Shown here piece after piece: positions 1 to 64,000 of a DNA stretch of 64,000 bases. The notes beneath the pieces are model-generated. The model ran no database searches. It saw nothing but the letters and a program-made list of their open reading frames with translations, and was not told where the DNA came from. Position numbers and translations under genes: made by a program. Within the stretch, counting starts at the first letter, position 1. Each line of letters begins with the position of its first letter. The DNA lies in the IMG/VR virus record IMGVR_UViG_3300020473_000010, positions 224,698-288,697 of that record, one strand, 5' to 3'.

Positions 1-1835
1 CTATGAAGACTGTGAAACCCATAAGACCATTTTGTTGAATCGTTACGAAATCTTTTCTTAACAAAATTTGTTGCCGGGGCTGCTGACGGTCCATTGATGT
101 CCGGAAAATGGACTTCTTGCTCAATTTGTTGAGGTATTTGCAAAACCCAACCGTCATTGACGGCGGTGGTGATATTCACCCGATGATCGTGGTAGGTACT
201 CCATGCCGAAAGACCAGCCCAGTCTGGGTATATTATTGCGGGATCAATTCCCGCATTTGAGGCTTTCATAATATCAGCAATTGGATTTGTATCTTTATAC
301 CACTGCGATTCAAGAAACGGTTGGCAATAAGGGTATGTTCCGGCCATCCTTCCAATAACAAATTTATCGTGAAAATATTCCGGTATATCCGCCAATTCTG
401 CTGAAGAGCGATCAACTATTAAGTTATCATTGTTTTGGGTTTGAAGAGACGGCTCTGATAAAATACTCTTAAGAGGTAGTAACCCAAGGGGTTGGTTTGC
501 TAGGTCAGGGGCTCTGTCGACATAATCCTTCGAAGCAATGAGATAAAAATCTGTAGCTCCTTTTGGGTTATATACTGGGTGAAAGGGGAATTGTCGGTGC
601 TTTGATTCCCAATTATTAATATCTGATTCATTAAAATAAACCATTTTTAATTGACCGCCAGAAGGATTTCCAGAAGATGCACCTCTTTTTACTATTATGC
701 CGACATAGGCTCCAGGATATAATTCATCACCCCATTTTGGAGTTGGGGATGCTGCTTTATCAATTGTGTCGTAATATGCATCAGAATTATAAGATCCACT
801 TAAAATTTTCCTTTCTGATTGAAAATACCTCTGTTGATGAACAACATTTCCGGCTTGAGTTTCATATCGATTAGTCCTCCTAAAAGTATCATACGGTATA
901 TTTTTATGATTTTCGCCATTCTCGAAAGCGGCAGTGGGGGCGGAAACATCCGTAATGTTAGAAAGGGAGAATGTAGTGTTTCCTAATTTTCCTCCAACGT
1001 CTTGTACTAAATTAACTTTGGAAGAGGCGCTTGTAGCTGATATTTTTATTGGATTTGTAGATGTTATCGCATCTGCGAAACGAGAGGCAATATCAGCGAC
1101 GGTGCTAGCACCAGATAATCCTATGATTGCAGATTTATTATATCCTTTCGAAAAATTTGTTGATGTTAGACCAGAAACACTTGAAGTATTTAGGGTAGTA
1201 TTTCCGGAAATTCCATTAGTTCCTTGCGTAAGCTTGATTGTAGTAGTTGTTGGTGATTCTGAGGTTATGTTAATATAACCTTGAGCTTGAGCAGATTGAA
1301 GAGCGTTTAAAATTCTTTCTGTAATTGCGGGGTTTCCGGAAGCACCATCTAAACCGATAATAACTTTTGAACCATCCAGTTTTCCATCGACAGTATCAAC
1401 GGCTGATTTAAATATAAATTCTTTTGATATGTTGTTACTATCAATAATTGTAAATGTTGAGTTATTTGCTGGGGTTCCTCCGCCGATAGTTAGGGTTGCG
1501 GTGGCCGGCTGTGTAACCATGGTACCATCTACAGTAGTAGAAGTTTTATCAACATGAAACATCTGAGACGTACGCTCAGAGTCTGTTAAGACAAAATACT
1601 CATCTGTTGCTTGTGAGGTGCCGGTAATATTTAAGACTTGACGCCCTGGAATTGATATCGATTTTGATACCGCTGTGACTTCTTCATATTCTATATAAGA
1701 ATCATGTCTTCCAATTACGTACGGTGTTGCGGTTCGATCCATAAACGGGAGTGATGACTGGGTATATTGATCAATTCCTGGTTGGGTATCATTTAACCTT
1801 CCGTATCTCTCCTGTCTTGATGTGTCTTTTGACAT
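1..1835 (-). CDS. Large virion structural protein, 3'-truncated by the window edge (>610 aa); not in the ORF track
   Basis: ATG at 1835 overlaps the TAA of the upstream gene (TAATG). The frame (MSKDTSRQERYG...) was read as open in the parts checked by hand, and its absence from the track is consistent with no stop before base 1. It is Thr/Ser/Gly-rich, beta-strand-like and lies in the baseplate operon. Confidence 0.75.
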   Translation of the reverse strand, partial: MSKDTSRQERYGRLNDTQPGIDQYTQSSLPFMDRTATPYVIGRHDSYIEYEEVTAVSKSISIPGRQVLNITGTSQATDEYFVLTDSERTSQMFHVDKTSTTVDGTMVTQPATATLTIGGGTPANNSTFTIIDSNNISKEFIFKSAVDTVDGKLDGSKVIIGLDGASGNPAITERILNALQSAQAQGYINITSESPTTTTIKLTQGTNGISGNTTLNTSSVSGLTSTNFSKGYNKSAIIGLSGASTVADIASRFADAITSTNPIKISATSASSKVNLVQDVGGKLGNTTFSLSNITDVSAPTAAFENGENHKNIPYDTFRRTNRYETQAGNVVHQQRYFQSERKILSGSYNSDAYYDTIDKAASPTPKWGDELYPGAYVGIIVKRGASSGNPSGGQLKMVYFNESDINNWESKHRQFPFHPVYNPKGATDFYLIASKDYVDRAPDLANQPLGLLPLKSILSEPSLQTQNNDNLIVDRSSAELADIPEYFHDKFVIGRMAGTYPYCQPFLESQWYKDTNPIADIMKASNAGIDPAIIYPDWAGLSAWSTYHDHRVNITTAVNDGWVLQIPQQIEQEVHFPDINGPSAAPATNFVKKRFRNDSTKWSYGFHSLH

Positions 1836-4800
1836 TATAATACCTCGTTAGTAATAGTGCCTATAATATCAAGAGGCGGTAATTCTGCCGCTCTTCTATC
1901 GTATATATCGACATGTACATCACCTTGTTTGTATTCATATTTGTGACGCTCTAAGAAATGGGATTCAATAACAAAATTTACTCCAAAGAATTGAACCGTG
2001 TTTGGCATCATTCTATCAATTAATGGTCCAAAGTTTAAAGAAAACCATTTAAAAAAATCATATAGAGATTTATAATTTATCTTATCAGTTAATCGATTAA
2101 AATATTTTTCTCTTAAATGTTCTAATTTAGGATAATTTACCGCATATTCGAGCTCCGGGGCGCCTAAATATTCGTTAAAGAGACCTAGATCGCTTATTAT
2201 GTTTACCATATCTTCGTTAACTCGCTGTACAGAAGACATTTCAATTGAAAATCTTCGATCATCAACCGCCGAAAGTTCTGATGGATTATATAATGGTGCT
2301 TGAGCTAAATTGTTTTTATGGGCTTTAATTGGGTCTAAATAAGAATTAACTCTGATTTTATTAGTTGTAATAAATTGATCAAAATCCGGATTAATGATAC
2401 TAAAATAAAACGGCTTTGAACTAATTACTTCCTGTCCATGAACACCGGGTGTAGCACCGCCGGCGGTGGCGCTCAATAAATTTTGGGAAATATCATCAAT
2501 AGTTAGTTTTCCGGAACTAGGATTTGAACCTGTAATTTCTTGATAAAATTCATATTGCCCGCGAAGGCGTTCCCATCCACCCTGAGGGACGGACCCTTCG
2601 TATCTTGTCGACAAGTTTGCTATATTAAACTCTTGAGGTGTTATAAAATTATAATTTGTTATTGGATCGTCTGCCCCTACAGAATATGGGTTTATGGCAT
2701 GTTCTCGTCGTTCTACATCGGTTAGGCTCTTTGTCCAAAACCTTACTGCAGACAATTGTCCATCATATTGCTTTACTGAAGCTGATATTGCAGTTAGGCT
2801 ATTAAGGTGAGACGTTGTATCAACATCATCTTTTCTTACCAGAAATCCATCATCATAATTTCCTGGTGTTTCTTGCCCAACTATAAAATATGGGCCATTT
2901 GGAGTATATAAAGAACTAAAAGCGCCTAAAACATTATCGGTTGAGGTGGCATAATAATAACTTGCAGAATGTGAAGCAAAAATACCATCAACTGTAGGCC
3001 TTGAGAGATGTAAATTAATTTTTGAATAATCTTTTCCTAATTCGTGGTCGACATTAACATACCATCTTGAGCCATCCCATATATTAACTCCCGGGATGGT
3101 TAATTGGGCTGATACATCCGCTATAGGCACCAGTGAAGCCACATCGAAAGTTAAGGGATCACCGCCGGCGTTACCAATTTGAGAATCAGGTACTGACCAA
3201 GATGAGTTAATTTGATAGCCTTTACCTCCATTTGTTACAGAGACCGTAGCAACACCACTAGAATCAATTGTAATACTGCAAACAGCATCTGTTCCATTTG
3301 CTGCAGTTACTCCGGAGATGCCATCAGTTACGGTGTATGTACCAGCTGGCCATTTGGTACCGGTATTGGTACTAATTGTATCTACGGTTGCAATAGCTCC
3401 GTTTATTGAGACCGAAGACGATAAAAATAATTGGACTTTTTGATCTAGATCAGCAAACTGTTTATCTTTTCTGCATGCTACTAAGTTAACATAGATTTCT
3501 TTCTTTCCAACACTGTTTTCCGATTCAATCCTCATTAATGATTGAGACAAAATGTTAGATTCCGGATCTAAATTATAATGACCTTCATAAGACCAGGAAC
3601 CAGATGTGAATTGTGTGAGAGTTGGCGCATCTGCTGGTTGTACTATAACAATATCTCCAGCTTCAAGCAATATTTTACTAGCACCAGGACCAGATGCGTT
3701 ATCTGGGGCCCCGGGGCAATGGCGATAGGCTTTTAAATTCGAAGATTTAAAATAGTTAATATTTTTAAAATTTAAAAATTTATAATTTGAAGATTTTTTA
3801 ACACGGGAATCAGTAAGAGTTAATGTTTTGGATCCACCATATTCCCTCATACGGAAACCAGTTTCTATATCTAGACCAACAGCATTCATCAAACTTTTTA
3901 TTGATTTAATTGTGCCTTTTGACCTGAGTAGATAAGGAAACTGGATTAATAATTGGGCCCATAACTGGGTAATTGTTTGTTTCAGGGTTGAGGTGGTTCT
4001 TCCTTTTTCGAATTTTAAATTTTTCGTGTCGTGATATTGCGCCGGAGAAGCATCAGAAAACGGGTTTGGCAATTCAAATCCGTAAAACCTAGCAAGAAAA
4101 GGCATAAATTGCAGTGGTATCGAATCTTCTGAATCATAATTTGCCAATCTTAAAGTTTTAAAAGTGTCTAGATAAATTTTTAATTCATCAAAATAATTTG
4201 CCCATATAAGAAGAAACATTGTCAAAACTTGAGCTTGCGGTATTTTTCCGCCGGATGGAAAATTTGTTTTTGTATTGTAAACTTTTGCAATATCCCCATC
4301 TTCTGTTTCAAACCCTTCAAAAAACTGAGATTCTAAAAAATAGTGTTTTGGAACTAGTTTCGTAATTAAATTTGGATTATTAATATCATAACGACTAGCT
4401 GAAATTAATAAATTTTCGTTTAGTGATATTACATCCGGGTGGGATGGAAACAAAATTGGGCTCATATTTTCGTTTTCGTTGACAACTGGTACCGAATAAG
4501 ATCCACTTAATCGACATGGGGAATAATTTCCAGATGTTGAATTAATTTGCCCATGCAAACCGTTTCCGCTATAATCTAAAGTAATATTAGCATTTGAATA
4601 AGATCCGGTTGCTTCATTAAATTTAAAATATAGATTTAATTCATCCTGGGCTGTTACTCCGTCATCAGCTATTTCTCTTAATTCAATAGGTGTATGGGAT
4701 TTGCTCCAAATCTTGAAGTCATCCATGGAGCCAGTTAGTGTATCTGCTGGGGACCAGGTTTGGATTGAACCTCCGGAATCGACATAGCGAGCTGGCTTAC

Positions 4801-5683
4801 TAATATCTCCATAACCAATAAGAGCTTTCTTGTTTTTAACAGGTAATTTTTCAAACTCTACTTGATTGCTTGAAGAAACAATATCCGTAGAATTTAAAAT
4901 AAGATACAATTTTTCTGTATCCGTTCTGTCATACTGTATTGCAATATGGTTAAAAACACCTCGAAGGATTTGTTTTTCTACAACCAGTGACTTAAGATCG
5001 CTAGCAGACCCTGAAGATATTATTGCTACCATCTTATAGCTTTTATCTGATGAAGCTGTTGCATCTACCCCAATTGTAACGCCAGAATACCCATCTGTGG
5101 AGATATGCTGAAACAATACTTGACGCTGAGTGGTACCTATTCCTGAGTTGGGAAAAGCATAATGGAAATCTATCTGAAAATGTTTTTCACTTACATCTTT
5201 TATGATAGATGCTTCGTATTTTGAATTGCGTGACAATGCTGGGAAAAGATAACCTGTTCTGTCGTCAAATGTAATATAATTTTTATCAGCAGAATGAAAA
5301 GTGAAATACCCTACTTGTTTTGGGAACTTAGATAAAATATAAGCATCAAACCCAGTTAAATTATCCATATAATCCCAAACTTCTGGGGCTTTGCCATCAA
5401 AAGGGAAGCTGTTAATGATTTTATCAAATGCTAAATTTACTTTTGCTTCTGCACTATTAAAAAAGCAGTGATTAGCAAAGTTGCTCCAATCAGTAAATAT
5501 TTGCTGGGTAGATTTAAGCCCAGTACCTGGTTGATCAGTTCGCCAGCTACTTAGAGATTCAGAAGTCAGAGGCTGTAATTTTTTATCTAGAAAAGAATTT
5601 GTAATACCCCTAAATGCTTTTCCGGCATATTGAATATCCTCCCATTCTGATGTTCCAAATAAATAATTCTTTTTTCTTGTCAT
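1835..5683 (-). CDS. Baseplate wedge protein (T4 gp7 / P2 gpI-like core) with LamG/concanavalin-like domains
   Basis: The segment MPFLARFYGFE...YLLRSKGTIKSIKSLMNAVG resembles the gp7/gpI helical core. FNHIAIQYD...LYL...GSMDDFKIW...LYFKFNE and YDGQLSAVRFW are LamG-like. Adjacent to gp6/gp25. Confidence 0.65.
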   Translation of the reverse strand: MTRKKNYLFGTSEWEDIQYAGKAFRGITNSFLDKKLQPLTSESLSSWRTDQPGTGLKSTQQIFTDWSNFANHCFFNSAEAKVNLAFDKIINSFPFDGKAPEVWDYMDNLTGFDAYILSKFPKQVGYFTFHSADKNYITFDDRTGYLFPALSRNSKYEASIIKDVSEKHFQIDFHYAFPNSGIGTTQRQVLFQHISTDGYSGVTIGVDATASSDKSYKMVAIISSGSASDLKSLVVEKQILRGVFNHIAIQYDRTDTEKLYLILNSTDIVSSSNQVEFEKLPVKNKKALIGYGDISKPARYVDSGGSIQTWSPADTLTGSMDDFKIWSKSHTPIELREIADDGVTAQDELNLYFKFNEATGSYSNANITLDYSGNGLHGQINSTSGNYSPCRLSGSYSVPVVNENENMSPILFPSHPDVISLNENLLISASRYDINNPNLITKLVPKHYFLESQFFEGFETEDGDIAKVYNTKTNFPSGGKIPQAQVLTMFLLIWANYFDELKIYLDTFKTLRLANYDSEDSIPLQFMPFLARFYGFELPNPFSDASPAQYHDTKNLKFEKGRTTSTLKQTITQLWAQLLIQFPYLLRSKGTIKSIKSLMNAVGLDIETGFRMREYGGSKTLTLTDSRVKKSSNYKFLNFKNINYFKSSNLKAYRHCPGAPDNASGPGASKILLEAGDIVIVQPADAPTLTQFTSGSWSYEGHYNLDPESNILSQSLMRIESENSVGKKEIYVNLVACRKDKQFADLDQKVQLFLSSSVSINGAIATVDTISTNTGTKWPAGTYTVTDGISGVTAANGTDAVCSITIDSSGVATVSVTNGGKGYQINSSWSVPDSQIGNAGGDPLTFDVASLVPIADVSAQLTIPGVNIWDGSRWYVNVDHELGKDYSKINLHLSRPTVDGIFASHSASYYYATSTDNVLGAFSSLYTPNGPYFIVGQETPGNYDDGFLVRKDDVDTTSHLNSLTAISASVKQYDGQLSAVRFWTKSLTDVERREHAINPYSVGADDPITNYNFITPQEFNIANLSTRYEGSVPQGGWERLRGQYEFYQEITGSNPSSGKLTIDDISQNLLSATAGGATPGVHGQEVISSKPFYFSIINPDFDQFITTNKIRVNSYLDPIKAHKNNLAQAPLYNPSELSAVDDRRFSIEMSSVQRVNEDMVNIISDLGLFNEYLGAPELEYAVNYPKLEHLREKYFNRLTDKINYKSLYDFFKWFSLNFGPLIDRMMPNTVQFFGVNFVIESHFLERHKYEYKQGDVHVDIYDRRAAELPPLDIIGTITNEVL

Positions 5684-7248
5684 TTTACTCTAAACCTTGT
5701 ATGTGTTTCATATAAGGAAGTAGCTCCCCGATCATTTACTAATATGTTAATTGTATAAGCTTTACCGGTAGGAAGAAGATTAATTGGTAAATCAAACCAC
5801 ATTCCATTGGAATCTGAATTGATTCGGGTTGCATTAGTAGTATCTGATTTTATAAAATCTACTAAGGTTTCATTATTATCTGCATCTTTTATTTGGTAGT
5901 ATGCTTCTTTTAAAGATATAGATTCTAGTTTTATTGGAGTTCTAGAAGGTTCGTCTGCTAAATTTCTATCTCTGACAAAAACCCTTACTCTAGAAGAATT
6001 ACCTATAGTGTATTCTGATTTTAAATCCAAAATAGAGAATCTAAGATCTCTTCGGCTTTTGGATGTTGATCTTTTCGGTGCAGATATAATAATATCTCTT
6101 TCTAAGTATGTATGGGATTTGTGGGTGGCGTCTTTCCATCTTTCAGTCATTGTAATTGACCCGCTAATTGCCAAATGCTGCTTAAGTGTCAAAGAGTGGG
6201 AGGTCGTTGTTTGATCAAATTGACTTAAGGCAAAGGATGAAGAATATATTCCGGTTTTGTATATTCCATTAATTAGGGCTTGGCCGGCGTCGAACGACGC
6301 TGTAAATGAACCGGTTGCCAATGTTAATTCAAGACATGATGGACCGGTCAAGCTTTCGAGGGCAGATGAATCTGCTGTTTTTGATCCGGATACTAAATTT
6401 GTTAATTGGTTATAATCATATGAATAAAAATATAGAGATCCAGAAGCCCCAAATTCCAATATGTTGTGGTAATCGATTATTGAATCGTCCCATTCAGCTC
6501 TAATTCTTGGTTTTTTATATGGGTTTCTTGTGTGGCGAGAAGCGAACCGCTTTACAAATCTAGATTTAGAATCCCATTCTTCTGAACCAGAATACGCCAA
6601 TAGAAACCCTTCGTCTGGAAGGAATCCACACATAGAAGCGCTAGCAAGAGTTGTTATATCTATTTTTAAATTTTCTCTTCCAGTTTTGAAGTATTGTTCT
6701 CCCGTAAGGTTAATCATAGCTGCGGAGGGGGAGGTTTGATTGGTTAAACTTCCGGAAGAGATAACATCAATATTTGTTGATCCAAGAGATCCAGAAAGTT
6801 TGGCTCCAGGTAGTGTCCATAAAGCATTTGCACCGCTTGAGTAAGAAGAAGTGACCCAATTAACTCTATCCAAATCATTAAAATAAACCACATCTGAACC
6901 TAAGCCTTCATCAAAACTTTTTGAAAGTGGATATACACATATAGTAAAATCTTCCGGGGCGACCTGTGTTCCTTGAACATCGAATAATTCTAGATAAATT
7001 TTAAGAGATGGATCATTAAATAAAACTTTATCTTTCATCGAAGCTGATAAATCCGAGAGTTCAAATTTAATTAATCCTCTAGATAGCTCAATTGGCTCAT
7101 CTTCTCCTTCGATAGATGTTTCATTATACAACTTGAATAAATCAATCGTACTAGCTCGCCCAACGTTTGCATCTGTTGCCCGAGTTTTAGAGTCAATAAT
7201 TTTATTTGTAATATAAGCATCGCTGCTTGCTGTAATTTGTAAAATCAT
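5680..7248 (-). CDS. Putative baseplate-associated structural protein (DNRLRE-like N-terminus), rich in SGS motifs
   Basis: N-terminal ASSDAYI...NVG...SRGLIKFELS pattern; located between the gp6-like and gp7-like genes. Confidence 0.5.
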   Translation of the reverse strand: MILQITASSDAYITNKIIDSKTRATDANVGRASTIDLFKLYNETSIEGEDEPIELSRGLIKFELSDLSASMKDKVLFNDPSLKIYLELFDVQGTQVAPEDFTICVYPLSKSFDEGLGSDVVYFNDLDRVNWVTSSYSSGANALWTLPGAKLSGSLGSTNIDVISSGSLTNQTSPSAAMINLTGEQYFKTGRENLKIDITTLASASMCGFLPDEGFLLAYSGSEEWDSKSRFVKRFASRHTRNPYKKPRIRAEWDDSIIDYHNILEFGASGSLYFYSYDYNQLTNLVSGSKTADSSALESLTGPSCLELTLATGSFTASFDAGQALINGIYKTGIYSSSFALSQFDQTTTSHSLTLKQHLAISGSITMTERWKDATHKSHTYLERDIIISAPKRSTSKSRRDLRFSILDLKSEYTIGNSSRVRVFVRDRNLADEPSRTPIKLESISLKEAYYQIKDADNNETLVDFIKSDTTNATRINSDSNGMWFDLPINLLPTGKAYTINILVNDRGATSLYETHTRFRVK

Positions 7249-7260
7249 ATTTGATGTCCT

Positions 7261-9090
7261 TTATTGGGCATTGATAATAATATCATGATCTGGAAATCTA
7301 CACTCAAAAATATCTCCTGGTTCGGCAAAATAAATTCCTTTAGCCTTAATAGAAGCCATATCTACGAATTCTGAAGAATATGATCTATCCAATATTTTCC
7401 CGTTAACATTTTCTAAACTTAAACTTACAAGAGAAAGAACTCCAGTAATCCCTATAATCGAATATACTAAATCCGATTCATTAATGGGTTGTCCAATTTG
7501 AAAATTCTCTATAGCAACAACTTTCTTTAAATCTGATATTACATTCGAAATAACGTCTAATTTATTAGCATTGGGTGCTGTTACAATATCAGCCCGGATT
7601 CTATAATTAAGTACTCTTGCATCTAATATGTCCAAAGCATCTCCTACTAATCTAAACTGGTTTAAATAAACAGAAAGATTGTCTTTTAAAGCATCGGGAG
7701 ATACTACTAGATTTCCAGAAGAATCTTTAGATACTATATATAAAACGCTGGCAAGGTTATTATTAGGGTTATCAGAAATTCCAGCCCTGAAAATCCTCCC
7801 AAATTCATTTGGCAAAGTATATACGCGTGCCATTAAATCTTCTTTTGTTACAATTCTATTTTGCATTGACCTCGAAGAAGGAATGGCTTGCTTGATATCT
7901 GTAATTGACTGTGGTGGGGCGCCACCAGAAGCTTCTAAAGGATTACTAACAACTATAGAGTTTTTCACAGCCGTCGCTGATGTTGGGTTTGCAGTATCTT
8001 TAAATTTTATATTTAAAGATGAAACAGAATCAATTGATTCTGCTGAGACATTATGGTTAGCTCCTCCGCCATATCGATATGTGATTGTGAGAGTTGTATT
8101 AATCGGAGCGATTCCTAAAGTTTTTGTTCTTAAAAGACTTGACGGATCAATGCTGAATTCACTAAATGTTTTTTTACCGTATAGTGGCAAAGCTAAATCT
8201 GAGGGGTCTGGGACTAATTCATCTTTAAGTGATTTTGCGTCGCCGGCACCAAATGAAAGTGTTGTAGATCTAGTCCTAATATCTGTTGTAACGGTATACC
8301 GGTAAGGTGCAGGAATAACTTCTAATCCAGAAATTTCACCATCCGGATCTTCTATTTTGTTAAAAACAGTGTCTTGACTAAGAGACTCAACTTCATAAAA
8401 ATCATTGCCTTCGGTATCGATAACCCTAATTATAGTTGAAACATTGGGGTATTTTAATTTAATCCTCCGGAATTTTTTAAAGTTCCCTACTGATATTTTT
8501 TCAGTAACAACTTCACCAGAGATACACCTTCCTGGTAGAATCATCGTATAAAGAGAGGGCGCTTCTCCGGGGCGCTGGAAGGGTATAGATGTTGCTAAAT
8601 AATCACCGGAGGGTTTTTTAGCAGAAAAATCTAGATCTTCTGTTAAAAAGAATTTTACACCTGCAGTTGAAATTAATACGGAATTTTCCATTATTACCGG
8701 TAATAAATCCGGATCTGGCTCATAAAGGCCGTCGGCTTTCTGGATGGCTGGGGTTTCTATATAAAAATTAACCATAGAAACGGCTGGAGCTGCACCGACT
8801 ATTTTTACGCCGGCATTAATTGCATGCATTTCAATATTATCTAGCTCGGTTGCTAATAATGGATTCACCTCATGAAATTGATGATCCATATAAAAACTTA
8901 AGTTATCGCCAATCATAGCTGCCATATCCAAAAACAACCCACCTAATGAAGCTTCTGAAAAATCTTGGATTTTTTCTGGAAAATATGTTTGAGCATACCG
9001 GTACAATTCAGAGCGAAAACCATCAAAATCTCGTGCTAAATAATTTCTTTGTACTCGGTTTTTTATTTGTTTTTTGATTTCTTCAGACAT
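7261..9090 (-). CDS. Baseplate wedge subunit, T4 gp6-like
   Basis: NYLARDFDGFRSEL...DFSEASLGGLFLDMAAMIGDNLSFYMD; FGAG; YRYGGGANHN; NPLEASGG...QNRIVTKED are gp6/baseplate-J hallmarks. Confidence 0.9.
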   Translation of the reverse strand: MSEEIKKQIKNRVQRNYLARDFDGFRSELYRYAQTYFPEKIQDFSEASLGGLFLDMAAMIGDNLSFYMDHQFHEVNPLLATELDNIEMHAINAGVKIVGAAPAVSMVNFYIETPAIQKADGLYEPDPDLLPVIMENSVLISTAGVKFFLTEDLDFSAKKPSGDYLATSIPFQRPGEAPSLYTMILPGRCISGEVVTEKISVGNFKKFRRIKLKYPNVSTIIRVIDTEGNDFYEVESLSQDTVFNKIEDPDGEISGLEVIPAPYRYTVTTDIRTRSTTLSFGAGDAKSLKDELVPDPSDLALPLYGKKTFSEFSIDPSSLLRTKTLGIAPINTTLTITYRYGGGANHNVSAESIDSVSSLNIKFKDTANPTSATAVKNSIVVSNPLEASGGAPPQSITDIKQAIPSSRSMQNRIVTKEDLMARVYTLPNEFGRIFRAGISDNPNNNLASVLYIVSKDSSGNLVVSPDALKDNLSVYLNQFRLVGDALDILDARVLNYRIRADIVTAPNANKLDVISNVISDLKKVVAIENFQIGQPINESDLVYSIIGITGVLSLVSLSLENVNGKILDRSYSSEFVDMASIKAKGIYFAEPGDIFECRFPDHDIIINAQ

Positions 9091-9099
9091 TTTTAAAAA

Positions 9100-9615
9100 T
9101 TATCCTCCCACATACAACATTATTTCTAAAGATCTAAGGGTATTATCTATTCTCGGAACTTTATATGTAATTTTAAGACCAACTTTTCCTACTTCTTTGT
9201 TTTCATTGCGATCAATAAACGATTGAAATGTTTCCAGATTGACATATGGCATATATTTTGCTGTAGCACGTTTGATTCTAGAAATTGCTTCTACTTCAAA
9301 ATCTTCATCTCCAAACTCAAACACTAATTCGCCTAAATTAGCTCCAAAATCATATAGCCCTAAACGTTCTCCATGGTTAGTTTGAATAAGGTTTCTTAAA
9401 TTATCAGCTATTTGGGGACCGATTTTTGTGTTCATGGAAAATAGTGATGTCAAACCTAATTGCAATGGCGTCTTTATCCCTATAGGCAACTCTACAGGAG
9501 CTATTAAATCCTGTTGTTCTTTTATACTTAAAGCTGTTTCACCAACACTTTTAAAACTATATACTTTTCTATTTCTTAAAGACTGCGCTTTAAAGCGCTG
9601 TTGAATATAACTCAT
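9100..9615 (-). CDS. Baseplate wedge subunit, gp25-like
   Basis: QIADNLRNLIQTNHGERLGLYDFGANLGELVFE...YMPYV is the gp25/GPW signature. Confidence 0.9.
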   Translation of the reverse strand: MSYIQQRFKAQSLRNRKVYSFKSVGETALSIKEQQDLIAPVELPIGIKTPLQLGLTSLFSMNTKIGPQIADNLRNLIQTNHGERLGLYDFGANLGELVFEFGDEDFEVEAISRIKRATAKYMPYVNLETFQSFIDRNENKEVGKVGLKITYKVPRIDNTLRSLEIMLYVGG

Positions 9616-9657
9616 GTTCCCAACTCCATACTCATAAATATATCGTTGAGAATAATC

Positions 9658-9918
9658 TTAAGTTAAATTACCTGTTCCAGTTCCCGATACAACGGTTGAA
9701 ACTGGGCCACCTGAGTTACCACCGGTACCGCTTGCAGTTACTGACGTCATTACTGACGCTGAGGTAACATAAGCTTTGATTGCATCAGCAATTGCTAGAG
9801 CCAAAAGTGAATTAATCGAATCTGATGGTAAACCTTTCTTTACCGCGTTGTCTCGTGCATCTGCGAAAGCTTTTTCAATATCCGAAATTAGTTGTGGGTA
9901 TGCTGCAGCTAATGACAT
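9658..9918 (-). CDS. Small baseplate/spike-associated protein (86 aa)
   Basis: Directly downstream of the spike gene, with a GGAG SD before ATG 9918; helical N-terminus and Gly/Thr/Ser beta-hairpin C-terminus. Confidence 0.45.
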   Translation of the reverse strand: MSLAAAYPQLISDIEKAFADARDNAVKKGLPSDSINSLLALAIADAIKAYVTSASVMTSVTASGTGGNSGGPVSTVVSGTGTGNLT

Positions 9919-9919
9919 A

Positions 9920-11410
9920 TTATTCTCCAAAAATTCTAGTTGATTTTAATTGAGGTATTTCTGATTTTCTAGAAGCGATTGCAGTTTTTAATGAAGCGGC
10001 CGCTTCTAGAATTTGTGGGGATGGGGCGCCGTACCCAGGTGTAATATGGGTATTCAAAGTGGTTGCAAAAGCATCTAAATCAGACAATATCGCTTTAAAT
10101 AAATCTTCTAATTGTTGATAAAGCACATAAGGTTGGGCTCCATTTTCTCCTGGTCCTCCACCTGCTCCAGAATCCGAGGTTGTTCTTCCTAAATAAATTT
10201 GGTTTCCGGCAATACTAATATTTCCCGATGGTTCTAGAAATATTGAAGCAGCATCATCTTTTGCTGATCCTTCTTTTAATATTCGTATACTTCCGTTAAT
10301 TGATTCTTCATCATCTTTTCGAGAGACTATACGTATATGATCAGACTTTATTACAATTGCTGCTTGATCTTCTATATTATCATATTTCCCTGTGAACGGG
10401 GAGGGGAATGATTCATTTAAAGAAAACTCTTTTTCAGGGGAGGATTTAGATGAAATATAAATCCTTGAAGCATCTTTATAGAAATCCGGGTCTCCTTCGT
10501 GAGGGTTTTGAGCAATGTTGTTTATCTGTCCATTTTTGTCTGCTTCTTGTTTTCCTAATTCGTTTTCTATTACGGATGGAGCTGTCCTATTAGGAGAAGA
10601 ACCAGCCATTGCCGCAGTTGTTGCTGACGGTAAATCTCTAGCACGACCGGCTACTAAATCTATAGACCCGGAAAAGTCCAAGGGCTCTTCTTCAGCGTTT
10701 GTTGTAGAAAAAGAAGTATCAGATTTTGTCCACCCGCGGGCTTCTCCTAAGATTATTGCAGTGTTGTTTGATCCTTGAAGCACTAGATCACCCGGGCGCT
10801 TTGTTAAAGCAGGAACAGGTTCCATTCTAAAATTATTGGATTTACTATTTTCTATTATTGATTGATATGTTTCATCTTCTTTTAATGATTTACCAGAATC
10901 TGTTTCACTACTATCATTAAAAGAAGGAATAACAGGGCCAGTCATTCCAAGTTCAGATTTTTCTTTAGCATTTAACTCAGTAGGTGCAAGGAATTTTCTA
11001 TCAGAATGGGTATAATTCACATCTTCTGAAATAGAATTTCCTGGTATTCGAGCTAACCAATAATAAATGTCTTCGTTTTCTTTAATAAGCCAAACATGTT
11101 CTCCAACCTTAATAGGGAGTTGTAAATGCTGAGGAAACAGTGGTGGACAAACAAGCATTTGACTTTTCCCATCTTCTACCAAGGTAACAAACAGAGTATT
11201 TCTTGACATATTTTGAAGATGGGATGGGTTTCTTACTTCTTCTCCAAAGGAGCTCGAGTCAAATGTTAATGGATTATATATAACTTCCCGTACAATTCCC
11301 CGAGTGAGAACTCCAGAAAGTTGCGAATCTTGGGCACTTTTTGATGCTGCGGCTCTTTGTGCTTGTCCTCGTTGTGACGATGGAATTGCAGATGCATCAA
11401 TTGAAGACAT
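9920..11410 (-). CDS. Baseplate hub/central spike protein, gp5-like
   Basis: OB-fold-like N-terminus (PLFP...LPIKVGEHVWLI...YYW), PGDLVLQGSNNTAIILG, IVIKSDHIRI, C-terminal H-x-T-P-G-x-G-x-P motif; upstream of gp25. Confidence 0.65.
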   Translation of the reverse strand: MSSIDASAIPSSQRGQAQRAAASKSAQDSQLSGVLTRGIVREVIYNPLTFDSSSFGEEVRNPSHLQNMSRNTLFVTLVEDGKSQMLVCPPLFPQHLQLPIKVGEHVWLIKENEDIYYWLARIPGNSISEDVNYTHSDRKFLAPTELNAKEKSELGMTGPVIPSFNDSSETDSGKSLKEDETYQSIIENSKSNNFRMEPVPALTKRPGDLVLQGSNNTAIILGEARGWTKSDTSFSTTNAEEEPLDFSGSIDLVAGRARDLPSATTAAMAGSSPNRTAPSVIENELGKQEADKNGQINNIAQNPHEGDPDFYKDASRIYISSKSSPEKEFSLNESFPSPFTGKYDNIEDQAAIVIKSDHIRIVSRKDDEESINGSIRILKEGSAKDDAASIFLEPSGNISIAGNQIYLGRTTSDSGAGGGPGENGAQPYVLYQQLEDLFKAILSDLDAFATTLNTHITPGYGAPSPQILEAAASLKTAIASRKSEIPQLKSTRIFGE

Positions 11411-11767
11411 TTACTTCTCCGATATTTGACTAAATAAGTCATCGGGATCTAATTTGGAATTTTTTTCTTCTTCAGATGCAATAAGATCGGCCAATTTTAT
11501 TAATTGGTCATTAGCTTTATTCATTCTTTCCAAGTATTTTGCCATAATAGAACCGAGTTGTACATGATCTGAAATACCTGCTGACATAGTTGTATATACA
11601 TCGGTAAACATCATATATGCATTCATGCGATCAACGACTGCATTTTCATAGATCTCTTTCCACAGGTATTTCTTTTTCCCTTCTAAATTTTCTATAGAAT
11701 TAAGCAATTCACCAAAGCTGTTAATTTTTTCTTTTAACTCTTCAGGGGACGTTGTTTTATTATTCAT
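11411..11767 (-). CDS. Hypothetical helical protein
   Basis: 118-aa ORF coupled (ATGA) to the sigma gene. Confidence 0.6.
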   Translation of the reverse strand: MNNKTTSPEELKEKINSFGELLNSIENLEGKKKYLWKEIYENAVVDRMNAYMMFTDVYTTMSAGISDHVQLGSIMAKYLERMNKANDQLIKLADLIASEEEKNSKLDPDDLFSQISEK

Positions 11768-12489
11768 AATATATCAAACTCCTTATCTGGGCCGGCTATT
11801 TCTCTATATAGCTTTCTAATATTACTCATACAAACTGATAATTGTTTTGAATTTAGCCCACTTAATTCTCTTACATAAACAAATATTGCTCTTTTGTTTA
11901 AAAAATCTAAATCTTCAACGGTTTCGAAGATTGTTATAATTGCATCCATGCACCTTATTTCTGAGTCTGATCTTACCCTAGAGCGCATTACTTTTAACAT
12001 GTTATGAATTGTTTGCAAATTTTGGGCCTCTATAAGGTCTTGTGATGGGGACGGGACTGTATTTCCAGTAGAAGCTAAGACTGCTTCAGCATTCAAATTA
12101 GACGAATCATCATCTATGAATACCATTCTATCTTTATGTTTTTTTACTTTTCTACTTTGGATAATTAGCCAATTTTTTGCAACAACATTAAAATAGGAAA
12201 ATGCATTTTTTCCGCGGGTATGATCGAACTTATGAAGGGTTTCATATAAATTGATTACACAAGAGTGTTTTAAGCCTGGAACATCTGCGTGTTGTTTATG
12301 AAAACCATAAATAAATATTAAATTTTCAGCAAGTTTATCTAAAGCTGGTTCAATTTCTGTTTTATATAGTTTGTTTCTTAATTCTTGACAGTCTGATTCA
12401 CAAAAATCATGGATTGCCTGTTGGGTTGCCTTGGTGAAATATGGAGCACGACCCGAACGTGGTCTTTTTATTTTTTTACGGCCTTTCAT
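11764..12489 (-). CDS. Phage late-transcription sigma factor, T4 gp55-like
   Basis: PYFT...AI..F...KLAENLIF...KFDHTRGKNAFSYFNVVAKNWLI matches sigma region 2 of gp55-type factors; helical C-terminus. Confidence 0.75.
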   Translation of the reverse strand: MKGRKKIKRPRSGRAPYFTKATQQAIHDFCESDCQELRNKLYKTEIEPALDKLAENLIFIYGFHKQHADVPGLKHSCVINLYETLHKFDHTRGKNAFSYFNVVAKNWLIIQSRKVKKHKDRMVFIDDDSSNLNAEAVLASTGNTVPSPSQDLIEAQNLQTIHNMLKVMRSRVRSDSEIRCMDAIITIFETVEDLDFLNKRAIFVYVRELSGLNSKQLSVCMSNIRKLYREIAGPDKEFDIL

Positions 12490-12775
12490 CTATTTGGTTC
12501 TCCTCGTTTTCTATTTTTGCAATTTCGTTTGCGACTCTGAGAATTGAATCTCTTGAATCCTTAATGTCATTTATAACTTGCCTAATTTGTGGAGAATCAT
12601 AAAATATTGGGATTTCTAAAATTTTTGATACACTAGAATAGCGATCATCTAGAATATCTAAACTTGTTTCTAATGAATCTGTAATTTTTAATATTATATT
12701 TGCAAATTTATAATTATAATATAACGAAACTATTAACGCTATAGAAATTATCGCTAATAACCAATTTATTATCAT
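12476..12775 (-). CDS. Small membrane-anchored protein
   Basis: N-terminal hydrophobic helix followed by coiled-coil. Confidence 0.6.
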   Translation of the reverse strand: MIINWLLAIISIALIVSLYYNYKFANIILKITDSLETSLDILDDRYSSVSKILEIPIFYDSPQIRQVINDIKDSRDSILRVANEIAKIENEENQIDERP

Positions 12776-13923
12776 GTATGATCTCTTAAAAATTTATCGT
12801 ATAATTCTGATATAGCTTCCTGGGAATATTTTTGCCTTATTACTTTTCCTAATTTACTAGACCAGGTTTCCGGGATGGATGTTCCTTTTTTATAAAATTT
12901 ATAAATCCTTTCGGATAAATGCCTAAAATCAATCTCTGCCCAAGAGGAACCTTGGATCCAGATATTGTTATCAACTCTTGAATCTGGTATATTTTTTAAA
13001 TTATATGAAACGGACAACCATTTACCTTTGTTTAAAAACTCGCAATGAGCTGACCAGTTAGTCGCAATAACTGGCAAATTACAAGCTGCGGCTTCTAGCA
13101 TGGGGAGACCAAACCCTTCTCCTCTTGTACCGGAAAGTAATGCTTTAACTTTTTTGTTTTTATATAATCCCGAGATTTCACTCTCCGATAAGGCACCGTG
13201 AATTAAATATACTTTTGGATATTGACCGTCTCTTACTTGGTTAATTAAATTAGATAAATTTCTTCTAGTAATCCTCCTATCAATGGCGCAATTTCTTCCG
13301 GAATTTGTTTTTATTATTAAACCAACTTCTTTGTTGTCTTTAAAAGTATTACAGAAAGTTGCTATTGTATTATACGTATTTTTCCTGTCATCTTCCTGAG
13401 ATCCAGTTAATTGTCCTAAAAGTAAAAAATTAAAATCTGTTTTAATTTCCGGCATAGAAAAATCATTATCGTTTAAGCACTCTGAAATAAAACTTTCCGG
13501 AATAACTGAAATATTTTCAGATTCGGCACCTGAATTAACTAATACTTTTTTCGAAAATTCAGATGGAACGATAACATGATCCATGTTTTTGCAATTTTCT
13601 ATCCATCCTGGATTGCATTTTGTTGCTTCTACTACAGCCGTGACTCCAAAATTCCGCTCTGCAAGATTAGGATCCCACTCATTTGGTAGTTGGATTTGAA
13701 AAGAAATATTTGGTTTAATAATTGGAGGAGCTGATCTTTCCATTATTTCTCCAATTAGGCCATTTAGGTCATCCGGGTTGCAATACCACGGAGTAATTCC
13801 CCATGGGGTAACTGAAACTGAAATCAAATATTTTTTTTCTAATGCCCATTTAAAAATCTGTCTGGCATGTACACCATAGCCAGACTGAGTTAAAAGCGGG
13901 CCTCGGATATGAATATGTTTCAT
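12772..13923 (-). CDS. Glycosyltransferase family 4 (GT-B)
   Basis: SGYGVHAR, IVPSEFSK, DRKN, TRGEGFGLPMLEAAACNLPVIATNWSAH. Confidence 0.9.
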   Translation of the reverse strand: MKHIHIRGPLLTQSGYGVHARQIFKWALEKKYLISVSVTPWGITPWYCNPDDLNGLIGEIMERSAPPIIKPNISFQIQLPNEWDPNLAERNFGVTAVVEATKCNPGWIENCKNMDHVIVPSEFSKKVLVNSGAESENISVIPESFISECLNDNDFSMPEIKTDFNFLLLGQLTGSQEDDRKNTYNTIATFCNTFKDNKEVGLIIKTNSGRNCAIDRRITRRNLSNLINQVRDGQYPKVYLIHGALSESEISGLYKNKKVKALLSGTRGEGFGLPMLEAAACNLPVIATNWSAHCEFLNKGKWLSVSYNLKNIPDSRVDNNIWIQGSSWAEIDFRHLSERIYKFYKKGTSIPETWSSKLGKVIRQKYSQEAISELYDKFLRDHT

Positions 13924-15176
13924 TATATTTCCTCTATTGAGATACGCTTATATTTAGTTTTCCAAGATTCCAAAGTTTCTAACATGGTATTATGCCATGC
14001 ATCAACTGTGTTTTGGTGGTTAAATTCAGATTCAACATAATTTTTTGCCTTTTGACCTAAGGCTTTTCGGCCTTCGGCGCCCAGTTTATACATATCCCAA
14101 ATTTTTTCGCTAATGGTTTCAACCGATGTATAATCTTCATAAATGTATGGAACATTTTGAGAACCAACTAAAGTTTTTAGTTCTATTGGAAGAGCAAAAC
14201 CATTTTCAGTATTATCTCTATGGTCAATAACCTGCCTTGTTTGTCCTCCAGTTTTTGGTGCGATTATGGGAGTTCCTACTTGCATAGCTTCCAATGTGGA
14301 TAAACCGAACCCTTCTGCGTAACTTATATTAATTGTAAAATCAGCAATATTATGCAATGTATTAACTACATCGAAACCTATTCTTTTATTGGAGAACACA
14401 ACATTGTCAATTAACCCAAGCATTTCTATCATAGAAAACAAATTTGGGCCTTCTTTATCTAATGGGTCAGTATGCATTAATAAAGTGGCGTTTTTGTGAC
14501 CTTCTTCTTTTTCTAATCTTTCTAGAAAGATCTTCCAAGCCCACAATAAATCGCCCGGGCGCTTTCTTCTTGCGTTTCTATTGATCCAAAACCCTAAAAA
14601 ATGATCTTTGCGATCGGGTCCTAGAATATTTAATTTTTCTGTTTTAATTTTATCTTCTGATAATTGGAAAAATGTTTTGCCAGGAAGGCTATGGGGAATA
14701 AATTTTGTTTTTTCTGGGTAGTGTTTTACTACTTGTTCGTATGTATGGTAAGAATGACAATTAATTAGGTCTACAGAATCATAGTAACCATTATTAAATT
14801 CCGGGTAAGGGGCATTATCCCAAACATGCCAATATACGATTGGACATATTTGATGGATTTCATCTTCCATTTCAAAAATATGAATATAAAATCTTGGATC
14901 AGTGAAAAGGAAAATGATATCTGGTTTTTCTGTTGCTAAAACAACACGAATCATTTCTCTTGTTCCAAATCCATCAATTGGCTTTATAATAAAATCATCA
15001 TTTACTTTTGCGACGGTATAGTCGTCATGCTTCATAGCGGCGCCAAGTTGGCGCACTGTCCAACAGCCTTTTTCAATTAAACCGTTTATTAAATGTCTAG
15101 ACTGTACTCCAACACCGCTGGTGCTTAGAGCGTGGTCGGAAATCATCACAATCTTCTTTTTACCATCCGTTTCCAC
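13923..15176 (-). CDS. Glycosyltransferase family 4 (GT-B)
   Basis: NRNARRKRPG, SYAEGFGLSTLEAMQVGTPIIA. Confidence 0.9.
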   Translation of the reverse strand: METDGKKKIVMISDHALSTSGVGVQSRHLINGLIEKGCWTVRQLGAAMKHDDYTVAKVNDDFIIKPIDGFGTREMIRVVLATEKPDIIFLFTDPRFYIHIFEMEDEIHQICPIVYWHVWDNAPYPEFNNGYYDSVDLINCHSYHTYEQVVKHYPEKTKFIPHSLPGKTFFQLSEDKIKTEKLNILGPDRKDHFLGFWINRNARRKRPGDLLWAWKIFLERLEKEEGHKNATLLMHTDPLDKEGPNLFSMIEMLGLIDNVVFSNKRIGFDVVNTLHNIADFTINISYAEGFGLSTLEAMQVGTPIIAPKTGGQTRQVIDHRDNTENGFALPIELKTLVGSQNVPYIYEDYTSVETISEKIWDMYKLGAEGRKALGQKAKNYVESEFNHQNTVDAWHNTMLETLESWKTKYKRISIEEI

Positions 15177-16023
15177 TACAATGCTCCGTATTTTTAAATG
15201 AACAGAATTTACAACTGTTATAATTTTTTAAAGTAAATCCCTTTTTTACGTTTTTAATCATGCTTTCAACTAATTTGTCGGTTTTTTCAAGAAATTTTGG
15301 CCCAGTAGAAACTTTAAAGATTTCACATGTAGAACCTAAAGGAGCTCCGCGTTTTAAGAAAACGAAAGCTGTTTTGATATCTTTTAAGTCAACCTGAGAT
15401 TTTTCAGACCAATATTTTTTGTAGAGCCCAACCTGAGCCAAGGATGAAAATTCTTTTTTCTTTTGATAATACCATCCATTTTTACCGGTAGTTTTCCAAT
15501 CTAAAATCCAAAAGTTTACTTTGTTTGAAGTTTTGGATTTTGGCGTCATTATAACGCAATCTATAAATCCTTTAAATTTTAAATCGAAATTATTTATAGG
15601 CTGATATAAATCGTCTTCTGCTTTTAAAATTTCCCAACCTGGAAATGTTTCATCCATGAACTTTGGAAAGTCTGATAAAATATTTTTAGAAGATTGGATC
15701 CAATCATTTAAATACTCGTGGGTATATTTAGATCCAATTGTAGCTCTTGATTCTGTAATTTTCTTAATATATTCGTGTGAATCGTATTGTTTAAGTTGCC
15801 ACCTTTGAGTAATTTTTTTTCCTACATTTTCAATTGAAATATCATTTCCGTTTAAATATTTCTCTATTTCTTCATGGATGATTGTTCCAAAATCAGCGTA
15901 TGGATTATCTTCATATGTTTCTATTTTGTCAACATACATTAGCTTATGCCTATATGAACACTCTTTCCAGGCTTTTAGTTCGGAATAAGATATATGCGGT
16001 TTACCGGTTGGAAAATTACTCAT
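15160..16023 (-). CDS. PD-(D/E)XK nuclease, Cas4/RecB-like, with Fe-S cysteines
   Basis: ISYSEL..WKEC, FGT.IH, FKGFID, ILDWKTT, Q..LY, C-terminal CKFCSFKNTEHC. Confidence 0.85.
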   Translation of the reverse strand: MSNFPTGKPHISYSELKAWKECSYRHKLMYVDKIETYEDNPYADFGTIIHEEIEKYLNGNDISIENVGKKITQRWQLKQYDSHEYIKKITESRATIGSKYTHEYLNDWIQSSKNILSDFPKFMDETFPGWEILKAEDDLYQPINNFDLKFKGFIDCVIMTPKSKTSNKVNFWILDWKTTGKNGWYYQKKKEFSSLAQVGLYKKYWSEKSQVDLKDIKTAFVFLKRGAPLGSTCEIFKVSTGPKFLEKTDKLVESMIKNVKKGFTLKNYNSCKFCSFKNTEHCSGNGW

Positions 16024-16069
16024 TTTTTGTATACCTCTCTAAATAAAGATACTCCTAAGTTTAAAGAAG

Positions 16070-17092
16070 TTAAATTTCGTTTTTTGTATAGACAGAAGGA
16101 TCAATATTATGGTATTTTCCTCTGGCAATTTTGGTTTGAATATCTAGATCGCTTTGATACATGTCTTTAACCAAATCTTTAATATCGTATTTTGGATACC
16201 ATTTTAATTTAGTTTTGGCTTTTTCAGGATTACCTAAAAGCAAAGGGACTTCATGAGGCCTAAATAGTCTTTTATCTTGCTTTACATATTTTTCAATTGA
16301 TAAGCCAGCGTGTTGGAAAACTAATTCTAAAAATGTTTTCACAGAATAGGTTTTTCCAGTTGCTAAAACATAATCATCCGGGGTATCTTGCTGAAGCATT
16401 AACCACATTCCCTGAACATAATCTTGAGCATGACCCCAATCCCGTTTTGCTTCGAGGTTTCCTAGATACAATTCTTTTTGAAGCCCTAGTTTTATTCTTG
16501 CTGCTGCAATAGTGATCTTTCTAGTTACAAATGTTTCTCCGCGGCGGGGCGACTCATGATTAAACAAGATTCCGGAACAAGCAAAAAGATTATATGCTTC
16601 TCGATAATGCCTAATCATATTATGGCAAAATAGCTTTGCACATGCGTAAGGAGATGCCGGCATAAATTTTGTATTTTCATCTTGTGGGTATACAGGGTTG
16701 TCACCATACATTTCTGAGCTTGAAGCTTGATAAAATTTAGCTTTTGGACAACAGATTCTCCAAGCTTCAAGTAATTTTAGTGTTCCCATAGCAATAGAAT
16801 CTACAGTTTCAACAGGGACTTCAAAACTAACCCTAACATGGCTTTGTGCTGCTAAGTTATATATTTCATCTGGTTTATATTTTAAAAGAAGTCGATGCAT
16901 CCAAGTAGAATCATGCATAGAACCATAATGTAAAATAAAATTAGAATCCTCAAATAGTCTATCGATTCGATCAGTTGAAATAATGCTTGTTCTTCGCTTT
17001 ATTCCTATAACTTTGTATCCTTTAGAAATTAGCAAATCTGCTAAATAACTTCCGTCTTGACCAGTGATCCCTGTAATTAATGCTGTTTTCAT
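16070..17092 (-). CDS. gmd: GDP-mannose 4,6-dehydratase
   Basis: ALITGITGQDGSYLA, YNLAAQSHVRVSF, YQASSSEMYG, SPYACAK, FNHESPRRGETFVTRKI. Confidence 0.97.
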   Translation of the reverse strand: MKTALITGITGQDGSYLADLLISKGYKVIGIKRRTSIISTDRIDRLFEDSNFILHYGSMHDSTWMHRLLLKYKPDEIYNLAAQSHVRVSFEVPVETVDSIAMGTLKLLEAWRICCPKAKFYQASSSEMYGDNPVYPQDENTKFMPASPYACAKLFCHNMIRHYREAYNLFACSGILFNHESPRRGETFVTRKITIAAARIKLGLQKELYLGNLEAKRDWGHAQDYVQGMWLMLQQDTPDDYVLATGKTYSVKTFLELVFQHAGLSIEKYVKQDKRLFRPHEVPLLLGNPEKAKTKLKWYPKYDIKDLVKDMYQSDLDIQTKIARGKYHNIDPSVYTKNEI

Positions 17093-17136
17093 ATTTTATT
17101 TGTAGTGAAAGGTTTGTTGAAGTTTTGCCAATTCTA

Positions 17137-17165
17137 ATTTTATCTAGTCTATACCATTTGTACAA
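17137..17165 (-). promoter_or_regulatory. Sigma70-like promoter TTGTAC-N17-TAAAAT upstream of gmd
   Basis: Exact 17-nt spacing, intergenic; member of a family with about 10 copies in the window. Confidence 0.6.
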
Positions 17166-17167
17166 GA

Positions 17168-18316
17168 TTATAAAATATCTAAAATTGCTTGACATATGAA
17201 TTTAATGTCCGAAGGCTTAAGTTTTTGATGACAAGGAAGGTAAAGTCCAAAATCATGAACCTTATCAGCATTAGGCAGGCTACTGAAAGAACCATATTTT
17301 TCTATCCAAAATGGATGGCGAGCTATAGATCCGCAAATTAAAGGTCGGCATTCAACATTTAATCGATTTAGTTCTTTGACAATTTGCTCTTTCTTTTTAT
17401 GTATTAGGCCGAACGCCAAAGGGGATGGATTACAACCGGTTGATTTCTGGGTCCACACGTGGTTATCTAGATAGTCTTGGTATATTTTTAGGTTTTCTCT
17501 TCTTTTTTCAATATTTTTCGAAAGGTTATTTAATTGACGGATGCCTAAAAATGCATTTAAATCTGTTGACCTTATATTAAAACCCGGTTTGATAAAGAAG
17601 TATAAAGAATTAAAATCATCTATGTTGTATTTCTCCGCATATTGTTTCTGAGAATTTGGGTCTAAATCACGTACCCAGCCATGAGAACGTAATATTAGGC
17701 ACAAATCTCTAATTTCGGGATCATTTGTACATACCATTCCACCTTCAATAGTTGACATATGATGCCCATAATAATAACTAAAGGAAGACATTAATCCATA
17801 TGTACCTACTTTTTGATCCTGATAGGTGGCACCATGGGCTTCACAACAGTCCTCTAGCAGTATTACATTGTTATCTTTACAAATCTCGAGAATGGCTGAC
17901 ATATTGTTGGCCCATCCTAAAACATGAACCAATATCACAGCTGCCGGACGATGTTCTTGGACTAGAGAAGAAAAATGGTGAATATTTAATCCCAAATCAT
18001 TAGGGTCACAATCGCAAAGTATAGGTTCGTATCCAAGCTGAATAAAAGGTGCAACAGTTGTTGCCCAACTTACGGCTGGTACTATTATTTTTTTATTCTT
18101 TAACCTCCCGGATTCAAGCAAGGCTGAAGCCATTAATAAATTAGCGCTGGAACCGGAATTAACAAAACAAGAATATAAAACGTTTTGCCATTGCGACCAA
18201 TTTTTTTCAAATTCTTGAGTAAGATGTCCTTTAGTCAGTTTCGGATCTTGGTATAGCCACTCTATTAATGCCATTCGGTCTTTTGTGCCAATTGTATCAT
18301 CAACTAGTTTTATCAT
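17168..18316 (-). CDS. GDP-4-keto-6-deoxymannose 3-dehydratase (ColD-like, PLP-dependent DegT family with active-site His)
   Basis: FVNSGSSANLL, PAVSWATT, EDCCEAHGA. SFSYYYGHHMSTIEGG carries His where DegT aminotransferases have the Schiff-base Lys. Start reassigned to 18316 (ATGA overlap). Confidence 0.8.
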   Translation of the reverse strand: MIKLVDDTIGTKDRMALIEWLYQDPKLTKGHLTQEFEKNWSQWQNVLYSCFVNSGSSANLLMASALLESGRLKNKKIIVPAVSWATTVAPFIQLGYEPILCDCDPNDLGLNIHHFSSLVQEHRPAAVILVHVLGWANNMSAILEICKDNNVILLEDCCEAHGATYQDQKVGTYGLMSSFSYYYGHHMSTIEGGMVCTNDPEIRDLCLILRSHGWVRDLDPNSQKQYAEKYNIDDFNSLYFFIKPGFNIRSTDLNAFLGIRQLNNLSKNIEKRRENLKIYQDYLDNHVWTQKSTGCNPSPLAFGLIHKKKEQIVKELNRLNVECRPLICGSIARHPFWIEKYGSFSSLPNADKVHDFGLYLPCHQKLKPSDIKFICQAILDIL

Positions 18317-19086
18317 ACTCTCTCCCATCGGTCCGGAATTACATCTTGATCTGGTGTATCGTTTGCAAACCAAATTTTTGGAGCTATAATTTTACTATTA
18401 GATTCCTCTCCAAGCCAAGCTGCCCACCAAGAAAAAGACGAATTAGCAATGATTTTGTTTTTAAACGAAGTCATGAAATAAAGATCTAAAACATCACTAA
18501 TAGAATTCATATATAAGTGGTTATTCCCAAAATGCTCTCGGCACCATTGGACATCATCGCTAAAAAACACAAATTTAGCATTATTGAATTTCCGCATCGC
18601 CAAATCGTAATAATTCGAATCTTCAGCTAAATTTTTATGTATGTCAGCCAATTTAATATAGTCGCCTCTTCTAACATGAACAGCAACCATATTTTCTTCG
18701 AGTTGAAAATTTCCATAGTAATAATTTAATTGCGATTTTACCCAATTAGTGGGGGCAAATAAATTTTTTATTTTTTCAGCATTATGAGCAAAATGTTTTT
18801 CAGATTGAAAGTATCCTTGTAAAAACATATTTTCGGAATATGGAATTTTGTGATAGTTAAAATTGGGTTCAATATATAGTTTTCTTGCCCAACTTAATTC
18901 ATTCATATATTTTATTTTTGAAAATACAGATGAAGCATATAATGTTCTTTCTTCATGAGAAGGACATGCTCCAATGACATTCAAGGGAAACACTGCTATA
19001 TCGGCATTGTCGATTGCTAAAGATTCTACAGTAGCAATAATAAACATTTGATTACCTAACCGACCTCTTATTTCCGCAGATATCAT
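18313..19086 (-). CDS. Glycosyltransferase family 11 (alpha-1,2-fucosyl/colitosyltransferase)
   Basis: GRLGNQMF, GYFQSEK, VHVRRGDY, FSDD..WC, IIANSSFSWWAAWL; start reassigned to 19086. Confidence 0.92.
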   Translation of the reverse strand: MISAEIRGRLGNQMFIIATVESLAIDNADIAVFPLNVIGACPSHEERTLYASSVFSKIKYMNELSWARKLYIEPNFNYHKIPYSENMFLQGYFQSEKHFAHNAEKIKNLFAPTNWVKSQLNYYYGNFQLEENMVAVHVRRGDYIKLADIHKNLAEDSNYYDLAMRKFNNAKFVFFSDDVQWCREHFGNNHLYMNSISDVLDLYFMTSFKNKIIANSSFSWWAAWLGEESNSKIIAPKIWFANDTPDQDVIPDRWERV

Positions 19087-20012
19087 AAGATACCCCTTAT
19101 GTGGGGGTAACTTTCTATAAACCATTCACATGTTTTTTCAAGACCAGAACGTAAATTAGTATAGGATTTATTATATCCTAATTTTTTTAAAGCTTGAGTT
19201 GATGAGGGCTTTCGGTGCTGGCCTATAGGTTTTGTTGTATCCCAAAAAATCATACCTGGGGGGAACTCAAATATTTCGCAGATTATACTTGCTACGTGTT
19301 TAATTGAATATTCAACACAGTTTCCTATATTGATCGGAAGGGAACCATCATAATTTTCTAAAAGCCAGATTAGTGTTTCAGCAATATCAAGAGAATATGT
19401 AAATTCCCTTAAAGATGAACCATCCCCCCATAAATTTACAATAGAATTATTTTGTTTTCCTTCCCATATTTTCCTTATCAAGGCTGGAATAACATGGCCA
19501 TTTTCTAAGTGAAAATTGTCATTAAACCCATATATGTTATTTGGCACAGCTGTAATATATTTCAACCCGTATTGGCTCCGTAACGCGCGAGAATGAACTT
19601 CTAGCATACGTTTAGCATAAGCATACCCATAGTTGCTTTGGTGAGGTTCTCCGTTGTGTATCTGGTCTTCTGTAAGCGGGTATTTTACTTTGTCTGGATA
19701 TATACATGTTGACAATAAAGAGACGACTTTTTGAATACCTTCTTCTTTTGCGGCATTTAATAAATTTGTATTAATTAAAATATTTTCATGGAAAAAATCA
19801 GCTATGTAATCAGAATTTCCTTTAACGCCACCAACTTTAGCAGCTAAATGGATAACAGCATCCGGATTGTGGTCTACAAACATTTTGTGGGCATAATATA
19901 GTTTTGTTAAGTCATATTCACTTGATCCAACTAAAACTAAATTGTGGGATGTATTTAAATTTCGAAAAGCAGAACCTACCATCCCAGTTCCACCAGTAAT
20001 TAATATTTTCAT
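19083..20012 (-). CDS. fcl: GDP-L-fucose synthase / ColC-like epimerase-reductase
   Basis: GGTGMVG, HLAAKVGG, STCIYP, YAYAKR, P.N.YG..DNF....HVIPALI, WGDGSSLREF. Confidence 0.9.
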   Translation of the reverse strand: MKILITGGTGMVGSAFRNLNTSHNLVLVGSSEYDLTKLYYAHKMFVDHNPDAVIHLAAKVGGVKGNSDYIADFFHENILINTNLLNAAKEEGIQKVVSLLSTCIYPDKVKYPLTEDQIHNGEPHQSNYGYAYAKRMLEVHSRALRSQYGLKYITAVPNNIYGFNDNFHLENGHVIPALIRKIWEGKQNNSIVNLWGDGSSLREFTYSLDIAETLIWLLENYDGSLPINIGNCVEYSIKHVASIICEIFEFPPGMIFWDTTKPIGQHRKPSSTQALKKLGYNKSYTNLRSGLEKTCEWFIESYPHIRGIL

Positions 20013-20014
20013 TT

Positions 20015-20656
20015 TTACCCCTTATTAAAATATATTTCATCACACCCGGTAGTACAAAATAAATTAAAGTTTTTAGATATCATGAAATCTTGTATTTCAT
20101 TGCCATAATAATTGTTTTCAACGGTTATTACTTTGATAGTGTAATTTTCGAAATTAATACTTTTTAAGATTTCTAATTCGTTGCCTTCAATATCCAGAGA
20201 AAGGATATCGATATTTGAGGGACATAAAGAAAATAACTCTTTTACAGTAACTGTTTCTACATCAATCCATTCTGGGATATTTTTAATCAATCCCTGATGT
20301 TCTTCGAACAGGATTCTTTCAATGTGATTTGGATGATATTTTGATGGAATTCCTGCTAATCCTTGGCCCCAGGCTCCGGTTGGGAATGGTTGGAATTTAG
20401 TTTCGAAACTTAACTCGCTGTTGCTAACTACAGCTTTTTGAATTATTTCCCAATCCCGATTGGTTTTTAGTATGGGGATCTGAGAAGGGTTTGGTTCAAT
20501 TAATAAGCCATCCCAACCCAAGTCTTCAAAAAATTTAGAATTACTACAATGAATTCCATCCATAGCCCCAATATCTAGGAAAAATCCTTTGGTTTGAGAT
20601 TTAAAAAATCTTTCAAATATAATTTCATCTTGCTGGTATTGGCTATAATATTTCAT
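20015..20656 (-). CDS. FkbM-family methyltransferase
   Basis: YSQYQQD, FFLDIGAMDG...SNS, W.GLLIEPN, LSLDIEGNE. Confidence 0.88.
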   Translation of the reverse strand: MKYYSQYQQDEIIFERFFKSQTKGFFLDIGAMDGIHCSNSKFFEDLGWDGLLIEPNPSQIPILKTNRDWEIIQKAVVSNSELSFETKFQPFPTGAWGQGLAGIPSKYHPNHIERILFEEHQGLIKNIPEWIDVETVTVKELFSLCPSNIDILSLDIEGNELEILKSINFENYTIKVITVENNYYGNEIQDFMISKNFNLFCTTGCDEIYFNKG

Positions 20657-21315
20657 GAATAATCCTTGAAACAACTAAAATTTCTTACATCCGGATATTT
20701 CCATGAACCTCCACAATCTTCGTTGGTTTCTGGAAGAGAGAGGAAGAGCTTGATACCATATGCAGCTTGTTCCGGAGGCATATACATATTCCACCCAAGC
20801 ATATCGATATTATCATCATCATATTTTACTGTAATATCTCGACCTTCGTATCTTGCCTTTTTAAACCACTGGTATGCACTATAATCATTTGTTAAAATTA
20901 TTCCACCTTTACCTATAGGCAATGTTTTCTTTATATGGAAAGATACACACTGATAAGTACCTTCTATATACATCCCTTTTGTAAACCTGGTTGCTCCATC
21001 GATAATAGGGTATGGATCTAGACGATATGTACCAGACCATTCGATATTATTAAAATTTGGGTTGCAACCTGCGTGAATAATTGCCTGAGGTACTGAAACA
21101 TATGTCTTTGCCGGAATTGTTATTTTGCCTGAAGCATTTAAATATTTCATGCACAAAAATAAACCATTGGTGCAATTATCTACCGCTACAGCATATTTGG
21201 AACCAGCATATTCGGCTATCATTTTTTCAAATATATCGACGATATCCCATGGGTCATTGATTTCATAGCCTAAAGGTTTAATAATTTTTATAATTTCTTC
21301 TATAGAACAATACAT
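20653..21315 (-). CDS. Short DegT/DnrJ-type PLP-dependent sugar aminotransferase (220 aa)
   Basis: FEKMIAEYAGSKYAVAVDNCTNGL, SFHIKKTLPIGKGG (Lys retained); lacks the usual C-terminal domain. Confidence 0.75.
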   Translation of the reverse strand: MYCSIEEIIKIIKPLGYEINDPWDIVDIFEKMIAEYAGSKYAVAVDNCTNGLFLCMKYLNASGKITIPAKTYVSVPQAIIHAGCNPNFNNIEWSGTYRLDPYPIIDGATRFTKGMYIEGTYQCVSFHIKKTLPIGKGGIILTNDYSAYQWFKKARYEGRDITVKYDDDNIDMLGWNMYMPPEQAAYGIKLFLSLPETNEDCGGSWKYPDVRNFSCFKDYS

Positions 21316-21989
21316 TAAATCTCCAACATTCTAGAATAATATTCGCCAATTATGAATTTTTGATTAGTGGTTGCTGTTTGTTTGTCATATAGTGGATTAT
21401 AACATTTGTTTGGCAGAATTCTAAAATCTAAGCTAACTCGAGTTTTTTCTGTTAAATTAGTTTTGTTAAAATGCCGGCAGCGATTTCCGTTCCAAACCAT
21501 AAATTGTGATGGTACCATGTTTACTGGTTTGTAATCACCTAAATTAGGAACGCTTTCTATCCATATTGTGCTAGTATCGAACATTTCGGTTAGAGGTATT
21601 AGGATATTAATTTCTCCCAGTGGGTGTTTATGGTGTTCATCTGAATCACAATGGATTGTTGTTACAGCTTTTGCTTTGGGGTATTGTATCCGAAACGAAG
21701 GTAAGGTTTGATATATTAGACTTTCTTCTTCTAAGAATAATGGGAAAATTTTATTCCTTATAAAGCTATGATAAACATATTCAAAATCTTTCCAGTTATT
21801 ATTTAGTTTTTTATAAAAAATTTCATGAAAAATACTGTGAGTATCATTTCCTAATCCGGCTATACCATCATCGGCTGAATATAGACTTTGCAAATTTTCG
21901 TGTAATAATTCTAATTCGCTAACACCAAACAACTGTTTTAATAAAGCGGAAAAATTATATTGATTTTTATCGAAATAATAATGTTTCAT
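21315..21989 (-). CDS. StrG-like / 2OG-Fe(II)-type oxygenase
   Basis: YQTLPSFR, H-x-D (HCD), EINILIPLT, H.N..N.T..TRVSLDFRI. Confidence 0.65.
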   Translation of the reverse strand: MKHYYFDKNQYNFSALLKQLFGVSELELLHENLQSLYSADDGIAGLGNDTHSIFHEIFYKKLNNNWKDFEYVYHSFIRNKIFPLFLEEESLIYQTLPSFRIQYPKAKAVTTIHCDSDEHHKHPLGEINILIPLTEMFDTSTIWIESVPNLGDYKPVNMVPSQFMVWNGNRCRHFNKTNLTEKTRVSLDFRILPNKCYNPLYDKQTATTNQKFIIGEYYSRMLEI

Positions 21990-21992
21990 AAT

Positions 21993-22706
21993 TTATTTTT
22001 TTACTAATAGAGGATCGAAAGTTTTTTTGATATCTTCTAAAAAGATATTTTTAAAAGCTGATCTTTGAGCAGTGACTAATTCTTTTTTGGTAATTTCCTC
22101 TATGTTTAATGCCGCAGGATCATGAGGCGTTAATCTTTTCGTTAATTTTTTATTACAGTGTTTATAAATTTCATCGAATCTTTTAGGGTTCCATGGACGG
22201 TTTAAAAATTTTATGCAGCTTTGAAATGTTTGGGCACCATTGTCTCTTATTTCTTCATATTTTATGAAATGCAAATTAGTAATATTTGATTGGTTATTAA
22301 GATAAAATTGCAAATGCTTATAATATTCCAACTTATATTTTTCGAAAGCTTCAGCAAGATCTATAGATTTTTGACCATCCCAATTTTCCGGAATATTGCC
22401 TTCATATTTCATTATAGAGAAAATTGTATCAGCTGGATTTCTATAAAGATATATTGCGTTTTTTAACCCAAAAACAGGACCTTCAGATGGATGTGGTTTC
22501 GCGATATAACGGTGGTGAATATGGAAACCCCATATATTTGATGGCCGGGGATTAAAAAATGACTGTACAATCGAGGGTTCATTTAAATAGGCTTCCATCA
22601 AAATCCTAAACCAATGGCTTCCTGTACGAGGATATGATATCAATCTAGGAAAATCTAGGTTATCAAATATTTTTAGTTCTTCTTTTTTGTAGCTTATGTC
22701 AAACAT
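21993..22706 (-). CDS. Sulfotransferase
   Basis: 5'-PSB-like LISYPRTGSHWFR, 3'-PB-like YLYRNPAD...S, IKYEE. Confidence 0.8.
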   Translation of the reverse strand: MFDISYKKEELKIFDNLDFPRLISYPRTGSHWFRILMEAYLNEPSIVQSFFNPRPSNIWGFHIHHRYIAKPHPSEGPVFGLKNAIYLYRNPADTIFSIMKYEGNIPENWDGQKSIDLAEAFEKYKLEYYKHLQFYLNNQSNITNLHFIKYEEIRDNGAQTFQSCIKFLNRPWNPKRFDEIYKHCNKKLTKRLTPHDPAALNIEEITKKELVTAQRSAFKNIFLEDIKKTFDPLLVKK

Positions 22707-23306
22707 TTACCAGATCTCCCTTGTTACTTTTTTTGAAAGCATGTGGCCTTCAATTGTTTTTTCATCTAAACTCGAGAGATCAAGAAATGCATGGAGTGAT
22801 TCAAATTGAGTATTATAAAACCCTTTTTTCCTTAAGTCTTCTTCTAATGGATATTTAGCTGAATTTAAATTATTTCTGCTTAAGAAATAACCTCCTTCTA
22901 CAATGTTGTTAGCTGCCCAATTTTGAATATTATACTTTAATTCCGGGGTTAGGGGAAATGAACCGATATCGTTGTGAATGAACGCGATTGGAAAATCAGG
23001 TAATTTTAAAATATCTGAACAGTCTTGAACAATAACTCGTGGATGATTTGTAGGGTTAGCAATATCAAAACCAACGCATCTTTCATATCCAAAATGACCA
23101 CAAAGCAAATCAAAACTAATACATCGATTTGTGCCCATTACAACTATAGAACCAAAATCCGGAATATCTCTAATTTTTGTTATTATATGATCAAAAATTT
23201 TATACGCATAATAGTTTTTTCCATAACCATGTACATCTTGATTATGGTTATGTTCATCTGTATTTGAGAACCAGAATTTTTCACTATAGTATTTTTTTTC
23301 AGACAT
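22707..23306 (-). CDS. Putative SAM-dependent methyltransferase-like protein
   Basis: Weak Rossmann-like motifs (VVMGT..., VGFDI, EGGYF); located in the glycan island. Confidence 0.4.
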   Translation of the reverse strand: MSEKKYYSEKFWFSNTDEHNHNQDVHGYGKNYYAYKIFDHIITKIRDIPDFGSIVVMGTNRCISFDLLCGHFGYERCVGFDIANPTNHPRVIVQDCSDILKLPDFPIAFIHNDIGSFPLTPELKYNIQNWAANNIVEGGYFLSRNNLNSAKYPLEEDLRKKGFYNTQFESLHAFLDLSSLDEKTIEGHMLSKKVTREIW

Positions 23307-24186
23307 TTGGGTTTCTCTTTTTAATTGCCCGATAAATAAATTCATCAAAATCATAATACTGTAAAGCTTTTTGGTAATTAATTTGAAGAGAAGATGAAAA
23401 CTTTTCGTATAAGTCGTTGTTTAAATTTGGAATAATATTCTCTAATTCCTCTATTGTGTTGAAAATTATTATTGAATCCGGGTCAAAAAATTCTTTAATA
23501 TTTGGGGCGCCCCAATATACCGGGATTGTTCTACATGCAAAGCAGTCTAATATTTTTTCAGTAAAATAATTTTCAGCTCGGTTATTTTCTATCACTATTG
23601 AAAATCTATAATCGTTTAAAGCATCTGATTTATATTCTAGGGGTTTTTTAGTTCCTCTACCATAACAATCAAAACCTTTAAGTTTTGCTGCAATTTCATG
23701 ACGTAATTTATGACCAGCTATATCTTTTTTATCAGAAAAAATGTGAGAAATATTTTTTGTTTTAACAATAGATTTTTGATATATTGATTTTGTGTCGACA
23801 AATAATCCATCGGCTGGAATAAATTCACATTTTTCAGGATAGGTTTCTAACAGGTATTTATCCCAGGTTAAAATTAGATCGAAATTACTAATGTTAGATT
23901 CTAAAACCCTATATATTTCTGGATCATATGCTCTGGGCTCCATGGTCCATGCAATTTTATAAAATTTCGAAGGAAACTGATCAGCATAGCCAAAAAGCTT
24001 GTCTGAAAATATTATTGTTTCATAATTGTCAATTAATTTTATTGCTTCCGGGTCTAGACAGAGAGAACCATCTTCAACAAAAGTTAATTTGTTGTATTTT
24101 ATGTGTTTGGTTTTTCTACCTTTTTCCAGAGCATCTGCCCAACATTCCGCGTGGCTGATGTTTATATCACAAAAATTAACAATCAT
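23299..24186 (-). CDS. Glycosyltransferase family 10 (alpha-1,3-fucosyltransferase-like)
   Basis: YRFSIVIEN...YFTEKILDCF...IPVYWGAPN. Confidence 0.88.
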   Translation of the reverse strand: MIVNFCDINISHAECWADALEKGRKTKHIKYNKLTFVEDGSLCLDPEAIKLIDNYETIIFSDKLFGYADQFPSKFYKIAWTMEPRAYDPEIYRVLESNISNFDLILTWDKYLLETYPEKCEFIPADGLFVDTKSIYQKSIVKTKNISHIFSDKKDIAGHKLRHEIAAKLKGFDCYGRGTKKPLEYKSDALNDYRFSIVIENNRAENYFTEKILDCFACRTIPVYWGAPNIKEFFDPDSIIIFNTIEELENIIPNLNNDLYEKFSSSLQINYQKALQYYDFDEFIYRAIKKRNPNV

Positions 24187-25559
24187 TTAATAGCCCAATT
24201 TTCCCAAATAAATGGGAAAAAATAGGTAAGTTCATGGGTTTTCTCCAGATCACCTCTAATTTTTTCATATTTTTGGATTGAATCATCATCAATAGGGTGG
24301 AATTGGACTTGTAGATTTTTAACTTTGTTAATATCACCAGATGATATCATTGCAGGAAGCACTTCATATTCTGATCCTTCAATATTCATTTTTAACAAAT
24401 CGATGGTGTTGAAATTTTCTAGTGCTTTTGTCACAGAAACAAGGCTTATATTTCCATTAGGATCATCGACAACCCGAGTTGCAAGATCATCTTCTATCAT
24501 TTTTACTTTTCTTGTTGTTCCACCAATGCCCAAATTGTATACTTTAATGTTTGGTTTATCATTAAATTTTTCTTTTAGTAAATTTGAGAACTTTTCAAAT
24601 GGTTCATAGACATGAATTTCGCAATTATATTTGTCATTAATTTGTTGGGCCCACTCTCCTTTAAATCCACCGACATCTATTACAGTAGAATCTGAATTTA
24701 AATCATAGTTGAGCCTAAGTGTATTATCGCCATCCTTTTTTACCCATTCTTTGACAGCTGTTCCTTGAATTTCTTTAAGAAATTGAAGTGGGGTTTTTGG
24801 AGGAGGCCCTGGGAACCTTTCGTATTTTTTCCTTTTCCTTACTAGCATTTCAACACGATGCTGATCCTCTTGGCGGATTTGATCATCGCTAATAGGGTTA
24901 AATCTGTTATAACAATAAACTATATTTGGAACAAAAAGAGTTCTTTCCCGAGACATTTCTAACATTGGCAGCATAAAAGCTACATCCCAACCTACGGAAA
25001 AATATTTTCCATCTTCATCTCTAAGATCTTCATCTTTGATTGCATGCCATAATTTTGACCTAAATGTCCTAAGGTGGCTTGTAACAAATTTGTACTCTCG
25101 AAACGCGTTTTTCTGGATAACTTCCGGTGGGAGAGGAAAACAATTTGACATTCCACCAGTGGGGTGGTGAACGTGATTACCATAGGTTAGCATAGGATTA
25201 TGCTTATCATAAACATCGGCGATTATGGCAAGAGAATAGTCTGTAAACAAGAAGTCATCTCCATCAATAACCATTAACACAGCTTCTGGATCGTCTTTTG
25301 TTTTAAGAAAATTAAATCCATCAACAATATTTTTTAATGCTTTTACATTTTTTTCATTATGGATTACCGAAAATCTTGGATCTTTTTCTAGAAACTCAAG
25401 AGAATCTAGAATCTCTTTTGTTTTATCGGTGGAGGCATCATTAATTACAACGCACTCAAAATGATTGTAACGCTGTTTATAAATTGTTGATAAACAACGC
25501 TCAATCCATGCTTCAGTGTTGTATGTTGGTACTACTATTTTCATTTTAGGAAACGACAT
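24183..25559 (-). CDS. GT2 glycosyltransferase fused to FkbM methyltransferase
   Basis: VVPTYN, INDASTD, IDGDD N-terminal domain; VIDVGGFKGEW, YEP, LLKMNIEGSEY C-terminal domain. Confidence 0.88.
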   Translation of the reverse strand: MSFPKMKIVVPTYNTEAWIERCLSTIYKQRYNHFECVVINDASTDKTKEILDSLEFLEKDPRFSVIHNEKNVKALKNIVDGFNFLKTKDDPEAVLMVIDGDDFLFTDYSLAIIADVYDKHNPMLTYGNHVHHPTGGMSNCFPLPPEVIQKNAFREYKFVTSHLRTFRSKLWHAIKDEDLRDEDGKYFSVGWDVAFMLPMLEMSRERTLFVPNIVYCYNRFNPISDDQIRQEDQHRVEMLVRKRKKYERFPGPPPKTPLQFLKEIQGTAVKEWVKKDGDNTLRLNYDLNSDSTVIDVGGFKGEWAQQINDKYNCEIHVYEPFEKFSNLLKEKFNDKPNIKVYNLGIGGTTRKVKMIEDDLATRVVDDPNGNISLVSVTKALENFNTIDLLKMNIEGSEYEVLPAMISSGDINKVKNLQVQFHPIDDDSIQKYEKIRGDLEKTHELTYFFPFIWENWAIK

Positions 25560-26484
25560 TTAAACTCCTTAATTTGTTCGCAATCCTTTTAGCCGAAGCT
25601 TGTGGATCTATCCATTTATTATACCAATCTATTGTATAATCTACAATTTTAGAATAGCTTTTTTCGAATGTTTTTATTCTTGAATCAAGAATATTGATTT
25701 TGTGCCTTTTTAAAGAGTCAGAATCCGATTCTTTAATGACAGGGCATATAATACTCGGAAGTGTATTGTAATATTCGGTATTAGGTAAAATACCGCGGAT
25801 AATAATGCACCCAGAGGCGGCAGCTTCGGAGATTCTATAAGTCTCTGGACTAGCTCCACCTGGGCATAATGCAAATTTAGAATGCCCTAAGAGTCTGGCA
25901 TACTCTTCTCTGTTTAAAAAATTTGGATGATCGTTATTATATACTCCGCCAAAACCCTGGTATGTACATATATGATCAGTGGGGCCCCAAGGTTTTTGAA
26001 GCTCAATTGTTTTTAAAAAATCATCTCTAACTTGAGAGTGAATACCTGAAAAACTTCTATCAAGGGTTCTTTTTAACCTATGGGCCGATCTAAAACCATT
26101 GCAATACCCTAAAGGGATATTAATTGTTCTTTCATCTTCTGGGAGAGGATCTACTGCTGGGAAAGTATTTGTTGTATTAACTTCATAAATTACCTCTTCA
26201 GGATCAGAAGCAACGTTTTTTAGATGCGGATAATTTTTAATAATCGCTACTAATCTTTTGTCTTTTTTATATAGATTATCAAAAGATAAATGATGTTCAT
26301 TTCCTTTTATTAATAAAATATATTTTTCACTTTTGATTAAATTTAAATCCGGAATGTCAAAAGAGCTAACCCGGTATACATCTGGAAAATCTCGAAACCA
26401 ATGAGATAGCCACCAAAAAACCCTAGAATCATATTCCCAATCTGTTTCATCAGTGCATTCTCTACGGTCATTGATAATAATCAT
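25546..26484 (-). CDS. Exostosin/GT47-like glycosyltransferase
   Basis: IPLGY, SFSG, Y...L..SKFALCPGG...TYRISEAAASGC. Confidence 0.65.
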   Translation of the reverse strand: MIIINDRRECTDETDWEYDSRVFWWLSHWFRDFPDVYRVSSFDIPDLNLIKSEKYILLIKGNEHHLSFDNLYKKDKRLVAIIKNYPHLKNVASDPEEVIYEVNTTNTFPAVDPLPEDERTINIPLGYCNGFRSAHRLKRTLDRSFSGIHSQVRDDFLKTIELQKPWGPTDHICTYQGFGGVYNNDHPNFLNREEYARLLGHSKFALCPGGASPETYRISEAAASGCIIIRGILPNTEYYNTLPSIICPVIKESDSDSLKRHKINILDSRIKTFEKSYSKIVDYTIDWYNKWIDPQASAKRIANKLRSLNVVS

Positions 26485-27212
26485 AATTCTTCCTGGTTTG
26501 TCGAAGTGTTCCTCCTGTAACAATAAAGTTTTTCAGCTAATATCGATGTTCTGGAAGTTAAAGCTGTTACTCTGTAATTAAAATCTGAATCTTCTGATAA
26601 TAATGTTCTTAAGCCGAGATTTGGAGGATGAAACCTAATTCCGTGGATCCATATTGTTTGATAAAACATTGCTGATGTTCCAGCTGTTTCAAAATTACCG
26701 GTATAAAAATGGTTTATTCCTGGTAACTGAAAACCTCGAGTTACTGTTTTGGTAACTTCTGGGCATCCGATTAATTTTAATCCATCGTTGACGTCGAGCG
26801 TAAGATCTTTATATTTTTTGACATGACTTTCCTCAAAACAGTGATAAAACCCGCATAGATTATTTACCGCTTTTGATTCAACTAATGCTAAATATTGAGC
26901 CTGAATTCTCTGTTTGAGAGATACATCATCAGCGTCGTGACTTGTACAGATAGTAGCATCAGTAGTACGAATTGCTTCATTCAGACACCACCATTTCCCT
27001 TTGTTCTCGTTGTTTATGTGGTACCTAATTCTTGTATCAGAGAAGCCTTCTAGTATATCTTTAAACTCTTCTAAGTTATCTGACCCATCATCTACCACAC
27101 AAATATCTAAGTTGTCATAGGATTGATTCTGGATTGATTCTATTGACTCTTTAAGATATTGATTATGATTGTAATTGCATATTGTTACTAAAATCTTGTT
27201 TGGTGTTTCCAT
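26481..27212 (-). CDS. Glycosyltransferase family 2
   Basis: YN...YL.ESIESI.NQ, VVDDGS, HDADD, EDSDF. Confidence 0.9.
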   Translation of the reverse strand: METPNKILVTICNYNHNQYLKESIESIQNQSYDNLDICVVDDGSDNLEEFKDILEGFSDTRIRYHINNENKGKWWCLNEAIRTTDATICTSHDADDVSLKQRIQAQYLALVESKAVNNLCGFYHCFEESHVKKYKDLTLDVNDGLKLIGCPEVTKTVTRGFQLPGINHFYTGNFETAGTSAMFYQTIWIHGIRFHPPNLGLRTLLSEDSDFNYRVTALTSRTSILAEKLYCYRRNTSTNQEEL

Positions 27213-29130
27213 TCATTACCTCAGGTTGTTTTTTATTAATTTTTAAATGTGGAGTTGGGTTATCAAAATCAACCTTGGAATGGAAAACCCATCCACCCAT
27301 TTGTTCTGCCAATTGTTTTGATAAAGAAGCAATATCCGAATCTGTTACTTCAGACCATTTTTTATCAAAAAACATATTATTTTCTGCCGTGTCTTCTTGT
27401 TTGATATTGTACAAACTTTCCCAATGGTTTTGCCAAAAATCTCGATAGGTTTTGATTTTTCTTTCAATGTTTAACCAACTATAATGGAAAACTGTTGGCA
27501 TAGCATCAACTACCTGGTTAAACCAGAGCTGATATTGTTCTTGGGCACTTTTATTTCCTTGAAGCGCTACTATTCTGGCATTATGGACTTCTTGGGTATA
27601 AAACGAAGCATGAGCTTGAGGTTCTAATGTTTCTTTATGGATATAATCACATCCATCGGTACCCAATTTGGAATAATATGAATCACCATCTTCTACTCTC
27701 AGTTTGCCTGGCACACCGTGGGTTAGATCTTTATTGTTTCTACTAAGTCTCCATTTCCATGGATTAATATCCATTCGAACTTTTTCTAAACTTCCCCAAT
27801 ATTCAACTACCGGTAATGATATGATATCAACAAATTTTGGAAATTGTCGGCAGAGTTTAGATACTTTTTCATAATGGTCTTCGTGTACAATTTCATCACT
27901 ATCCATTTGCCAACAGAAATCTAAAGTACATTTATCTCGAGCTCGAGCTTTTTGAAGGCCGTCTTCGAGCGCGCTTCTGGTTGCTGTCCAATCAACTTTG
28001 TGCTGATAAACTTTTATAACTGGGTTGGATTTAGACATTTCCTGAAGTAGTTCATATGTTCCGTCAGTAGATCCACCGTCCATTACCACAACTTCACTAC
28101 AGAAACCCAACATTGAAGTTATCGATTGGACAAATGGGTAATCTTGAGAAATACAATTATAAGTTGTTGTATATCCAGAAACCCTTGCTTCCCACGACAT
28201 GTCGTTTAGCGTCTGTTGCCAAAATGTTTCTCTTCTCCCGTAAAGATATATTTCTACATCCTCTAAAATTCCTCCTGTAAACGGAAACTCTTTGTGGTGC
28301 TGGACATTACTATTTAATTCTAGTTCACATCCTAATAATTGAGCCTCTAAAACGATTCTGGGACATGTATCAAAGCCACGTGGAAAGAATACAAGGCCTT
28401 CTGCAGAAGCTAATTTTTGAAGAGTTTCAGCATGGGATAACCCCTGGACTACTTCATATTCTTTATTATTTTCTTCGCACCATTTGATCGCTTCTTCAGT
28501 TCCTTTAATCCAGCTTTCTGAACCAACAACAATCCATTTTTTGGTTTTTGGAATATTTTTTAATAGTTTAATTCCGGCAAAGAATTTATCATCGAAAACT
28601 GAACTTAAAACTATTTGGCTGGATCCAGTAGATTGCTCATGAAGAGGATCTAAAAACGGGAAGCGCTCATGGTAAATAGCCATTTGCCCTTCTGACATAT
28701 AAAAAACCGATTGAGCTCCACAGAAGAAAGCTGAAACCATTTTCCCTGTTAGTTGTTCATGGCAGTCGCAATCTTTTTGTTCTGCTGATTTATGTTTTGC
28801 CATGCTGCGATATTTACAAAACTTATAATCATATTCTAAAATTGAATATCTTAAATTAGCAATAATTGAAGGAATTAATTCTGAATTCATAGTAACCGCG
28901 TTACCAAAAACCCAGTATTTATTAGCTCCAGATTCTAAAGTTTTCATAGAAATATTTTTTGCATTTATTCTAAAAACTGATACATCTTGAGGTGCTGATT
29001 CATAAATAGCTTGGGTTGTTAATTCTGCGCCGCCGATATATTGCTCTACAAACATGTCGGCAACAAAAACAACATCACAGTCTCTTGGGATTAAAATTTC
29101 GTTTTCGTTTTCCTCAAATGGGCTTTTCAT
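27163..29130 (-). CDS. Bifunctional glycosyltransferase (GT-B/GT4-like N-terminus plus GT2 C-terminus)
   Basis: GGAELT, IKG, DTCPRIVLEA.LLG; then VVMDGGSTDGT, QMDSDE, FHYSW. Confidence 0.8.
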   Translation of the reverse strand: MKSPFEENENEILIPRDCDVVFVADMFVEQYIGGAELTTQAIYESAPQDVSVFRINAKNISMKTLESGANKYWVFGNAVTMNSELIPSIIANLRYSILEYDYKFCKYRSMAKHKSAEQKDCDCHEQLTGKMVSAFFCGAQSVFYMSEGQMAIYHERFPFLDPLHEQSTGSSQIVLSSVFDDKFFAGIKLLKNIPKTKKWIVVGSESWIKGTEEAIKWCEENNKEYEVVQGLSHAETLQKLASAEGLVFFPRGFDTCPRIVLEAQLLGCELELNSNVQHHKEFPFTGGILEDVEIYLYGRRETFWQQTLNDMSWEARVSGYTTTYNCISQDYPFVQSITSMLGFCSEVVVMDGGSTDGTYELLQEMSKSNPVIKVYQHKVDWTATRSALEDGLQKARARDKCTLDFCWQMDSDEIVHEDHYEKVSKLCRQFPKFVDIISLPVVEYWGSLEKVRMDINPWKWRLSRNNKDLTHGVPGKLRVEDGDSYYSKLGTDGCDYIHKETLEPQAHASFYTQEVHNARIVALQGNKSAQEQYQLWFNQVVDAMPTVFHYSWLNIERKIKTYRDFWQNHWESLYNIKQEDTAENNMFFDKKWSEVTDSDIASLSKQLAEQMGGWVFHSKVDFDNPTPHLKINKKQPEVMNGNTKQDFSNNMQLQS

Positions 29131-29150
29131 ATTGTATCTCCTATTACAAG

Positions 29151-29162
29151 AATAAAATAACC
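29151..29162 (+). repeat. Left copy of a 12-bp inverted repeat AATAAAATAACC
   Basis: Exact reverse complement of 34046-34057; the two copies bracket the + strand cassette. Confidence 0.6.
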
Positions 29163-29175
29163 TCTATGAGCAGCA

Positions 29176-29217
29176 GTGTAAAATATTTACCTAAATTATA
29201 GTATGGAATATATTTAT
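29176..29217 (+). promoter_or_regulatory. Tandem promoter elements for the + strand cassette: GTGTAA-N17-TAGTAT and ATATTTAT
   Basis: Both recurring motif classes occur in the divergent intergenic region. Confidence 0.55.
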
Positions 29218-29243
29218 TTATAAACCATCTCTGGAATTTGAAT

Positions 29244-29963
29244 ATGAAGATTGCGATAGTAACTCTCGGTGATGAAAATGTCTATGACTGGAATAAGATA
29301 TCGTTTCCTAATAAATTAAAGTATTGTAATATTCATGGATATGACTTCATCACTCGAGATAGACTTCTAGATCAGCGGCCGGCTGGGTGGTCGAAAATAG
29401 TTTTGATTCTAGAATATTTAAATAAATATGATTATATTTTTTGGTCTGACACTGATAGTCTTGTGGTTGATCCGGAGAGAAAACTGGAAGATCTAATTGA
29501 TAAAAGTAAAGATATTATTTTCTGCATGACCGGCGTTAAAGGTTCTTACTGGACTTTAAGCAGTGGTCAATTCTTTGTGAAGAATACGGATTGGTCAAGA
29601 AAATTTCTGGAAACTGTATATAATCAGACGTTTTTAGTTAATTCTGGAGATGGAAGCGATAATAAAGCAAAAACAGAAGAAGACGAAATGAAAAGACAAA
29701 ATTGCGGATGTGATGGTTGTAAGTGGTTTAAATATGACCAGAAAGGATTTATCCACGTAACAAACAAGATGGACAAAGAAGAAAAGAAACGCCATATTGG
29801 CTTTTATGAACCGAGCGATTCCCGATATTTTAATAGCTACGGGGAAAACCTAAAAGAGCAATGCTTCATACGGCATTTTCCTGGAAGATATAAAAATTTT
29901 GATGAATTTCGAAATGTCTCAAAAACCGCACTTCAAAGATTGGAAAATTATGTTAAATATTAA
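29244..29963 (+). CDS. Glycosyltransferase family 34 (GMA12/MNN10-like)
   Basis: NKLKYCNIHGY, WSKI, YDYIFWSDTD, SGQFFVKNTDWS, DQ, FIRHFPG. Confidence 0.85.
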   Translation: MKIAIVTLGDENVYDWNKISFPNKLKYCNIHGYDFITRDRLLDQRPAGWSKIVLILEYLNKYDYIFWSDTDSLVVDPERKLEDLIDKSKDIIFCMTGVKGSYWTLSSGQFFVKNTDWSRKFLETVYNQTFLVNSGDGSDNKAKTEEDEMKRQNCGCDGCKWFKYDQKGFIHVTNKMDKEEKKRHIGFYEPSDSRYFNSYGENLKEQCFIRHFPGRYKNFDEFRNVSKTALQRLENYVKY

Positions 29964-30885
29964 TTCAGATTCACATCCGGAACTTTACCTAGATATAAAT
30001 GAAAGCTTAAAATATTTGAACGCTTTGAATTATGATGATTTTAATTATCCAGAAGAAACTACAATTTTCCATACATATTCCGAAATTAAAAATGTATATG
30101 AGCTTCAATGTATAAGATCGTTTTTAGCTACTCAGAATTTAGAAAAAACAAAATTGATTCTATGGTCTGATTATGATATTTCAAACAATTGTTTAATAGA
30201 TCCCTATAAAGATTATATTGATATGAGGATTTATAATCCTTTTGAGGTTGCACAAGATACAATATTAGAAAATAATCATGATATCCTTGCTGCAAAAGAT
30301 GAAAGACACTGGCTGCAAAGTGATCTTTTAAGATTGGTCGCTCTTCATAAATTTGGAGGAATATGGATTGATATGGACATTGTTCTCTTAAGAGATTTTA
30401 AACCAATCATGGATCAGGAATTTCTTTATTCAAATTTTGCCACAATAGACCACGAAAAAGAGGGGATGTGGGGAACAATAATGGGGCTTAAGCAAAAATC
30501 TAATTTATCTTTGCTTTTCTTAGAAGAGTTAATAAAAATCTCACCGGAGGAAAACACAAAATGTTGGGGACTGAATTTATTTAAAAAAGTATATCAGGAT
30601 AATAAATTTAACGTACTTCCGGCGATGTTTTTTAATCCTGAATATGGAGTTTTAGGATGGCCAAATGTAAGCGTTAAAAACAAAAACTACATATCGGGTA
30701 TTATAGATGGATGGTTTTTTGATAATGTTGTTATTAATTCCTTATATACCGGTACATTTTCTTGGCATTGGCATAACTCCACTGGAAGAACTAAGAAAAA
30801 ACCAAAAACGATACAAGAGGGATCAAAATTTTGGCAGATGGACCAAATTATAGAATCAAAACTAATAGAGAGAGGAATATTATGA
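29950..30885 (+). CDS. DXD-motif glycosyltransferase (GT32-like)
   Basis: SDLLRLVALHKFGGIWIDMDIVLLR, WG..L, HWHN. Confidence 0.85.
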   Translation: MLNINSDSHPELYLDINESLKYLNALNYDDFNYPEETTIFHTYSEIKNVYELQCIRSFLATQNLEKTKLILWSDYDISNNCLIDPYKDYIDMRIYNPFEVAQDTILENNHDILAAKDERHWLQSDLLRLVALHKFGGIWIDMDIVLLRDFKPIMDQEFLYSNFATIDHEKEGMWGTIMGLKQKSNLSLLFLEELIKISPEENTKCWGLNLFKKVYQDNKFNVLPAMFFNPEYGVLGWPNVSVKNKNYISGIIDGWFFDNVVINSLYTGTFSWHWHNSTGRTKKKPKTIQEGSKFWQMDQIIESKLIERGIL

Positions 30886-31781
30886 GATTTTATATGTATG
30901 ATTTTGGGGATTTAAACGTATACATAAAATGGGATTATGATCGATTTTTCTATAAACGTTGGTGTGAAGAGAGTTTTAATGCCCTGCATAGACACCCGTA
31001 CAGGGTTGATGATCCAGAGGAAGCTGATTTTTTCATCGTTACACAGACGTTACGTTCTGTTCCGTTTGCTGGATTTAGCTGGAGAGCTTATTTAGATGGT
31101 TTCTTAAGAGGTCAAAAGTTCTGGAATCAAGGGAAACCTCATGTTTTTTTTGATATTAAAGATTCACCTAGACCGATCATAGAGGATCCTAGAGCCATTG
31201 TTTGCAAAACGGCTTTTCATGAAGATTTTTTTAACCCAAAACTACACATACCAATTCCACAATTTCCCAGAGAAAGGTTTGAAGAAGAGATTATACCGGT
31301 TGGCGAAAGAAAGCATTTAGTTGGTTTTAAGGGTCATCCTAGAACAGAATGGACCGATCTAAGATCTAGATTATTTAAACTCAACGATGGGAAAGATATT
31401 ATAATTGTACCCGGGATATATTCCAAAGATACAATAGAAGAGCATAATAATATCTTACGTAATTCAAAATTTGCTTTGTTGCCTCGAGCTAACGGATATG
31501 CTTTATCATATAGAATGATTGAATGCATGAACCTTGGGTGTATACCAGTAATAATTTCCGATGGACATGTTCTTCCATTTCAATCAGAAATTGATTATAA
31601 TTCTTTTTCTGTTCGAATTAAAGAAAATAAAATTAACAATTTAGAAGAAATGCTTAGAAATCGAGAAGATCTTGAAATTTTACAAAGGAAATCTTACGGA
31701 GCTTATTTAAAATATTTTTCTTCTACAGAAACGATTATTAATCATTCGCTAAATTTGATAGAGAAGATGGAATGGGCTTAG
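30882..31781 (+). CDS. Exostosin-family (GT47) glycosyltransferase
   Basis: DPEEADFF, SKFALLPR.....SYRMIECMNLGCIPVIISD..VLPF..EIDY..FSVRI. Confidence 0.88.
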   Translation: MRFYMYDFGDLNVYIKWDYDRFFYKRWCEESFNALHRHPYRVDDPEEADFFIVTQTLRSVPFAGFSWRAYLDGFLRGQKFWNQGKPHVFFDIKDSPRPIIEDPRAIVCKTAFHEDFFNPKLHIPIPQFPRERFEEEIIPVGERKHLVGFKGHPRTEWTDLRSRLFKLNDGKDIIIVPGIYSKDTIEEHNNILRNSKFALLPRANGYALSYRMIECMNLGCIPVIISDGHVLPFQSEIDYNSFSVRIKENKINNLEEMLRNREDLEILQRKSYGAYLKYFSSTETIINHSLNLIEKMEWA

Positions 31782-32467
31782 AAACAATATATGGCATTAT
31801 GATAACCGGGAAGACCCCGGAGCGTATTCTAATGGCAAATCTTTCAGCCCAAAGCTTTTTTAAACAAACATATAGCAATAAGCATTTGCTAATAATTGAT
31901 GATGGTGATTTTGATTTCAATTTCTCTAACAGTGTTGCAACACATCTAAAAGTTTCCAATGGGCTAACACTTGGAGAACTACGAAATATAGCATTGGACT
32001 ATCTTCCAGTTAATTCTGTCTGGGTTCAATGGGACGATGATGATTGGCATCATCCTAACGTAATCTCGGAGCAATATGAAGAACTTTCTAGGGCAAATGT
32101 TCCTTGTTGTTTTATGAAAAGCCAAATCCGTTATTCATTTAACAAAAATTGTGCCTGGATTTTTGGAGAAAATTTAAATTCTGAATACCGGGGCATTTGT
32201 GGTACCGGAATGTTTCGAAATAGCGAAATTCGATATCCGGCACTTGAAAAGTCTGAAGACAGTGTTTTTTCTAGGTATTATGAAAATAATGATATATTGT
32301 GGGATAATCCTCCGCATTATTATCTAAGATTTATTCACAACAATAATACATGGGATGAGGATCATTTTCTGTGTAGTAGAATGGAAAAAAACACCTGGGA
32401 TATTAATGGATATTCCCGGGAATATTTAGAAAAAATACTAGATTTATACAAGAGTTCAAAGTGTTAA
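31772..32467 (+). CDS. Glycosyltransferase family 2
   Basis: FFKQTY, LLIIDDG, LGELRN, QWDDDDW, SED. Confidence 0.85.
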   Translation: MGLETIYGIMITGKTPERILMANLSAQSFFKQTYSNKHLLIIDDGDFDFNFSNSVATHLKVSNGLTLGELRNIALDYLPVNSVWVQWDDDDWHHPNVISEQYEELSRANVPCCFMKSQIRYSFNKNCAWIFGENLNSEYRGICGTGMFRNSEIRYPALEKSEDSVFSRYYENNDILWDNPPHYYLRFIHNNNTWDEDHFLCSRMEKNTWDINGYSREYLEKILDLYKSSKC

Positions 32468-33252
32468 ATATAGTCATTACAGGATATAACTCTGTCAAAT
32501 GGCTTCAAAAATGCCTTGAGTCAGTATCAAACCAAAAATATAAAGATTTTTCTTGCATTGTTATTAATGATGCTTCAACTGACTTGGGTTTTGAAGAAGT
32601 TGCATTATCTTATTGTAATTTGCATGGCTGGAGATATATAAAGAATACTAAAAGATCTGGCCCTTTATTTTCAAGAATAAAAGGGATAGAATTTTTAAAC
32701 CTTGATGATAATGATATCATCTTTTTAATAGATGGAGATGATTGGCTATTGCATGAAAATGTTTTCCAGTATATACTTGATATATACAACGTTAACGACA
32801 TATATCTTACGTGGGGATATTGGAAACCGATTGATACCTCTGGGAGACAGGCGAACCGAGAAAGAACTCTTGATGATGTTTATATCCCTAGAATGAAATA
32901 CATTGATGAAAACAGGGATCAACTTTTTATAGAAAATTCCTATCGAGGAGCTCCTTTTTCATTTGCTCATCCCAGAACGTTTAAGTATATTTTATGGAAA
33001 AATATTGATCGATCTGATTTTTTTGACCAAAATGGAACAATGTTCTTGTCCGCTACTGATTATGCCTTCATGTATCCAATGCTGGAAATGTGTGGTGATA
33101 AATTTAAAATAATCTATGAAAGATTAATTGCATATAATTTGCATGACGAAAATATAGTCATGATATCAAAAGAAGATAGAAAGCAAAACAGAATATGGTG
33201 TAATGAGATCAAAAGAAAAAGAAAATATTTGCCAATTATTTTAGATAGCTAA
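32461..33252 (+). CDS. Glycosyltransferase family 2
   Basis: GYN, INDASTD, IDGDDWL, HPRTFK..LW, D.AFMYPMLEM; paralog of the N-terminal domain of 24183-25559. Confidence 0.88.
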   Translation: MLNIVITGYNSVKWLQKCLESVSNQKYKDFSCIVINDASTDLGFEEVALSYCNLHGWRYIKNTKRSGPLFSRIKGIEFLNLDDNDIIFLIDGDDWLLHENVFQYILDIYNVNDIYLTWGYWKPIDTSGRQANRERTLDDVYIPRMKYIDENRDQLFIENSYRGAPFSFAHPRTFKYILWKNIDRSDFFDQNGTMFLSATDYAFMYPMLEMCGDKFKIIYERLIAYNLHDENIVMISKEDRKQNRIWCNEIKRKRKYLPIILDS

Positions 33253-33268
33253 TTAGGAGAGAACAGTA

Positions 33269-33997
33269 ATGGGGAAAGAAAATAAAAAAATTTTTATAAT
33301 AGGTTTTAATAAATGTGGAACAAGAACGTTATCTAAATATTTTGAAAGCCAAGGTTTAGGCACTTATCATATAGGAAGAGATTGGTATCCGTTTAGTTGT
33401 CAACTAACAGATAATATGGCAAATAGAAAAAAAATATTAGATTCATATGAACATGATGTTTATGCAGATCATGCTTTTTTAGTAAGATACTATAAAAGAC
33501 TGGACAAAGATTATCCTGGAAGTTTATTTATTCTTAACACTAGAGATGTTGATGATTGGCTTATCAGCAGATTAAATCACCATTGGTGCACAATGGTTCC
33601 CGCATATAATGTACGTACTGGTCACAGAAACCTGAATTGGAAACAGTGGGTTGCTGATTGGCGAGTACAGTGGGCAGAGCACCATAAAGATGTTAAAAAG
33701 TTTTTTTCGAATAGGCCGAGTGACTTATTAATTTTTAATATCAATAATGATGACGTACAAAAGATTATTGATTTCTGTTTACCGGATTATAATTTTAATG
33801 AATCGGGGTGGGGCCACTCCGGAGAAACGCTGAAGCGACAGGAGCTTTATTTTTCAAAAATAAATGGGGAAATAGTTAATATCAAGAAACCACCTGAGCG
33901 AGCTCGTCCGTTTGATCCATGGCATATTGAGCTAAAGATGGTAACAACCAGTATTTCTACTAAACATATGATAACTGATCCAAAAGAAGAATTATAA
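33269..33997 (+). CDS. Sulfotransferase family protein
   Basis: IFIIGFNKCGTRTL, YPGSLFILNTRDVDDWLISR, V..FF..RP.DLL. Confidence 0.8.
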   Translation: MGKENKKIFIIGFNKCGTRTLSKYFESQGLGTYHIGRDWYPFSCQLTDNMANRKKILDSYEHDVYADHAFLVRYYKRLDKDYPGSLFILNTRDVDDWLISRLNHHWCTMVPAYNVRTGHRNLNWKQWVADWRVQWAEHHKDVKKFFSNRPSDLLIFNINNDDVQKIIDFCLPDYNFNESGWGHSGETLKRQELYFSKINGEIVNIKKPPERARPFDPWHIELKMVTTSISTKHMITDPKEEL

Positions 33998-34045
33998 CAA
34001 CATTTTTAATTCCTGAACCTTGAGAATATCTTACATATCTTCGAT

Positions 34046-34057
34046 GGTTATTTTATT
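34046..34057 (-). repeat. Right copy of the 12-bp inverted repeat (GGTTATTTTATT)
   Basis: Exact reverse complement of 29151-29162; overlaps the tail-fibre stop codon. Confidence 0.6.
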
Positions 34058-37000
34058 AAGATAATTTAGTTAACCTAATCCAATTTTCCAATGCTTCACT
34101 ATCAGTATTCCCAATTTCGGTTTTTATAACTTGGTTACTAGCAGTTCCAACTGCCTGTACAGTAAAAATAACCCTTAATTTATCGTTATTGGTTAACGAA
34201 ATTAATCTAGGTTGTTTCATAAGGCTCCAAGTAGCAAATACGTTATCACCTTGTAGTGTAATTTCATTCCCTGTTGCTATAGTTGACCAGGATCCGGTAC
34301 CGCCTGGTTGTTGCTGGAGATCAGCGCGGTATTTCTTTTTCTTATCGCCGCCGCCGTTTTGAGTTTTTGCATAAATCTGAAAAGAAACTTCGTAGGTTCC
34401 AGCTCCACTAGCCGGAAGAGTTATAGTGCCGTTAGTTAAATTCGTACCTCCAGTGGTAACAGTTAAACTATTATTATCTAATAATTCAGAGTCCCAGTTT
34501 ACGATTGTTGCAGTTTGCTGTCCATCAGGGCCGTTGTTATCAACGAGCTGTGTTTGGACGAATAACGATGGGTCCGCGGATTTGTCGATATGTATAATCG
34601 ATTGTGATCCACCAGAAGCGCCAGCTGCGCCCATTTTTGCTTTGGTAATAGTATATTTTTTAGTTATTGTAACACCACTGACAATTGCCCTGACCGTGAA
34701 GGTTTCTGAATCAGTAGTCCAAGAGCCTCCAGTTAAAGCATATACGCCAGTCGATTGAGTAATCGTAAATGTTAGGCCATTTTGAACAGCAGCAACGTTG
34801 GTTCCGGAAGTTCCGGTATAATAAGTGGAGTTTGCGCCGGTCTTATCAACTGCCCCAAGATATCTATGAAAAGTTCCTCCGGCTGAAGTTAGGTTATAAC
34901 CTGTTCCATCATTTGCGGCTGCCACTGTTGGACTTGAATTTGACAACCAACCATAATGTGCATCAGTTCCATTGGTTCCATTTGATCCATTTGATCCGTT
35001 TGACCCATTAGCGCCGTCTGCTCCCGGGATTGTCTTATCTAGAATAATTTTTACGATATGATCTGTAACCGCAGCGCCATTGACGAAAGCGTCGACTTTT
35101 ATTGATAATTCGATATATTTAAGAGGTTTACCTGATGTAAGCTCAGTTGCAAAAGCAACTAGTTTCAGTTTTGCTTCGCCACCCACTAATTCCGGTTCTA
35201 GTTGAGCTAGAATAACACCACTACTATTAGTGTGTTTGAATTTTATTTTATTAGAATTCCAATATGAATAGATAGGAGCGCTAGTCCCATCTGTGGCATA
35301 TGCTGTGCCGGCGACATCTTCGGCTACTGTTACTTTAAGCGCAAATTTGTCCGCAGTTGTTCCTTCTGTTCCGTTATTTGAACTGTTGTATTCAATTGCT
35401 GTATTAGCCCGTTTTCCTGTAATCGCGATGTGGTCTACGGCAGACTGAATTGTAACAGCCCCGGCACTGTCGACGACAGCAGGAGATAAAACACCTCTTT
35501 TGGTAGCGTGAATTACCCATGCATCTTTTCCATCTGCTCCTGGTGACCCAGCTGAACCACCTGCTCCATCTGCTCCACGTTTACCAGATTTTACTATCAC
35601 TAATGGAACTTTATAATCATCAACTGCTTGACTGTTTACGTAAGCATCAACAGGGATTTTTACATGAATAGAATGAAGGTCAACAGCTCCTCCAGCGGTT
35701 CGCTGCGTAACAACATCTTTTACAAGAAGTTTCGCATTGGGAGACACATTTGATGGGTATACTTTTGCGAGTATTTGTCCGGACACGTCTGTATCTCTTA
35801 ATTCTAGATAGGACGCATCGGAGGGAGCACCATCGAACCATTTTGAATATACGTTTCTTGAAACCCCAGTCGTAGAATAACTCGTTCCTATAACTTTCCC
35901 ATTGGTTTCGATATCGAGGGCAAAGCGATCATTTGTAGTACCTTCAGCACCATCTGTTTTATTAAGGTATTGAATTGCTGTTCCTTGTCTATCGCCATAG
36001 ACCTCTACAAAATCTGCGTTGCTATTGGTAACAGCCCAATTAGCAGCAACGTTAGCTAAGGCGACAACACCGTTGTTTGTTGTGTTGATAATAAACCCGT
36101 CTTTACCGTTGGTGCCAGTATCACCTTTTTTACCTTTTCTAACTATTATTCCAACGTTTTGTGTAACTGTATTACTAGAGTCTATTCGGATATGTACTGG
36201 AATTTTCATTACTAATTTAGTATATGGATCGGCATTACTAGCATTCCATCCGGATTGCATTGCAGATACTGTAAGTTGTGCGTTGTTGCCTAAATCGGCT
36301 TCAGTCATTTGCAAGACAATATGGGCAGAATTTTTAAATTGAATATTAGCAGCGTAAGAATCAGAACTGGCCATAGATAATGCGCCAGTCGTATTATCAG
36401 CATCTTTGATCACATATGCGGTGATGTTGGCATAGTCTACATTAAATTGATTAGCTGTACCTGGGGCGGCAGTTCCGTTACCCTGATAGGCTGCTGTTGT
36501 TCCACCGACACGAACGGATATCTCTGCTTTATGACCCGCGCTAACTGCTATAGTTGCAGAATCGTCTGCTGGGTTTTTACCGGCGGCATTGGTACCGACG
36601 ACAATTTCACCTGGTTCGACAGTTGCTATAGCTGCGGAAATAGCGTTGTTGGCGTCAAACTTAATAGCTTTTAATGTGTTATCCGATGAAATAGTAATAT
36701 TATTTCCAGCAACAAAATCGACAGTGCCATCGGTATTAACTACATCATCTGATGGGCTATGGGTCCATGTATATCCAGAATCAGCATTATTACTATCGAT
36801 TATATTAAAATCTGCGCCGGCATCTAATCTAATATCTGTTCCATCTTCTCTGGTAAAATACAGGTGAGTTTCATTTGGATCATCAATCTTTTTAACCCAA
36901 ATTTGCCCATATTCTACTAGGTCTGTATTCGAAGCGGTTTGTTCTTTTAGATAAATACTTTGTTCACCGTGCAGGTTTCCTTCCATGTCGAGTTCGATTG

Positions 37001-39185
37001 CTGGATCACCATCTGGGGTTGTAATTCTTCCGGAAAGTTTTAAGTCTCCACCAAGCACTCTTTTTAAACTGACGTCATCAATAGTGAATGTATTCCCAGC
37101 AGAAGAAGATACAATTTGGATTACAAATCCGGACGAATGGATTCCATCGTCGGCGGCGCTTCCACCAGCGGAGGATCCCTTGGATCTAAAATATACAGTA
37201 TGTGTTCCATTTGATATAGGAAGTGGAGTATTAGTATGAGCAAAGCTAGCATTGGTTATTCTAGCAGTAGGAGAACCACTTACTCCTGAAATCGTATATT
37301 TAAATTTATAAAGCTTTGCTGGAAGTGCTTTTGCTCCGGAGGATACCATGTTGGCTTTGTTTTGGCTTAAGTTCCCTGGGGAAGCGTGGTGTGCATAAGT
37401 CCAGGCGCCGGAGCCATGGGTCCAACCATTTTGAGCACCACCAGTATTCCAATTGTTTGCATTTGGAAACCCGGTATTTTGAAGTATTTCGTTTGAATCT
37501 ACATTTGAACCCTCGAGATTTTCTAATACTAAATTAGAGAATCTTTTACTGGCCCATTTACCATATGTAGTCCCGGTTTTTAAAGATGGAGATGCTGATG
37601 GTGTTGATGCTGCTGAGATCTTCCACCCTTTGGATACATAGCTTCCAGGATCCGTAGAGGTAGTTCCTCCCAAGATAGTAACATAACAATAAGAATGGGA
37701 TTCGACATCTCTAATCCATAATTCTGGTATTCTGTTTGATCCTACAGTGATTACTATATCTGTGTTTGGGGCCCAAGGAGTGGAAGAGGTTGAATCTTTA
37801 ATATCGGTTGCATTAATCATCTCAACCGTTACTTGCGTTCCGTCTGTATCAATATATGGAGATCCTGTTTGTGCCGTATATTTTGCAGAAACGATGAATG
37901 AGCGATCAGCAGCATGGTCTGCATGGTTTTCGTTTCCGACAAAGTTAACTAAAAACTGATTAATGATTGTATCACCATTACCAACAGCGGCTCGACCTTC
38001 TGCTATTTTTAACCAATACCTGTCTGTTGTTACCGGTGTTCCAGTTACTATTGAAGATGCTGCGCCAGTCCCCCAACTTAATACTCCATTACCGTCGGTT
38101 TCAAGCCTGTCTCCAGCGGACCCGTCATCAGTTGGCAAGGTCCAAATAGTACTAGGGTTTGTGGCTACGGTTGGAGCTTGAAACCCTACGTAGTGGGAAT
38201 TATCAACATCATAAAACCTTAGTTGGCCTGTGACAGGGGCTGAAGGATCAGTATTATTATTTTTTATTCCTACGTTTCCGTCATCAACTGTTAATTTATC
38301 AGAAGGTGAAGTTGTTCCAATACCAACTTTTCCATCATGTTGAATTCGTACCTTTTCAGAATTATCTACCTGGAAAGTAATAGTAGAATTATTTGCTACA
38401 CCACCATCATCTGCATAAAATTCTAGATTCCCATCTGATGATTGAACACCTGAATAAGCGTTAGTATCAGAGTCTGTTAATCTAATTTCTGGAACTGGGG
38501 CCTTTAAATGAATAGGAGTGTCCGGAGAATCAATCCCAATACCAACTCTTTTATCGTTTTTTACAACAAAAGCTGGGGAACCTCCAACATTGATATCTAA
38601 AGCATGATAAGTTGTTCCAGATCCATTTTGATTGATTGTTACTGCAGTAGCAGTTCCGTCATTTGTAACTGTCCAACTTTCTGTTGTGCTGGCGTCTGTA
38701 TGAATCTGTGTATAATCACCCGTAACTTTTAAATCACCTTCAATTCTTGTATTTCCTACAATGTCTAATTTATATCCTGAAGTAACAGAGGTTGTTCCAA
38801 TACCAACTTTGTCAGCCGTTGTTGTTAATCTTACAGTTGAACCGTCATCTGTCCATCCTGAATTATAGCTTCCTGCAGGCCCTCCTAAAGAACCTGAAAT
38901 ATAAACATCACCTACAAATAAAGTTGTACCTTCTGTTCCTCCAATTCCTTGAGAGGGAGTTGATCCAGAGACTAATAGCCAAACATCTGAACCAACACAA
39001 TTGGCAGAAGAAGCATCTTTAAGCATGTTAGAATCATAAGCACCATCGGCGTTAGACGCTTTTGAAGCTGAATAAACCAGCATCGATGGTACGTATCCAG
39101 CCGTGTGTGTTGCAACGCCGGCTTTAGTACCAGAGGCAATTAGTTGTGTTGTTCTTATCTGTTTTGAACGAAAATCGCTAGACAT
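34056..39185 (-). CDS. Long tail fibre / receptor-binding protein (1709 aa)
   Basis: Repeated KVGIGT motifs, WTLP..DG..G..L.TDGNG.LSW, collagen-like G-X-Y hinges between repeated beta modules, C1q-like C-terminus (GTITLP..GAGTYEVSFQI). Confidence 0.8.
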   Translation of the reverse strand: MSSDFRSKQIRTTQLIASGTKAGVATHTAGYVPSMLVYSASKASNADGAYDSNMLKDASSANCVGSDVWLLVSGSTPSQGIGGTEGTTLFVGDVYISGSLGGPAGSYNSGWTDDGSTVRLTTTADKVGIGTTSVTSGYKLDIVGNTRIEGDLKVTGDYTQIHTDASTTESWTVTNDGTATAVTINQNGSGTTYHALDINVGGSPAFVVKNDKRVGIGIDSPDTPIHLKAPVPEIRLTDSDTNAYSGVQSSDGNLEFYADDGGVANNSTITFQVDNSEKVRIQHDGKVGIGTTSPSDKLTVDDGNVGIKNNNTDPSAPVTGQLRFYDVDNSHYVGFQAPTVATNPSTIWTLPTDDGSAGDRLETDGNGVLSWGTGAASSIVTGTPVTTDRYWLKIAEGRAAVGNGDTIINQFLVNFVGNENHADHAADRSFIVSAKYTAQTGSPYIDTDGTQVTVEMINATDIKDSTSSTPWAPNTDIVITVGSNRIPELWIRDVESHSYCYVTILGGTTSTDPGSYVSKGWKISAASTPSASPSLKTGTTYGKWASKRFSNLVLENLEGSNVDSNEILQNTGFPNANNWNTGGAQNGWTHGSGAWTYAHHASPGNLSQNKANMVSSGAKALPAKLYKFKYTISGVSGSPTARITNASFAHTNTPLPISNGTHTVYFRSKGSSAGGSAADDGIHSSGFVIQIVSSSAGNTFTIDDVSLKRVLGGDLKLSGRITTPDGDPAIELDMEGNLHGEQSIYLKEQTASNTDLVEYGQIWVKKIDDPNETHLYFTREDGTDIRLDAGADFNIIDSNNADSGYTWTHSPSDDVVNTDGTVDFVAGNNITISSDNTLKAIKFDANNAISAAIATVEPGEIVVGTNAAGKNPADDSATIAVSAGHKAEISVRVGGTTAAYQGNGTAAPGTANQFNVDYANITAYVIKDADNTTGALSMASSDSYAANIQFKNSAHIVLQMTEADLGNNAQLTVSAMQSGWNASNADPYTKLVMKIPVHIRIDSSNTVTQNVGIIVRKGKKGDTGTNGKDGFIINTTNNGVVALANVAANWAVTNSNADFVEVYGDRQGTAIQYLNKTDGAEGTTNDRFALDIETNGKVIGTSYSTTGVSRNVYSKWFDGAPSDASYLELRDTDVSGQILAKVYPSNVSPNAKLLVKDVVTQRTAGGAVDLHSIHVKIPVDAYVNSQAVDDYKVPLVIVKSGKRGADGAGGSAGSPGADGKDAWVIHATKRGVLSPAVVDSAGAVTIQSAVDHIAITGKRANTAIEYNSSNNGTEGTTADKFALKVTVAEDVAGTAYATDGTSAPIYSYWNSNKIKFKHTNSSGVILAQLEPELVGGEAKLKLVAFATELTSGKPLKYIELSIKVDAFVNGAAVTDHIVKIILDKTIPGADGANGSNGSNGSNGTNGTDAHYGWLSNSSPTVAAANDGTGYNLTSAGGTFHRYLGAVDKTGANSTYYTGTSGTNVAAVQNGLTFTITQSTGVYALTGGSWTTDSETFTVRAIVSGVTITKKYTITKAKMGAAGASGGSQSIIHIDKSADPSLFVQTQLVDNNGPDGQQTATIVNWDSELLDNNSLTVTTGGTNLTNGTITLPASGAGTYEVSFQIYAKTQNGGGDKKKKYRADLQQQPGGTGSWSTIATGNEITLQGDNVFATWSLMKQPRLISLTNNDKLRVIFTVQAVGTASNQVIKTEIGNTDSEALENWIRLTKLS
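34966..35016 (-). repeat. Degenerate 9-bp tandem repeat encoding GAN-GSN-GSN-GSN-GTN-GT (collagen-like)
   Basis: ttccattggttccatttgatccatttgatccgtttgacccatt. Confidence 0.7.
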
Positions 39186-39195
39186 TTATGTTCCC

Positions 39196-39489
39196 TCAAG
39201 TTATTGATATTAGTTTGTACGTCATTTGGCCATTAAATGGAGCTGATGCTGAAATATACAAATAATTATTCTGATAATAAGCATTAACAGCAATATTAGC
39301 GAATGTCTCTTCTACATTTCTTGTAGCTGAAGCAACTTCATTATAATAATTCTCCGGAGAAGCATCCGTTATAGGTATAACTGATAAATAATAATCTTCT
39401 TCATTGTGATTATCGTTCATGGGATATTCTATGCTGGATTGATTCACGAATTGAATAAAACCCTGTGATATATTAACTGTTTCTGCCAT
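39196..39489 (-). CDS. Small fibre-associated beta protein
   Basis: Start at MAETV; its C-terminus (ISASAPFNG) resembles that of the adjacent gene (LKASAPFTG). Confidence 0.5.
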   Translation of the reverse strand: MAETVNISQGFIQFVNQSSIEYPMNDNHNEEDYYLSVIPITDASPENYYNEVASATRNVEETFANIAVNAYYQNNYLYISASAPFNGQMTYKLISIT

Positions 39490-39490
39490 T

Positions 39491-39814
39491 TTATAAAATC
39501 TCCAATATTTGAAGAAAGACATCACCAGTGAAGGGGGCAGAGGCTTTTAATGTTATTGATGTTGTACTAAGAGCGGATATATATACATTGACTAGACCCA
39601 AATTATCACTTGGAACTTTTACGCCAATTGATACTGGAGGTGCTGATGTATAAGAATTTTGAAAAGAATAAGACTTTGTATCTTCATTAACAAAAGAAAT
39701 TGTTGCAACTTCGATTTTAATTTTTTGGTCAGATTCAAGTTTGTATATTGGTTTCCTTCTGGCAAAAGGATATATCTTTTTCTGACGTTGAATATCTTTT
39801 CTTCTATAACCCAT
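39491..39814 (-). CDS. Small H-type lectin-like / fibre-associated beta protein
   Basis: YSFQNSYTSAPPVSI...VYISALSTTSITL. Confidence 0.5.
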   Translation of the reverse strand: MGYRRKDIQRQKKIYPFARRKPIYKLESDQKIKIEVATISFVNEDTKSYSFQNSYTSAPPVSIGVKVPSDNLGLVNVYISALSTTSITLKASAPFTGDVFLQILEIL

Positions 39815-39822
39815 TATAATAC

Positions 39823-41145
39823 CTATAAAATTGTTGAAGCTACCGAAGCTAAATCACTTCTTTGGCCCCTGCTTAAATTTACATGTGCAGACAAAGGAGA
39901 TTGTCTGAATTTATCTATAACTATGCTTAAACCTGAACTCTGTCTATCAATATATGGAGTATCAATTTGATCAATATCACCCAACAGAACGATTTTACTG
40001 CCCTGACCGATTCTTGTAATTATAGTTTTCAACTGATGAATGGTAGCATTTTGAGCTTCATCTACTATTACAAACGAATTGTTGAAGGTTCTTCCGCGGA
40101 TATATGGAATTGGAGCAATTTCAACATCACCTTTTTCTATCATGAGCTTAAAATAAGAAATATCTTTAAAAGCATGCCTGACATTGTCGAAAATCGGCAT
40201 GAGCCAGGGTGCCATTTTATCTTCCATTGATCCCGGAAGATATCCTAAATCTCTTCCAACCGGTTGCAGAGTTCTTGTAATAACCAGTCTTTCGAATCCA
40301 AAAGATAATTCTTCCGGAAGTTTACTGGATATACCTCCAGATTTTTCTTTCATTCCGGATAAACCTGCCATCAGCGCCAAAAACGTTTTTCCGCTTCCTG
40401 CTATTCCTGTCAGGGTAACTAGCGGAATTGATGGATCCAAAAGTGCCTCTAGTGCAAATGATTGCTCAGCATTCCTTGGTTCAACGGAAATCAGCCCTTC
40501 TAATTTTCTATTAAGCTTATGAGCAAATCCTTTTTTATGGATCCCTAAGAAGGATTTTTGATCGTTTTTACCAATTACAAACTGATTTTCATCTGTAATA
40601 TTTTCTATTTTTAAAAAACCATCATCATAAAATTGGTCAACCTCTGCAGGGTTTAATAGAATTTCACTCCACCCGCTTAAGGTCGATACATCTGAATCGA
40701 TATGGTCTTTGAAGTAATCTTGCGCTTTTACTCCAACAGCATCACATTTTACTCTTAAGTTTATATCTTTCGTAATTACGATAACTGTTTTTTCTTCATC
40801 TTCCATTTGGATGTATTTTGCACATGCAATAATATGGTTATCAGTAGAATTTGAATCTAGCCCTTCTGGCATATATGGCTTTAAAGGCTTTGTAACGAAT
40901 TTAAACCTTATATCATCCTCTGATATTCTCCACCCCGCTTCATCTTTGGGAGCTTCTCTCATTATATCTAGAAATCTATTAATATATCGAGCTGCTTCAC
41001 CAAGTAATCCTTGTTTTTCTTTGAATTTATCTAATTCTTCTAAAATGCACAGTGGAAGAACAATATCGTTACCAACGAATTGATGGATTGCTTCTTTATC
41101 GTAAAGCATTACGGAAGTGTCAACTACAAATATTTTTCTACTCAT
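39823..41145 (-). CDS. phoH: PIN-domain PhoH-family ATPase (YlaK/PhoH2-like)
   Basis: VVDTSV, LEELDKFK, TKDINLR; GIAGSGKT, GYLPG, YIRGRTF, DEAQN, TRIG.GSK...GD..QID. Confidence 0.93.
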   Translation of the reverse strand: MSRKIFVVDTSVMLYDKEAIHQFVGNDIVLPLCILEELDKFKEKQGLLGEAARYINRFLDIMREAPKDEAGWRISEDDIRFKFVTKPLKPYMPEGLDSNSTDNHIIACAKYIQMEDEEKTVIVITKDINLRVKCDAVGVKAQDYFKDHIDSDVSTLSGWSEILLNPAEVDQFYDDGFLKIENITDENQFVIGKNDQKSFLGIHKKGFAHKLNRKLEGLISVEPRNAEQSFALEALLDPSIPLVTLTGIAGSGKTFLALMAGLSGMKEKSGGISSKLPEELSFGFERLVITRTLQPVGRDLGYLPGSMEDKMAPWLMPIFDNVRHAFKDISYFKLMIEKGDVEIAPIPYIRGRTFNNSFVIVDEAQNATIHQLKTIITRIGQGSKIVLLGDIDQIDTPYIDRQSSGLSIVIDKFRQSPLSAHVNLSRGQRSDLASVASTIL

Positions 41146-41158
41146 TCATATTTCCTTT

Positions 41159-41196
41159 ATGTAAAATCTGTTTATATGTGATAAAATTACCACATA
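41159..41196 (+). promoter_or_regulatory. Promoter ATGTAA-N17-TAAAAT overlapped by inverted repeat TATGTG-N10-CACATA
   Basis: Divergent intergenic region; AGGAGG SD follows. Confidence 0.55.
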
Positions 41197-41207
41197 GGAG
41201 GTTCAAC

Positions 41208-41447
41208 GTGAACAAAAAAAACGAAACATGTTTTTCAAAACATAAAAATCTTAATAAATCCTGCCAAGACAAAAGTTGTCGACAATGGATGAATTGTGAA
41301 AATAAATTAAATTGTGCAATAATTGCTGCAAAAGATGGCCCGAGGACTTTGCAAGAAATTGGTGATTTACATGGATTGACTAGAATGCGCATATGCCAAA
41401 TTGAAAAAATTGCTCTAAAAAAAATAAAACTTTTGTATCAAGAATAA
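41208..41447 (+). CDS. Small Cys-rich protein with a sigma70 region-4 HTH (79 aa)
   Basis: AGGAGG then GTG at 41208; RTLQEIGDLHGLTRMRICQIEKIALKKIK. Confidence 0.8.
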   Translation: MNKKNETCFSKHKNLNKSCQDKSCRQWMNCENKLNCAIIAAKDGPRTLQEIGDLHGLTRMRICQIEKIALKKIKLLYQE

Positions 41448-41468
41448 ATATCACCAAAAACAAAAATA

Positions 41469-41484
41469 GGAGCCAAGTGGCTCC
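41469..41484. terminator. Hairpin GGAGCC-AAGT-GGCTCC between convergent genes
   Basis: 6-bp GC stem with a U-rich tail on the - strand. Confidence 0.6.
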
Positions 41485-41514
41485 CATAAATTAAGGTTTA
41501 TTAATTTAATTTGC

Positions 41515-41718
41515 CTAATTTTTTGATGCTTTTCGGTGTTTGTCTAGCTCAACTGTTAATTTAACTAATTCAGCCGATTGGGCCTTCAATAGTCTAAGAC
41601 CTTTGCGGGCGCGAATACCTGCGCTAGCATTTCCGGCAGCGTTTTTATGTACGTCTAAATCAATGCTCTCAATTAGAGTCTTGATTTCTGTCCATTTTTC
41701 TGTTACTGGATTACTCAT
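41515..41718 (-). CDS. Histone H1-like nucleoid protein (Hc1 family)
   Basis: D..K...GNASAGIRARKGLRLLK matches the Hc1 GN.AAG.RARK motif. Confidence 0.75.
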   Translation of the reverse strand: MSNPVTEKWTEIKTLIESIDLDVHKNAAGNASAGIRARKGLRLLKAQSAELVKLTVELDKHRKASKN

Positions 41719-41720
41719 CG

Positions 41721-41957
41721 TTATTCTCCTGTTATTATTGAATTTTGTGGCTTATCAGCCTTGTTGAAAGTTTTAATTAAATTTGTTATTTCTTTCATTT
41801 GGATATTGTTTTCTAATTCTAAAGCTAGCAAAAATATCATTTGTAAAATTTGTTGCTGATTAATTCCGTATTCTAGTACTACCTGAACTATTTCACGGGC
41901 TTTTGCGTTGTCTTCAACTGAAATTTCTTCGTTTGATTTACCAAATATTTTTTTCAT
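41721..41957 (-). CDS. Hypothetical protein
   Basis: 78-aa ORF with coupled start/stop. Confidence 0.6.
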   Translation of the reverse strand: MKKIFGKSNEEISVEDNAKAREIVQVVLEYGINQQQILQMIFLLALELENNIQMKEITNLIKTFNKADKPQNSIITGE

Positions 41958-42415
41958 TAAACTACTCTCTGAATAATATAGGGTTCTATGGCATATTTTC
42001 CACGACCTTTAAAACGTAATAATTTACCTACAGTCTCATCTTTTTCATCTTCACGGTGTAATATAATATGCGAATCCCATTCTTCGTTTTGTAATATGTC
42101 TAAAACATGTTCATAATCTGGTAATTCACAATTATAACTTTCTAAAATAGAGACTAAATTATCTGGTATGAGCATTTTTAAATCAGTTGCTTCTAATACA
42201 GCTCCGACTTCTTTGCCTAATTGAATTTCGGATTTACAAACATCTATAACTTGATGAATTACACCACAGTTATTACATTTAGCGAACTTTGGAATTATTC
42301 CTCCCGAAGTATCAAAAGTAGAATATACTATAAACTTATGATATTTTGGATTCTGTGTTTTTCTAAATTGAGGTAAAACACAGTGACATTCAACTAAATG
42401 CTTGATTCCAGACAC
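41957..42415 (-). CDS. Hypothetical protein with a putative Zn-binding motif
   Basis: ECHC...H...CNNC...H...C. Confidence 0.6.
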   Translation of the reverse strand: MSGIKHLVECHCVLPQFRKTQNPKYHKFIVYSTFDTSGGIIPKFAKCNNCGVIHQVIDVCKSEIQLGKEVGAVLEATDLKMLIPDNLVSILESYNCELPDYEHVLDILQNEEWDSHIILHREDEKDETVGKLLRFKGRGKYAIEPYIIQRVV

Positions 42416-42654
42416 TATTTTGTCTTACCTCTTCCTCTTGGGGTAGAAGTTTTTACTCTGCTAATAATTGTTTGCTGAAGCACTTCATAACCATTGGCGC
42501 CATGAGTAGCAAAGGCTGATTCAATTACGGCAACTACTTTTGTTTTATCGTGCTGATCAGCGCCTAGTTCGGTTAATACTTCTAAAACATCTCTAATTGC
42601 TGTGTCTTTAATAATAGATGTTATATCTTGATATGTTGATAGTATTTTTTCCAT
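42415..42654 (-). CDS. Hypothetical protein
   Basis: GGAGG SD and CATATTTAT motif upstream. Confidence 0.6.
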   Translation of the reverse strand: MEKILSTYQDITSIIKDTAIRDVLEVLTELGADQHDKTKVVAVIESAFATHGANGYEVLQQTIISRVKTSTPRGRGKTK

Positions 42655-42720
42655 ATGAGGTTACCTCCTATAATAAATATGGTCCCTATAGAATAATATG
42701 TTAAATATTTTATTCGTATA

Positions 42721-43920
42721 CTATTCAGGACATAATAAAAATCCGCCTATGGACTCGATTTTGTCCTTGAATGCTTTTGAGTGCTTTAAGGCTGTATTAA
42801 AATGGGAATAGGGGATTTTTCCAATGTTTGTATTTAAAATACCAGATCTTGTATATTCTTGAAATGTCTTAAGTGCGTTATCTAGGTTTTCGAAAATGAT
42901 AGGGTTTTCATTTTTTAAATTTATTTCTATGACCTCAGAGGATAATGAAGAAATTCTTTGTGATAATATTTCTTGTTCATTATGGTCTGTTGAAGATTCT
43001 AATCTAGAACACAACGATCTTAAATGATAATTATCTGTAATATTCGAAGTAATAATTGTTTCCCAATCATCAACAGAAAGATGGGGAGAGAAACCGTGTT
43101 TTTCTGAATCAACAACCGAAAGAGATAGTACATCTCCTAAATTCGAAGAGATAGGGAGAGCACTTGTTATTGAAGCTATATCAATAGAGGTATTAATATT
43201 TTCTACGCTGTTTCCATAAACTACCGGTAATACAGATAAAGATCCTTTAATCCAATTTGCAGCTAAGGTTGAAGAAACCTCTTCGGGGAATGATCTTGCA
43301 ATTAGTAATACATTCCATTTTAGTTCATGTGATTTCGTTAGTAACCTATCAAGTTCCCCTATTGACTGAGGAGCTCCTTCAATTATAATAATTTTGGCAT
43401 CATTTAAATAAAGCGATTTAGATCCAACCGACTTAAAGAAAACAGGATCTAGACCTATAGGAAATTTATTAGCGTTGATTACTTTAATGGTATTACGATT
43501 ATAATTTCCAATTTTTAAATTTATTCTTGCAGTTGAACTTAAAATAGATTTTAATGCTTGAAATATTTTAAGTTCTTCCCCATGCAAAAATTGCGATGAT
43601 AAATTTAATGATGCTTCAGATGTTGCTTTTGAATATGAGATCTTTTTTACATCGTTGTATAAAAATTTTACTAATAATGGCGAAGAACCTGGTGCTTCTT
43701 TTTCCATAGATTGTAGATGATCTAATAATATATTTCTTAATGCTAATTTAGAGCCGGAGCATTGTTGTTCAAAAACCCATCTCATAGTAGAAGGAGGGCG
43801 AATTTTATATATTTTATCTTCGTAATGAATCATTTTATGATGATCCCATATACCGTAACATGAAATCAATAGATTTTTTAACCATGCAGAATTTTGTGCT
43901 GGCTCATAAACTCTTTTCAT
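42721..43920 (-). CDS. Highly diverged GroEL/chaperonin-like protein lacking the GDGTTT ATP motif
   Basis: Apical-domain-like NDAKIIIIEG..QSIGELDRLL......NVLLIARSFPEEVSSTLAAN.IKG.L.V; DIASIT...ISSNLG; LESSTDHNEQEILSQRISSL (cf. GroEL [20 protein letters not shown]). Confidence 0.65.
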   Translation of the reverse strand: MKRVYEPAQNSAWLKNLLISCYGIWDHHKMIHYEDKIYKIRPPSTMRWVFEQQCSGSKLALRNILLDHLQSMEKEAPGSSPLLVKFLYNDVKKISYSKATSEASLNLSSQFLHGEELKIFQALKSILSSTARINLKIGNYNRNTIKVINANKFPIGLDPVFFKSVGSKSLYLNDAKIIIIEGAPQSIGELDRLLTKSHELKWNVLLIARSFPEEVSSTLAANWIKGSLSVLPVVYGNSVENINTSIDIASITSALPISSNLGDVLSLSVVDSEKHGFSPHLSVDDWETIITSNITDNYHLRSLCSRLESSTDHNEQEILSQRISSLSSEVIEINLKNENPIIFENLDNALKTFQEYTRSGILNTNIGKIPYSHFNTALKHSKAFKDKIESIGGFLLCPE

Positions 43921-44165
43921 TAATGAAACCCGTTTGGTTTTGCTCCTAAAGTTGCTAAAAAAGCAGTAAATTTATCAGCTGATTGTTCTATAATTTCGCT
44001 TGTCTTCTTTATTTTTTCCTGCTCTTCAGCTCGATCTAGTGCAACAGCACAGAGTCGTGAAATTACACCTATAGAAAAAGCAATTACACTGAACCAAAAA
44101 GATTGACTATACATAAAAAGGCTAAATATTATTAAGATTTCTGGCATGCCTATGTTTATTTTCAC
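43920..44165 (-). CDS. Small membrane protein
   Basis: Hydrophobic N-terminal segments; coupled to prkA. Confidence 0.55.
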   Translation of the reverse strand: MKINIGMPEILIIFSLFMYSQSFWFSVIAFSIGVISRLCAVALDRAEEQEKIKKTSEIIEQSADKFTAFLATLGAKPNGFH

Positions 44166-46087
44166 GAATCCCTCCAGAGATTATTTGATGCATATGTTAA
44201 AATTTCTTCTGCAGAATCTTCATTATATCCATATTCGTCGACTAGAGTCTGGACCATATCACTATATTTTTTTCTTTGGTCATCATCTCGAGATTTGCTT
44301 TTGGTGACGATTCTTGCCATATCTTTTACCGAATTGATTAAATAAGCTTCAATGGCTTCTTTTAAAGGTTCGTAACTTCTATAATCTACTGTTTCTCCAT
44401 GTCGCATTTTTGCAAACATATATGCAGTAACATCGGATCTAAATCCTTGGCGGGCGGATCCTGAAATTCCTATTACTTCTTCAATTGATTTCATAAATTT
44501 TTCATCGGCGTCGTATTCATCGCCAGTAATTGGATCTTTGATTTTGGATTTAGTTGTATATGCTTCAGCATTATCCAAATACGTATCAAATAAAGATTGA
44601 GCTTGCTCTTCATAGGCTGTAATAAACGCTTTTGCAATTTCGGTTTCTAAGATTCTAAGATATTCTTCTCTAACGGTTTTTTGAATAATTTCTAAACACT
44701 TTTCTCGGAAATCTTCATCTACGATTTGTTCTTTTACCATTTTTGTAAGAGATTTCATAACCCCTATAGGTGTAACACACGCTTTACTCTCATCAGTTAG
44801 TGCATGATCAATTGATTTCATGATAAATCTAGTAGATATTCCTTTCATACCTTCATTTCGTGATTCTTCTTTTAGGTCTTTAATATCAATCTTTTTGACT
44901 CTGCCTTTTTCAATAACTTCTTCTCCGTTGTAAATCTTCATTTTAGTTAAAAGATCACACTTGTTTGAGTGTTTTAATCTACTCATTACAGAAAACATTG
45001 AAGCAACTTTAATAGTATGGGGAGCAATATGCGCATTGAAATCAGATCTACTTAGGATTTTTTCGTAAATTTTAATTTCTTGATCAAGTTCTAAAATGTA
45101 AGGAACATTAATTTTTACAACTCGGTCTAATATAGCTTCGTTAGTATGCTCTGATTTAAATCTATTCCATTCTGATTCGTTACAGTGGGCAAGAATTACT
45201 CCGTCAAAAAAGACCATATCATGTTTTCCAGGGGCAGGTACCCTTTTTTCTTGAGTTGCTGTAATGATTGTATGCAAAAATTCAATTTCGTTTTTGAAGA
45301 CTTCGATTAATTCAACCAATCCTCGATTACCGACGTTGAAAGCACCGGTTAGATTTAATACCCGCGGGTCGTCTTCGGAATATTTATCAAGTTTCGAAAT
45401 ATCTTCTGAACCAATTAAAACTGAAACATCTTGACTATTTGCATCCATGGGTGGGACAGAAGCAATACCTCTACGTCCTCTCTGTGAAAACGAAGCCTGT
45501 ACCACAGGGAAGTTTTCATATTCACCGCTATGCTCATTTAAGAGTTTCCAGCGCGCAATGGGGCTTAAATCACCTTCAATTTTTACACCAAGTAGTTTTT
45601 CGAAATCTTCTCTTAGTGACCTTGGAAGGAGCTGTAAAGGCTCACCACGCTGAGGGTCTCCATCTAAGTGAAAATATTTTTCACCATCTAATGCTTTTTT
45701 AATGTGTTCTGTTAAAGCTGATTTCCCTGCTCCAACTGGGCCCATTAACAGTAGAACTTGTCTAGACTCTTCACCACGTAAAGCTGCTCCTTTAAGAAAC
45801 CTCATTAATTTCTCAATGACATGTTCCATTCCAAAAAATTCTTTGGAAAAATAATCATAAACTCTAATGTTTTCACCATTAAAGATTTTTCTTTTTCTGG
45901 GGTTTTCATCTGACATTATAGAAATACCTTTGGATTCAATGGCATCATATAATCGTTTATGAGCTAGCTTTGCAATCGATGGATTAGATTGAACTAGCTC
46001 TAAATAATCAAGAAAAGTTCCCTCAAATTTCTTTTCCTTTCTCTTGTTTCGTTGTTTTTTAATCAGGTCCAAAAATTTGTTTGACAT
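44162..46087 (-). CDS. prkA: PrkA/YeaG-family AAA+ serine protein kinase
   Basis: FFGME, LLLMGPVGAGKS, D...LIG.EDISKL..YSEDDPR, GNRGLVE.IE.FK, AH.NE.EW..FK...NEA.LDR, EGMKGISTRF. Confidence 0.93.
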   Translation of the reverse strand: MSNKFLDLIKKQRNKRKEKKFEGTFLDYLELVQSNPSIAKLAHKRLYDAIESKGISIMSDENPRKRKIFNGENIRVYDYFSKEFFGMEHVIEKLMRFLKGAALRGEESRQVLLLMGPVGAGKSALTEHIKKALDGEKYFHLDGDPQRGEPLQLLPRSLREDFEKLLGVKIEGDLSPIARWKLLNEHSGEYENFPVVQASFSQRGRRGIASVPPMDANSQDVSVLIGSEDISKLDKYSEDDPRVLNLTGAFNVGNRGLVELIEVFKNEIEFLHTIITATQEKRVPAPGKHDMVFFDGVILAHCNESEWNRFKSEHTNEAILDRVVKINVPYILELDQEIKIYEKILSRSDFNAHIAPHTIKVASMFSVMSRLKHSNKCDLLTKMKIYNGEEVIEKGRVKKIDIKDLKEESRNEGMKGISTRFIMKSIDHALTDESKACVTPIGVMKSLTKMVKEQIVDEDFREKCLEIIQKTVREEYLRILETEIAKAFITAYEEQAQSLFDTYLDNAEAYTTKSKIKDPITGDEYDADEKFMKSIEEVIGISGSARQGFRSDVTAYMFAKMRHGETVDYRSYEPLKEAIEAYLINSVKDMARIVTKSKSRDDDQRKKYSDMVQTLVDEYGYNEDSAEEILTYASNNLWRDS

Positions 46088-46100
46088 AATTCGATTGCTC

Positions 46101-47393
46101 CTAAATTTCATATGGTGCATTATCCACCATCGTTATTAACTTTACTTCGCTTCCCCACAAATGTTTACAATGTTGTACAACTTGGTTGGCGTGTTCTATT
46201 TGAATATCTCTTCCGTCATGTTCATGATGCAAAATTAAGATATGGCCTAAATCAATACTTTCTACGTAAATTGACGGAATAGAATTTCCGCCGATTTGTT
46301 TTAGAAGTCTAGTTTTCACTGATTCCCATCCCTCTTCATCGCTGACATCATCTATTATGTAATTATCGTCCGCAGGGGAAAACGAAAATAAATTTAATTC
46401 TTCACAGTCTTCTCGAGTAAGATATTGTCTAATAAAAGATTCATCATTGTGGACTTCACGGGCTAAAAAGCATTCTTCTAAACCATATCTCTCTTCGATT
46501 TTATTAAATAGATGAAAACCTAAATGATAAGGATTTATTCTCCCAATATGTGGGCGAACTACTTGGTTGTGAGATTTCAAAAAAGGTATATGAAATTCTT
46601 GTGGAAGATTTAATTCATGAAGAATTTTATAATGCCACATACATGCCCAGCCTTCATTCATTGTTTTTGTTCTTATTTGGGGCATAAAATAATATGCAGA
46701 ATCTCTTACAATTGAAATAATATCTTTTTGCCAATCTTCTTGGTTTTCCCCATGGGCTTCAATGAAGCCAAGAAGATCATGTTCGGGATAAGGTGGGATC
46801 AATGTTGGGTCGAAATCTTTTTGATCTAATCTTGCATCTGAATATTTTTTATATTCCTCAGCTAAATCTTGGTAATCAACAGGATGACGAGGGACTTGGT
46901 AAGAAACAGCATGACAAGCATCAATATAATTTTCAACTTTTTCAATACCAATTGCTGGATTTTCAATATATTTCTGGATACGTTTTTTAGCATTACGCAT
47001 TCTAGGAACAACCGTGTCAGCTCTAGTATACATAAAATGGCGGTTTTTCTTAAAAAAATCAGAATGGCCTACACAGTGGGCCATAATAAGAATTTGTAAA
47101 TATAGAGGGTTTTCGCGCATCAAATATGATATACAAGGATCTGAATTAATAATTAATTCATAAGGCAAACCTGTGGCGCCGGCATTGTATTGGCTTCGTT
47201 GAATTTCAAACGATTTGCCATAGGACCAATGTCCATAATGGGTTGGCATGCCGTGATATGACATATTCCCAATCATTTCGTAATAATCGCATGTTTCATA
47301 CGTTATTGGATACCAATCAAGGTTATGCTTCTGTGCAATCTCACAGATTTTTTCATCCCACTCTTGCAGATCTAATAAATCCCAATTACTCAT
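46101..47393 (-). CDS. spoVR: SpoVR/YcgB family protein
   Basis: GMPTHYGHWSYGK, YELIINSDPCISYLM, AHCVGHSDFFK.N, PQIRTKTMNEGWA..WH, NPYHLG. Confidence 0.93.
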   Translation of the reverse strand: MSNWDLLDLQEWDEKICEIAQKHNLDWYPITYETCDYYEMIGNMSYHGMPTHYGHWSYGKSFEIQRSQYNAGATGLPYELIINSDPCISYLMRENPLYLQILIMAHCVGHSDFFKKNRHFMYTRADTVVPRMRNAKKRIQKYIENPAIGIEKVENYIDACHAVSYQVPRHPVDYQDLAEEYKKYSDARLDQKDFDPTLIPPYPEHDLLGFIEAHGENQEDWQKDIISIVRDSAYYFMPQIRTKTMNEGWACMWHYKILHELNLPQEFHIPFLKSHNQVVRPHIGRINPYHLGFHLFNKIEERYGLEECFLAREVHNDESFIRQYLTREDCEELNLFSFSPADDNYIIDDVSDEEGWESVKTRLLKQIGGNSIPSIYVESIDLGHILILHHEHDGRDIQIEHANQVVQHCKHLWGSEVKLITMVDNAPYEI

Positions 47394-47647
47394 AATTTTG
47401 ATACCTCGTATAGGTTTAATATTGGATGATCGGATATTTCTCCAGATGACCATAAAACAGAAACTACATCTGTAAAATCTTCATGATAATCTTGAATCCA
47501 TTTTCCATTTCTTTGTTTGATAGTTTCAACTAACCAAAACGCATTGTATGGTGTAGATGATATTATTATTCCAAAGTCGGTTTTAGTATCTTGGATTTTT
47601 TTATTCCTATAACTCCATCCAGTTCCTACTACGGTTCCTTTTTTCAT
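47390..47647 (-). CDS. Small SH3-like hypothetical protein
   Basis: KKGTVV...FGIII...VSVLWSSGEI; coupled at both ends. Confidence 0.55.
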   Translation of the reverse strand: MKKGTVVGTGWSYRNKKIQDTKTDFGIIISSTPYNAFWLVETIKQRNGKWIQDYHEDFTDVVSVLWSSGEISDHPILNLYEVSKL

Positions 47648-48816
47648 CTTTCACCGCCAAAAAATTTCTTAAAAGCTGGCCAAACATCATTTTTTTCTCT
47701 TATAAAAACTACTTTAAATTTTTCATCTTCTAAAGGTTCATATAATTTTCCTAAAGCTGTTTCATTCATCCACCTAAGACTTTCTTCTTTTGGCTCTATC
47801 TCGCAATATCCGTATAATTGACAGCGTTGTTTAAGTTTTTCAGTATATTGCTTTGTTTTATCATTATCGCTGGGCCAATTATCTCCATCTGAACAATGAA
47901 ATCCGTAGATATTCCAGGAAGCAGAATCGTATCTTTTGTCGATTGCATCACAGACATATTCCAAAGCAGGGGAAACTAAAGTTCCACCACCTGATCCACG
48001 GTGGAAAAATTTATCTTCATCTACTTCGTATGCTTGGGTATCATGGGCTATGAAAACGATTTCTGTTTTCTCATATCTGCTTCTAATAAAATGATACAAC
48101 AAGAAGAAAAAAGACCGAGCTAAATATTTTTTAGTAGTACTCATCGATCCTGAGACATCCATTATGAAAAATATTACTGCATTCGATGCATGTTTTTCGT
48201 CTTTTTTAATATGTTTATATCTCAAATCGGATTCACGGAAAGAAAAATTTTCATCTGATTCTGGATCATAAGTTCCTGAGCGGATTGCTGCTTTTTTTCG
48301 TCGTATACGTCGTTTTGCTGTCTCTTTTTTACTTAATCTAGGGCGGATCCCTTCGTTTCTGTAACCTTTCCTTTTCCACTTCTCAGAAAAGATATATTTT
48401 GCTTGTTTCTTTTCTAGATCGGGAAGATTTAAATCGCGAAATAAATAATCTGCTAATTCTTCTAAAGTAACTTCAACATCATAGTATTCTTGGCCCGGTT
48501 CGTTTCCAGGTTTTCCGGTACCAGGCTTTTGGCTAGTTTGGGGGTTTTGACCAATTTTTTGACCCCGTTTAACATCATGCTCTCCGGCGGCTCCAACTCC
48601 TCCTGAAGAATTTTTTCCATATACAAATTTGTATTCTTTTATTCCTCGCACAGGAATACGGATTTTCTTCTTTCCATCTTGGCCAATAATCGATTCTTCT
48701 GCTACAATATCATGAATTCCTTCGCGGATTGCTTTTTCGATTTTTTGCTTATGGCGACGTCGGTCTGATGCTGAACGATCTGCTGTTGTTTTGTGATGTG
48801 AAAAAACGCTTCCCAT
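47644..48816 (-). CDS. yeaH: YeaH/YhbH (DUF444) vWA-like protein
   Basis: DRRRH, DLNLPDL, DLRY, AVIFFIMDVSGSM, FIAHDT.A.EVDE..FF...GGGT, WNIYGFHCSDGDNW. Confidence 0.92.
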   Translation of the reverse strand: MGSVFSHHKTTADRSASDRRRHKQKIEKAIREGIHDIVAEESIIGQDGKKKIRIPVRGIKEYKFVYGKNSSGGVGAAGEHDVKRGQKIGQNPQTSQKPGTGKPGNEPGQEYYDVEVTLEELADYLFRDLNLPDLEKKQAKYIFSEKWKRKGYRNEGIRPRLSKKETAKRRIRRKKAAIRSGTYDPESDENFSFRESDLRYKHIKKDEKHASNAVIFFIMDVSGSMSTTKKYLARSFFFLLYHFIRSRYEKTEIVFIAHDTQAYEVDEDKFFHRGSGGGTLVSPALEYVCDAIDKRYDSASWNIYGFHCSDGDNWPSDNDKTKQYTEKLKQRCQLYGYCEIEPKEESLRWMNETALGKLYEPLEDEKFKVVFIREKNDVWPAFKKFFGGER

Positions 48817-48872
48817 AAATAAGCTCCAAATTTCCTATTAATAAATATGAATTGCACTCTGAAATTTATAAA

Positions 48873-49283
48873 TCAAATTCCTAAATGTGTTCTTGCCCAA
48901 ATAATTGCGGGCTGTAACCAATAATAACAATCTCCTTCTATTTCACCTGGTGTTAACCATTCATAATCTTCGTGTTCATTAATTCCGGTCATAGGATTCC
49001 GTTGGAGAAATGGGTCTTGATGAGTTTCTACTAGAAAAATTGTTAAGCGCGATAGATTGAGTGGGCCTGACCGTCGGTCGGTAGTATCTATATCAATTCC
49101 AGCCTCTTCCCAACATTCTCTCACTGCACAAGCCCAATCTGATTCTCCTGGTTCTTTAATTCCTTTTGGGATATCCCAAGTTCCTTTTGATCTTTTTCTT
49201 ATAAATTCAGGCCCTTTTAGACCCAAAAAAAGAATTTTATCTTCAAATTTTCTATATACAATAAACCCAGCACCGTCCTTCAT
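48873..49283 (-). CDS. Nudix hydrolase
   Basis: WDIPKGIKEPGESDWACAVRECWEEAGI Nudix box. Confidence 0.92.
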   Translation of the reverse strand: MKDGAGFIVYRKFEDKILFLGLKGPEFIRKRSKGTWDIPKGIKEPGESDWACAVRECWEEAGIDIDTTDRRSGPLNLSRLTIFLVETHQDPFLQRNPMTGINEHEDYEWLTPGEIEGDCYYWLQPAIIWARTHLGI

Positions 49284-49293
49284 TCTTTATCTC

Positions 49294-49662
49294 CTAACGT
49301 TTATAATCATCACATAGTCTAATTACATCATTCGGATAATAAGTAGAAACTTCAACTAGCCTTACCAGATTATTATCTTGTGAACAAAATCGATGAATAG
49401 TGCCGGCAGGAATATCATATGAAAAACCAGGTCCAGCTATATAAACTGATGATGGGTTTCCATCTGGATCTTCTCCTATCTCAAGTCTTAGACAACCTTC
49501 TAGAACACAGATTGATTCATCTTTTTTTTCATGATATTGCCTTGATAATCTTTGCCCCGGGTTAATTTGAATAAATTTCCCCGTACATTTTCCAGGAATA
49601 TCTCCCCAAATTTCTTCTTGACCCCATGGTTTTTCGATTATTCTTGGTTTTGATGACACCAT
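49294..49662 (-). CDS. Cupin, mannose-6-phosphate isomerase type II C-terminal-like
   Basis: KPWG, RLSRQYH.KKDE, IPAGTIHRF, EVST..PNDVIRL.DDY.R. Confidence 0.8.
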   Translation of the reverse strand: MVSSKPRIIEKPWGQEEIWGDIPGKCTGKFIQINPGQRLSRQYHEKKDESICVLEGCLRLEIGEDPDGNPSSVYIAGPGFSYDIPAGTIHRFCSQDNNLVRLVEVSTYYPNDVIRLCDDYKR

Positions 49663-49663
49663 A

Positions 49664-50236
49664 TTATTCTCCTTTTTTTATTTTCCAATCCCACCTAATA
49701 TTTCCATCTCCAATTAATATTCCAGCACAAGGAATTTTGTATTTTGCACTAACTTCTTCACACTGGGAAATATATGCAGGGCAATCCTCATAAATTATTA
49801 TACTTTTAGGAAGAAGAGTATTTATAAGACTTTCAAAACAAGGTCTTTTATTTGGGTCGCCTGAACACATCAATATCATATTTGATATGTCTAATTTGTG
49901 AGCAGATAACCATTGTCGGGGGCCAAGAAGTTCATCTCTGCCAGTAACCAGGGCAACAATACAAGAATCATCCATTAAATAATCTCTTAAGCTTGATACG
50001 GTATCTAATATTGGTGACCCTTTTTCGGGATATCCTGTAAAATCTGAAAAATCTAAATCCCAAATATTGGGGTTTTTGTCGTATTCTCCCGTTTCGCGCC
50101 AGGCGGAGTATTTGCCAGGAGTAAGGAAATCTTCAACTGATGTTTTTTTATTTATTCTTTTAACAAGACCCTGGGTAGTACAGAGTGTTTCGTCGAAATC
50201 AAAAATAATTAACTGTTTATTTTTTGGTAAATTCAT
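49664..50236 (-). CDS. HAD-superfamily hydrolase
   Basis: IFDFDETL, VTGR, K, YED. Confidence 0.78.
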   Translation of the reverse strand: MNLPKNKQLIIFDFDETLCTTQGLVKRINKKTSVEDFLTPGKYSAWRETGEYDKNPNIWDLDFSDFTGYPEKGSPILDTVSSLRDYLMDDSCIVALVTGRDELLGPRQWLSAHKLDISNMILMCSGDPNKRPCFESLINTLLPKSIIIYEDCPAYISQCEEVSAKYKIPCAGILIGDGNIRWDWKIKKGE

Positions 50237-50769
50237 TTGATATTATTCCTTTGGAATTGTTTATTAGCCCTTTGGATTAATTCACTGCTGCTTTGAATTT
50301 TTCCTCCAGATCCAACCCCGGTTATTATTTGACATCCAATTTCTTGGCAAATATTCCACTCTGGAATTGTTGATGCATCAAATCGATCACCGCCTTTGGT
50401 GAAATAATTAGGTTTTAAAGCCCTAATAGCTTCGATTACAGTTTGATCAGGGGGTACCGCTTCCCATGGTACAACATAATCAACACCTTCGAGAGCATTA
50501 ATAATTTCCATCCTTTCGGCTAAGGGCATGAATGCATATCCTTTTTTTCTTTCCAAAAATGAATCAGCATTAACTACAATGACAACGTTTGGCTTTAACG
50601 CTATAGGGTACTTGTATCTATTATTTGCTAGATGAGCTGTCCCTAAAATACATCTTACATGTCCGATGTGTAGAGGATCGAAACCTCCGGATGTCATATA
50701 GATTTCTTTTGTATCACCAATAGCATCTAGATGAATACGTAAATCTTGTATAGATTGAAAAATTGCCAT
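50233..50769 (-). CDS. Cytidylyltransferase-like (HIGH) nucleotidyltransferase
   Basis: SGGFDPLHIGH, FLERKKG, ERMEII, FTKGGDR, KIQSSS. Confidence 0.88.
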   Translation of the reverse strand: MAIFQSIQDLRIHLDAIGDTKEIYMTSGGFDPLHIGHVRCILGTAHLANNRYKYPIALKPNVVIVVNADSFLERKKGYAFMPLAERMEIINALEGVDYVVPWEAVPPDQTVIEAIRALKPNYFTKGGDRFDASTIPEWNICQEIGCQIITGVGSGGKIQSSSELIQRANKQFQRNNIK

Positions 50770-50781
50770 GTATTACCTCCT

Positions 50782-52389
50782 TTATTTTAAGCAATTATTA
50801 AAGTCAGGAGGAAATATATTTTTATTTTTGCTCCAGAAATAATTCCATCCGGCATCGAGGATATAAGTTACTGCGTGATCATTTGAACTTCTTACAGATC
50901 TTCCTACAGATTGTACAATAGTTTTAGCTGTCTGTAAAGGATACCACCATTTCCATTTATTCATTCTTTTTGAGACGAGTTTGTCGCCCAAATAAGGATA
51001 CGGGATTTTACATATTATTTGAAACCTGCTGGCATCTCCTTTTAAATCGACTCCTTCAGACATTGAAGGACTTAAAAGAATAGTCGGGCGGGAATCATTG
51101 CAGTGTTTAAAAAGTATTTTATCCCTGTTTGTAGAATCATGAATTAGTAACCTTCTAGAATTAATATTTTCTTTCAAATATCTTGCGATTTTATAAGAGT
51201 GGCAGTGAATAATTCCCTTTTCGTTGCTATGTTCTTCCATGATTGCTTGTACAGCAGCTGCCATTTTTGGAAGCCCTTGATCAATATCTTTTTTACCCAT
51301 TTTTGCTATTGGGGAAACAATAATTGGACGATTAGAAACTGGGAATGGGCTTGGAATAGAGATAAATTCAGCATCTTCAGGAGTTATTCCTAAAATTCTG
51401 CAAAATGCTTCTCTATTCATGACTGTTGCCGACATTAAAAGACAGTGTTCAGACTTATCAAATAGGTACTGACTACAATAAGGAGCAATATCAATTGGCT
51501 TGAATTCAAAACGCCTCCCTTTTCTTTTATCTGTAGTTGCAATATTCATTACCCAATTATCTTTATCATATAATTCTAAAAATCGCGATAGTTTAGAGTG
51601 GTGCGACTCAATCATAGACCATTTTCTTTCAAGGGATATAAAATCGGATAATCTGTTTTTTATCCCTTGTTGTTCTAGCATGTTAGCCATTTTTGTTCGC
51701 ATGGCTGATAGTTTTGGCATATATGTTTTTTTAATCCAATTGGCAACTTGAAATTGTGTTTTTAGTTGTGGCATCTGTATTTTTAATATTGCTTTCGAAA
51801 AATGTTCCGTCACAACAACTTCAACAAATTTACTCATTTCCAATTCTACATTATGGCATTCATCGATAACCGTAATCTGTCTTGGAGGAAGGTGCCCAGA
51901 ATGATTAATTTCTGTCATGAAATATGGAAAATTAGTTACTCCGTGATAACCGTTGATAAAACGGTTTTTTTCTTTAACATAATGACAACCTCCGCCACAA
52001 CAGGCCTTGAACTTTTCATCTTGGCTGGCTTTTAATTCACGTCGAGCTTCTTGGCAGGTTTTCGTTTTATAATATTGGCACCTATAATTTGAGGATGATT
52101 TCAAAGAGAGCATGCCAGAAGGTGAGAAATCATTCATATACTGAGCTTGAAGGATTTTCTGTGTGGTAAGATAGTATGCTGCTGAAGTGTATCCAGAAGA
52201 TACATTCTGATGATCTAAAAGATAACGTGCAATTGTGTATCCAATTGCTGATTTCCCTACTCCGGTCCCAGCTTCGATGATTACGAATTTTTTATTTTTA
52301 TTTATAAAAGCATCTAGAGCAAATTCTATTGCTTTTTCTTGTTCTTTTCTAGTTTTTTTATATGGAAAATAGGAAGTATATTTAAACAT
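50782..52389 (-). CDS. DinG/Rad3-like SF2 helicase
   Basis: EAGTGVGKS, Cys cluster, DECH, MSAT, EGVD, Q..GR.VRS..D...YILD. Confidence 0.9.
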   Translation of the reverse strand: MFKYTSYFPYKKTRKEQEKAIEFALDAFINKNKKFVIIEAGTGVGKSAIGYTIARYLLDHQNVSSGYTSAAYYLTTQKILQAQYMNDFSPSGMLSLKSSSNYRCQYYKTKTCQEARRELKASQDEKFKACCGGGCHYVKEKNRFINGYHGVTNFPYFMTEINHSGHLPPRQITVIDECHNVELEMSKFVEVVVTEHFSKAILKIQMPQLKTQFQVANWIKKTYMPKLSAMRTKMANMLEQQGIKNRLSDFISLERKWSMIESHHSKLSRFLELYDKDNWVMNIATTDKRKGRRFEFKPIDIAPYCSQYLFDKSEHCLLMSATVMNREAFCRILGITPEDAEFISIPSPFPVSNRPIIVSPIAKMGKKDIDQGLPKMAAAVQAIMEEHSNEKGIIHCHSYKIARYLKENINSRRLLIHDSTNRDKILFKHCNDSRPTILLSPSMSEGVDLKGDASRFQIICKIPYPYLGDKLVSKRMNKWKWWYPLQTAKTIVQSVGRSVRSSNDHAVTYILDAGWNYFWSKNKNIFPPDFNNCLK

Positions 52390-52415
52390 TGTGGTTGAGC
52401 TCCATGGTTATTTAA

Positions 52416-52444
52416 ATAATACAATTTTTATAATTGGTTTACAA
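52416..52444 (-). promoter_or_regulatory. Promoter TTGTAA-N17-TATTAT
   Basis: Exact spacing, upstream of the helicase. Confidence 0.6.
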
Positions 52445-52660
52445 TCAAACCTTTGAAATTTTCCAACTTTGGAAAATTAATATTTGACCATTAATCCATA
52501 TTTTATATTTCCATTTAGAAAATGATTCTTGATAATTCCAATAATCATAACCCTCTATATCAATAACAATCCCTAATGAGTGGCGAGTACCATTAATTTT
52601 ACACCAAACTAAATCGCCAGGCCTGGCGGTTTCATCCCAGAACGAAGCACTATCTCGCAA
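52445..52660 (-). CDS. Small 'GDLV' SH3-like protein (start uncertain)
   Basis: PGDLVW...LGIVIDI...YKIWINGQI. Confidence 0.55.
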   Translation of the reverse strand: MRDSASFWDETARPGDLVWCKINGTRHSLGIVIDIEGYDYWNYQESFSKWKYKIWINGQILIFQSWKISKV

Positions 52661-53223
52661 ATGTGCTCTAGTCTTTCTATATGTTCGTACGCATCCCAGG
52701 GATTATCTCCTATTGCACAGACTCCATGATTGGCTTGCCCAACTATATCATAAATAAGTATGTTTGAATCTGGACTTCTCATTGCGTTGAAGGTTGCTCG
52801 AGCTAATTCAGGACTAGTCACTGGAAGGACTGGAACGCTTGGACCGACTCTTGTATATCGACTTACTTCTGGAAATTCGGCAGATAATTTTTGTAAATCC
52901 CAGCCGGCGTATATGGCTGCAATAATGTTTGTTGGGTGAAGATGAACTACTGAGCGGGTGGGTTTATGATATCTTTGGAGAAGGAGATGCATATCTAGCT
53001 CGCCAGAGGGGGTTGCTTCTGGTTTACCTATAATATTGCAACCAGCGGGAGTTATACGAACTTTCATAATGTGTTCTGGGTGGAGTATGGTTTTGCGCCA
53101 CCCTGATGGGGTTATATATAAAGTCTTAGAATTCCTTCTGCACAGGCTTATGTTCCCATCACGAGTTGTGATCCAGCCTTTTTCGTAAGCACGCCTCATG
53201 ACGTCACCCATTGCTGTTAGCAT
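52609..53223 (-). CDS. Class II aldolase/adducin family protein
   Basis: DGNIS, ITPSG, PSGEL.MH, VVHLHP, NHGV. Confidence 0.88.
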   Translation of the reverse strand: MLTAMGDVMRRAYEKGWITTRDGNISLCRRNSKTLYITPSGWRKTILHPEHIMKVRITPAGCNIIGKPEATPSGELDMHLLLQRYHKPTRSVVHLHPTNIIAAIYAGWDLQKLSAEFPEVSRYTRVGPSVPVLPVTSPELARATFNAMRSPDSNILIYDIVGQANHGVCAIGDNPWDAYEHIERLEHICEIVLRSGMKPPGLAI

Positions 53224-53429
53224 TATAATCTCCTTAAATTTGGCGATACAACATAAATTAATTCGTTGTTAATTAATAATTCATATTCATTATTTATGAT
53301 TTCATTAATTATTCCAATAGAACCAAATATTTCAATATTTGGTATTTGAACAGTTCCAAACTGTTCTGAGAGTATATAGCAAAACTCAGTCTCTAAAACC
53401 TGAATTAAATCTCCGGTACAATATTGCAT
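53223..53429 (-). CDS. Small 'GDL' SH3-like protein
   Basis: TGDLIQV...IGIINEI...YELLINNELIYV. Confidence 0.55.
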   Translation of the reverse strand: MQYCTGDLIQVLETEFCYILSEQFGTVQIPNIEIFGSIGIINEIINNEYELLINNELIYVVSPNLRRL

Positions 53430-53504
53430 AGTACACCCTTGAAGGTTGGTAAGTTATGCATTTATTGTACCGAGTATAGATGTATTGTTCAGCCTTTACT
53501 TTGC

Positions 53505-53738
53505 TTAAACAAATGCTATATTATAATCTATAGTGCTGGAAGTAGATTTTTTCATATATTGTTCTCTGACAAACCAAAAACTGTTTTCACAATAAATTAT
53601 CCACCCATCTTTAATAGGGGGATTATCGGGATGGACATCTGGATCACCTTTGTCCATTATAATTCCTACTCCCTCTAGTAGAGGTACGCCATGTATTTCA
53701 ACCCGTACCTCTACTAAGTCTCCTATTCTTAAATTCAT
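53505..53738 (-). CDS. Small 'GDLV' SH3-like protein
   Basis: LRIGDLVEV...GVGIIMD; ATGA-coupled start at 53738. Confidence 0.6.
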   Translation of the reverse strand: MNLRIGDLVEVRVEIHGVPLLEGVGIIMDKGDPDVHPDNPPIKDGWIIYCENSFWFVREQYMKKSTSSTIDYNIAFV

Positions 53739-53998
53739 TTTTTGTTTAATGGATGAAAAACTTCCAAATATCCTATAGGGCAAATTAATTTAATTAATCT
53801 CCAACCCATGAACGGAGATTTTATAAGTTCTTTAGATTTTGGGGGGCATATTCCTTCAAACGCAACTACTACATGGTTTCCACCATCGTCAGACTGCCAT
53901 AAAATTCGATATTCTTCGCCAATATCTTCAATGCAAATTTCATGTAAAGCATCTTCAACTTCGGACTTAGGAGCTTTTTGCTTTTGGTCATATTTCAT
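53735..53998 (-). CDS. Hypothetical protein
   Basis: 87-aa ORF in the operon. Confidence 0.6.
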   Translation of the reverse strand: MKYDQKQKAPKSEVEDALHEICIEDIGEEYRILWQSDDGGNHVVVAFEGICPPKSKELIKSPFMGWRLIKLICPIGYLEVFHPLNKK

Positions 53999-54002
53999 GT
54001 TG

Positions 54003-54776
54003 TTACCTATTAATTATTTCGGATATAATTTCTATTGTTTTTTGGGGCCCTGATGTTTCAAAACCATTTTGTCCTGCCATTTGATAAGCTTCAAAATCAT
54101 TGCCAGAAGGAGAACAACGGTCACCAACAAAATATATTTTTTGGTATTCTTTAAAAACTTTCCAAGCATATGTTTTATCCCAACCCTTAGGATAAATATC
54201 AAAAGAAGTTTCTCCCCCCATTTTGATTGTAATATCTGCAAATGCTGGACTTGATAATAATCTGCGATGCATAGCTTTTCGTATCTTGTATTTATTGTCT
54301 AATTCTATCCAGATTTTTCTTTCGTCATCTGATGCATCTCGTCCAATTGGACACCAGTTAACCATGGATCCTCTATATTGAATAAAAGTACCAGATAAAG
54401 GGATGCTTGAGCCTCCCAAACTATACCTTACAGCTGTTTGCGAATCTAAAAGTGCTTTAATTATATTGCCATATTTAGAAACCCCAATATGGTTTTTCAT
54501 ATCAAGTTCATATTTTTTTTCAAAACCCTTACTTGAAAATTTGTAATATTTTGTTCCATTACAAGGTAAAATATGGAGACTTTCGTAATTAATTAAACAG
54601 ATATCCCACATAATATCACATTGCTCTTTTATGTAATCTAAATCTGACCCGGATACAATTGCGATTTCAAAATTATTGTTCTGTAGCTCTTCTAGAGATC
54701 TTAGAATGTTTCTTTCCATTCTTTTCCTAGGCGGTGTTAGTGTACCATCCATGTCAAGCAAAACTACTTTTTTCAT
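54003..54776 (-). CDS. Eukaryote-type phosphomannomutase (HAD-IIB)
   Basis: DMDGTLTPPR, VSGSD, NG, GTFIQYR..M.N.CPIGR.AS, GG..SFDIYPKGWDKTY, FVGD....GNDFE. Confidence 0.9.
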   Translation of the reverse strand: MKKVVLLDMDGTLTPPRKRMERNILRSLEELQNNNFEIAIVSGSDLDYIKEQCDIMWDICLINYESLHILPCNGTKYYKFSSKGFEKKYELDMKNHIGVSKYGNIIKALLDSQTAVRYSLGGSSIPLSGTFIQYRGSMVNWCPIGRDASDDERKIWIELDNKYKIRKAMHRRLLSSPAFADITIKMGGETSFDIYPKGWDKTYAWKVFKEYQKIYFVGDRCSPSGNDFEAYQMAGQNGFETSGPQKTIEIISEIINR

Positions 54777-54861
54777 TTTTCCCCCAAAATAAAGATAAAA
54801 TTTGTTCTTTCTTTATCATACTTAATTTTATAGAGTTGTGAACCTGGAGGGAGGATATGGT

Positions 54862-55605
54862 GTGGAGAAAAAGAATTTAATAAGATTTCTAATCTTAACA
54901 TTGATGTTATGTTTTGTTGTTTCTTGTTGTGGTAGAAAAGTTCCAAAAATTAGTGTATCGATGCATGCAGACCATCCTATTGATCAGGAGTCTGCATTTT
55001 TTATTCTAAGAGAATTCAAAGTACCTGGAGATGAACCAGAGATTGGTGGCGAAGTATTAGCTGCAATGTCTGGCACTGGAGGAGCTATTAGAGGAGGCAA
55101 AGGCTGGACAGATGTTTTGACTGCTGGGCATGTTTGTATGCCAAATCCTGAAATGGTTTTTTTAGATGAAGAATTTACAGTCTACGATGTAAATGGAAAT
55201 TTTTACCCGGGTGATGTAATAGCTATTCAACACTGGGGTGATTTGTGTTTAATCAGAATTCAATTTGAGAAAAACTTAATTCCTTTAGCTTCTAAAAACC
55301 CGACAAGAGGAGACAAGGTTTATTATGCTGGATATCCAGCTGGAATGTATAAGCCTGGTTTTTTGCATTTTTACGATGGTTATTATTCGGGTGTAGATGG
55401 CTCAAGAAACGGGATCTGGAGTATACCCGCTGTTGGAGGAAGCAGTGGTGGATTTGTAGTTAACAGAAGAGGAGAATTGGTCGGTGTTGTTTCTGCAGTG
55501 TTAACAGAATTTCACCATATGACTTTTGGCGCGACTGTTGAACAAATTGATAGCTTCTTGAAAAATACGACAACATGTACACCGGCAGACCCGTGTGAAT
55601 TATAA
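54862..55605 (+). CDS. Trypsin-like serine protease with signal/lipoprotein N-terminus
   Basis: LTAGH, DLCL, GYP, GGSSGG; hydrophobic leader ending VSCC; GTG start after GGAGG. Confidence 0.85.
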   Translation: MEKKNLIRFLILTLMLCFVVSCCGRKVPKISVSMHADHPIDQESAFFILREFKVPGDEPEIGGEVLAAMSGTGGAIRGGKGWTDVLTAGHVCMPNPEMVFLDEEFTVYDVNGNFYPGDVIAIQHWGDLCLIRIQFEKNLIPLASKNPTRGDKVYYAGYPAGMYKPGFLHFYDGYYSGVDGSRNGIWSIPAVGGSSGGFVVNRRGELVGVVSAVLTEFHHMTFGATVEQIDSFLKNTTTCTPADPCEL

Positions 55606-55643
55606 AAAAATGAGCGCAGGAGAGAAACAAAACCTGCGCTCAT
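55604..55643 (-). terminator. Intrinsic terminator, 11-bp stem, 12-nt loop, U tail
   Basis: ATGAGCGCAGG-N12-CCTGCGCTCAT followed by a T run on the - strand. Confidence 0.8.
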
Positions 55644-55685
55644 AAATCAATCAACAACCAAGAAGCTGTTTCTCTTTTTTATCTA
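55604..55685 (-). ncRNA. Candidate ~80-nt small RNA
   Basis: Consensus promoter at 55690-55718 followed after ~80 nt by a terminator, with no plausible ORF; 9-nt complementarity between the 5' end and the loop. Confidence 0.45.
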
Positions 55686-55689
55686 ATTT

Positions 55690-55718
55690 ATTATATAGCA
55701 ATAAAACTTATTTTACAA
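55690..55718 (-). promoter_or_regulatory. Orphan promoter TTGTAA-N17-TATAAT
   Basis: Best consensus match of the promoter family; no downstream CDS on its strand before the terminator. Confidence 0.65.
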
Positions 55719-55722
55719 AGTT

Positions 55723-57141
55723 TTATCTTTTTCCTGGTTTCTCTTTCATTTTGATATGAAAATCTCGAGAAGATTTTGAGAACTGAAGTTGGCCGGTTGG
55801 AACTATTACCCAACCTCTTTTAAGTTTGTTAAATCCGCCGGGATCCGGAGCATATCCATCTGTTAGTACCAAGTAGCCATCAAATCGACCTGAATGTTTA
55901 TTAGCATGATCTTGGACACATCTAAAATCAGTACCACCACAGCGGGTTCTTGTAAGGTTAACTTGGCGACCTTTCCGGAGAACACGCTCACTATTTTCAT
56001 CGACTTCAGTGTCAAAATTAAACAATGTAAACTCAACTCTTTTTGCCAAACCATCTAACTCAGAAGCAAGAAGTTCGAGGTCACTATCAGAAACTGACCC
56101 TGATTGGTCGAGATAAACAGCGATATTAGCTTTATAATCTCTAAAAGCACCTGGGTGAATACCCGGATATTTACGGTGCATTCTTCTAATCGAAGAAGCC
56201 CTGTCAGCGCGGCGGGTCATTCCGCAAAACTGTTTAAGAACAGATTGCCACGGGATATCTTTTGATATCATTTTTCTAAGGTTCTTTTGCATTGCGGCGC
56301 CAACAGAGCCCCAACTATTTGAACCATCACATTTCTTAACTGCTTCTTCAAGAGCCTGTTTAATCTGACCTTTAACCAATTCGCGCTGCTCATCTGAAAG
56401 TTGGTCCCAACCTTCATGGCTGTCCATTCCGTCATCACCGGAACCCGGAACAACTGTAACAGCATTGCCATCTTGATCAACAAGATTTCCGTTTTCGTCG
56501 ACTTTAACATCTCCATCGGCAAGGGCTTGTGCAAGAGATTTGCCGTTCATTTTTTCACTAGACTCTATTGCATTTTTTACATCATCGTCATTCATAAGTT
56601 CCGCAAAATACCATTCAGAATGCTTTTCTTTTGGAAATGATGCAATCTTTGCAGATACCATTGCATATCGTTGCGCAGCGTCATCACCCATTTGAGCAAT
56701 CTGTTCTGGTGTAAGAGGAGTAAATGCTTTACCTGGTATCAAACCACCTTCAGGCAATTCTTCTTCAGCAATCAGAGAATTAATCGCCAAATCAGTAGCA
56801 TAATTCCAAATAATGTGGGGGTCGCGTCGGCGGGTTGTAGTATGATCAAAAACCAAGTGATAACACTCATGCTTAAGTAAGCCTTTAACTTGAGCAGGGG
56901 TAAGACCAGCAAGAAACTTAGGGTTCCACCAAAAACGAACTTCACCATCTTTTGCCAAAACACCGGCTGTGGGGATTGCTTCTGTTTTGATTTTTTGAAT
57001 ACCTCGAAGAACTCGGGCGAAAAAAGGTTCATCCCACATTAATCTAATGAGGTGTGGACTTAAGTCAAAGGCGTTAGCTTCAGCTTCCGTGACTTCTCGG
57101 GCGGTCAGGGCGCTGTTGGCGGTTGTTGATTTGTTGGACAT
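55723..57141 (-). CDS. DUF2201-type putative metallopeptidase with vWA domain
   Basis: PTAGV, LKHECYH (HExxH), WNYATDLAINS, HEGW, PWQ..L, MIDAS DQSGSV, GGTDF, LTDGY. Confidence 0.88.
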   Translation of the reverse strand: MSNKSTTANSALTAREVTEAEANAFDLSPHLIRLMWDEPFFARVLRGIQKIKTEAIPTAGVLAKDGEVRFWWNPKFLAGLTPAQVKGLLKHECYHLVFDHTTTRRRDPHIIWNYATDLAINSLIAEEELPEGGLIPGKAFTPLTPEQIAQMGDDAAQRYAMVSAKIASFPKEKHSEWYFAELMNDDDVKNAIESSEKMNGKSLAQALADGDVKVDENGNLVDQDGNAVTVVPGSGDDGMDSHEGWDQLSDEQRELVKGQIKQALEEAVKKCDGSNSWGSVGAAMQKNLRKMISKDIPWQSVLKQFCGMTRRADRASSIRRMHRKYPGIHPGAFRDYKANIAVYLDQSGSVSDSDLELLASELDGLAKRVEFTLFNFDTEVDENSERVLRKGRQVNLTRTRCGGTDFRCVQDHANKHSGRFDGYLVLTDGYAPDPGGFNKLKRGWVIVPTGQLQFSKSSRDFHIKMKEKPGKR

Positions 57142-57172
57142 GTTTACTCCAGATGAACGTTAATGTTTATTA

Positions 57173-57213
57173 GTTACACTAATAATTTAATTCAATTTTA
57201 ATGTTTCTACACA
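57173..57213 (-). promoter_or_regulatory. Promoter TGTGTAG-N16-TTAAATTA-N4-TGTAA
   Basis: One of three copies with identical spacing. Confidence 0.7.
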
Positions 57214-57214
57214 A

Positions 57215-57445
57215 TTATTCAGCACTTTTTTTATTTTCTTTTTCAACAGTTTCTAGTGTCCTTGGAGAGAAAGAATCAATCCAGCCATCAATATAAACTA
57301 AAAGTTTATCCCAATCTGAGTTTTGGGTTGAACGTGTAATTACATCAACAACTATTCCAATTGGTTTTTTTACTGATATTGGCGCCTTGTTTCGAAAGAC
57401 ATCTTTCAAGGTAACGAGATCCCCTTTCTCGTATCTATTGTCCAT
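57215..57445 (-). CDS. Small 'GDLV' SH3-like protein
   Basis: YEKGDLVTL...IGIVVDV...LLVYIDGWI. Confidence 0.62.
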   Translation of the reverse strand: MDNRYEKGDLVTLKDVFRNKAPISVKKPIGIVVDVITRSTQNSDWDKLLVYIDGWIDSFSPRTLETVEKENKKSAE

Positions 57446-57761
57446 GGACTCTCTCCAAGAGTTTAAATGAGCTTCCCACCAATACTACCTCTTTGCCTTC
57501 GACTAAAAACCAGTGGTGTTTTCTAGTACCGTCAATTAACCAATCATCATGTGTATGTCCTAAATACATCATCACAGGATGTTTATTATCAAGTTTTTGA
57601 TTTTTTGTTAAATATCCTTTCCATAATTTTATATGCGTTATATTGTCGGGGGTTTTTTCTAGTAGGGTTTTAAATCCATAATTTGTGTTTTTTACTTGGT
57701 TCCATATAGCACTACTAATAGGACGGTATAATTCACCAATTTTCATATGCTGTACATACAT
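57435..57761 (-). CDS. Hypothetical protein (diverged SH3-like)
   Basis: GAGGTG SD; MKIGELY...WFLVEGKEV. Confidence 0.6.
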   Translation of the reverse strand: MYVQHMKIGELYRPISSAIWNQVKNTNYGFKTLLEKTPDNITHIKLWKGYLTKNQKLDNKHPVMMYLGHTHDDWLIDGTRKHHWFLVEGKEVVLVGSSFKLLERVHGQ

Positions 57762-57801
57762 TTATCACCTCAATATAATTATACCTAAATTTCTAGAAAT
57801 G

Positions 57802-57839
57802 AATAAAGGGAAATTCAGAATTCTGAATTTCCCTTTATT
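57802..57839. repeat. Perfect 38-bp palindrome (possible terminator or cruciform)
   Basis: AATAAAGGGAAATTCAGAA|TTCTGAATTTCCCTTTATT. Confidence 0.85.
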
Positions 57840-57870
57840 ATTATATAAGATAATAGTGAAGTTAGTAGTT

Positions 57871-58977
57871 TTATTTTCTACCAAGTTCTCTTGAAGCTTG
57901 AACTGCTTTCACAACATCTTGGCCCATAAGTTTATGCATTTTTTGGATATTCTTGATATTGGCAGACTGAGTGATTGAGTTCCAGACTTGAACCATCATC
58001 TCTCCGGGAAGATTGAGAGCGAAGGCTGAGAGATTTTTACACTCTTTTTGGGTCCAAGAATTCTCTTTACAGTGGTGACCGATTTTATCGATGACGCCAT
58101 TCAAGGTAGAGTTTGGAAGATTAGTAATGTCTTTTTTACTGACTTTACCTTTGAGAACATCTTCGGCAGAAACTTGGCGTTCATATTCTTTAATGAACTG
58201 GCAGAAAGAGATAGCAGCTTCAGTGCCGACCATACCCAAAAGAAGGGCATACATGCCGTCTGGGTTTTCTGAACCAGCGACTGAAGATGGTGCCATATCC
58301 ATATGAAGAAGACATTCATTAACGCGGTGCCAAGAAGCTGGATTAGGACAAACTGTGCCGGGTTCGACAGATGAAGGGTCAACTCGCAGATGAGCTGGGT
58401 TTTGATTAATGAAATCAATCAATACTGAGTCGATATCATTATCACGGGCCCAAGAAATCCAATCTTCTGTAGATGGCTCAATGTCAGCAACCCAAAATCG
58501 ACGAAGAAGTGCTGGGTCCATTTCATTAACATCATACTCTGAACCAAAGTTGATGGCGGCGATTACGCGGGTTTCTGGGTGAAGACGATATGGAGTACCA
58601 TTTTTGTCATTACCAAGTTCTCGGTCGAGAACCAACTGGAAGAAAGACTGTTGAACGCCAGGAAGAGAGCGATTAAGCTCATCAAGCATGAGAACAACCG
58701 GCTCATTGCACGCCCGAACGAACCATGAAGGCATGCAAAAAGTCATAACACCGGTTTCTTTCATAGACTCAATGTCCGGATATCCGCCAACATCTCCTTC
58801 AGACATGGTTGAACCGCGAACATCGACGAATGGGATATTGTGATGGTCGGCGATTTGACGAGCAAGGTGAGATTTACCAACACCAGTTGGGCCGCGCATA
58901 AGAACTGCGATATGAGGGGGAAGGACAGGGGCCACTTTGTTGAAGGTGGCGATAGTGATAGGTGTCTTAGCTGACAT
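57871..58977 (-). CDS. MoxR-like AAA+ ATPase
   Basis: GPTGVGKS, LMLDELNR, QLVLDR, AAIN, MDPALLRRF, P.SW. Confidence 0.9.
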   Translation of the reverse strand: MSAKTPITIATFNKVAPVLPPHIAVLMRGPTGVGKSHLARQIADHHNIPFVDVRGSTMSEGDVGGYPDIESMKETGVMTFCMPSWFVRACNEPVVLMLDELNRSLPGVQQSFFQLVLDRELGNDKNGTPYRLHPETRVIAAINFGSEYDVNEMDPALLRRFWVADIEPSTEDWISWARDNDIDSVLIDFINQNPAHLRVDPSSVEPGTVCPNPASWHRVNECLLHMDMAPSSVAGSENPDGMYALLLGMVGTEAAISFCQFIKEYERQVSAEDVLKGKVSKKDITNLPNSTLNGVIDKIGHHCKENSWTQKECKNLSAFALNLPGEMMVQVWNSITQSANIKNIQKMHKLMGQDVVKAVQASRELGRK

Positions 58978-59009
58978 GGAAACTCCGTTTTTGGGTGATT
59001 GTTTTTTTC

Positions 59010-59049
59010 TTACATATGTAATTTAATCTATCTAGATGACTTCTACACA
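59010..59049 (-). promoter_or_regulatory. Promoter TGTGTAG-N16-TTAAATTA-N4-TGTAA
   Basis: Second copy, upstream of the AAA gene. Confidence 0.7.
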
Positions 59050-59076
59050 GGTTATTAGATTTTTTTTTAATAAAAT

Positions 59077-59298
59077 TCATAATTTAATTCCAAAATTTGT
59101 TTTTACTTTTTTAACCGGCGGGACTTGCAAATCAGAAAGATGGACTGAAATGATTTTCCCATCAGCCAAGATATCAGCAATCCCATAGGGATCATCATGG
59201 ATTTTAACGATTACTACACTTTCTGGGGTTTTTGGGGTTGAATTAATCTTTACCCAAATCGCCAGGTCTCCTTTTTTCCACGGGTATTTATTCGTCAT
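59077..59298 (-). CDS. Small 'GDL' SH3-like protein
   Basis: WKKGDLAIW...VVIVKI...DILADGKIISVHLSDL. Confidence 0.62.
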   Translation of the reverse strand: MTNKYPWKKGDLAIWVKINSTPKTPESVVIVKIHDDPYGIADILADGKIISVHLSDLQVPPVKKVKTNFGIKL

Positions 59299-59758
59299 CG
59301 CAAGCCTCTACCCAAGAAGCATCCCAAGCTTGTAAACCCATGGGACCCATTACATGTAAAACCCTATTGGCTGCTGACCGCCACTTATCATCTTCTGGCT
59401 CTACAATAACCCCAATGGCTCCTGCGTAAAGACCCATATTTTCAAGGTAGACTGAATGTCGGCGAAAAGCTGAGTTTTTAATCTTTACCAATTCACCAGG
59501 CTCAAAAGACCATTCTATTCTCAGTTTTCCGGCTGAGATATTCTCGCGGCGAGTATTTCTTGCCAGTTTTCGTCGGGTGGTCTTGAAATTATCTCCAGCT
59601 TCTCGGCGTTTCTTTTTAAGTTCTGCAAGAGCTTCTGTATCGTATTCACGACTTGTTTCTGGTTTTTGAGGGCCTTCCCAATTTTCGCCGGCTTCTTCAG
59701 CTTTGCGGCGTGCAGCTCTTATTTGCTGGGCTGCAGATTTAAGTATCATTCTGTTCAT
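59288..59758 (-). CDS. Basic helical protein with a C-terminal SH3-like domain
   Basis: Arg/Lys-rich N-terminus; FEPGELVKI...IGVIVE. Confidence 0.62.
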   Translation of the reverse strand: MNRMILKSAAQQIRAARRKAEEAGENWEGPQKPETSREYDTEALAELKKKRREAGDNFKTTRRKLARNTRRENISAGKLRIEWSFEPGELVKIKNSAFRRHSVYLENMGLYAGAIGVIVEPEDDKWRSAANRVLHVMGPMGLQAWDASWVEACDDE

Positions 59759-59786
59759 GGGAACAACTCCTTATTACTAATTAAGA

Positions 59787-59826
59787 TTACATACTTAATT
59801 TAACCTGTAATTTAAGAAGCTGCACA
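59787..59826 (-). promoter_or_regulatory. Promoter TGTGCAG-N16-TTAAATTA-N4-TGTAA
   Basis: Third copy. Confidence 0.7.
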
Positions 59827-59838
59827 GTTTTTTAGTTT

Positions 59839-60354
59839 TTAAATCCAGTCAAAGCTCGAATCATCTGATTTTTTCGGTGGGTTTTCTTCTGTTTCTTTTT
59901 TATCGCCTTCAATGATTTTTAGTTTTGGCTCACCTTTTTTTGTTGGTTTGGTTGGTGGCCTGGGCGGTACTGGGGCATCCCAGTTTTTCTCGGTGGGCAT
60001 GCCAGTAGTAAATGACTGAAACATTTCGTTAAGATCTGCTTCAATCTCCTTGTTGGTTGATGTAGGGCTTCCTAACCAATCTAGACACTGAAGCCACCCT
60101 TTGTCAGTCCATTTTTCAAGCTGACCTTGTAAAGAATAACCGTCCGGGTCTGCATCTGATGGGTCACCACCCATCATCATGATGAATTCTGCGGCGGTCA
60201 TGCGCGTAATTCTAATTCTATAACGCCCGGGTGTAGAATATTCTGCATGGGGATACTTTACAGAATAAGCCCACATAGACTCATACGATTCTGGGTCGTC
60301 AGTCTCTCCGCTTGCTCCAATTTGATATAGTTTTCTAGATCTATAGTCAGCCAT
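59839..60354 (-). CDS. Hypothetical protein with Pro-rich C-terminus
   Basis: GGAGAG SD; promoter TTGTAC-N17-TAATTT at 60376-60404. Confidence 0.65.
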   Translation of the reverse strand: MADYRSRKLYQIGASGETDDPESYESMWAYSVKYPHAEYSTPGRYRIRITRMTAAEFIMMMGGDPSDADPDGYSLQGQLEKWTDKGWLQCLDWLGSPTSTNKEIEADLNEMFQSFTTGMPTEKNWDAPVPPRPPTKPTKKGEPKLKIIEGDKKETEENPPKKSDDSSFDWI

Positions 60355-60405
60355 TTTCTCTCCATGTATAAATTTAAATTACATGAGAAAGAGAAAATGT
60401 ACAAA

Positions 60406-61515
60406 TTATGAAAGTATTAAATCTCTAATTAACTTTCTTAATGCTGCTTCACCAACAATAGGGTTCTCACCCAGTTTTCTATCATCTTCTCGAGGAGAAT
60501 TAAGAGTTTTTCGGAATATTCTTTCTGATTGTTGGCGAGCCCAATGGGAAGCGGATTGCTCATCGGGGAATTTTCTTTCTGGGGTTGATAAGTTTGGTTG
60601 AGAAATGCAGCTTACCTTTGATGAATATGTTCCATCTTCTGCATTTGCATACACTTCTACGTCGACATCAGAATAATCTTTCCAAGTATAGGGATCTGTA
60701 TCTAGTGTATGATAATTTCTTCCAATTTCTTCTTTTAAAATTGTTTCTCGGATTGTATATCTTAACAACCCATACCTTAATGCTGATTCTTGTACACCTT
60801 CGACATCTTTCATTAATTCAGCTACTTTTTCGCCAAAATCTTTTGTCGACTGGATTGCGGTCCGGGCGGCATTGGTGGCTTCATCGGCGATTGTGAGCAT
60901 TTTACTTGAATCAAAGGATCCTTCGCTTTCTTTGTTTGCGGCGTCGATAGCGTCGGCATATTCGCCTGGAAACATATTCATAGCCTGTTCTAGATTTTTT
61001 ATGATTGCTTCGCAGGCAGAAGCTGGATCATCTGGAGCATCTTTTTCAAATCCGCCGCCAAGTTCGACTTTTAATTTCATTCTTTTTATATAGAAATTAA
61101 GAATCCCTTTTACAGCAACCCATGCGTCGACGTGTTTCTGAAAGTTAGCCCAGTTATCATCGTTTTCGTCTGCTGGGATAGCATCAATTTGGACTGCTTC
61201 TTTCATTGCAGTATCAATCTGTTCAGATGAATCTTTTAAAAGACTTAATGCCGCATTCAAAATTATAACTTTATCTCGGGGTTTCGATGGGTCTAATTTG
61301 TCAAAATCTAATGCTTCTGGTTCTGCACCGACTGTTTTTTCAAATTCGCGGCGCCATTTATTTTCACCATCTTTTAGAAACCCCTCAACAGCACCCATAG
61401 CTTTGTTAACAGCACCGGTGACGGATTTTGACAAAGCTCCAAAAGCCTTGCCAAATACACCTTTGATTGTATCTAGAAGGCCGGCTTCAATTAACATTTC
61501 TTCGGTTAATCTCAT
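60406..61515 (-). CDS. Hypothetical helical protein, possibly an internal head protein
   Basis: CATATTTAT upstream; LTE/LIE/IRE/LKE motifs. Confidence 0.55.
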   Translation of the reverse strand: MRLTEEMLIEAGLLDTIKGVFGKAFGALSKSVTGAVNKAMGAVEGFLKDGENKWRREFEKTVGAEPEALDFDKLDPSKPRDKVIILNAALSLLKDSSEQIDTAMKEAVQIDAIPADENDDNWANFQKHVDAWVAVKGILNFYIKRMKLKVELGGGFEKDAPDDPASACEAIIKNLEQAMNMFPGEYADAIDAANKESEGSFDSSKMLTIADEATNAARTAIQSTKDFGEKVAELMKDVEGVQESALRYGLLRYTIRETILKEEIGRNYHTLDTDPYTWKDYSDVDVEVYANAEDGTYSSKVSCISQPNLSTPERKFPDEQSASHWARQQSERIFRKTLNSPREDDRKLGENPIVGEAALRKLIRDLILS

Positions 61516-61560
61516 ATAAAACTCCAACTGGATATAAATATGGTTTATTTAGTTTAGGTT

Positions 61561-62313
61561 CTAATATAAATCAATTTTGACACCAGACCATAATCTTAAA
61601 CTGACTTGCTGGAAATGTTTTTCCAGCAATCTCACAGGGATTTCAATTTTTTCTGGAGGGAGGTCTTCAGTGATTGTTTGGTTTCCGGTTTGCATAGGGC
61701 CTGAATAGCTTCCACCTGGGGCGGCTGTACAAGAGCCATTATTTTGATTACAATTTGTTGGAGATTGAGAAACTGAAACCATAGAATTTTGTTGCGATTG
61801 TGTAACTTTTTGTCTCTGAACATACGTTATTTGGTGTGTGTTAGTTACTGTACTTTTTCCTAAGATTTGTAATCTTTCATCATATAAATGAGAACTGATA
61901 ACAATTTGTTCATCAGTAATAGTAACGTTTGTTTCAAGTACCCAATGATTATTATCAAATGCGCATTTCATATAATCTAATTTATAATTGCAATTTTCCC
62001 ATGAATACTGTATTGTATCTTGGTTGTATATAAGAAATCTACCTTTGTGATTTAGGTTAAAAGGTTCATGACCACCATGGCCATTGTCTATTTTCATCAT
62101 ATGATAATGAGTTGCGGCATACCCAAAAACAATATCTTTTGGGATTGTATCGATGATTGCTTCTGAATGGTTAACTATATTGGGTGGGGCTACATATAAT
62201 TCAAAATCTTTGTTAGCTTCTACGATAATTGCAAGATCAGTTGGCATTGGTTCTTCGGCATACGTTGGGTTACATGCAAAAAAATTCATTATAAATAAAA
62301 AGTGGGAAAGCAT
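61561..62313 (-). CDS. Hypothetical exported/lipoprotein-like protein
   Basis: AGGAG SD before MLSHFLFIMNFFAC; Cys pairs. Confidence 0.6.
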   Translation of the reverse strand: MLSHFLFIMNFFACNPTYAEEPMPTDLAIIVEANKDFELYVAPPNIVNHSEAIIDTIPKDIVFGYAATHYHMMKIDNGHGGHEPFNLNHKGRFLIYNQDTIQYSWENCNYKLDYMKCAFDNNHWVLETNVTITDEQIVISSHLYDERLQILGKSTVTNTHQITYVQRQKVTQSQQNSMVSVSQSPTNCNQNNGSCTAAPGGSYSGPMQTGNQTITEDLPPEKIEIPVRLLEKHFQQVSLRLWSGVKIDLY

Positions 62314-62355
62314 ATTAATTCTCCTTGTACTTAAGGATAAATATGCCTCCCCTAA

Positions 62356-62395
62356 TAAAAGTGGGGGCGAGCCCCAACCACAAAGCTCGCCCCCA
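62356..62395 (-). terminator. Intrinsic terminator after hsp20, 11-bp stem, 12-nt loop
   Basis: TGGGGGCGAGC-N12-GCTCGCCCCCA then CTTTTATT on the - strand. Confidence 0.75.
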
Positions 62396-62427
62396 AGCAA
62401 CCCTCAACCATGGTTGCCTACACGGAG

Positions 62428-62877
62428 TTAATCTACTGTAATAACTCTACGTGTCTCCTTTACACCCGACGTCGGTACATCAATATGAAGAATGCCTGCT
62501 TCGTATCTTGCAGTAACACTGTCCACATTTGTTGCATCCGGAAGGGTCCAGCTACGAGTGAATGAGCTATAGCTCCACTCTCGGGCCACAACAGAACTCT
62601 CATAATTCTTTCCATCTTCAGTGTTAACTGTAATAGAAAGTACATTATTATCGATACTCATTTCGAAATCATCCCGGGAATACCCAGGCGCCGCGAGCTC
62701 GATTTGATAGCCTCCGTCTTTTTTCACAATATTCGCACGAGGAGTCATCTCAGAGATGCTCCGACGAGAATTGCGAGTAGATGTAGAAGGAAGAAAAATA
62801 TCGTCAAAATTTGTTAATAGATCAAATGGATTGTTGAAAAAAGAATTTTTAATTGTTGGATAAAGTCTTGTACTCAT
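62428..62877 (-). CDS. Small heat-shock protein Hsp20
   Basis: PRANI, IELAAPG, F.RSWTLP, A.YEAGIL.I.VP. Confidence 0.93.
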   Translation of the reverse strand: MSTRLYPTIKNSFFNNPFDLLTNFDDIFLPSTSTRNSRRSISEMTPRANIVKKDGGYQIELAAPGYSRDDFEMSIDNNVLSITVNTEDGKNYESSVVAREWSYSSFTRSWTLPDATNVDSVTARYEAGILHIDVPTSGVKETRRVITVD

Positions 62878-62910
62878 TAATGTTTTCTCCTGTTGTATGA
62901 CTTAATTTAT

Positions 62911-62961
62911 ATCCGTTATAACGGATGATATTATCTTACAAGGTTAATCAAATGTTTACAA
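62911..62961 (-). promoter_or_regulatory. Promoter TTGTAA-N17-TAAGAT followed by perfect palindrome ATCCGTTATAACGGAT
   Basis: -35 at 62956-61, -10 at 62933-38, palindrome at 62911-26. Confidence 0.6.
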
Positions 62962-62974
62962 AAAAATTTTTATT

Positions 62975-63139
62975 TTATTTTTTATTTGTATATGAGCGGT
63001 TTTTTAATTCTAGTTTTATAATTTTTTGGATTAGGGAGACGCGTTTCTTGGCATTGTATGCATCTTCCCTGTTTATGTACTTATCTAAATCATTTAAGTG
63101 CTTTAGTATGTGTTTAAGATCTACTTCTGTTAATGCCAT
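62975..63139 (-). CDS. Small basic helical protein (54 aa; below the ORF-track cutoff)
   Basis: MALTEVDLKHILKHLNDLDKYINREDAYNAKKRVSLIQKIIKLELKNRSYTNKK with AGAGAG SD; fills the gap on the coding strand. Confidence 0.55.
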   Translation of the reverse strand: MALTEVDLKHILKHLNDLDKYINREDAYNAKKRVSLIQKIIKLELKNRSYTNKK

Positions 63140-63189
63140 GGTAAGATTCTCTCTTTGTAGGATGGTGAAGGGTGGGAGTCGAATAGAGC

Positions 63190-63477
63190 CTAAATATAAT
63201 AAGGGTTTTCTCCAGTCGAGTGATCTGTAAGATCTACGATTCCTGTTATTTCCGGGAATTCTTCAGTAAGATACGCACCCACTTGTCCTTGTAATGTTTG
63301 TTTAGAAGCAGAACAGCCCTGACAGCCTCCACTTAATCTGACATGGAGTATACCTTCATCATCAAAATCCTCGATATTGAGATGGCCATCATGCCCTGCC
63401 AAAGCTGGATTGATGTATTCATCAACAAATTCTTTGATTTTTTCTTTAACTTCTTGCGGATTGAAAGATTCGGTCAT
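63190..63477 (-). CDS. NifU/NfuA C-terminal-domain Fe-S scaffold protein
   Basis: INPALAGHDG, LSGGCQGC.AS..TL, D.TDH..GENPYY. Confidence 0.9.
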   Translation of the reverse strand: MTESFNPQEVKEKIKEFVDEYINPALAGHDGHLNIEDFDDEGILHVRLSGGCQGCSASKQTLQGQVGAYLTEEFPEITGIVDLTDHSTGENPYYI

Positions 63478-63478
63478 A

Positions 63479-63895
63479 CTAAATTCCTGTATCTTCTAGC
63501 ACTACATCAATTTTTTCTGCCTCAAATGACCACAGACCTTGACACTCATATCCGTAGATGTCTAGCATGTAAGCTTGCAATCTACCAGAAAGATCTCCGG
63601 ATCCGATGACTTCCCATCTCATATTCATTGTCCATACACCATCGTCGCAGTCTTGTACTGAGTGTGTTGTGCAAGTATCCTGTTCCCACCTCTCGCTGGT
63701 TAAGCTGCAACCAATTGATTCGTCAACCTGAACGACACCGTTGATCACCTCTGCTTCAAGATCACCGATCGAGCCACAGTTGCCATCAACTGTTTTAGTC
63801 TCTATCTGATACAAGCCTGTTTGACCCTCTTGAGAACTGGTGCACGGTTCAATTTTTTCTGCCTCACAACCTAATAACACTAATAGAAAAAACAT
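63479..63895 (-). CDS. Cys-rich putative lipoprotein
   Basis: MFFLLVLLG-C lipobox-like leader, six further Cys, AGGAGG SD. Confidence 0.6.
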   Translation of the reverse strand: MFFLLVLLGCEAEKIEPCTSSQEGQTGLYQIETKTVDGNCGSIGDLEAEVINGVVQVDESIGCSLTSERWEQDTCTTHSVQDCDDGVWTMNMRWEVIGSGDLSGRLQAYMLDIYGYECQGLWSFEAEKIDVVLEDTGI

Positions 63896-63951
63896 AAAAC
63901 CTCCTGTTCTTATTAATTATACACTAAAAAAACAGAAGGTTTAAAAAAATA

Positions 63952-64000
63952 GTGGAGGCGGCGGGAGTCGAACCCGCGTCCGCAATAGTCTAAGTTTGAG
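63952..64000 (-). ncRNA. ssrA: tmRNA 3' end (truncated by the window edge)
   Basis: The - strand reads ...GGAC-GCGGG-TTCGACT-CCCGC-CGCCTCC-A: tmRNA-type T arm preceded by GGAC and an Ala-type acceptor strand; CCA not fully encoded. Confidence 0.8.

What the first reader, a model, noticed from the sequence alone, without database searches (positions are those of the whole stretch)
16070..20012. Complete GDP-L-colitose synthesis and transfer block in a phage
Seen: contiguous fcl/colC-like, GT11, PLP enzyme and gmd genes. The PLP enzyme has GHHMSTIEGG, with His at the position of the catalytic Lys. Known: this Lys-to-His change marks ColD (GDP-4-keto-6-deoxymannose 3-dehydratase) and the related E1 dehydrase. 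Gmd, ColD and ColC make GDP-colitose, and the GT11 enzyme WbgN is an alpha-1,2-colitosyltransferase in E. coli O55. Inference: the phage makes the rare 3,6-dideoxysugar colitose (possibly also fucose, used by the GT10) and caps its glycan with H/Lewis-like epitopes.
Basis: partly seen in the sequence, partly recalled or inferred. Interest (0 to 1): 0.68.

Follow-up and report, generated by a model that had tools for sequence, protein, structure and literature searches.

The report
Phage fucose/colitose sugar gene block
A large marine T4-like phage carries a tight four-gene block that should turn the host's GDP-mannose into GDP-fucose and, very probably, the rare 3-deoxy sugar GDP-colitose. The same block is present but overlooked in cultured cyanophages and in many uncultured viral contigs.

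Summary
On the minus strand lie gmd (16070-17092), a DegT-family PLP/PMP enzyme (17168-18316), a GT11 transferase (18313-19086) and an fcl-like reductase (19083-20012). The last three are coupled by ATGA stop/start overlaps.

The PLP enzyme is a ColD-type 3-dehydratase:
- His replaces the catalytic Lys.
- The E1/SpnQ Fe-S cysteine motif is absent.
- ColD gives the best sequence and fold matches.
- It shares a 100/100-supported clade with E. coli ColD.

It is only about 35% identical to E. coli ColD. GDP specificity is therefore inferred from gene context.

The fcl-like gene is not a dedicated ColC. Of its 80 closest viral relatives, 76 sit beside gmd and only 9 beside a ColD gene. GDP-fucose output is therefore secure. 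GDP-colitose needs this Fcl to accept the 3-deoxy intermediate, which is untested.

The block is not unique. Cultured Synechococcus phages ACG-2014f and S-CAM7 carry ColD homologues, and at least 587 IMG/VR stretches encode relatives. I found no paper on phage-encoded colitose. The glycan acceptor is unknown, and the H/Lewis-like capping idea is speculation. This is a new member of a known kind, of moderate interest.

The parts
16070..17092 (-). gmd, GDP-mannose 4,6-dehydratase (340 aa)
   Evidence: TIGR01472 scores 454.7 bits, above the equivalog cut-off of 415. PF16363 matches full length at 427 bits. It is 72% identical to the gmd of the syntenic sister contig.
17168..18316 (-). ColD-type PMP-dependent GDP-4-keto-6-deoxymannose 3-dehydratase (382 aa). 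The ORF is open up to a TTG at 18373, but the ATG at 18316 is the likely start.
   Evidence: PF01041 scores 245 bits. Best PDB sequence hit is ColD 2GMS at 1.7e-62, against E1 at 1.2e-40 and perosamine synthase at 1e-30. His185 aligns with ColD His188 and with the aminotransferase Lys. The E1 Cys motif is absent. IQ-TREE places it in a clade with ColD at 100/100. The AlphaFold model has pLDDT 93, and its top 10 fold matches are all ColD at TM 0.89. The start overlaps the GT11 stop in an ATGA.
18313..19086 (-). GT11 glycosyltransferase (257 aa), a predicted alpha-1,2 transferase of GDP-L-6-deoxyhexoses (fucose and/or colitose)
   Evidence: PF01531 scores 94.7 bits. It is 30% identical to E. coli O55 WbgN. 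The motifs GNQMF, HVRRGDY, FSDD..WC and IIANSSFSWW are conserved. The start overlaps the fcl stop in an ATGA.
19083..20012 (-). Fcl-type GDP-4-keto-6-deoxymannose 3,5-epimerase/4-reductase (309 aa), presumed also to serve as the ColC step
   Evidence: Best PDB hit is human GDP-L-fucose synthase at 1.1e-77. E. coli Fcl scores 7e-51 and E. coli ColC 3.2e-49. Ser107, Cys109, Tyr136, Lys140 and His179 (E. coli numbering) are conserved. It is nested in a viral Fcl clade of 17 members without ColD and 5 with it.
23299..24186 (-). GT10-like (alpha-1,3/4-fucosyltransferase family) gene in the same operon-like run, a second possible user of the GDP-deoxyhexose
   Evidence: PF00852 scores 39.3 bits against a cut-off of 23.9.
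9920..33997 (.). Surrounding glycan island of about 24 kb. It holds 2 GT4, 5 GT2-type ORFs (one below cut-off), 1 GT47 above cut-off plus 1 weak GT47-like, GT34, GT32, 2 sulfotransferases, 2 FkbM methyltransferase domains, a 2OG-Fe(II) oxygenase, a short DegT-like ORF and a PD-(D/E)XK nuclease.
   Evidence: Pfam and NCBIfam scans. Genes are packed with gaps of -56 to +75 nt. No TM-like segment occurs in 27 of the 28 ORFs screened.

Best explanation
This is a phage-borne, operon-like nucleotide-sugar cassette that branches at one intermediate.

1. Host GDP-mannose is oxidised and dehydrated by the phage Gmd to GDP-4-keto-6-deoxy-D-mannose. No phage manB or manC was found.
2. The Fcl-type epimerase/reductase converts part of this intermediate to GDP-L-fucose.
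3. The ColD-type enzyme removes the 3-OH from the rest. It uses PMP with His as acid/base, has no Fe-S cluster, and regenerates its cofactor with glutamate. The product is GDP-4-keto-3,6-dideoxy-D-mannose.
4. The same Fcl-type enzyme most likely epimerises that product at C5 and reduces it at C4, giving GDP-L-colitose.
5. The translationally coupled GT11 enzyme, and possibly the nearby GT10, transfers whichever L-6-deoxyhexose is available onto a glycan. That glycan is built by the roughly 15 other soluble transferases, sulfotransferases and methyltransferases of the island.

Shown: the gene identities, the catalytic residues, the absence of the Fe-S motif, the clade, the gene coupling, and the recurrence of the cassette in viruses.

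Inferred: GDP specificity of the dehydratase, acceptance of the 3-deoxy intermediate by the Fcl, the GT11 donor and the acceptor.
For: - Gmd scores above its equivalog cut-off.
- The ColD-like enzyme has ColD as best sequence hit (1.7e-62) and best fold hit (TM 0.89).
- His sits at the Lys column, and the RDCxCxxGxxNTC motif of E1-like proteins is missing.
- Support is 100/100 for the clade joining E. coli ColD and the phage group, apart from E1-like proteins and aminotransferases.
- Context argues for a GDP-sugar. Of the 80 best viral ColD-like loci, 50 have gmd, 57 an fcl-like gene, 30 a GT11 and 20 all four within about 10 kb. A Burkholderiales MAG homologue also sits beside gmd and fcl.
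- The Fcl catalytic residues are intact.
- ColD partnership has arisen repeatedly inside the Fcl tree, with at least 10 changes and at least 5 forced by well-supported branches. E. coli ColC itself nests with ordinary Fcl sequences.
- GT11 motifs are intact.
- The GT11 enzymes WbgN and FUT2 both accept GDP-Col and GDP-Fuc (PMC11987014).
- ATGA overlaps link fcl to GT11 and GT11 to colD.
- The mechanistic framework for ColD against E1 and SpnQ comes from PMC8987622.
Against: - The enzyme is only about 35% identical to the one ColD used as reference.
- Some close cellular homologues (54-56% identity) have no gmd within 6 kb, so the clade may not be uniformly GDP-specific.
- No dedicated ColC is present. 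The Fcl lineage is mostly found without ColD, and no data show that an Fcl reduces the 3-deoxy intermediate.
- The sister contig has an extra SDR between colD and gmd that this phage lacks. That SDR might be the real partner there.
- Position 187 is Gly rather than the Ser of E. coli ColD.
- No RNA run holds the stretch, so expression is unshown.
Confidence: 0.6

Rival explanations
1. This is a fucose-only cassette. Gmd, Fcl and GT11 make and transfer GDP-L-fucose, as described for large cyanophages. The ColD-like product is not processed by this Fcl, so it is a dead end or a minor product, and no colitose is made.
For: The Fcl belongs to a lineage that pairs with gmd alone in 67 of 80 relatives. 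Its best solved match is a bona fide GDP-fucose synthase. The combination gmd + fcl + alpha-1,2-fucosyltransferase is published for cyanophage S-SCSM1 (PMC9602691).
Against: An intact, conserved ColD-type gene is translationally coupled inside the cassette. It recurs with gmd and fcl in dozens of viral loci, which argues for selection on a working branch. A 4-keto product without a reductase would be wasteful.
Confidence: 0.2
2. The ColD branch yields a different 3,6-dideoxy or 3-deoxy-4-amino sugar, not colitose. It could be reduced without C5 epimerisation by another SDR (record 116.65-117.65 kb). It could also be aminated, methylated or hydroxylated by the neighbouring short DegT-like, FkbM and 2OG-Fe(II) proteins.
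For: A second extended SDR exists elsewhere in the genome. The sister contig carries an extra SDR between colD and gmd. The FkbM, DegT-like and 2OG-oxygenase genes lie directly upstream of fcl.
Against: The DegT-like ORF lacks about 55 internal residues and the whole C-terminal domain. The only reductase inside the coupled unit is the Fcl type, which has its epimerisation residues Cys109 and His179. That chemistry gives the L-xylo (colitose) configuration.
Confidence: 0.12
3. The dehydratase acts on a non-GDP sugar (CDP- or dTDP-4-keto-6-deoxyglucose), as the automatic names of its homologues suggest. Its place beside gmd would then be incidental.
For: JGI names for homologues, and the GenBank name in S-CAM7, read 'CDP-...-3-dehydrase'. 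Some homologues lack a nearby gmd.
Against: The Fe-S motif needed by E1 and SpnQ chemistry is absent. No CDP- or dTDP-glucose 4,6-dehydratase was seen in the island. gmd is adjacent in 50 of 80 viral loci. After ColD, the next-best fold match is GDP-perosamine synthase.
Confidence: 0.05

Closest known systems
E. coli O55 GDP-L-colitose pathway (Gmd, ColD/WbdK, ColC/WbdJ, colitosyltransferase WbgN)
   Same: It has the same four enzyme families. It shows the same His-for-Lys change, the same Fe-S-free dehydratase type and the same GT11 motifs. ColD is the best sequence and fold match.
   Different: Identities are only 30-36%. The last-step enzyme is an Fcl-lineage protein rather than an orthologue of ColC. 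The genes are carried by a lytic-type T4-like phage. They are not flanked by wzx, wzy, manB or manC, as they are in the O55 O-antigen cluster.
Synechococcus phages ACG-2014f and S-CAM7 (cultured cyanomyoviruses)
   Same: ACG-2014f gp209-212 encode gmd, an fcl-like gene, a ColD-like gene with FGHHMTTIEGG, and a GT11. A methyltransferase, further transferases and a sulfotransferase follow.
   Different: The dehydratases share only 36% identity and fall in a different subclade. The gene order differs. The ACG-2014f fcl-like gene is of the bacterial Fcl/ColC type. The genes are annotated as 'aminotransferase', 'hypothetical protein' or 'CDP-...-3-dehydrase'.
GDP-fucose and fucosyltransferase islands of large T4-like cyanophages (S-SCSM1, P-SSM2, S-SSM7)
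   Same: They combine gmd, fcl, an alpha-1,2-fucosyltransferase and many other transferases in one region. These are interpreted as cell-envelope or LPS modification genes (PMC9602691).
   Different: No 3-dehydratase is described there. This block adds the 3-deoxygenation branch.
E1 (RfbH/DdhC) and SpnQ 3-dehydratases
   Same: They share the DegT fold, the PMP cofactor and the His-for-Lys change (PMC8987622).
   Different: They carry a [2Fe-2S] Cys motif and need a reductase partner. The phage enzyme lacks the motif and branches apart from E1-like sequences.

Membership tests
ColD (GDP-4-keto-6-deoxy-D-mannose 3-dehydratase) | DegT/aspartate-aminotransferase-type fold | tested here: met
   PF01041 scores 245 bits. 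The AlphaFold model has pLDDT 93, with TM 0.89 to ColD structures.
ColD (GDP-4-keto-6-deoxy-D-mannose 3-dehydratase) | His in place of the Schiff-base Lys (His188) | tested here: met
   The alignment column is fixed by the H188N and H188K mutant chains and by the Lys of ArnB and WecE. The His is invariant in 25 relatives.
ColD (GDP-4-keto-6-deoxy-D-mannose 3-dehydratase) | No [2Fe-2S] cysteine motif (distinguishes it from E1 and SpnQ) | tested here: met
   The E1 segment RDCYCAPGCDNTC falls in a gap of the phage protein. The motif is present in 6 E1-like Bacteroidota proteins and absent from the whole phage clade and from ColD.
ColD (GDP-4-keto-6-deoxy-D-mannose 3-dehydratase) | Phylogenetic grouping with characterised ColD | tested here: met
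   Support is 100/100 for the clade of E. coli ColD plus the phage group. Only one characterised ColD was in the tree, and it sits on a long branch.
ColD (GDP-4-keto-6-deoxy-D-mannose 3-dehydratase) | Substrate is the GDP-linked 4-keto-6-deoxymannose | tested here: inconclusive
   The evidence is context only. gmd is adjacent here and in 50 of 80 viral loci. Some cellular homologues lack a nearby gmd.
ColD (GDP-4-keto-6-deoxy-D-mannose 3-dehydratase) | Glutamate-dependent PMP regeneration and 3-deoxygenation activity | not testable with these tools
   This needs an enzyme assay.
ColC (GDP-L-colitose synthase) | Fcl-like SDR with the Ser/Tyr/Lys triad and the Cys/His epimerisation pair | tested here: met
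   S107, C109, Y136, K140 and H179 are conserved. They are equally conserved in ordinary Fcl, so this feature does not discriminate.
ColC (GDP-L-colitose synthase) | Orthology with characterised ColC rather than with Fcl | tested here: not met
   It is closer to human GDP-fucose synthase (1e-77) and E. coli Fcl (7e-51, 6.3e-52) than to E. coli ColC (3.2e-49). It nests in a viral Fcl clade whose members mostly lack ColD.
GDP-L-fucose synthase (Fcl/GMER) | Equivalog-level match and pairing with gmd | tested here: inconclusive
   NF047922 scores 253 bits, below the cut-off of 500. E. coli ColC scores 304 and ACG-2014f gp210 scores 420. However, 76 of its 80 closest viral relatives lie beside gmd.
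GT11 (alpha-1,2-fucosyl/colitosyltransferases) | Pfam GT11 match and conserved motifs, including HxRRxD | tested here: met
   PF01531 scores 94.7 bits. HVRRGDY, GNQMF and IIANSSFSWW are present.
GT11 (alpha-1,2-fucosyl/colitosyltransferases) | Donor (GDP-Col or GDP-Fuc) and acceptor specificity | not testable with these tools
   It is 30% identical to WbgN. Known GT11 enzymes take both donors (PMC11987014). No solved structure matched.
Tailed phage (T4-like) | Hallmark structural genes on the same replicon | tested here: met
   The gp23 capsid match scores 212 bits. Its nearest relatives are the capsids of an uncultured huge phage, a Flavobacterium phage and a Microcystis phage. A gp25-like match is weak and just under cut-off. 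PhoH and helicase PHROGs match.

The most novel reading that the evidence does not exclude
The island may be a self-contained cytoplasmic glycosylation system. Soluble phage enzymes would build a sulfated, methylated, fucose- and colitose-bearing glycan on the phage's own virion proteins, for example the adjacent baseplate or fibre proteins or the 1709-aa T/S/G-rich protein. This would resemble giant viruses and some mycobacteriophages, rather than remodelling of host LPS. It would make 3,6-dideoxyhexoses a common component of marine virions.
Probability: 0.2. Interest if true: 0.75.

Novelty: new member of a known kind. Interest (0 to 1): 0.42.

Why it matters
3,6-dideoxyhexoses such as colitose are regarded as rare sugars of a few Gram-negative O-antigens. 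ColD-type genes sit beside gmd and fcl in this 289-kb marine phage. They also occur in cultured cyanophages (ACG-2014f, S-CAM7) and in at least 587 IMG/VR stretches. So 3-deoxygenation of GDP-sugars may be a widespread viral auxiliary function in the sea. It is currently hidden under names such as 'aminotransferase' or 'CDP-...-3-dehydrase'.

The finding also gives a testable case of one Fcl-type enzyme serving two branches, fucose and colitose. It points to tractable cultured systems (S-CAM7 or ACG-2014f on Synechococcus WH7803) in which to ask what phage-made glycans decorate. It is an annotation-level advance, not a new mechanism.

Tried and rejected
- Single-protein scans with the search for related loci found almost nothing: 2 loci in genome contigs and 1 in viral contigs. 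An alignment query was needed.
- In 401 Bacteroidota genomes no homologue reached 50% identity. Three were ColD-like at 35-38%, and the rest were E1-like at about 30%. The host phylum could not be inferred this way.
- The primary papers on the E1 and ColD structures are not held. GDP-contacting residues therefore could not be checked against a published list, and I did not rely on memory for them.
- No solved structure matches the GT11 by sequence.
- No RNA run holds the stretch, so read laying was not used and expression is untested.
- E1-like identity is rejected because the Cys motif is absent.
- Plain aminotransferase identity is rejected because His replaces Lys.
- A dedicated ColC is rejected for the fcl-like gene.
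- Phage-encoded export or initiation machinery was not found. The only multi-TM ORFs in the genome are a weak PHO4-like protein and a 1579-aa unknown, both far from the island. This was a crude hydropathy screen.
- No GT6, manB or manC was found in the genome with the queries used.
- The big representative-protein search and complex prediction were not used, because no claim here rests on them.

Full report
**What is there.**
The region 16070-20012 holds four minus-strand genes.
- gmd, 16070-17092. TIGR01472 scores 454.7 bits against a cut-off of 415.
- A DegT-family PLP/PMP enzyme. PF01041 scores 245 bits.
- A GT11 glycosyltransferase. PF01531 scores 94.7 bits.
- An Fcl-like short-chain dehydrogenase. 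NF047922 scores 253 bits, under the cut-off of 500.

Reading the upstream sequence places the likely GT11 start at 19086 and the likely dehydratase start at 18316. Each ATG overlaps the preceding stop as ATGA, so fcl, GT11 and colD are translationally coupled. A 75-nt gap precedes gmd.

The motif YYYGHHMSTIEGG is present.

**The replicon.**
The window is the last 64 kb of a 288,697-bp IMG/VR virus record, 96% complete by CheckV. The evidence that it is a tailed phage is:
- a T4 gp23-type capsid gene, whose nearest relatives are an uncultured huge phage, Flavobacterium phage immuto and Microcystis phage Mel-JY01;
- a weak gp25-like baseplate match at 26.7 bits, just under the 27.2 cut-off;
- PhoH and helicase PHROG matches;
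- three tRNAs and a tmRNA.

The stretch is held by marine metagenome runs from four studies. The host is unknown.

**The PLP enzyme is a ColD-type 3-dehydratase.**
- Sequence. Its best solved relatives are the four E. coli O55 ColD entries (1.7e-62). E1 follows at 1.2e-40 and GDP-perosamine synthase at 1e-30.
- Catalytic residue. The H188N and H188K mutant chains fix the alignment column. The first His of the phage HH pair is His188. In a joint alignment the same column holds the Schiff-base Lys of E. coli ArnB and WecE.
- Fe-S motif. The E1 segment RDCYCAPGCDNTC, part of the [2Fe-2S] motif described in PMC8987622, falls in a gap of the phage protein. The motif is present in six E1-like Bacteroidota proteins. 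It is absent from ColD and from every member of the phage clade.
- Tree. An IQ-TREE analysis (LG+C20+F+G4, 46 rows) joins E. coli ColD, the phage protein, its metagenomic relatives, ACG-2014f gp211 and a huge-phage homologue. Support is 100/100, apart from E1-like proteins and aminotransferases.
- Fold. An AlphaFold model (pLDDT 93) has ColD as its ten best fold matches (TM 0.89). GDP-perosamine synthase and E1 follow.

Two caveats apply. Identity to E. coli ColD is only about 35%. The protein also belongs to a very large uncharacterised group: 7,895 proteins at E <= 1e-20 among the candidates scored, the best at 52-65% identity, many auto-named as the CDP-sugar enzyme E1.

**Which nucleotide sugar.**
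The evidence here is context only.
- gmd is adjacent in this phage.
- With an alignment query, at least 587 IMG/VR stretches encode relatives.
- Of the 80 best loci, 50 carry gmd, 57 an fcl-like gene, 30 a GT11 and 20 all four within about 10 kb.
- A Burkholderiales MAG homologue (50% identity) also sits beside gmd and fcl.
- Against this, two groundwater homologues (54-56% identity) have no gmd within 6 kb.

I take GDP specificity as likely, not shown.

**The last step is the weak point of 'complete'.**
- The fcl-like protein matches human GDP-L-fucose synthase best (1.1e-77). E. coli Fcl scores 7e-51. In the O55 genome the colanic-acid Fcl scores 6.3e-52 and ColC 3.2e-49.
- Its catalytic residues are intact (Ser107, Cys109, Tyr136, Lys140, His179 by E. 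coli numbering). They are equally intact in ColC, so they do not discriminate.
- Of its 80 closest viral relatives (47-64% identity), 76 lie beside gmd but only 9 beside a ColD-like gene.
- In a 127-row tree it nests in a well-supported clade of 17 members without ColD and 5 with it. The ColD association needs at least 10 changes on the tree. E. coli ColC itself groups with ordinary Fcl sequences.

So this is a GDP-fucose synthase lineage into whose cassette a ColD gene has been inserted. GDP-fucose output is secure. GDP-colitose output requires that the Fcl also takes the 3-deoxy intermediate. The repeated recruitment of Fcl-type enzymes next to ColD makes that plausible, but it is untested.

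The syntenic sister contig (UViG_3300012936_000001: ColD 61%, gmd 72%, fcl 57% identity) has an extra SDR between colD and gmd that this phage lacks.

**The transferase.**
The GT11 keeps the family motifs GNQMF, HVRRGDY, FSDD..WC and IIANSSFSWW. It is 30% identical to WbgN. WbgN and human FUT2 both use GDP-Col and GDP-Fuc (PMC11987014). The donor actually used here will therefore depend on what the cassette makes. A GT10-like gene lies 4 kb upstream.

**The surroundings.**
About 24 kb (9.9-34 kb) forms a dense island. It holds:
- 2 GT4, GT11 and GT10 genes;
- 5 GT2-type ORFs, one of them below its cut-off;
- 1 GT47 match above cut-off and 1 weak GT47-like match;
- GT34 and GT32 genes;
- 2 sulfotransferases and 2 FkbM methyltransferase domains;
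- a 2OG-Fe(II) oxygenase;
- a shortened DegT-like ORF and a PD-(D/E)XK nuclease.

None of the island proteins except one 99-aa ORF has a TM-like segment. The genome shows no obvious flippase, polymerase or initiating transferase, and no manB or manC.

The phage therefore depends on host GDP-mannose. It also needs either host export machinery, if it remodels the envelope, or a cytoplasmic acceptor such as virion proteins. The sequence cannot decide between these. 'H/Lewis-like caps' is a guess from family names.

**Comparison with what is known.**
- The enzyme set equals the bacterial colitose pathway of E. coli O55, whose ColD, ColC and WbgN I retrieved for comparison. Here it is phage-borne, lacks the wzx/wzy context and uses an Fcl-lineage reductase.
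- Large cyanophages are already known to carry gmd, fcl and an alpha-1,2-fucosyltransferase (PMC9602691).
- Cultured Synechococcus phage ACG-2014f has gmd, an fcl-like gene, a His-type ColD-like gene and a GT11 in a row (gp209-212).
- In the deposited phage collection, 50 records match the dehydratase at E <= 1e-30. All but one are Synechococcus phages; those listed are ACG-2014f and S-CAM7. The genes are annotated 'aminotransferase', 'hypothetical protein' or 'putative CDP-4-keto-6-deoxy-D-glucose-3-dehydrase'.
- Full-text searches for colitose with phage or virus found no paper on virus-encoded colitose synthesis.

**Verdict.**
'Complete' overstates the ColC step, and the epitope claim is speculative. 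This is a new, phage-borne member of a known pathway, and it is one of many such viral cassettes. Interest is moderate. The main value is the pointer that 3,6-dideoxyhexose synthesis may be a common, mis-annotated viral function, together with cultured systems in which to test it.

Noticed in passing
window 63948-64000, and record bases 1-355 (L200): The last 53 bases of the record repeat its first 53 with one mismatch. A tmRNA gene (ARAGORN, tag ANNNYFYDSERLAA) lies at record 3-355, across that junction. The record is probably a complete circular or terminally redundant assembly, although IMG/VR lists it as linear.
   Followed up: partly
window 20653-21315 (-): A short DegT-like ORF of 220 aa. 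It keeps the Lys motif (SFHIKK) but lacks about 55 internal residues and the whole C-terminal domain. It could be a decayed aminotransferase or a minimal protein of unknown role, and it lies between the FkbM methyltransferase and the 2OG-Fe(II) oxygenase.
   Followed up: partly
window 15160-16023 (-): A PD-(D/E)XK nuclease-family gene (PF12705, 70 bits) is embedded in the glycan island. The order gmd, nuclease, GT4, GT4 is conserved in the sister contig UViG_3300012936_000001. Its role among sugar genes is unexplained.
   Followed up: no
L020 83-1563 (sister contig UViG_3300012936_000001): In the closest relative a GT11 gene is directly followed by a GT6 gene (PF03414, the blood-group A/B transferase family). 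No GT6 was found in this phage's genome.
   Followed up: partly
window 21993-22706 (-) and 33269-33997 (+): There are two sulfotransferase genes (PF00685, PF17784). There are also two FkbM methyltransferase domains, at 20015-20674 and in the C-terminus of 24183-25559. These suggest a sulfated and methylated glycan.
   Followed up: no
window 34056-39185 (-): A 1709-aa ORF rich in Thr, Gly, Ala and Ser, with no Pfam or PHROG match, lies directly beside the glycan island. ORFs of 522-1282 aa without family matches lie on the other side, next to the weak gp25-like gene. These are candidate fibre or structural proteins and possible glycosylation targets.
   Followed up: partly
record 116650-117645 (L202 651-1646, -): A second extended SDR (331 aa, with Epimerase and GDP_Man_Dehyd Pfam hits) lies far from the island. 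It is 34% identical to the extra SDR of the sister contig.
   Followed up: partly
window 29238-31781 (+) and 25546-26523 (-): Glycosyltransferase families more typical of eukaryotic Golgi enzymes occur alongside GT10 and GT11. They are GT34 (PF05637), GT32-like (PF04488), GT47/exostosin (PF03016, 104 bits) and a second, weak GT47-like match below cut-off.
   Followed up: no

Follow-up and report, generated by a model that had tools for sequence, protein, structure and literature searches.

A short GroEL homologue with a degenerate ATP site in a marine jumbo phage

Gene content of the locus

The window analyzed here (64,000 nucleotides) forms the final 64 kb of a virus record of 288,697 bp, whose completeness is estimated at 96%. 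On its minus strand, a 399-codon open reading frame (ORF) with an ATG start lies among co-directional genes (Table 1). It is preceded by PrkA and by an 81-aa hydrophobic ORF, probably encoding a membrane protein, whose GTG start overlaps the PrkA stop (GTGA) and whose TAA stop overlaps the ATG of the 399-codon ORF (TAATG); homologues of the 81-aa ORF were found in close relatives only. Three small ORFs and a histone-H1-like (Hc1-like) gene follow, and a terminator-like hairpin with a T run likely marks the end of this gene block. The 152-aa product among them is zinc-ribbon-like and has an invariant CxC...CNNCG motif. It is encoded by a core gene that is always nearby, and at 37–60% identity it is more conserved than the 399-aa protein. 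Its sequence matched nothing in Pfam, PHROG or the PDB, and a Foldseek search with an AF2 model of mediocre confidence (pLDDT 69.7) found nothing at E ≤ 0.001. Beyond the hairpin lie a divergent ORF consisting of sigma-70 region 4 only, whose position is kept in relatives, and a 440-aa PIN-PhoH fusion that adjoins the block in all related loci.

Table 1. Positions of the short GroEL gene, its parts and other features of the window
Feature	Position	Strand	Basis or remark
CDS, 399-aa GroEL-derived protein	42721..43920	-	stop codon 42721-42723
Reduced N-terminal equatorial segment, aa 1-95	43636..43920	-	model secondary structure and mapping
EAPGSSP, aa 75-81, remnant of GroEL phosphate loop A-G-D87-G-T-T-T	43678..43698	-	alignment
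First intermediate-domain segment, aa 96-148 (GroEL ~134-190)	43477..43635	-	alignment
Complete apical domain, aa 149-330 (GroEL 191-376)	42931..43476	-	VIA and invariant columns
Second intermediate segment (helix M), aa 331-358	42847..42930	-	alignment
C-terminal equatorial remnant, aa 359-399	42724..42846	-	alignment and VIA
81-aa hydrophobic ORF (probably membrane)	43920..44165	-	between PrkA and the 399-aa CDS
PrkA	44162-46120	-	upstream
SpoVR	46101-47453	-	upstream
DUF444/YeaH	47644-48816	-	upstream
79-aa ORF	42415-42654	-	downstream, co-directional
152-aa CxC...CxxC protein	41957-42415	-	downstream, co-directional
78-aa ORF	41721-41957	-	downstream, co-directional
Hc1-like, histone-H1-like 67-aa gene	41515-41718	-	downstream; place kept in relatives
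Terminator-like hairpin and T run	41466..41487	-	after Hc1
Sigma-70 region-4-only ORF	41052-41447	+	divergent
PIN-PhoH fusion, 440 aa	39823-41145	-
1709-aa fibre-like ORF	34056-39185	-
Six ORFs	29238-33997	+
Glycosyltransferase run	~12000-29200	-
DUF2201 metallopeptidase/VWA	55723-57141	-
MoxR-like AAA_5 ATPase	57871-58977	-

Close relatives share the gene order DUF444, SpoVR, PrkA, (inserts), small hydrophobic ORF and short GroEL, followed by ORFs of ~75, ~152 and ~78 aa, Hc1, an opposite-strand sigma-70 region-4 ORF and PIN-PhoH. Homing-endonuclease and other genes lie between prkA and the short GroEL gene in three related loci (L005–L007), among them GIY-YIG endonuclease genes in L005 (9454-9705) and L007 (8857-9114). 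Among distant members, PhoH is kept in L009, L010 and L011, and the 152-aa and 78-aa neighbors in the first and last of these; all three are without prkA nearby, so the prkA link is lineage-specific. Across the family, the constant neighbors are the 152-aa protein, the 78-aa protein and PhoH, not prkA. The placement downstream of prkA proposed in an earlier, sequence-only reading thus describes this locus correctly (PrkA, 81-aa ORF, short GroEL), but the association is limited to close relatives. The complete PrkA/SpoVR/DUF444(YeaH) triad (44162-48816, minus strand) is itself an observation in a phage and is syntenic in related marine jumbo phages. Its nearest GenBank phage PrkA homologues, in Thermus phages and Ralstonia phage RsoM2USA, share 30–35% identity with it.

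The genome is that of a 288.7-kb marine myovirus-like jumbo phage. Besides MoxR-like and VWA genes, it has a homologue of a baseplate-wedge gene and a large cluster of glycosyltransferase genes. A genome search, suggested by the earlier reading for a second, canonical chaperonin, recovered one: a GroEL of 540 aa (G000:C1:95196-96677; L001 1438-3060, minus strand) in which the A-G-D-G-T-T-T loop is intact. It was the sole PF00118 match in the whole genome. A search of all 288.7 kb for PF00166 (Cpn10/GroES) gave no match at E ≤ 1. A sigma-70-like 245-aa ORF lies just downstream of the 540-aa gene on the same strand (L001 416-1153). Full-length GroELs of 530–540 aa occur on the same contig in all three large short-form genomes (G000, G004:C5 and G001), the other two being a 305.8-kb contig in a 'Methylococcaceae' MAG and a 273-kb IMG/VR record. 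The former (NCBI GCA_002170535.1, NHDW01000006.1; 305,838 bp, MAG 'Methylococcaceae bacterium TMED69') is syntenic with the phage and carries both GroEL forms, and therefore looks like a mis-binned phage genome.

GroEL homology and domain architecture

The 399-aa protein matched PHROG 5725 'chaperonin groEL' (E 5.8e-8, query residues 121–335), and in a phmmer search of PDB its best hit was Thermus thermophilus GroEL (E 1.9e-5, query 144–333 against chain 184–377), with dozens more GroEL/Hsp60 chains ranked beneath. Comparison of the short family with 21 GroELs by hhalign gave a probability of 96.8% (E 2.3e-10). The Pfam search of the protein returned no match, PF00118 (Cpn60_TCP1) being absent even at E ≤ 1. 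An AlphaFold2 model built from an alignment of 37 homologues reached a mean pLDDT of 86.8, with no segment below 50, and its best 50 PDB matches in Foldseek were all group I chaperonins (GroEL/Hsp60, best E 6e-21). VIA aligned 391 of the 399 residues to ATP-bound mtHsp60 (Z 24.3, model 1–399 against chain 0–524), gave Z 21.5 against the phage EL chaperonin gp146 (6tmu_A), and superposed model residues 149–328 on isolated GroEL apical domains (191–374) with Z 22.5 and an rmsd of 2.3 Å over 176 aligned residues. The whole chain is thus GroEL-like, beyond the central part that the three sequence methods (PHROG, phmmer and hhalign) independently match to GroEL. The model has the three-domain equatorial-intermediate-apical fold with a much reduced equatorial domain. 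On the sequence and model evidence together, we regard the ORF as a real gene and its product as a true GroEL homologue.

A MAFFT alignment combined the protein with its family (36 close and 122 distant members) and with 21 GroELs; in one of the latter, D87, D398, G414 and D495 bear the same numbers as in E. coli. The alignment pairs residues 4–89 with GroEL 5–98 (minus 27–31), 90–112 with 128–151, 113–365 with 155–415, and 366–396 with 492–522. Missing are GroEL 27–31, and with them T30-L31 of the first phosphate loop; 99–127, where helix D ends and most of helix E lies; 416–491; and the C-terminal GGM tail. About two thirds of the equatorial (base) domain is gone, and the protein has ~150 residues fewer than GroEL. 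VIA pairs Mtb Cpn60.2 62–514 with model 53–391, in agreement with these ranges, and this anchoring identifies model helix 56–75 as helix C and helix 371–390 as the last GroEL helix. The N-terminal segment (aa 1–95) retains strand 1, a short helix A, the stem-loop hairpin, helices B and C and a short helix D, while the C-terminal remnant keeps the last helix and an invariant I-G-G-F-L strand. The most conserved motifs of the family, I-E-G-x-P and A-R-S-F-P-E-E...N-W, lie in the apical domain. Both termini had been described as shortened, which is right for the lost C-terminal tail but not for the N-terminal strand or the last helix and strand, all of which are kept (model 1–399 against GroEL 2–525). 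The terminal strands are in place, and apart from the tail the chain is shortened by internal deletions within the two equatorial segments.

ATP site, apical groove and ring contacts

The sequence-only reading placed EAPGSSP at the position of the GroEL AGDGTTT motif, and this assignment holds in both the MAFFT and the structure-anchored register. E75-A-P-G-S-S-P81 aligns with A-G-D87-G-T-T-T to within one residue, and the structural anchor (model 53 opposite Mtb Cpn60.2 residue 62) has helix C (56–75) end just before this loop. A different N-terminal register from hhalign, with G56 opposite D87, was rejected, its per-column confidence being near zero and VIA placing model residue 53 at the start of helix C; it likewise puts no acidic residue at D87. 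Throughout the family the D87 column holds P or G, with D or E in 0 of 159 members. The D398 position is variable and reads N348 in this protein, one residue after a conserved D347. G414–416 are replaced by T, N or a gap, N479/A480 are deleted, and D495 has become I, L, V or M. At D87 and D398 the register could shift by one residue, but no register restores the motif. Among the best 150 library representatives, D-G-[TS]-[TS] occurred at the GroEL position in none, and three had the string elsewhere. In this protein and across the 159 family members, the canonical ATP-site elements (T30–P33, D87, D398, G414–416, N479/A480 and D495) are all lost or replaced, and the degenerate site that had been proposed for this GroEL homologue is borne out by alignment and structure alike. 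A non-canonical nucleotide or metal site may exist, given the conserved D347 near the D398 position.

The apical groove is remodelled as well. GroEL F204 and L237 are retained, and L234, L259, V263 and V264 are changed to N, S, A and T, respectively, substitutions that are near-invariant in the close family. The groove has become more polar than that of GroEL, and the protein may therefore be a weak holdase of the classical hydrophobic type. The near-invariance of the substitutions suggests a specific ligand instead of general hydrophobic capture, so that a dedicated partner is easier to reconcile with the groove than a promiscuous holdase. Neighboring subunits of a GroEL ring are joined by a sheet built from the N- and C-terminal strands and the stem-loop. 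These three elements are all present in the AlphaFold model, which makes a single ring plausible. The residues of the inter-ring contacts (K105, A109, E434, R452, E461, S463 and V464) all fall inside the deleted 99–127 and 416–491 segments. Single rings may thus still form, with stacking into double rings not expected. A homodimer prediction (two copies, family alignment) scored 0.00 and weighs neither way on assembly.

Family size, length series and selection

A word-indexed search retrieved 45 relatives, nearly all of 396–417 aa. The 37 close homologues (396–417 aa) have a mean column identity of 63%, with invariant motifs in the apical domain and the C-terminal I-G-G-F-L. An exhaustive profile search returned 1907 clusters at 50% identity with E ≤ 1e-3 (895 at 1e-10 and 127 at 1e-30), and the best 150 of the 1907 were all shorter than 490 aa. 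We define the short family as proteins of 370–490 aa with full apical and intermediate domains, with GroEL 99–127 and 416–491 partly or wholly missing, and with no D-G-T-T at the GroEL position. The present protein belongs to it and stands at the fully reduced end of the series. The apical domain (~182 residues) and both intermediate segments stay constant throughout the wider family, and length (371–488 aa) tracks the residues left of 99–127 and 416–491 (r = 0.91). Both segments are entirely lost in the clade of the present protein.

All 13 short-GroEL ORFs for which DNA was available are intact, and between these genes pS is 0.69–0.82 and pN 0.19–0.47; synonymous sites are saturated in every pair, so that the contrast is usable qualitatively only and not as dN/dS proper. 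Contigs from further marine metagenome runs were identical over the gene and thus held no variants for pN/pS, and the variants listed within prkA stem from prkA of other organisms. The dN/dS check for decay suggested in the earlier reading accordingly came down to the pS/pN contrast, intact ORFs and conservation, which at the sequence level indicate purifying selection and not decay.

ESM Atlas neighbors of the protein fall into unnamed clusters with 94–100% viral labels. A tblastn search of 50,697 GenBank phage records with this protein and two distant members found canonical GroELs or nothing, and a scan of IMG/VR for short GroELs gave only five loci. Neither Pfam nor PHROG has a model dedicated to the family, and no source names any member. 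The literature searched describes full-length viral chaperonins only and no short phage GroEL devoid of the ATP site, and no RNA run containing the locus was found. The short GroELs are a large unnamed family, so far drawn only from uncultured virus and metagenome sequences.

The term paralog is not supported for the short form if it is to mean that the gene arose by duplication of the phage's own GroEL. The short-family profile scores bacterial GroELs at 34–51 bits vs 16–25 bits for the co-resident phage GroELs, and a recent copy of the latter was rejected on this ground.

Comparison with known chaperonins

GroEL is the textbook ATP-driven folding machine. The short form shares with bacterial GroEL and mitochondrial Hsp60 the three-domain fold, the domain order, an apical domain that superposes at 2.3 Å, and a recognizable version of the most conserved GroEL sequence block (the helix I region). 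Unlike them, it is without the ATP residues, segments 27–31, 99–127 and 416–491, the GGM tail and the inter-ring residues, falls below the Pfam Cpn60_TCP1 threshold, and has a more polar groove. The chaperonin fold has also been reused for assembly or binding with a degenerate ATPase in BBS6/MKKS, BBS10, BBS12 and the CCT-like domain of PIKfyve; these are eukaryotic and group II-derived, and they provide a precedent for the short form. Engineered GroEL apical 'minichaperones' (PDB 1kid, 1fy9 and 1la1) are likewise ATP-independent pieces of GroEL around the apical domain, and VIA identifies them as the closest structural match of residues ~127–328. The phage protein, by contrast, is natural, has other groove residues, and retains, besides the apical domain, a mini-equatorial core and the two intermediate segments. 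Among phage-borne relatives, EL gp146, AR9 gp228 and the co-resident 540-aa GroEL share the GroEL fold and a genome without GroES. They have the D-G-T-T-T loop (checked in the co-resident protein), which the short family lacks. The full-length chaperonins EL gp146 and AR9 gp228 are ATPases of ~540–560 aa (PMC7185714, PMC9598537), and known phage GroELs function without a co-chaperonin (PMC7185714, PMC9598537).

Proposed function and alternatives

The reading we favor, to which we give about even chances, is that the short form is a GroEL-derived pseudo-chaperonin acting as a nucleotide-independent binding or assembly module for one or more dedicated clients. Its apical (substrate-binding) and intermediate (hinge) domains are complete, and its equatorial domain is a small core without any canonical nucleotide-binding residue. 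Such a protein could bind or assemble other proteins passively, as holdase or adaptor, with no need for nucleotide. One or a few dedicated phage clients would be held by the remodelled, near-invariant groove, and single rings would be possible through the retained intra-ring sheet elements, with no double-ring stacking. If so, a large natural family keeps the client-binding half of GroEL under strict conservation while dropping the motor and most of the base, which would show what the GroEL scaffold is capable of without ATP. The graded equatorial reduction (371–488 aa) is a natural test of how small a ring-forming core can be, and the short GroEL is a marker gene for an uncultured marine jumbo phage lineage. 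A more elaborate version is doubtful: a new class of group I chaperonin derivative, a nucleotide-free, single-ring 'mini-GroEL' serving many ocean jumbo phages as a passive assembly cage or adaptor, and perhaps capping or feeding the phage's own ATP-driven GroEL in place of GroES.

A partnership with the full-length phage GroEL as such, with the short form as hetero-ring subunit, cap or client-delivery adaptor replacing GroES, is unlikely. A canonical GroEL does share the contig in 3/3 large short-form genomes, no Cpn10/GroES was found in the present one, and the model keeps the intra-ring contact elements. However, the three genomes represent one lineage, so that their co-occurrence is not independent, and the two genes lie ~130–170 kb apart. 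The equatorial domains differ by ~110 residues, which would make a mixed ring sterically doubtful, and the co-resident GroEL is no particularly close match to the short family. Known phage GroELs, moreover, need no co-chaperonin (PMC7185714, PMC9598537).

Less likely again is that the short form belongs to a functional module with PrkA, SpoVR and YeaH. It might then, for example, serve the AAA+ protein PrkA as adaptor or substrate-holder, with the 81-aa ORF perhaps providing a membrane tether. The apparent translational coupling from PrkA through the 81-aa ORF to the short GroEL, and the same gene order in close relatives, point that way. Against it, inserted genes separate prkA from the short GroEL gene in L005–L007, and L009, L010 and L011 have no nearby prkA while all three keep PhoH and two keep the 152/78-aa neighbors. 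GenBank phages with PrkA, for their part, are without a short GroEL.

We consider interference with the host chaperonin, by a decoy for host GroES or by poisoning or retargeting of host GroEL, very unlikely. The retained apical domain, which in GroEL binds the GroES mobile loop, and the conserved F204 and L237 would suit such a role, but four hydrophobic groove residues for GroES and substrate binding are now polar or small. That the short form is a functionless, decaying GroEL remnant, as the missing ATP site and a chain ~150 residues shorter than GroEL might suggest, is refuted by conservation: intact ORFs of constant length in ~1,900 sequence clusters, saturated synonymous against restrained non-synonymous change, invariant motifs, a confident compact model, and an identical sequence from further marine runs.

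Further features of the window and of related contigs

The 1709-aa fibre-like ORF contains several collagen-like G-x-x runs and has a GC content of 0.41 vs ~0.34 around it; it had no Pfam or PHROG match. A long run of minus-strand glycosyltransferase genes is followed by six plus-strand ORFs, where the GC skew turns positive. PrkA-YeaH is not the only ATPase-VWA pair, since the MoxR-like AAA_5 ATPase and the DUF2201 metallopeptidase/VWA protein form a second one. Contigs from distant members of the family carry an intein-bearing IMPDH (L010 10-2190) and isocitrate lyase with malate synthase (L011 4145-6921).

What the first reader, a model, noticed from the sequence alone, without database searches (positions are those of the whole stretch)
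44162..48848. Intact yeaH-spoVR-prkA stress/dormancy triad carried by a phage
Seen: all three genes are full length with their motifs, in the order yeaH, small SH3-like ORF, spoVR, prkA, behind a CATATTTAT motif. Known: PrkA/YeaG, YeaH/YhbH and SpoVR/YcgB co-occur in bacteria and archaea, usually with prkA first, and are linked to nitrogen starvation, stationary phase and sporulation; the mechanism is unresolved. Inference: the phage uses this AAA+/vWA/putative peptidase module to control host dormancy, or has repurposed it for late assembly.
Basis: partly seen in the sequence, partly recalled or inferred. Interest (0 to 1): 0.65.

Follow-up and report, generated by a model that had tools for sequence, protein, structure and literature searches.

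The report
Jumbo phage carries PrkA-YeaH-SpoVR starvation module
An uncultured 289-kb aquatic jumbo phage, like at least 110 related viral contigs checked here, keeps an intact and strongly conserved copy of the bacterial PrkA/YeaH/SpoVR starvation-response gene trio, which probably lets the phage run the host's starvation-type protein recycling for its own benefit.

Summary
On the minus strand lie YeaH/DUF444 (47644-48816), an 85-aa ORF (47390-47647), SpoVR (46101-47393) and PrkA (44162-46087). All are full length, keep the family-invariant residues and are joined by overlapping stop/start codons. The contig is a T4-type jumbo phage (288,697 bp, about 96% complete), not host contamination.

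The trio is not a recent passenger. Of the 166 IMG/VR contigs that encode a PrkA relative, the best 80 were fetched. Every one with enough flank, plus two phage contigs mis-binned into MAGs, carries the trio in the same yeaH>spoVR>prkA order and the same phage neighbourhood. All 78 of the nearest bacterial loci have prkA>yeaH>spoVR.

Each of the three proteins forms a phage-only clade (support 100). No cellular relative exceeds 59% identity. dN/dS is 0.01-0.04. One subclade has an empty site and probably lost the trio.

Phages captured the trio independently several times (Thermus phages, RsoM2USA, huge phages).

Best reading, which is inferred: a phage-run version of the YeaG-dependent bulk proteolysis and proteome-recycling programme of starved bacteria. 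Control of sporulation is unlikely. Timing, host and biochemistry were not tested.

It is a new member of a known kind, of moderate to high interest.

The parts
48841..48849 (-). CATATTTAT motif in the 56-nt gap between the NUDIX gene and yeaH. A TATAAAT lies at 48864-48870 and a GGAG ribosome-binding site at 48824-48827. Candidate promoter element.
   Evidence: Sequence read and pattern search. In the genome, 11 of 12 copies are on the coding strand and 7 sit 27-33 nt before an ATG. The motif is not conserved upstream of yeaH in relatives.
47644..48816 (-). YeaH/YhbH-like protein (DUF444, 390 aa): a conserved basic N-terminal part plus a vWA domain with a complete MIDAS site.
   Evidence: Pfam PF04285 at E 4.6e-115. 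Best NCBIfam match is TIGR02877, but below its cut-off. D220/S222/S224/T279/D310 are invariant in 35 sequences. PHROG 19072.
47390..47647 (-). 85-aa ORF whose start overlaps the yeaH stop and whose stop overlaps the spoVR start (ATGA at both ends). Accessory: found only in the closest relatives.
   Evidence: overlaps. Homologues only in L088 (43% identity) and L003/L186 (33%). No Pfam, PHROG or PADLOC family. Fold unresolved.
46101..47393 (-). SpoVR/YcgB-like protein (430 aa from ATG 47393; the longest ORF starts at 47453). Residues 1-335 form a zincin-like helical domain with H-x3-H...NEGWA; a C-terminal SpoVR_C domain follows.
   Evidence: Pfam PF04293 at E 2.1e-119 and PF24755. Invariant residues. 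AlphaFold model with pLDDT 88.7 and pTM 0.87. In the wide PDB search, nearly all 49 matches with Z of 5 or more are zincin metallopeptidases, best Z 9.8.
44162..46087 (-). PrkA/YeaG-family AAA+ ATPase with the PrkA C-terminal domain (641 aa from ATG 46087; the longest ORF starts at 46120, 652 aa).
   Evidence: Pfam PF08298 at E 2e-136 and PF06798 at 2.5e-80. Walker A and 20 other family-invariant positions checked are kept in all 35 aligned sequences. Matches the solved PrkA-family chain 9xip_A at E 1.9e-91. PHROG 22605.
42721..44165 (-). Two tightly packed downstream ORFs in the same apparent transcription unit: an 81-aa ORF (43920-44165) and a 399-aa truncated GroEL-like protein (42721-43920). 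These belong to the phage backbone, not to the acquired trio.
   Evidence: Overlapping ends. The next CATATTTAT lies at 42673-42681, before the following gene. GroEL-like by PHROG 5725 at E 6e-8 and by the Atlas structure, TM 0.68. The 399-aa gene is present directly after NUDIX in relatives that lack the trio.

Best explanation
Shown:
- This is a genuine, long-resident, selected phage copy of the bacterial PrkA(YeaG)-YeaH-SpoVR(YcgB) module.
- It was acquired once by the ancestor of a large clade of aquatic T4-type jumbo phages, from a 'type A' cellular lineage. That type is found in Clostridia and at least one other phylum.
- It was re-ordered to yeaH>spoVR>prkA, inserted between a NUDIX gene and a GroEL-like gene, and placed behind a phage promoter-like region.

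Inferred mechanism:
- During infection the phage expresses the three proteins as one translationally coupled unit, independent of the host's starvation signals (RpoS, NtrC, sporulation sigma factors).
- PrkA is the AAA+ ATP-driven motor. YeaH is its vWA/MIDAS adaptor. SpoVR is a zincin-like metal-dependent partner.
- Together they switch on the starvation-type bulk turnover and remodelling of cytoplasmic proteins that depends on YeaG in E. coli.
- In nutrient-poor water this would turn host protein into amino acids and energy for building a very large virion.
For: Identity and integrity.

Phage context.

Conservation:
- 166 IMG/VR contigs encode PrkA relatives; the best 80 kept are 70-86% identical.
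- All 77 of those loci with enough upstream flank have all three genes in the same order and neighbourhood.
- The same holds for 30 of 45 loci found through the neighbouring helicase instead.
- PrkA (70-86% identity) is better conserved than the phage's own helicase (48-68%) or PhoH (44-72%).

Selection: dN/dS is 0.009-0.039 for all three genes wherever dS is not saturated.

Single origin: the phage clade is monophyletic with SH-aLRT 100 for PrkA, YeaH and SpoVR. The nearest cellular PrkA is at most 59% identical.

Repeated capture: other large phages took up other subtypes. This argues for a general benefit.

Function in cells:
- YeaG is required for starvation-induced, largely non-specific degradation of cytoplasmic proteins, which feeds new protein synthesis (PMC13684143).
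- B. subtilis PrkA shows ATP-dependent casein hydrolysis that needs Walker A K108 (PMC9512850).

SpoVR model: it matches zincin peptidase folds.

Loss of host control: the Bacillus-type regulatory Thr217 is Ile in all phage rows.

Neighbours fit a proteostasis theme: a GroEL-like gene in the same unit, Hsp20, a MoxR/vWA/metallopeptidase-like pair and a tmRNA.
Against: - There are no expression, timing, host or biochemical data.
- The E. coli result concerns YeaG, which belongs to a different PrkA subtype from the phage's (the YeaG-type relatives sampled here are 32-36% identical to the phage PrkA). That paper does not test YeaH or YcgB.
- B. anthracis PrkA had negligible protease and kinase activity in vitro (PMC13001217). 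The B. subtilis activity is very slow.
- SpoVR lacks the catalytic Glu of the HExxH motif: Cys in phages, Val in Clostridia. The fold Z-scores are middling for a helical protein. Peptidase activity is therefore unproven.
- One subclade of relatives has an empty site, so the module is dispensable in some lineages.
- The complex prediction for PrkA with YeaH gave no verdict.
Confidence: 0.4

Rival explanations
1. Dormancy or sporulation control. The phage uses the module to push the host into a dormant or spore state, or to hold it out of one, so that the phage persists or finishes replication.
For: PrkA, YhbH and SpoVR mutants are defective in sporulation in Bacillus (PMC9512850, PMC13001217). 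The best NCBIfam match for YeaH is the sporulation YhbH model, and the nearest cellular relatives include many Clostridia. A marine virome study reported spoVR as its most abundant viral 'sporulation' gene and proposed this role (PMC8940887).
Against: The trio is common in non-sporulating bacteria and acts there in starvation physiology. YeaH and SpoVR score below the equivalog cut-offs. The clade includes Tara Oceans sequences and marine MAG-binned contigs. Outside the trio, none of the other window ORFs scanned matched a sporulation family. 'Type A' PrkA also occurs in a second phylum, so a spore-forming host is not implied.
Confidence: 0.2
2. A targeted regulator or counter-defence device. 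The AAA+/vWA/zincin-like set removes or remodels a few specific host proteins, such as defence factors, regulators or ribosome hibernation factors, rather than driving bulk turnover.
For: AAA+ plus vWA pairs usually act on particular clients (established knowledge of MoxR-vWA systems). The phage carries a second set of this kind. Cofitness phenotypes differ between bacteria, as expected for a regulator.
Against: No match to defence or anti-defence families. All three proteins stay close to the cellular consensus, which is unusual for a part in an arms race (dN/dS 0.01-0.04). Proteomics in E. coli shows broad, non-specific loss.
Confidence: 0.17
3. Late assembly or virion maturation. The module has been re-used as a chaperone or protease for head or tail morphogenesis, or is packaged into the virion.
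For: The same promoter-like motif precedes a head-tail adaptor-like gene and a baseplate wedge gene. A GroEL-like gene shares the transcription unit.
Against: The trio lies between helicase/NUDIX and PhoH, far from the capsid block at genome position about 172 kb. The capsid gene itself lacks the motif. A related subclade manages without the trio. There is no sign of a changed domain architecture.
Confidence: 0.08
4. Artefact: host contamination, a chimeric assembly, or a recent neutral pick-up.
For: None found. Two near-identical neighbourhoods sit in bins labelled as bacteria.
Against: The same flanks appear in contigs from about 59 metagenomes. The GC of the trio (0.34-0.35) matches the genome (0.36). 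The bins' contigs carry the full phage synteny, and one bin also has its own, different PrkA. The trio forms phage-only clades under strong purifying selection.
Confidence: 0.01

Closest known systems
Bacterial PrkA-YhbH-SpoVR operon of the 'type A' subfamily (Clostridia and another phylum)
   Same: The same three families with the same domain make-up and all invariant residues. The genes are adjacent on one strand. Identity is 56-59% (PrkA), 41-49% (YeaH) and 40-46% (SpoVR).
   Different: The order is yeaH>spoVR>prkA instead of prkA>yeaH>spoVR, the order in all 78 nearest bacterial loci. The phage proteins form their own clade on a long stem. The module is driven from a phage intergenic region, and in the closest relatives an extra 85-aa ORF is inserted.
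E. coli YeaG (SpdA)/YeaH/YcgB starvation module
   Same: The same three families, acting together by cofitness. YeaG is needed for starvation-induced bulk proteolysis. This is the functional model I propose for the phage.
   Different: It belongs to a different PrkA subtype: the YeaG-type relatives sampled here are 32-36% identical to the phage PrkA. In E. coli the genes are split into two operons under RpoS and NtrC, whereas the phage copy is one unit with no host-type control visible.
B. subtilis / B. anthracis PrkA with YhbH and SpoVR (sporulation)
   Same: The AAA+ Walker A lysine, essential in B. subtilis (K108), is conserved as K122 of the 641-aa phage protein.
   Different: The Bacillus-type proteins (631 aa) are 38-42% identical and form a separate 'type B' group. 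The PrkC-phosphorylated Thr217 is Ile in every phage sequence. I assigned type B to Bacillus from its length and residue numbering, not from a named sequence.
Other phages with the trio: Thermus phages phiYS40/TMA/MN1/Lalka, Ralstonia jumbo phage RsoM2USA, huge phages LR745206, LR756502, LR756504 and LR756511
   Same: Large phages that carry PrkA, a YeaH-like and a SpoVR-like gene. PHROGs already holds the three families as 'unknown function'.
   Different: Only 30-35% identical, and they branch with other cellular subtypes, so these are independent captures. RsoM2USA and LR756511 keep the canonical order. TMA has yeaH>spoVR>X>prkA. None belongs to the aquatic clade described here.
MoxR-type AAA+ / vWA systems (RavA-ViaA, CbbQ-CbbO, CobS-CobT type)
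   Same: An AAA+ ATPase is paired with a MIDAS-bearing vWA protein. A second such set, with a metallopeptidase-like domain, lies 7-10 kb away in this window.
   Different: PrkA has its own AAA and C-terminal domains (PF08298, PF06798), not the MoxR AAA_5 type. SpoVR is a separate third protein.

Membership tests
PrkA/YeaG family (PF08298 + PF06798) | N-terminal PrkA-type AAA domain and PrkA C-terminal domain, both full length | tested here: met
   Pfam E 2e-136 (profile positions 2-357 of 358) and 2.5e-80 (1-255 of 255). Matches the solved PrkA-family chain 9xip_A at E 1.9e-91.
PrkA/YeaG family (PF08298 + PF06798) | Walker A lysine and the family-invariant acidic, Asn and Arg positions of the ATPase | tested here: met
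   GPVGAGKS plus N254/R255/G256/E259/E262/K265, D295, H301, N303, E304 and R322 are invariant in 35 sequences from phages and bacteria.
PrkA/YeaG family (PF08298 + PF06798) | NCBIfam equivalog score for PRK15455 (YeaG type) | tested here: not met
   397.7 bits against a cut-off of 576. It is a family member but not an equivalog of E. coli YeaG.
PrkA/YeaG family (PF08298 + PF06798) | ATP hydrolysis, and ATP-dependent proteolysis or kinase activity | not testable with these tools
   Needs purified protein. The literature itself disagrees.
YeaH/YhbH (DUF444, PF04285) | Full-length DUF444 with a vWA MIDAS site (D-x-S-x-S, T, D) | tested here: met
   Pfam E 4.6e-115. D220, S222, S224, T279 and D310 are invariant.
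YeaH/YhbH (DUF444, PF04285) | Equivalog of sporulation protein YhbH (TIGR02877) | tested here: not met
   405.1 bits against a cut-off of 467.95.
SpoVR/YcgB (PF04293 + PF24755) | Full-length SpoVR domain plus the SpoVR C-terminal domain, with the family's invariant His/Glu/Asp positions | tested here: met
   Pfam E 2.1e-119 and 4.9e-7. H55, E79, H106, H110, D112, E154, E247, H254 and H390 are invariant. It falls below the PRK11767 equivalog cut-off: 278 bits against 679.
Zincin (gluzincin) metallopeptidases, as the fold class of SpoVR | Zincin catalytic-domain fold | tested here: inconclusive
   Foldseek against the PDB found nothing. In the wide search, almost all 49 matches with Z of 5 or more are zincin peptidases (M1, M3, M32, M4, M30, M61; Z up to 9.8; 160-207 residues aligned). 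Such Z values are common for helical models.
Zincin (gluzincin) metallopeptidases, as the fold class of SpoVR | HExxH motif with a catalytic Glu, plus a downstream Glu ligand | tested here: not met
   The motif is H-C-V-G-H in phages and H-V-Y-G-H in Clostridia, so the Glu is absent. An N-E-G-W-A block recalls the M1 'NEGFA' ligand motif (that comparison rests on my own knowledge). It lies 137 residues downstream, not about 18.
PrkA-YeaH-SpoVR three-gene system | All three genes present, adjacent and on the same strand | tested here: met
   The genes are linked by overlapping stop and start codons.
PrkA-YeaH-SpoVR three-gene system | Canonical order, prkA first | tested here: not met
   Here, and in every clade member that has the trio, the order is yeaH>spoVR>prkA. 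A few bacteria (L176, L181) and Thermus phage TMA share this order.
Starvation-induced protein degradation programme (SpdA/YeaG-dependent) | Module-dependent bulk loss of stable cytoplasmic proteins | not testable with these tools
   Defined by 14C-leucine flux and proteomics in PMC13684143. It needs infection or expression experiments.
T4-type (Gp23-capsid) jumbo phage | Gp23-family major capsid protein, T4-type baseplate wedge, and a genome over 200 kb | tested here: met
   PF07068 at E 7.9e-64. Baseplate wedge PHROGs. 288,697 bp, 96% complete. The nearest isolate capsid is only 43.5% identical.

The most novel reading that the evidence does not exclude
A widespread clade of aquatic jumbo phages carries its own bulk-proteolysis engine. 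This would be a phage-controlled, host-signal-independent PrkA/YeaH/SpoVR machine that liquidates the starved host's proteome to pay for a 200-360 kb virus. If so, it is a new class of auxiliary gene, for proteome recycling rather than for metabolism. It would also be a stripped-down natural version of the module, lacking the Thr217 control site, in which SpoVR acts as a non-canonical zincin hydrolase coupled to the AAA+ motor through the vWA protein.
Probability: 0.3. Interest if true: 0.8.

Novelty: new member of a known kind. Interest (0 to 1): 0.6.

Why it matters
The PrkA/YeaG-YeaH-SpoVR trio is one of the most widespread bacterial modules whose mechanism is still unsettled. Only in 2026 was YeaG tied to starvation-induced bulk proteolysis.

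This work finds a large clade of jumbo phages, known only from metagenomes, that has kept a complete copy under very strong purifying selection. Other big phages captured the trio independently. Both facts say that the module's activity is directly useful to a virus inside a nutrient-limited cell.

That reframes the 'viral sporulation genes' reported in ocean viromes. It suggests a new way phages could obtain amino acids and energy.

It also offers a compact three-gene operon, with no visible host-type control, that can be expressed in E. coli. Such expression could test three open points: whether the three proteins are sufficient for bulk protein turnover, whether they form a complex, and whether SpoVR is the hydrolase.

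Tried and rejected
- Megablast of the block against 50,697 phage records found no match.
- Complex prediction on PrkA 25-641 with YeaH 1-383 scored 0.00. This is no verdict, neither for nor against binding.
- Foldseek of the SpoVR model against the PDB gave nothing at E of 0.001 or better.
- The AlphaFold model of the 85-aa ORF, built from three sequences, was unusable (pLDDT 41).
- PADLOC found no defence-system family. The only hit was a weak P-loop match of PrkA to DolB at E 2.6e-5.
- The CATATTTAT motif is not kept upstream of yeaH across the clade, and the capsid gene lacks it. I therefore did not assign a temporal class.
- I checked whether the phage is a 'moraphage' (PMC12619734).
- The donor could not be pinned down. 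Phage sister to Bacillota type A has only 63% support, and an equally similar type A exists in a second phylum.
- No paper was found for PDB 9xip, 9xiq or 9xir.
- I did not run the large representative-protein search, because the families were already clear.
- No alternative genetic code was used.

Full report
WHAT IS THERE

All the genes of the finding are on the minus strand. Reading in the direction of transcription:

| Gene | Coordinates | Size |
|---|---|---|
| YeaH/DUF444 | 47644-48816 | 390 aa |
| small ORF | 47390-47647 | 85 aa |
| SpoVR | 46101-47393 | 430 aa |
| PrkA | 44162-46087 | 641 aa |

The longest open frames for SpoVR and PrkA start at 47453 and 46120.

Pfam matches are close to full length and very strong: DUF444 at 4.6e-115, SpoVR at 2.1e-119 plus SpoVR_C, AAA_PrkA at 2e-136 plus the PrkA C-terminal domain at 2.5e-80.

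NCBIfam finds the same families, but each scores below its equivalog cut-off. These are family members, not equivalogs of the E. coli or Bacillus proteins.

The sequence shows that the small ORF's ATG overlaps the yeaH stop. It also shows that an ATG at 47393 overlaps the small ORF's stop. The closest relative starts SpoVR at the matching place, which gives 430 aa. Public gene calls give PrkA 641 aa.

An 81-aa ORF and a 399-aa ORF follow PrkA with overlapping ends.

The next copy, at 42673-42681, precedes the gene after the 399-aa ORF. The apparent unit is therefore yeaH, orf85, spoVR, prkA, orf81 and a GroEL-like gene.

MOTIFS

- PrkA keeps Walker A (GPVGAGKS) and the family's invariant acidic, Asn and Arg positions checked. 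These are invariant across 35 phage and bacterial sequences.
- YeaH has a complete vWA MIDAS site: D220, S222, S224, T279 and D310.
- SpoVR keeps its invariant His, Glu and Asp residues, including H106-x3-H110-x-D112 and an N-E-G-W-A block.

IS IT A PHAGE, AND IS THE BLOCK REALLY PART OF IT?

The window is the last 64 kb of an IMG/VR virus record of 288,697 bp, judged 96% complete. The record has:
- a T4-type Gp23 capsid gene;
- baseplate wedge, PhoH and helicase genes;
- 94% of its genes on one strand;
- three tRNAs and a tmRNA.

The nearest isolate capsid, from a Flavobacterium phage, is only 43.5% identical. There is therefore no close cultured relative. The GC content of the block (0.34-0.35) matches the genome (0.36).

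A scan of IMG/VR with PrkA found 166 contigs that encode relatives. The best 80 were 70-86% identical. In every one of the 77 loci with enough upstream sequence, all three genes lie in the order yeaH>spoVR>prkA. They also share one neighbourhood: helicase ... NUDIX, the trio, the 399-aa gene ... PhoH.

By my count of IMG sample numbers, these contigs come from about 59 metagenomes. They include contigs of 204-361 kb.

The word search found thousands of related proteins. Its best 120 are 76-100% identical, and some come from Tara Oceans.

Two contigs filed under bacterial MAGs carry the same phage synteny: a 305.8-kb contig labelled 'Methylococcaceae TMED69' and a 101-kb contig labelled 'Halobacteriovorax'. 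The second bin also has its own, unrelated PrkA. Contamination or a chimeric assembly is excluded.

WHERE DID IT COME FROM?

Among one genome per prokaryote species, the nearest PrkA genes were 78 loci at 56-59% identity. They were mostly Clostridia, and every one had the order prkA>yeaH>spoVR.
- In the phylum of the first sampled genome, 11 of 151 genomes have this 'type A' at 55-58%. Most of the others have a 'type B' at 34-42%.
- In a second phylum, 7 of 121 genomes have type A at 55-58%.

Trees of PrkA, YeaH and SpoVR each place the phage sequences in one clade with SH-aLRT 100, on a long stem. The cellular type A sequences lie outside that clade. Which cellular group is sister is not resolved (support 63).

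All three genes therefore share one history. The block was captured once from a type A lineage, its order was changed, and it then diversified for a long time inside phages.

Synonymous sites are saturated in most pairs. Where they are not, dN/dS is 0.009-0.039 for all three genes. PrkA is more conserved across the clade than the phage's own helicase or PhoH.

IS IT CORE TO THE CLADE?

I anchored a second scan on the neighbouring helicase.
- 30 of 45 loci have the trio in place.
- One well-supported subclade of eight loci has helicase, in five of them NUDIX, in three the 399-aa gene, and PhoH, with nothing between them. This is an empty site. No PrkA domain was found anywhere in five of those records, though they are only 15-41% complete.
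- In the helicase tree this subclade is nested among trio-bearing lineages, so a loss is the simpler reading. The root is not known.
- Another group has the trio elsewhere on the contig: L220 and L041 come from the same record.

OTHER PHAGES

Among 50,697 phage records, PrkA is found in 17, SpoVR in 9 and YeaH-like sequences in 33. The records are:
- Thermus phages: 11 records with PrkA, 4 of them with a SpoVR match;
- Ralstonia jumbo phage RsoM2USA;
- four uncultured huge phages;
- a short Enterobacter record (PrkA and YeaH only);
- a Xanthomonas phage record (a YeaH-like match only).

Bacillus phages carry only a YhbH-like vWA fragment.

These are 30-35% identical to the window's proteins and branch with other cellular subtypes, so phages took up the trio several times. 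RsoM2USA and LR756511 keep the canonical order. Thermus phage TMA has yeaH, spoVR, one extra gene, then prkA.

PHROGs already holds all three families, labelled 'unknown function'. In the searchable literature:
- the RsoM2USA paper lists the genes without comment;
- two papers on marine jumbo phages do not mention them;
- an oxygen-minimum-zone virome study reported spoVR as its most abundant viral 'sporulation' gene and proposed induction of sporulation.

WHAT THE PARTS LOOK LIKE

PrkA matches a recently solved 'serine protein kinase' chain, 9xip, at 1.9e-91. I found no paper for it.

The SpoVR model is confident: pLDDT 88.7, pTM 0.87. Foldseek finds nothing in the PDB. The Foldseek-independent search returns almost only zincin metallopeptidase domains over residues 1-335, with Z up to 9.8. 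Two cautions apply. The Z values are middling for a helical protein. The HExxH glutamate is missing, replaced by Cys in phages and Val in Clostridia. I therefore call SpoVR zincin-like and probably metal-binding, with hydrolase activity unproven.

The small ORF occurs only in the window's nearest relatives. Its fold is unresolved. Small beta-barrel (KOW or SH3-like) neighbours at TM 0.53-0.57 are only a lead.

The 399-aa downstream protein is a truncated GroEL-like viral protein. It belongs to the backbone, because it is present at empty sites.

HOW IT MOST LIKELY WORKS

Established for cells:
- The three genes are each other's best cofitness partners in six bacteria, with phenotypes on amino-acid use.
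- E. coli YeaG is required for a starvation-induced, largely non-specific degradation of cytoplasmic proteins. That degradation supplies amino acids and ATP for new synthesis.
- B. subtilis PrkA hydrolyses casein slowly, in an ATP- and Walker A-dependent way, and is regulated through Thr217.
- B. anthracis PrkA showed negligible activity on its own.

Inference for the phage:
- The trio is expressed from a phage promoter region as one translationally coupled unit.
- It turns on this proteome-recycling programme irrespective of host signals.
- PrkA acts as the motor, YeaH as the MIDAS adaptor and SpoVR as the metal-dependent partner.

Points in favour:
- complete retention of the cellular active-site residues under strong constraint;
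- repeated capture by very large phages;
- loss of the Thr217 control position, which is Ile in every phage row (the mapping to Bacillus rests on length and residue numbering);
- a neighbourhood rich in proteostasis genes: GroEL-like, Hsp20, a MoxR/vWA/metallopeptidase-like pair and a tmRNA.

I put about 0.4 on this mechanism. That the block is a real, selected phage module I put at about 0.95 or higher.

Rivals are dormancy or sporulation control (0.2), a client-specific regulator or counter-defence device (0.17) and virion assembly (0.08).

The motif also precedes a head-tail adaptor-like gene and a baseplate wedge gene. Late co-expression therefore remains possible. The capsid gene lacks the motif, and relatives do not conserve it.

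WHAT COULD NOT BE DONE

The complex prediction gave no verdict. The host is unknown.

VERDICT

This is a new member of a known kind: a phage-specific, re-ordered lineage of the PrkA-YeaH-SpoVR module. Interest is moderate to high, because it makes an unsettled and very widespread bacterial module testable from a new angle.

Noticed in passing
G000:C1:3-355, minus strand (locus L233; outside the window, at the start of the phage contig): A full-length one-piece tmRNA (Rfam RF00023, 102 bits) with predicted tag ANNNYFYDSERLAA. ARAGORN also reads a version running across the two contig ends, which hints that the linear record is a circular permutation.
   Followed up: partly
window 57871-58977 (-) and 55723-57141 (-): A second AAA+/vWA/peptidase-like set: a MoxR-type AAA_5 ATPase, and a protein with DUF2201_N ('putative metallopeptidase') plus a vWA-like DUF2201 domain. 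Its architecture parallels the PrkA/YeaH/SpoVR trio.
   Followed up: partly
window 42721-43920 (-) and 43920-44165 (-): A 399-aa truncated GroEL-like viral protein (PHROG 5725 at E 6e-8; Atlas TM 0.68 to the GroEL family) and an 81-aa ORF are packed directly behind prkA. The GroEL-like gene is conserved across the clade and is also present where the trio is absent.
   Followed up: partly
window 62428-62877 (-): An Hsp20-family small heat-shock protein gene (PHROG 432, E 1.7e-20). It adds to the proteostasis theme of this genome end.
   Followed up: no
window 48873-54776 (-): A run of sugar or nucleotide-metabolism genes just upstream of the trio: NUDIX, cupin (mannose-6-P isomerase-like), cytidylyltransferase-like, class II aldolase and phosphomannomutase.
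   Followed up: no
L088 (NHDW01000006.1, 305,838 bp) and L089 (PBIO01000025.1, 101,404 bp): Contigs filed under 'Methylococcaceae bacterium TMED69' and 'Halobacteriovorax sp.' MAGs carry the full phage synteny around the trio. They are almost certainly phage contigs binned with bacteria.
   Followed up: yes
L123 / G001 (JADPRS010000007.1, 'Lutibacter sp. B2'): An assembly labelled as a flavobacterium carries a Clostridia-type trio (57% PrkA identity) that nests among Bacillota in the tree. The label or the assembly may be mixed.
   Followed up: no
protein cluster P0061: A phage-clade PrkA (83% identical) is recorded on a contig of about 140 Mb in ENA. This suggests phage sequence inside a large, probably eukaryotic, assembly. 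I did not fetch or examine it.
   Followed up: no
window 29238-33997 (+) and 34056-39185 (-): The only plus-strand gene block in the window, six ORFs, coincides with a flip of GC skew. Next to it lies a 1709-aa ORF with no Pfam or PHROG family.
   Followed up: no
L176 and L181 (unnamed bacterial genomes G012, G105); L086 (Thermus phage TMA): The permuted order yeaH>spoVR>prkA is not unique to this phage clade. It also occurs in two 'type B' bacterial loci and, with one extra gene, in Thermus phages.
   Followed up: partly
PDB entries 9xip, 9xiq, 9xir: A solved 692-residue 'serine protein kinase' of the PrkA family (30 chains in 3 entries) exists without a paper in the searchable library. It would be the template for modelling the phage protein.
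   Followed up: partly
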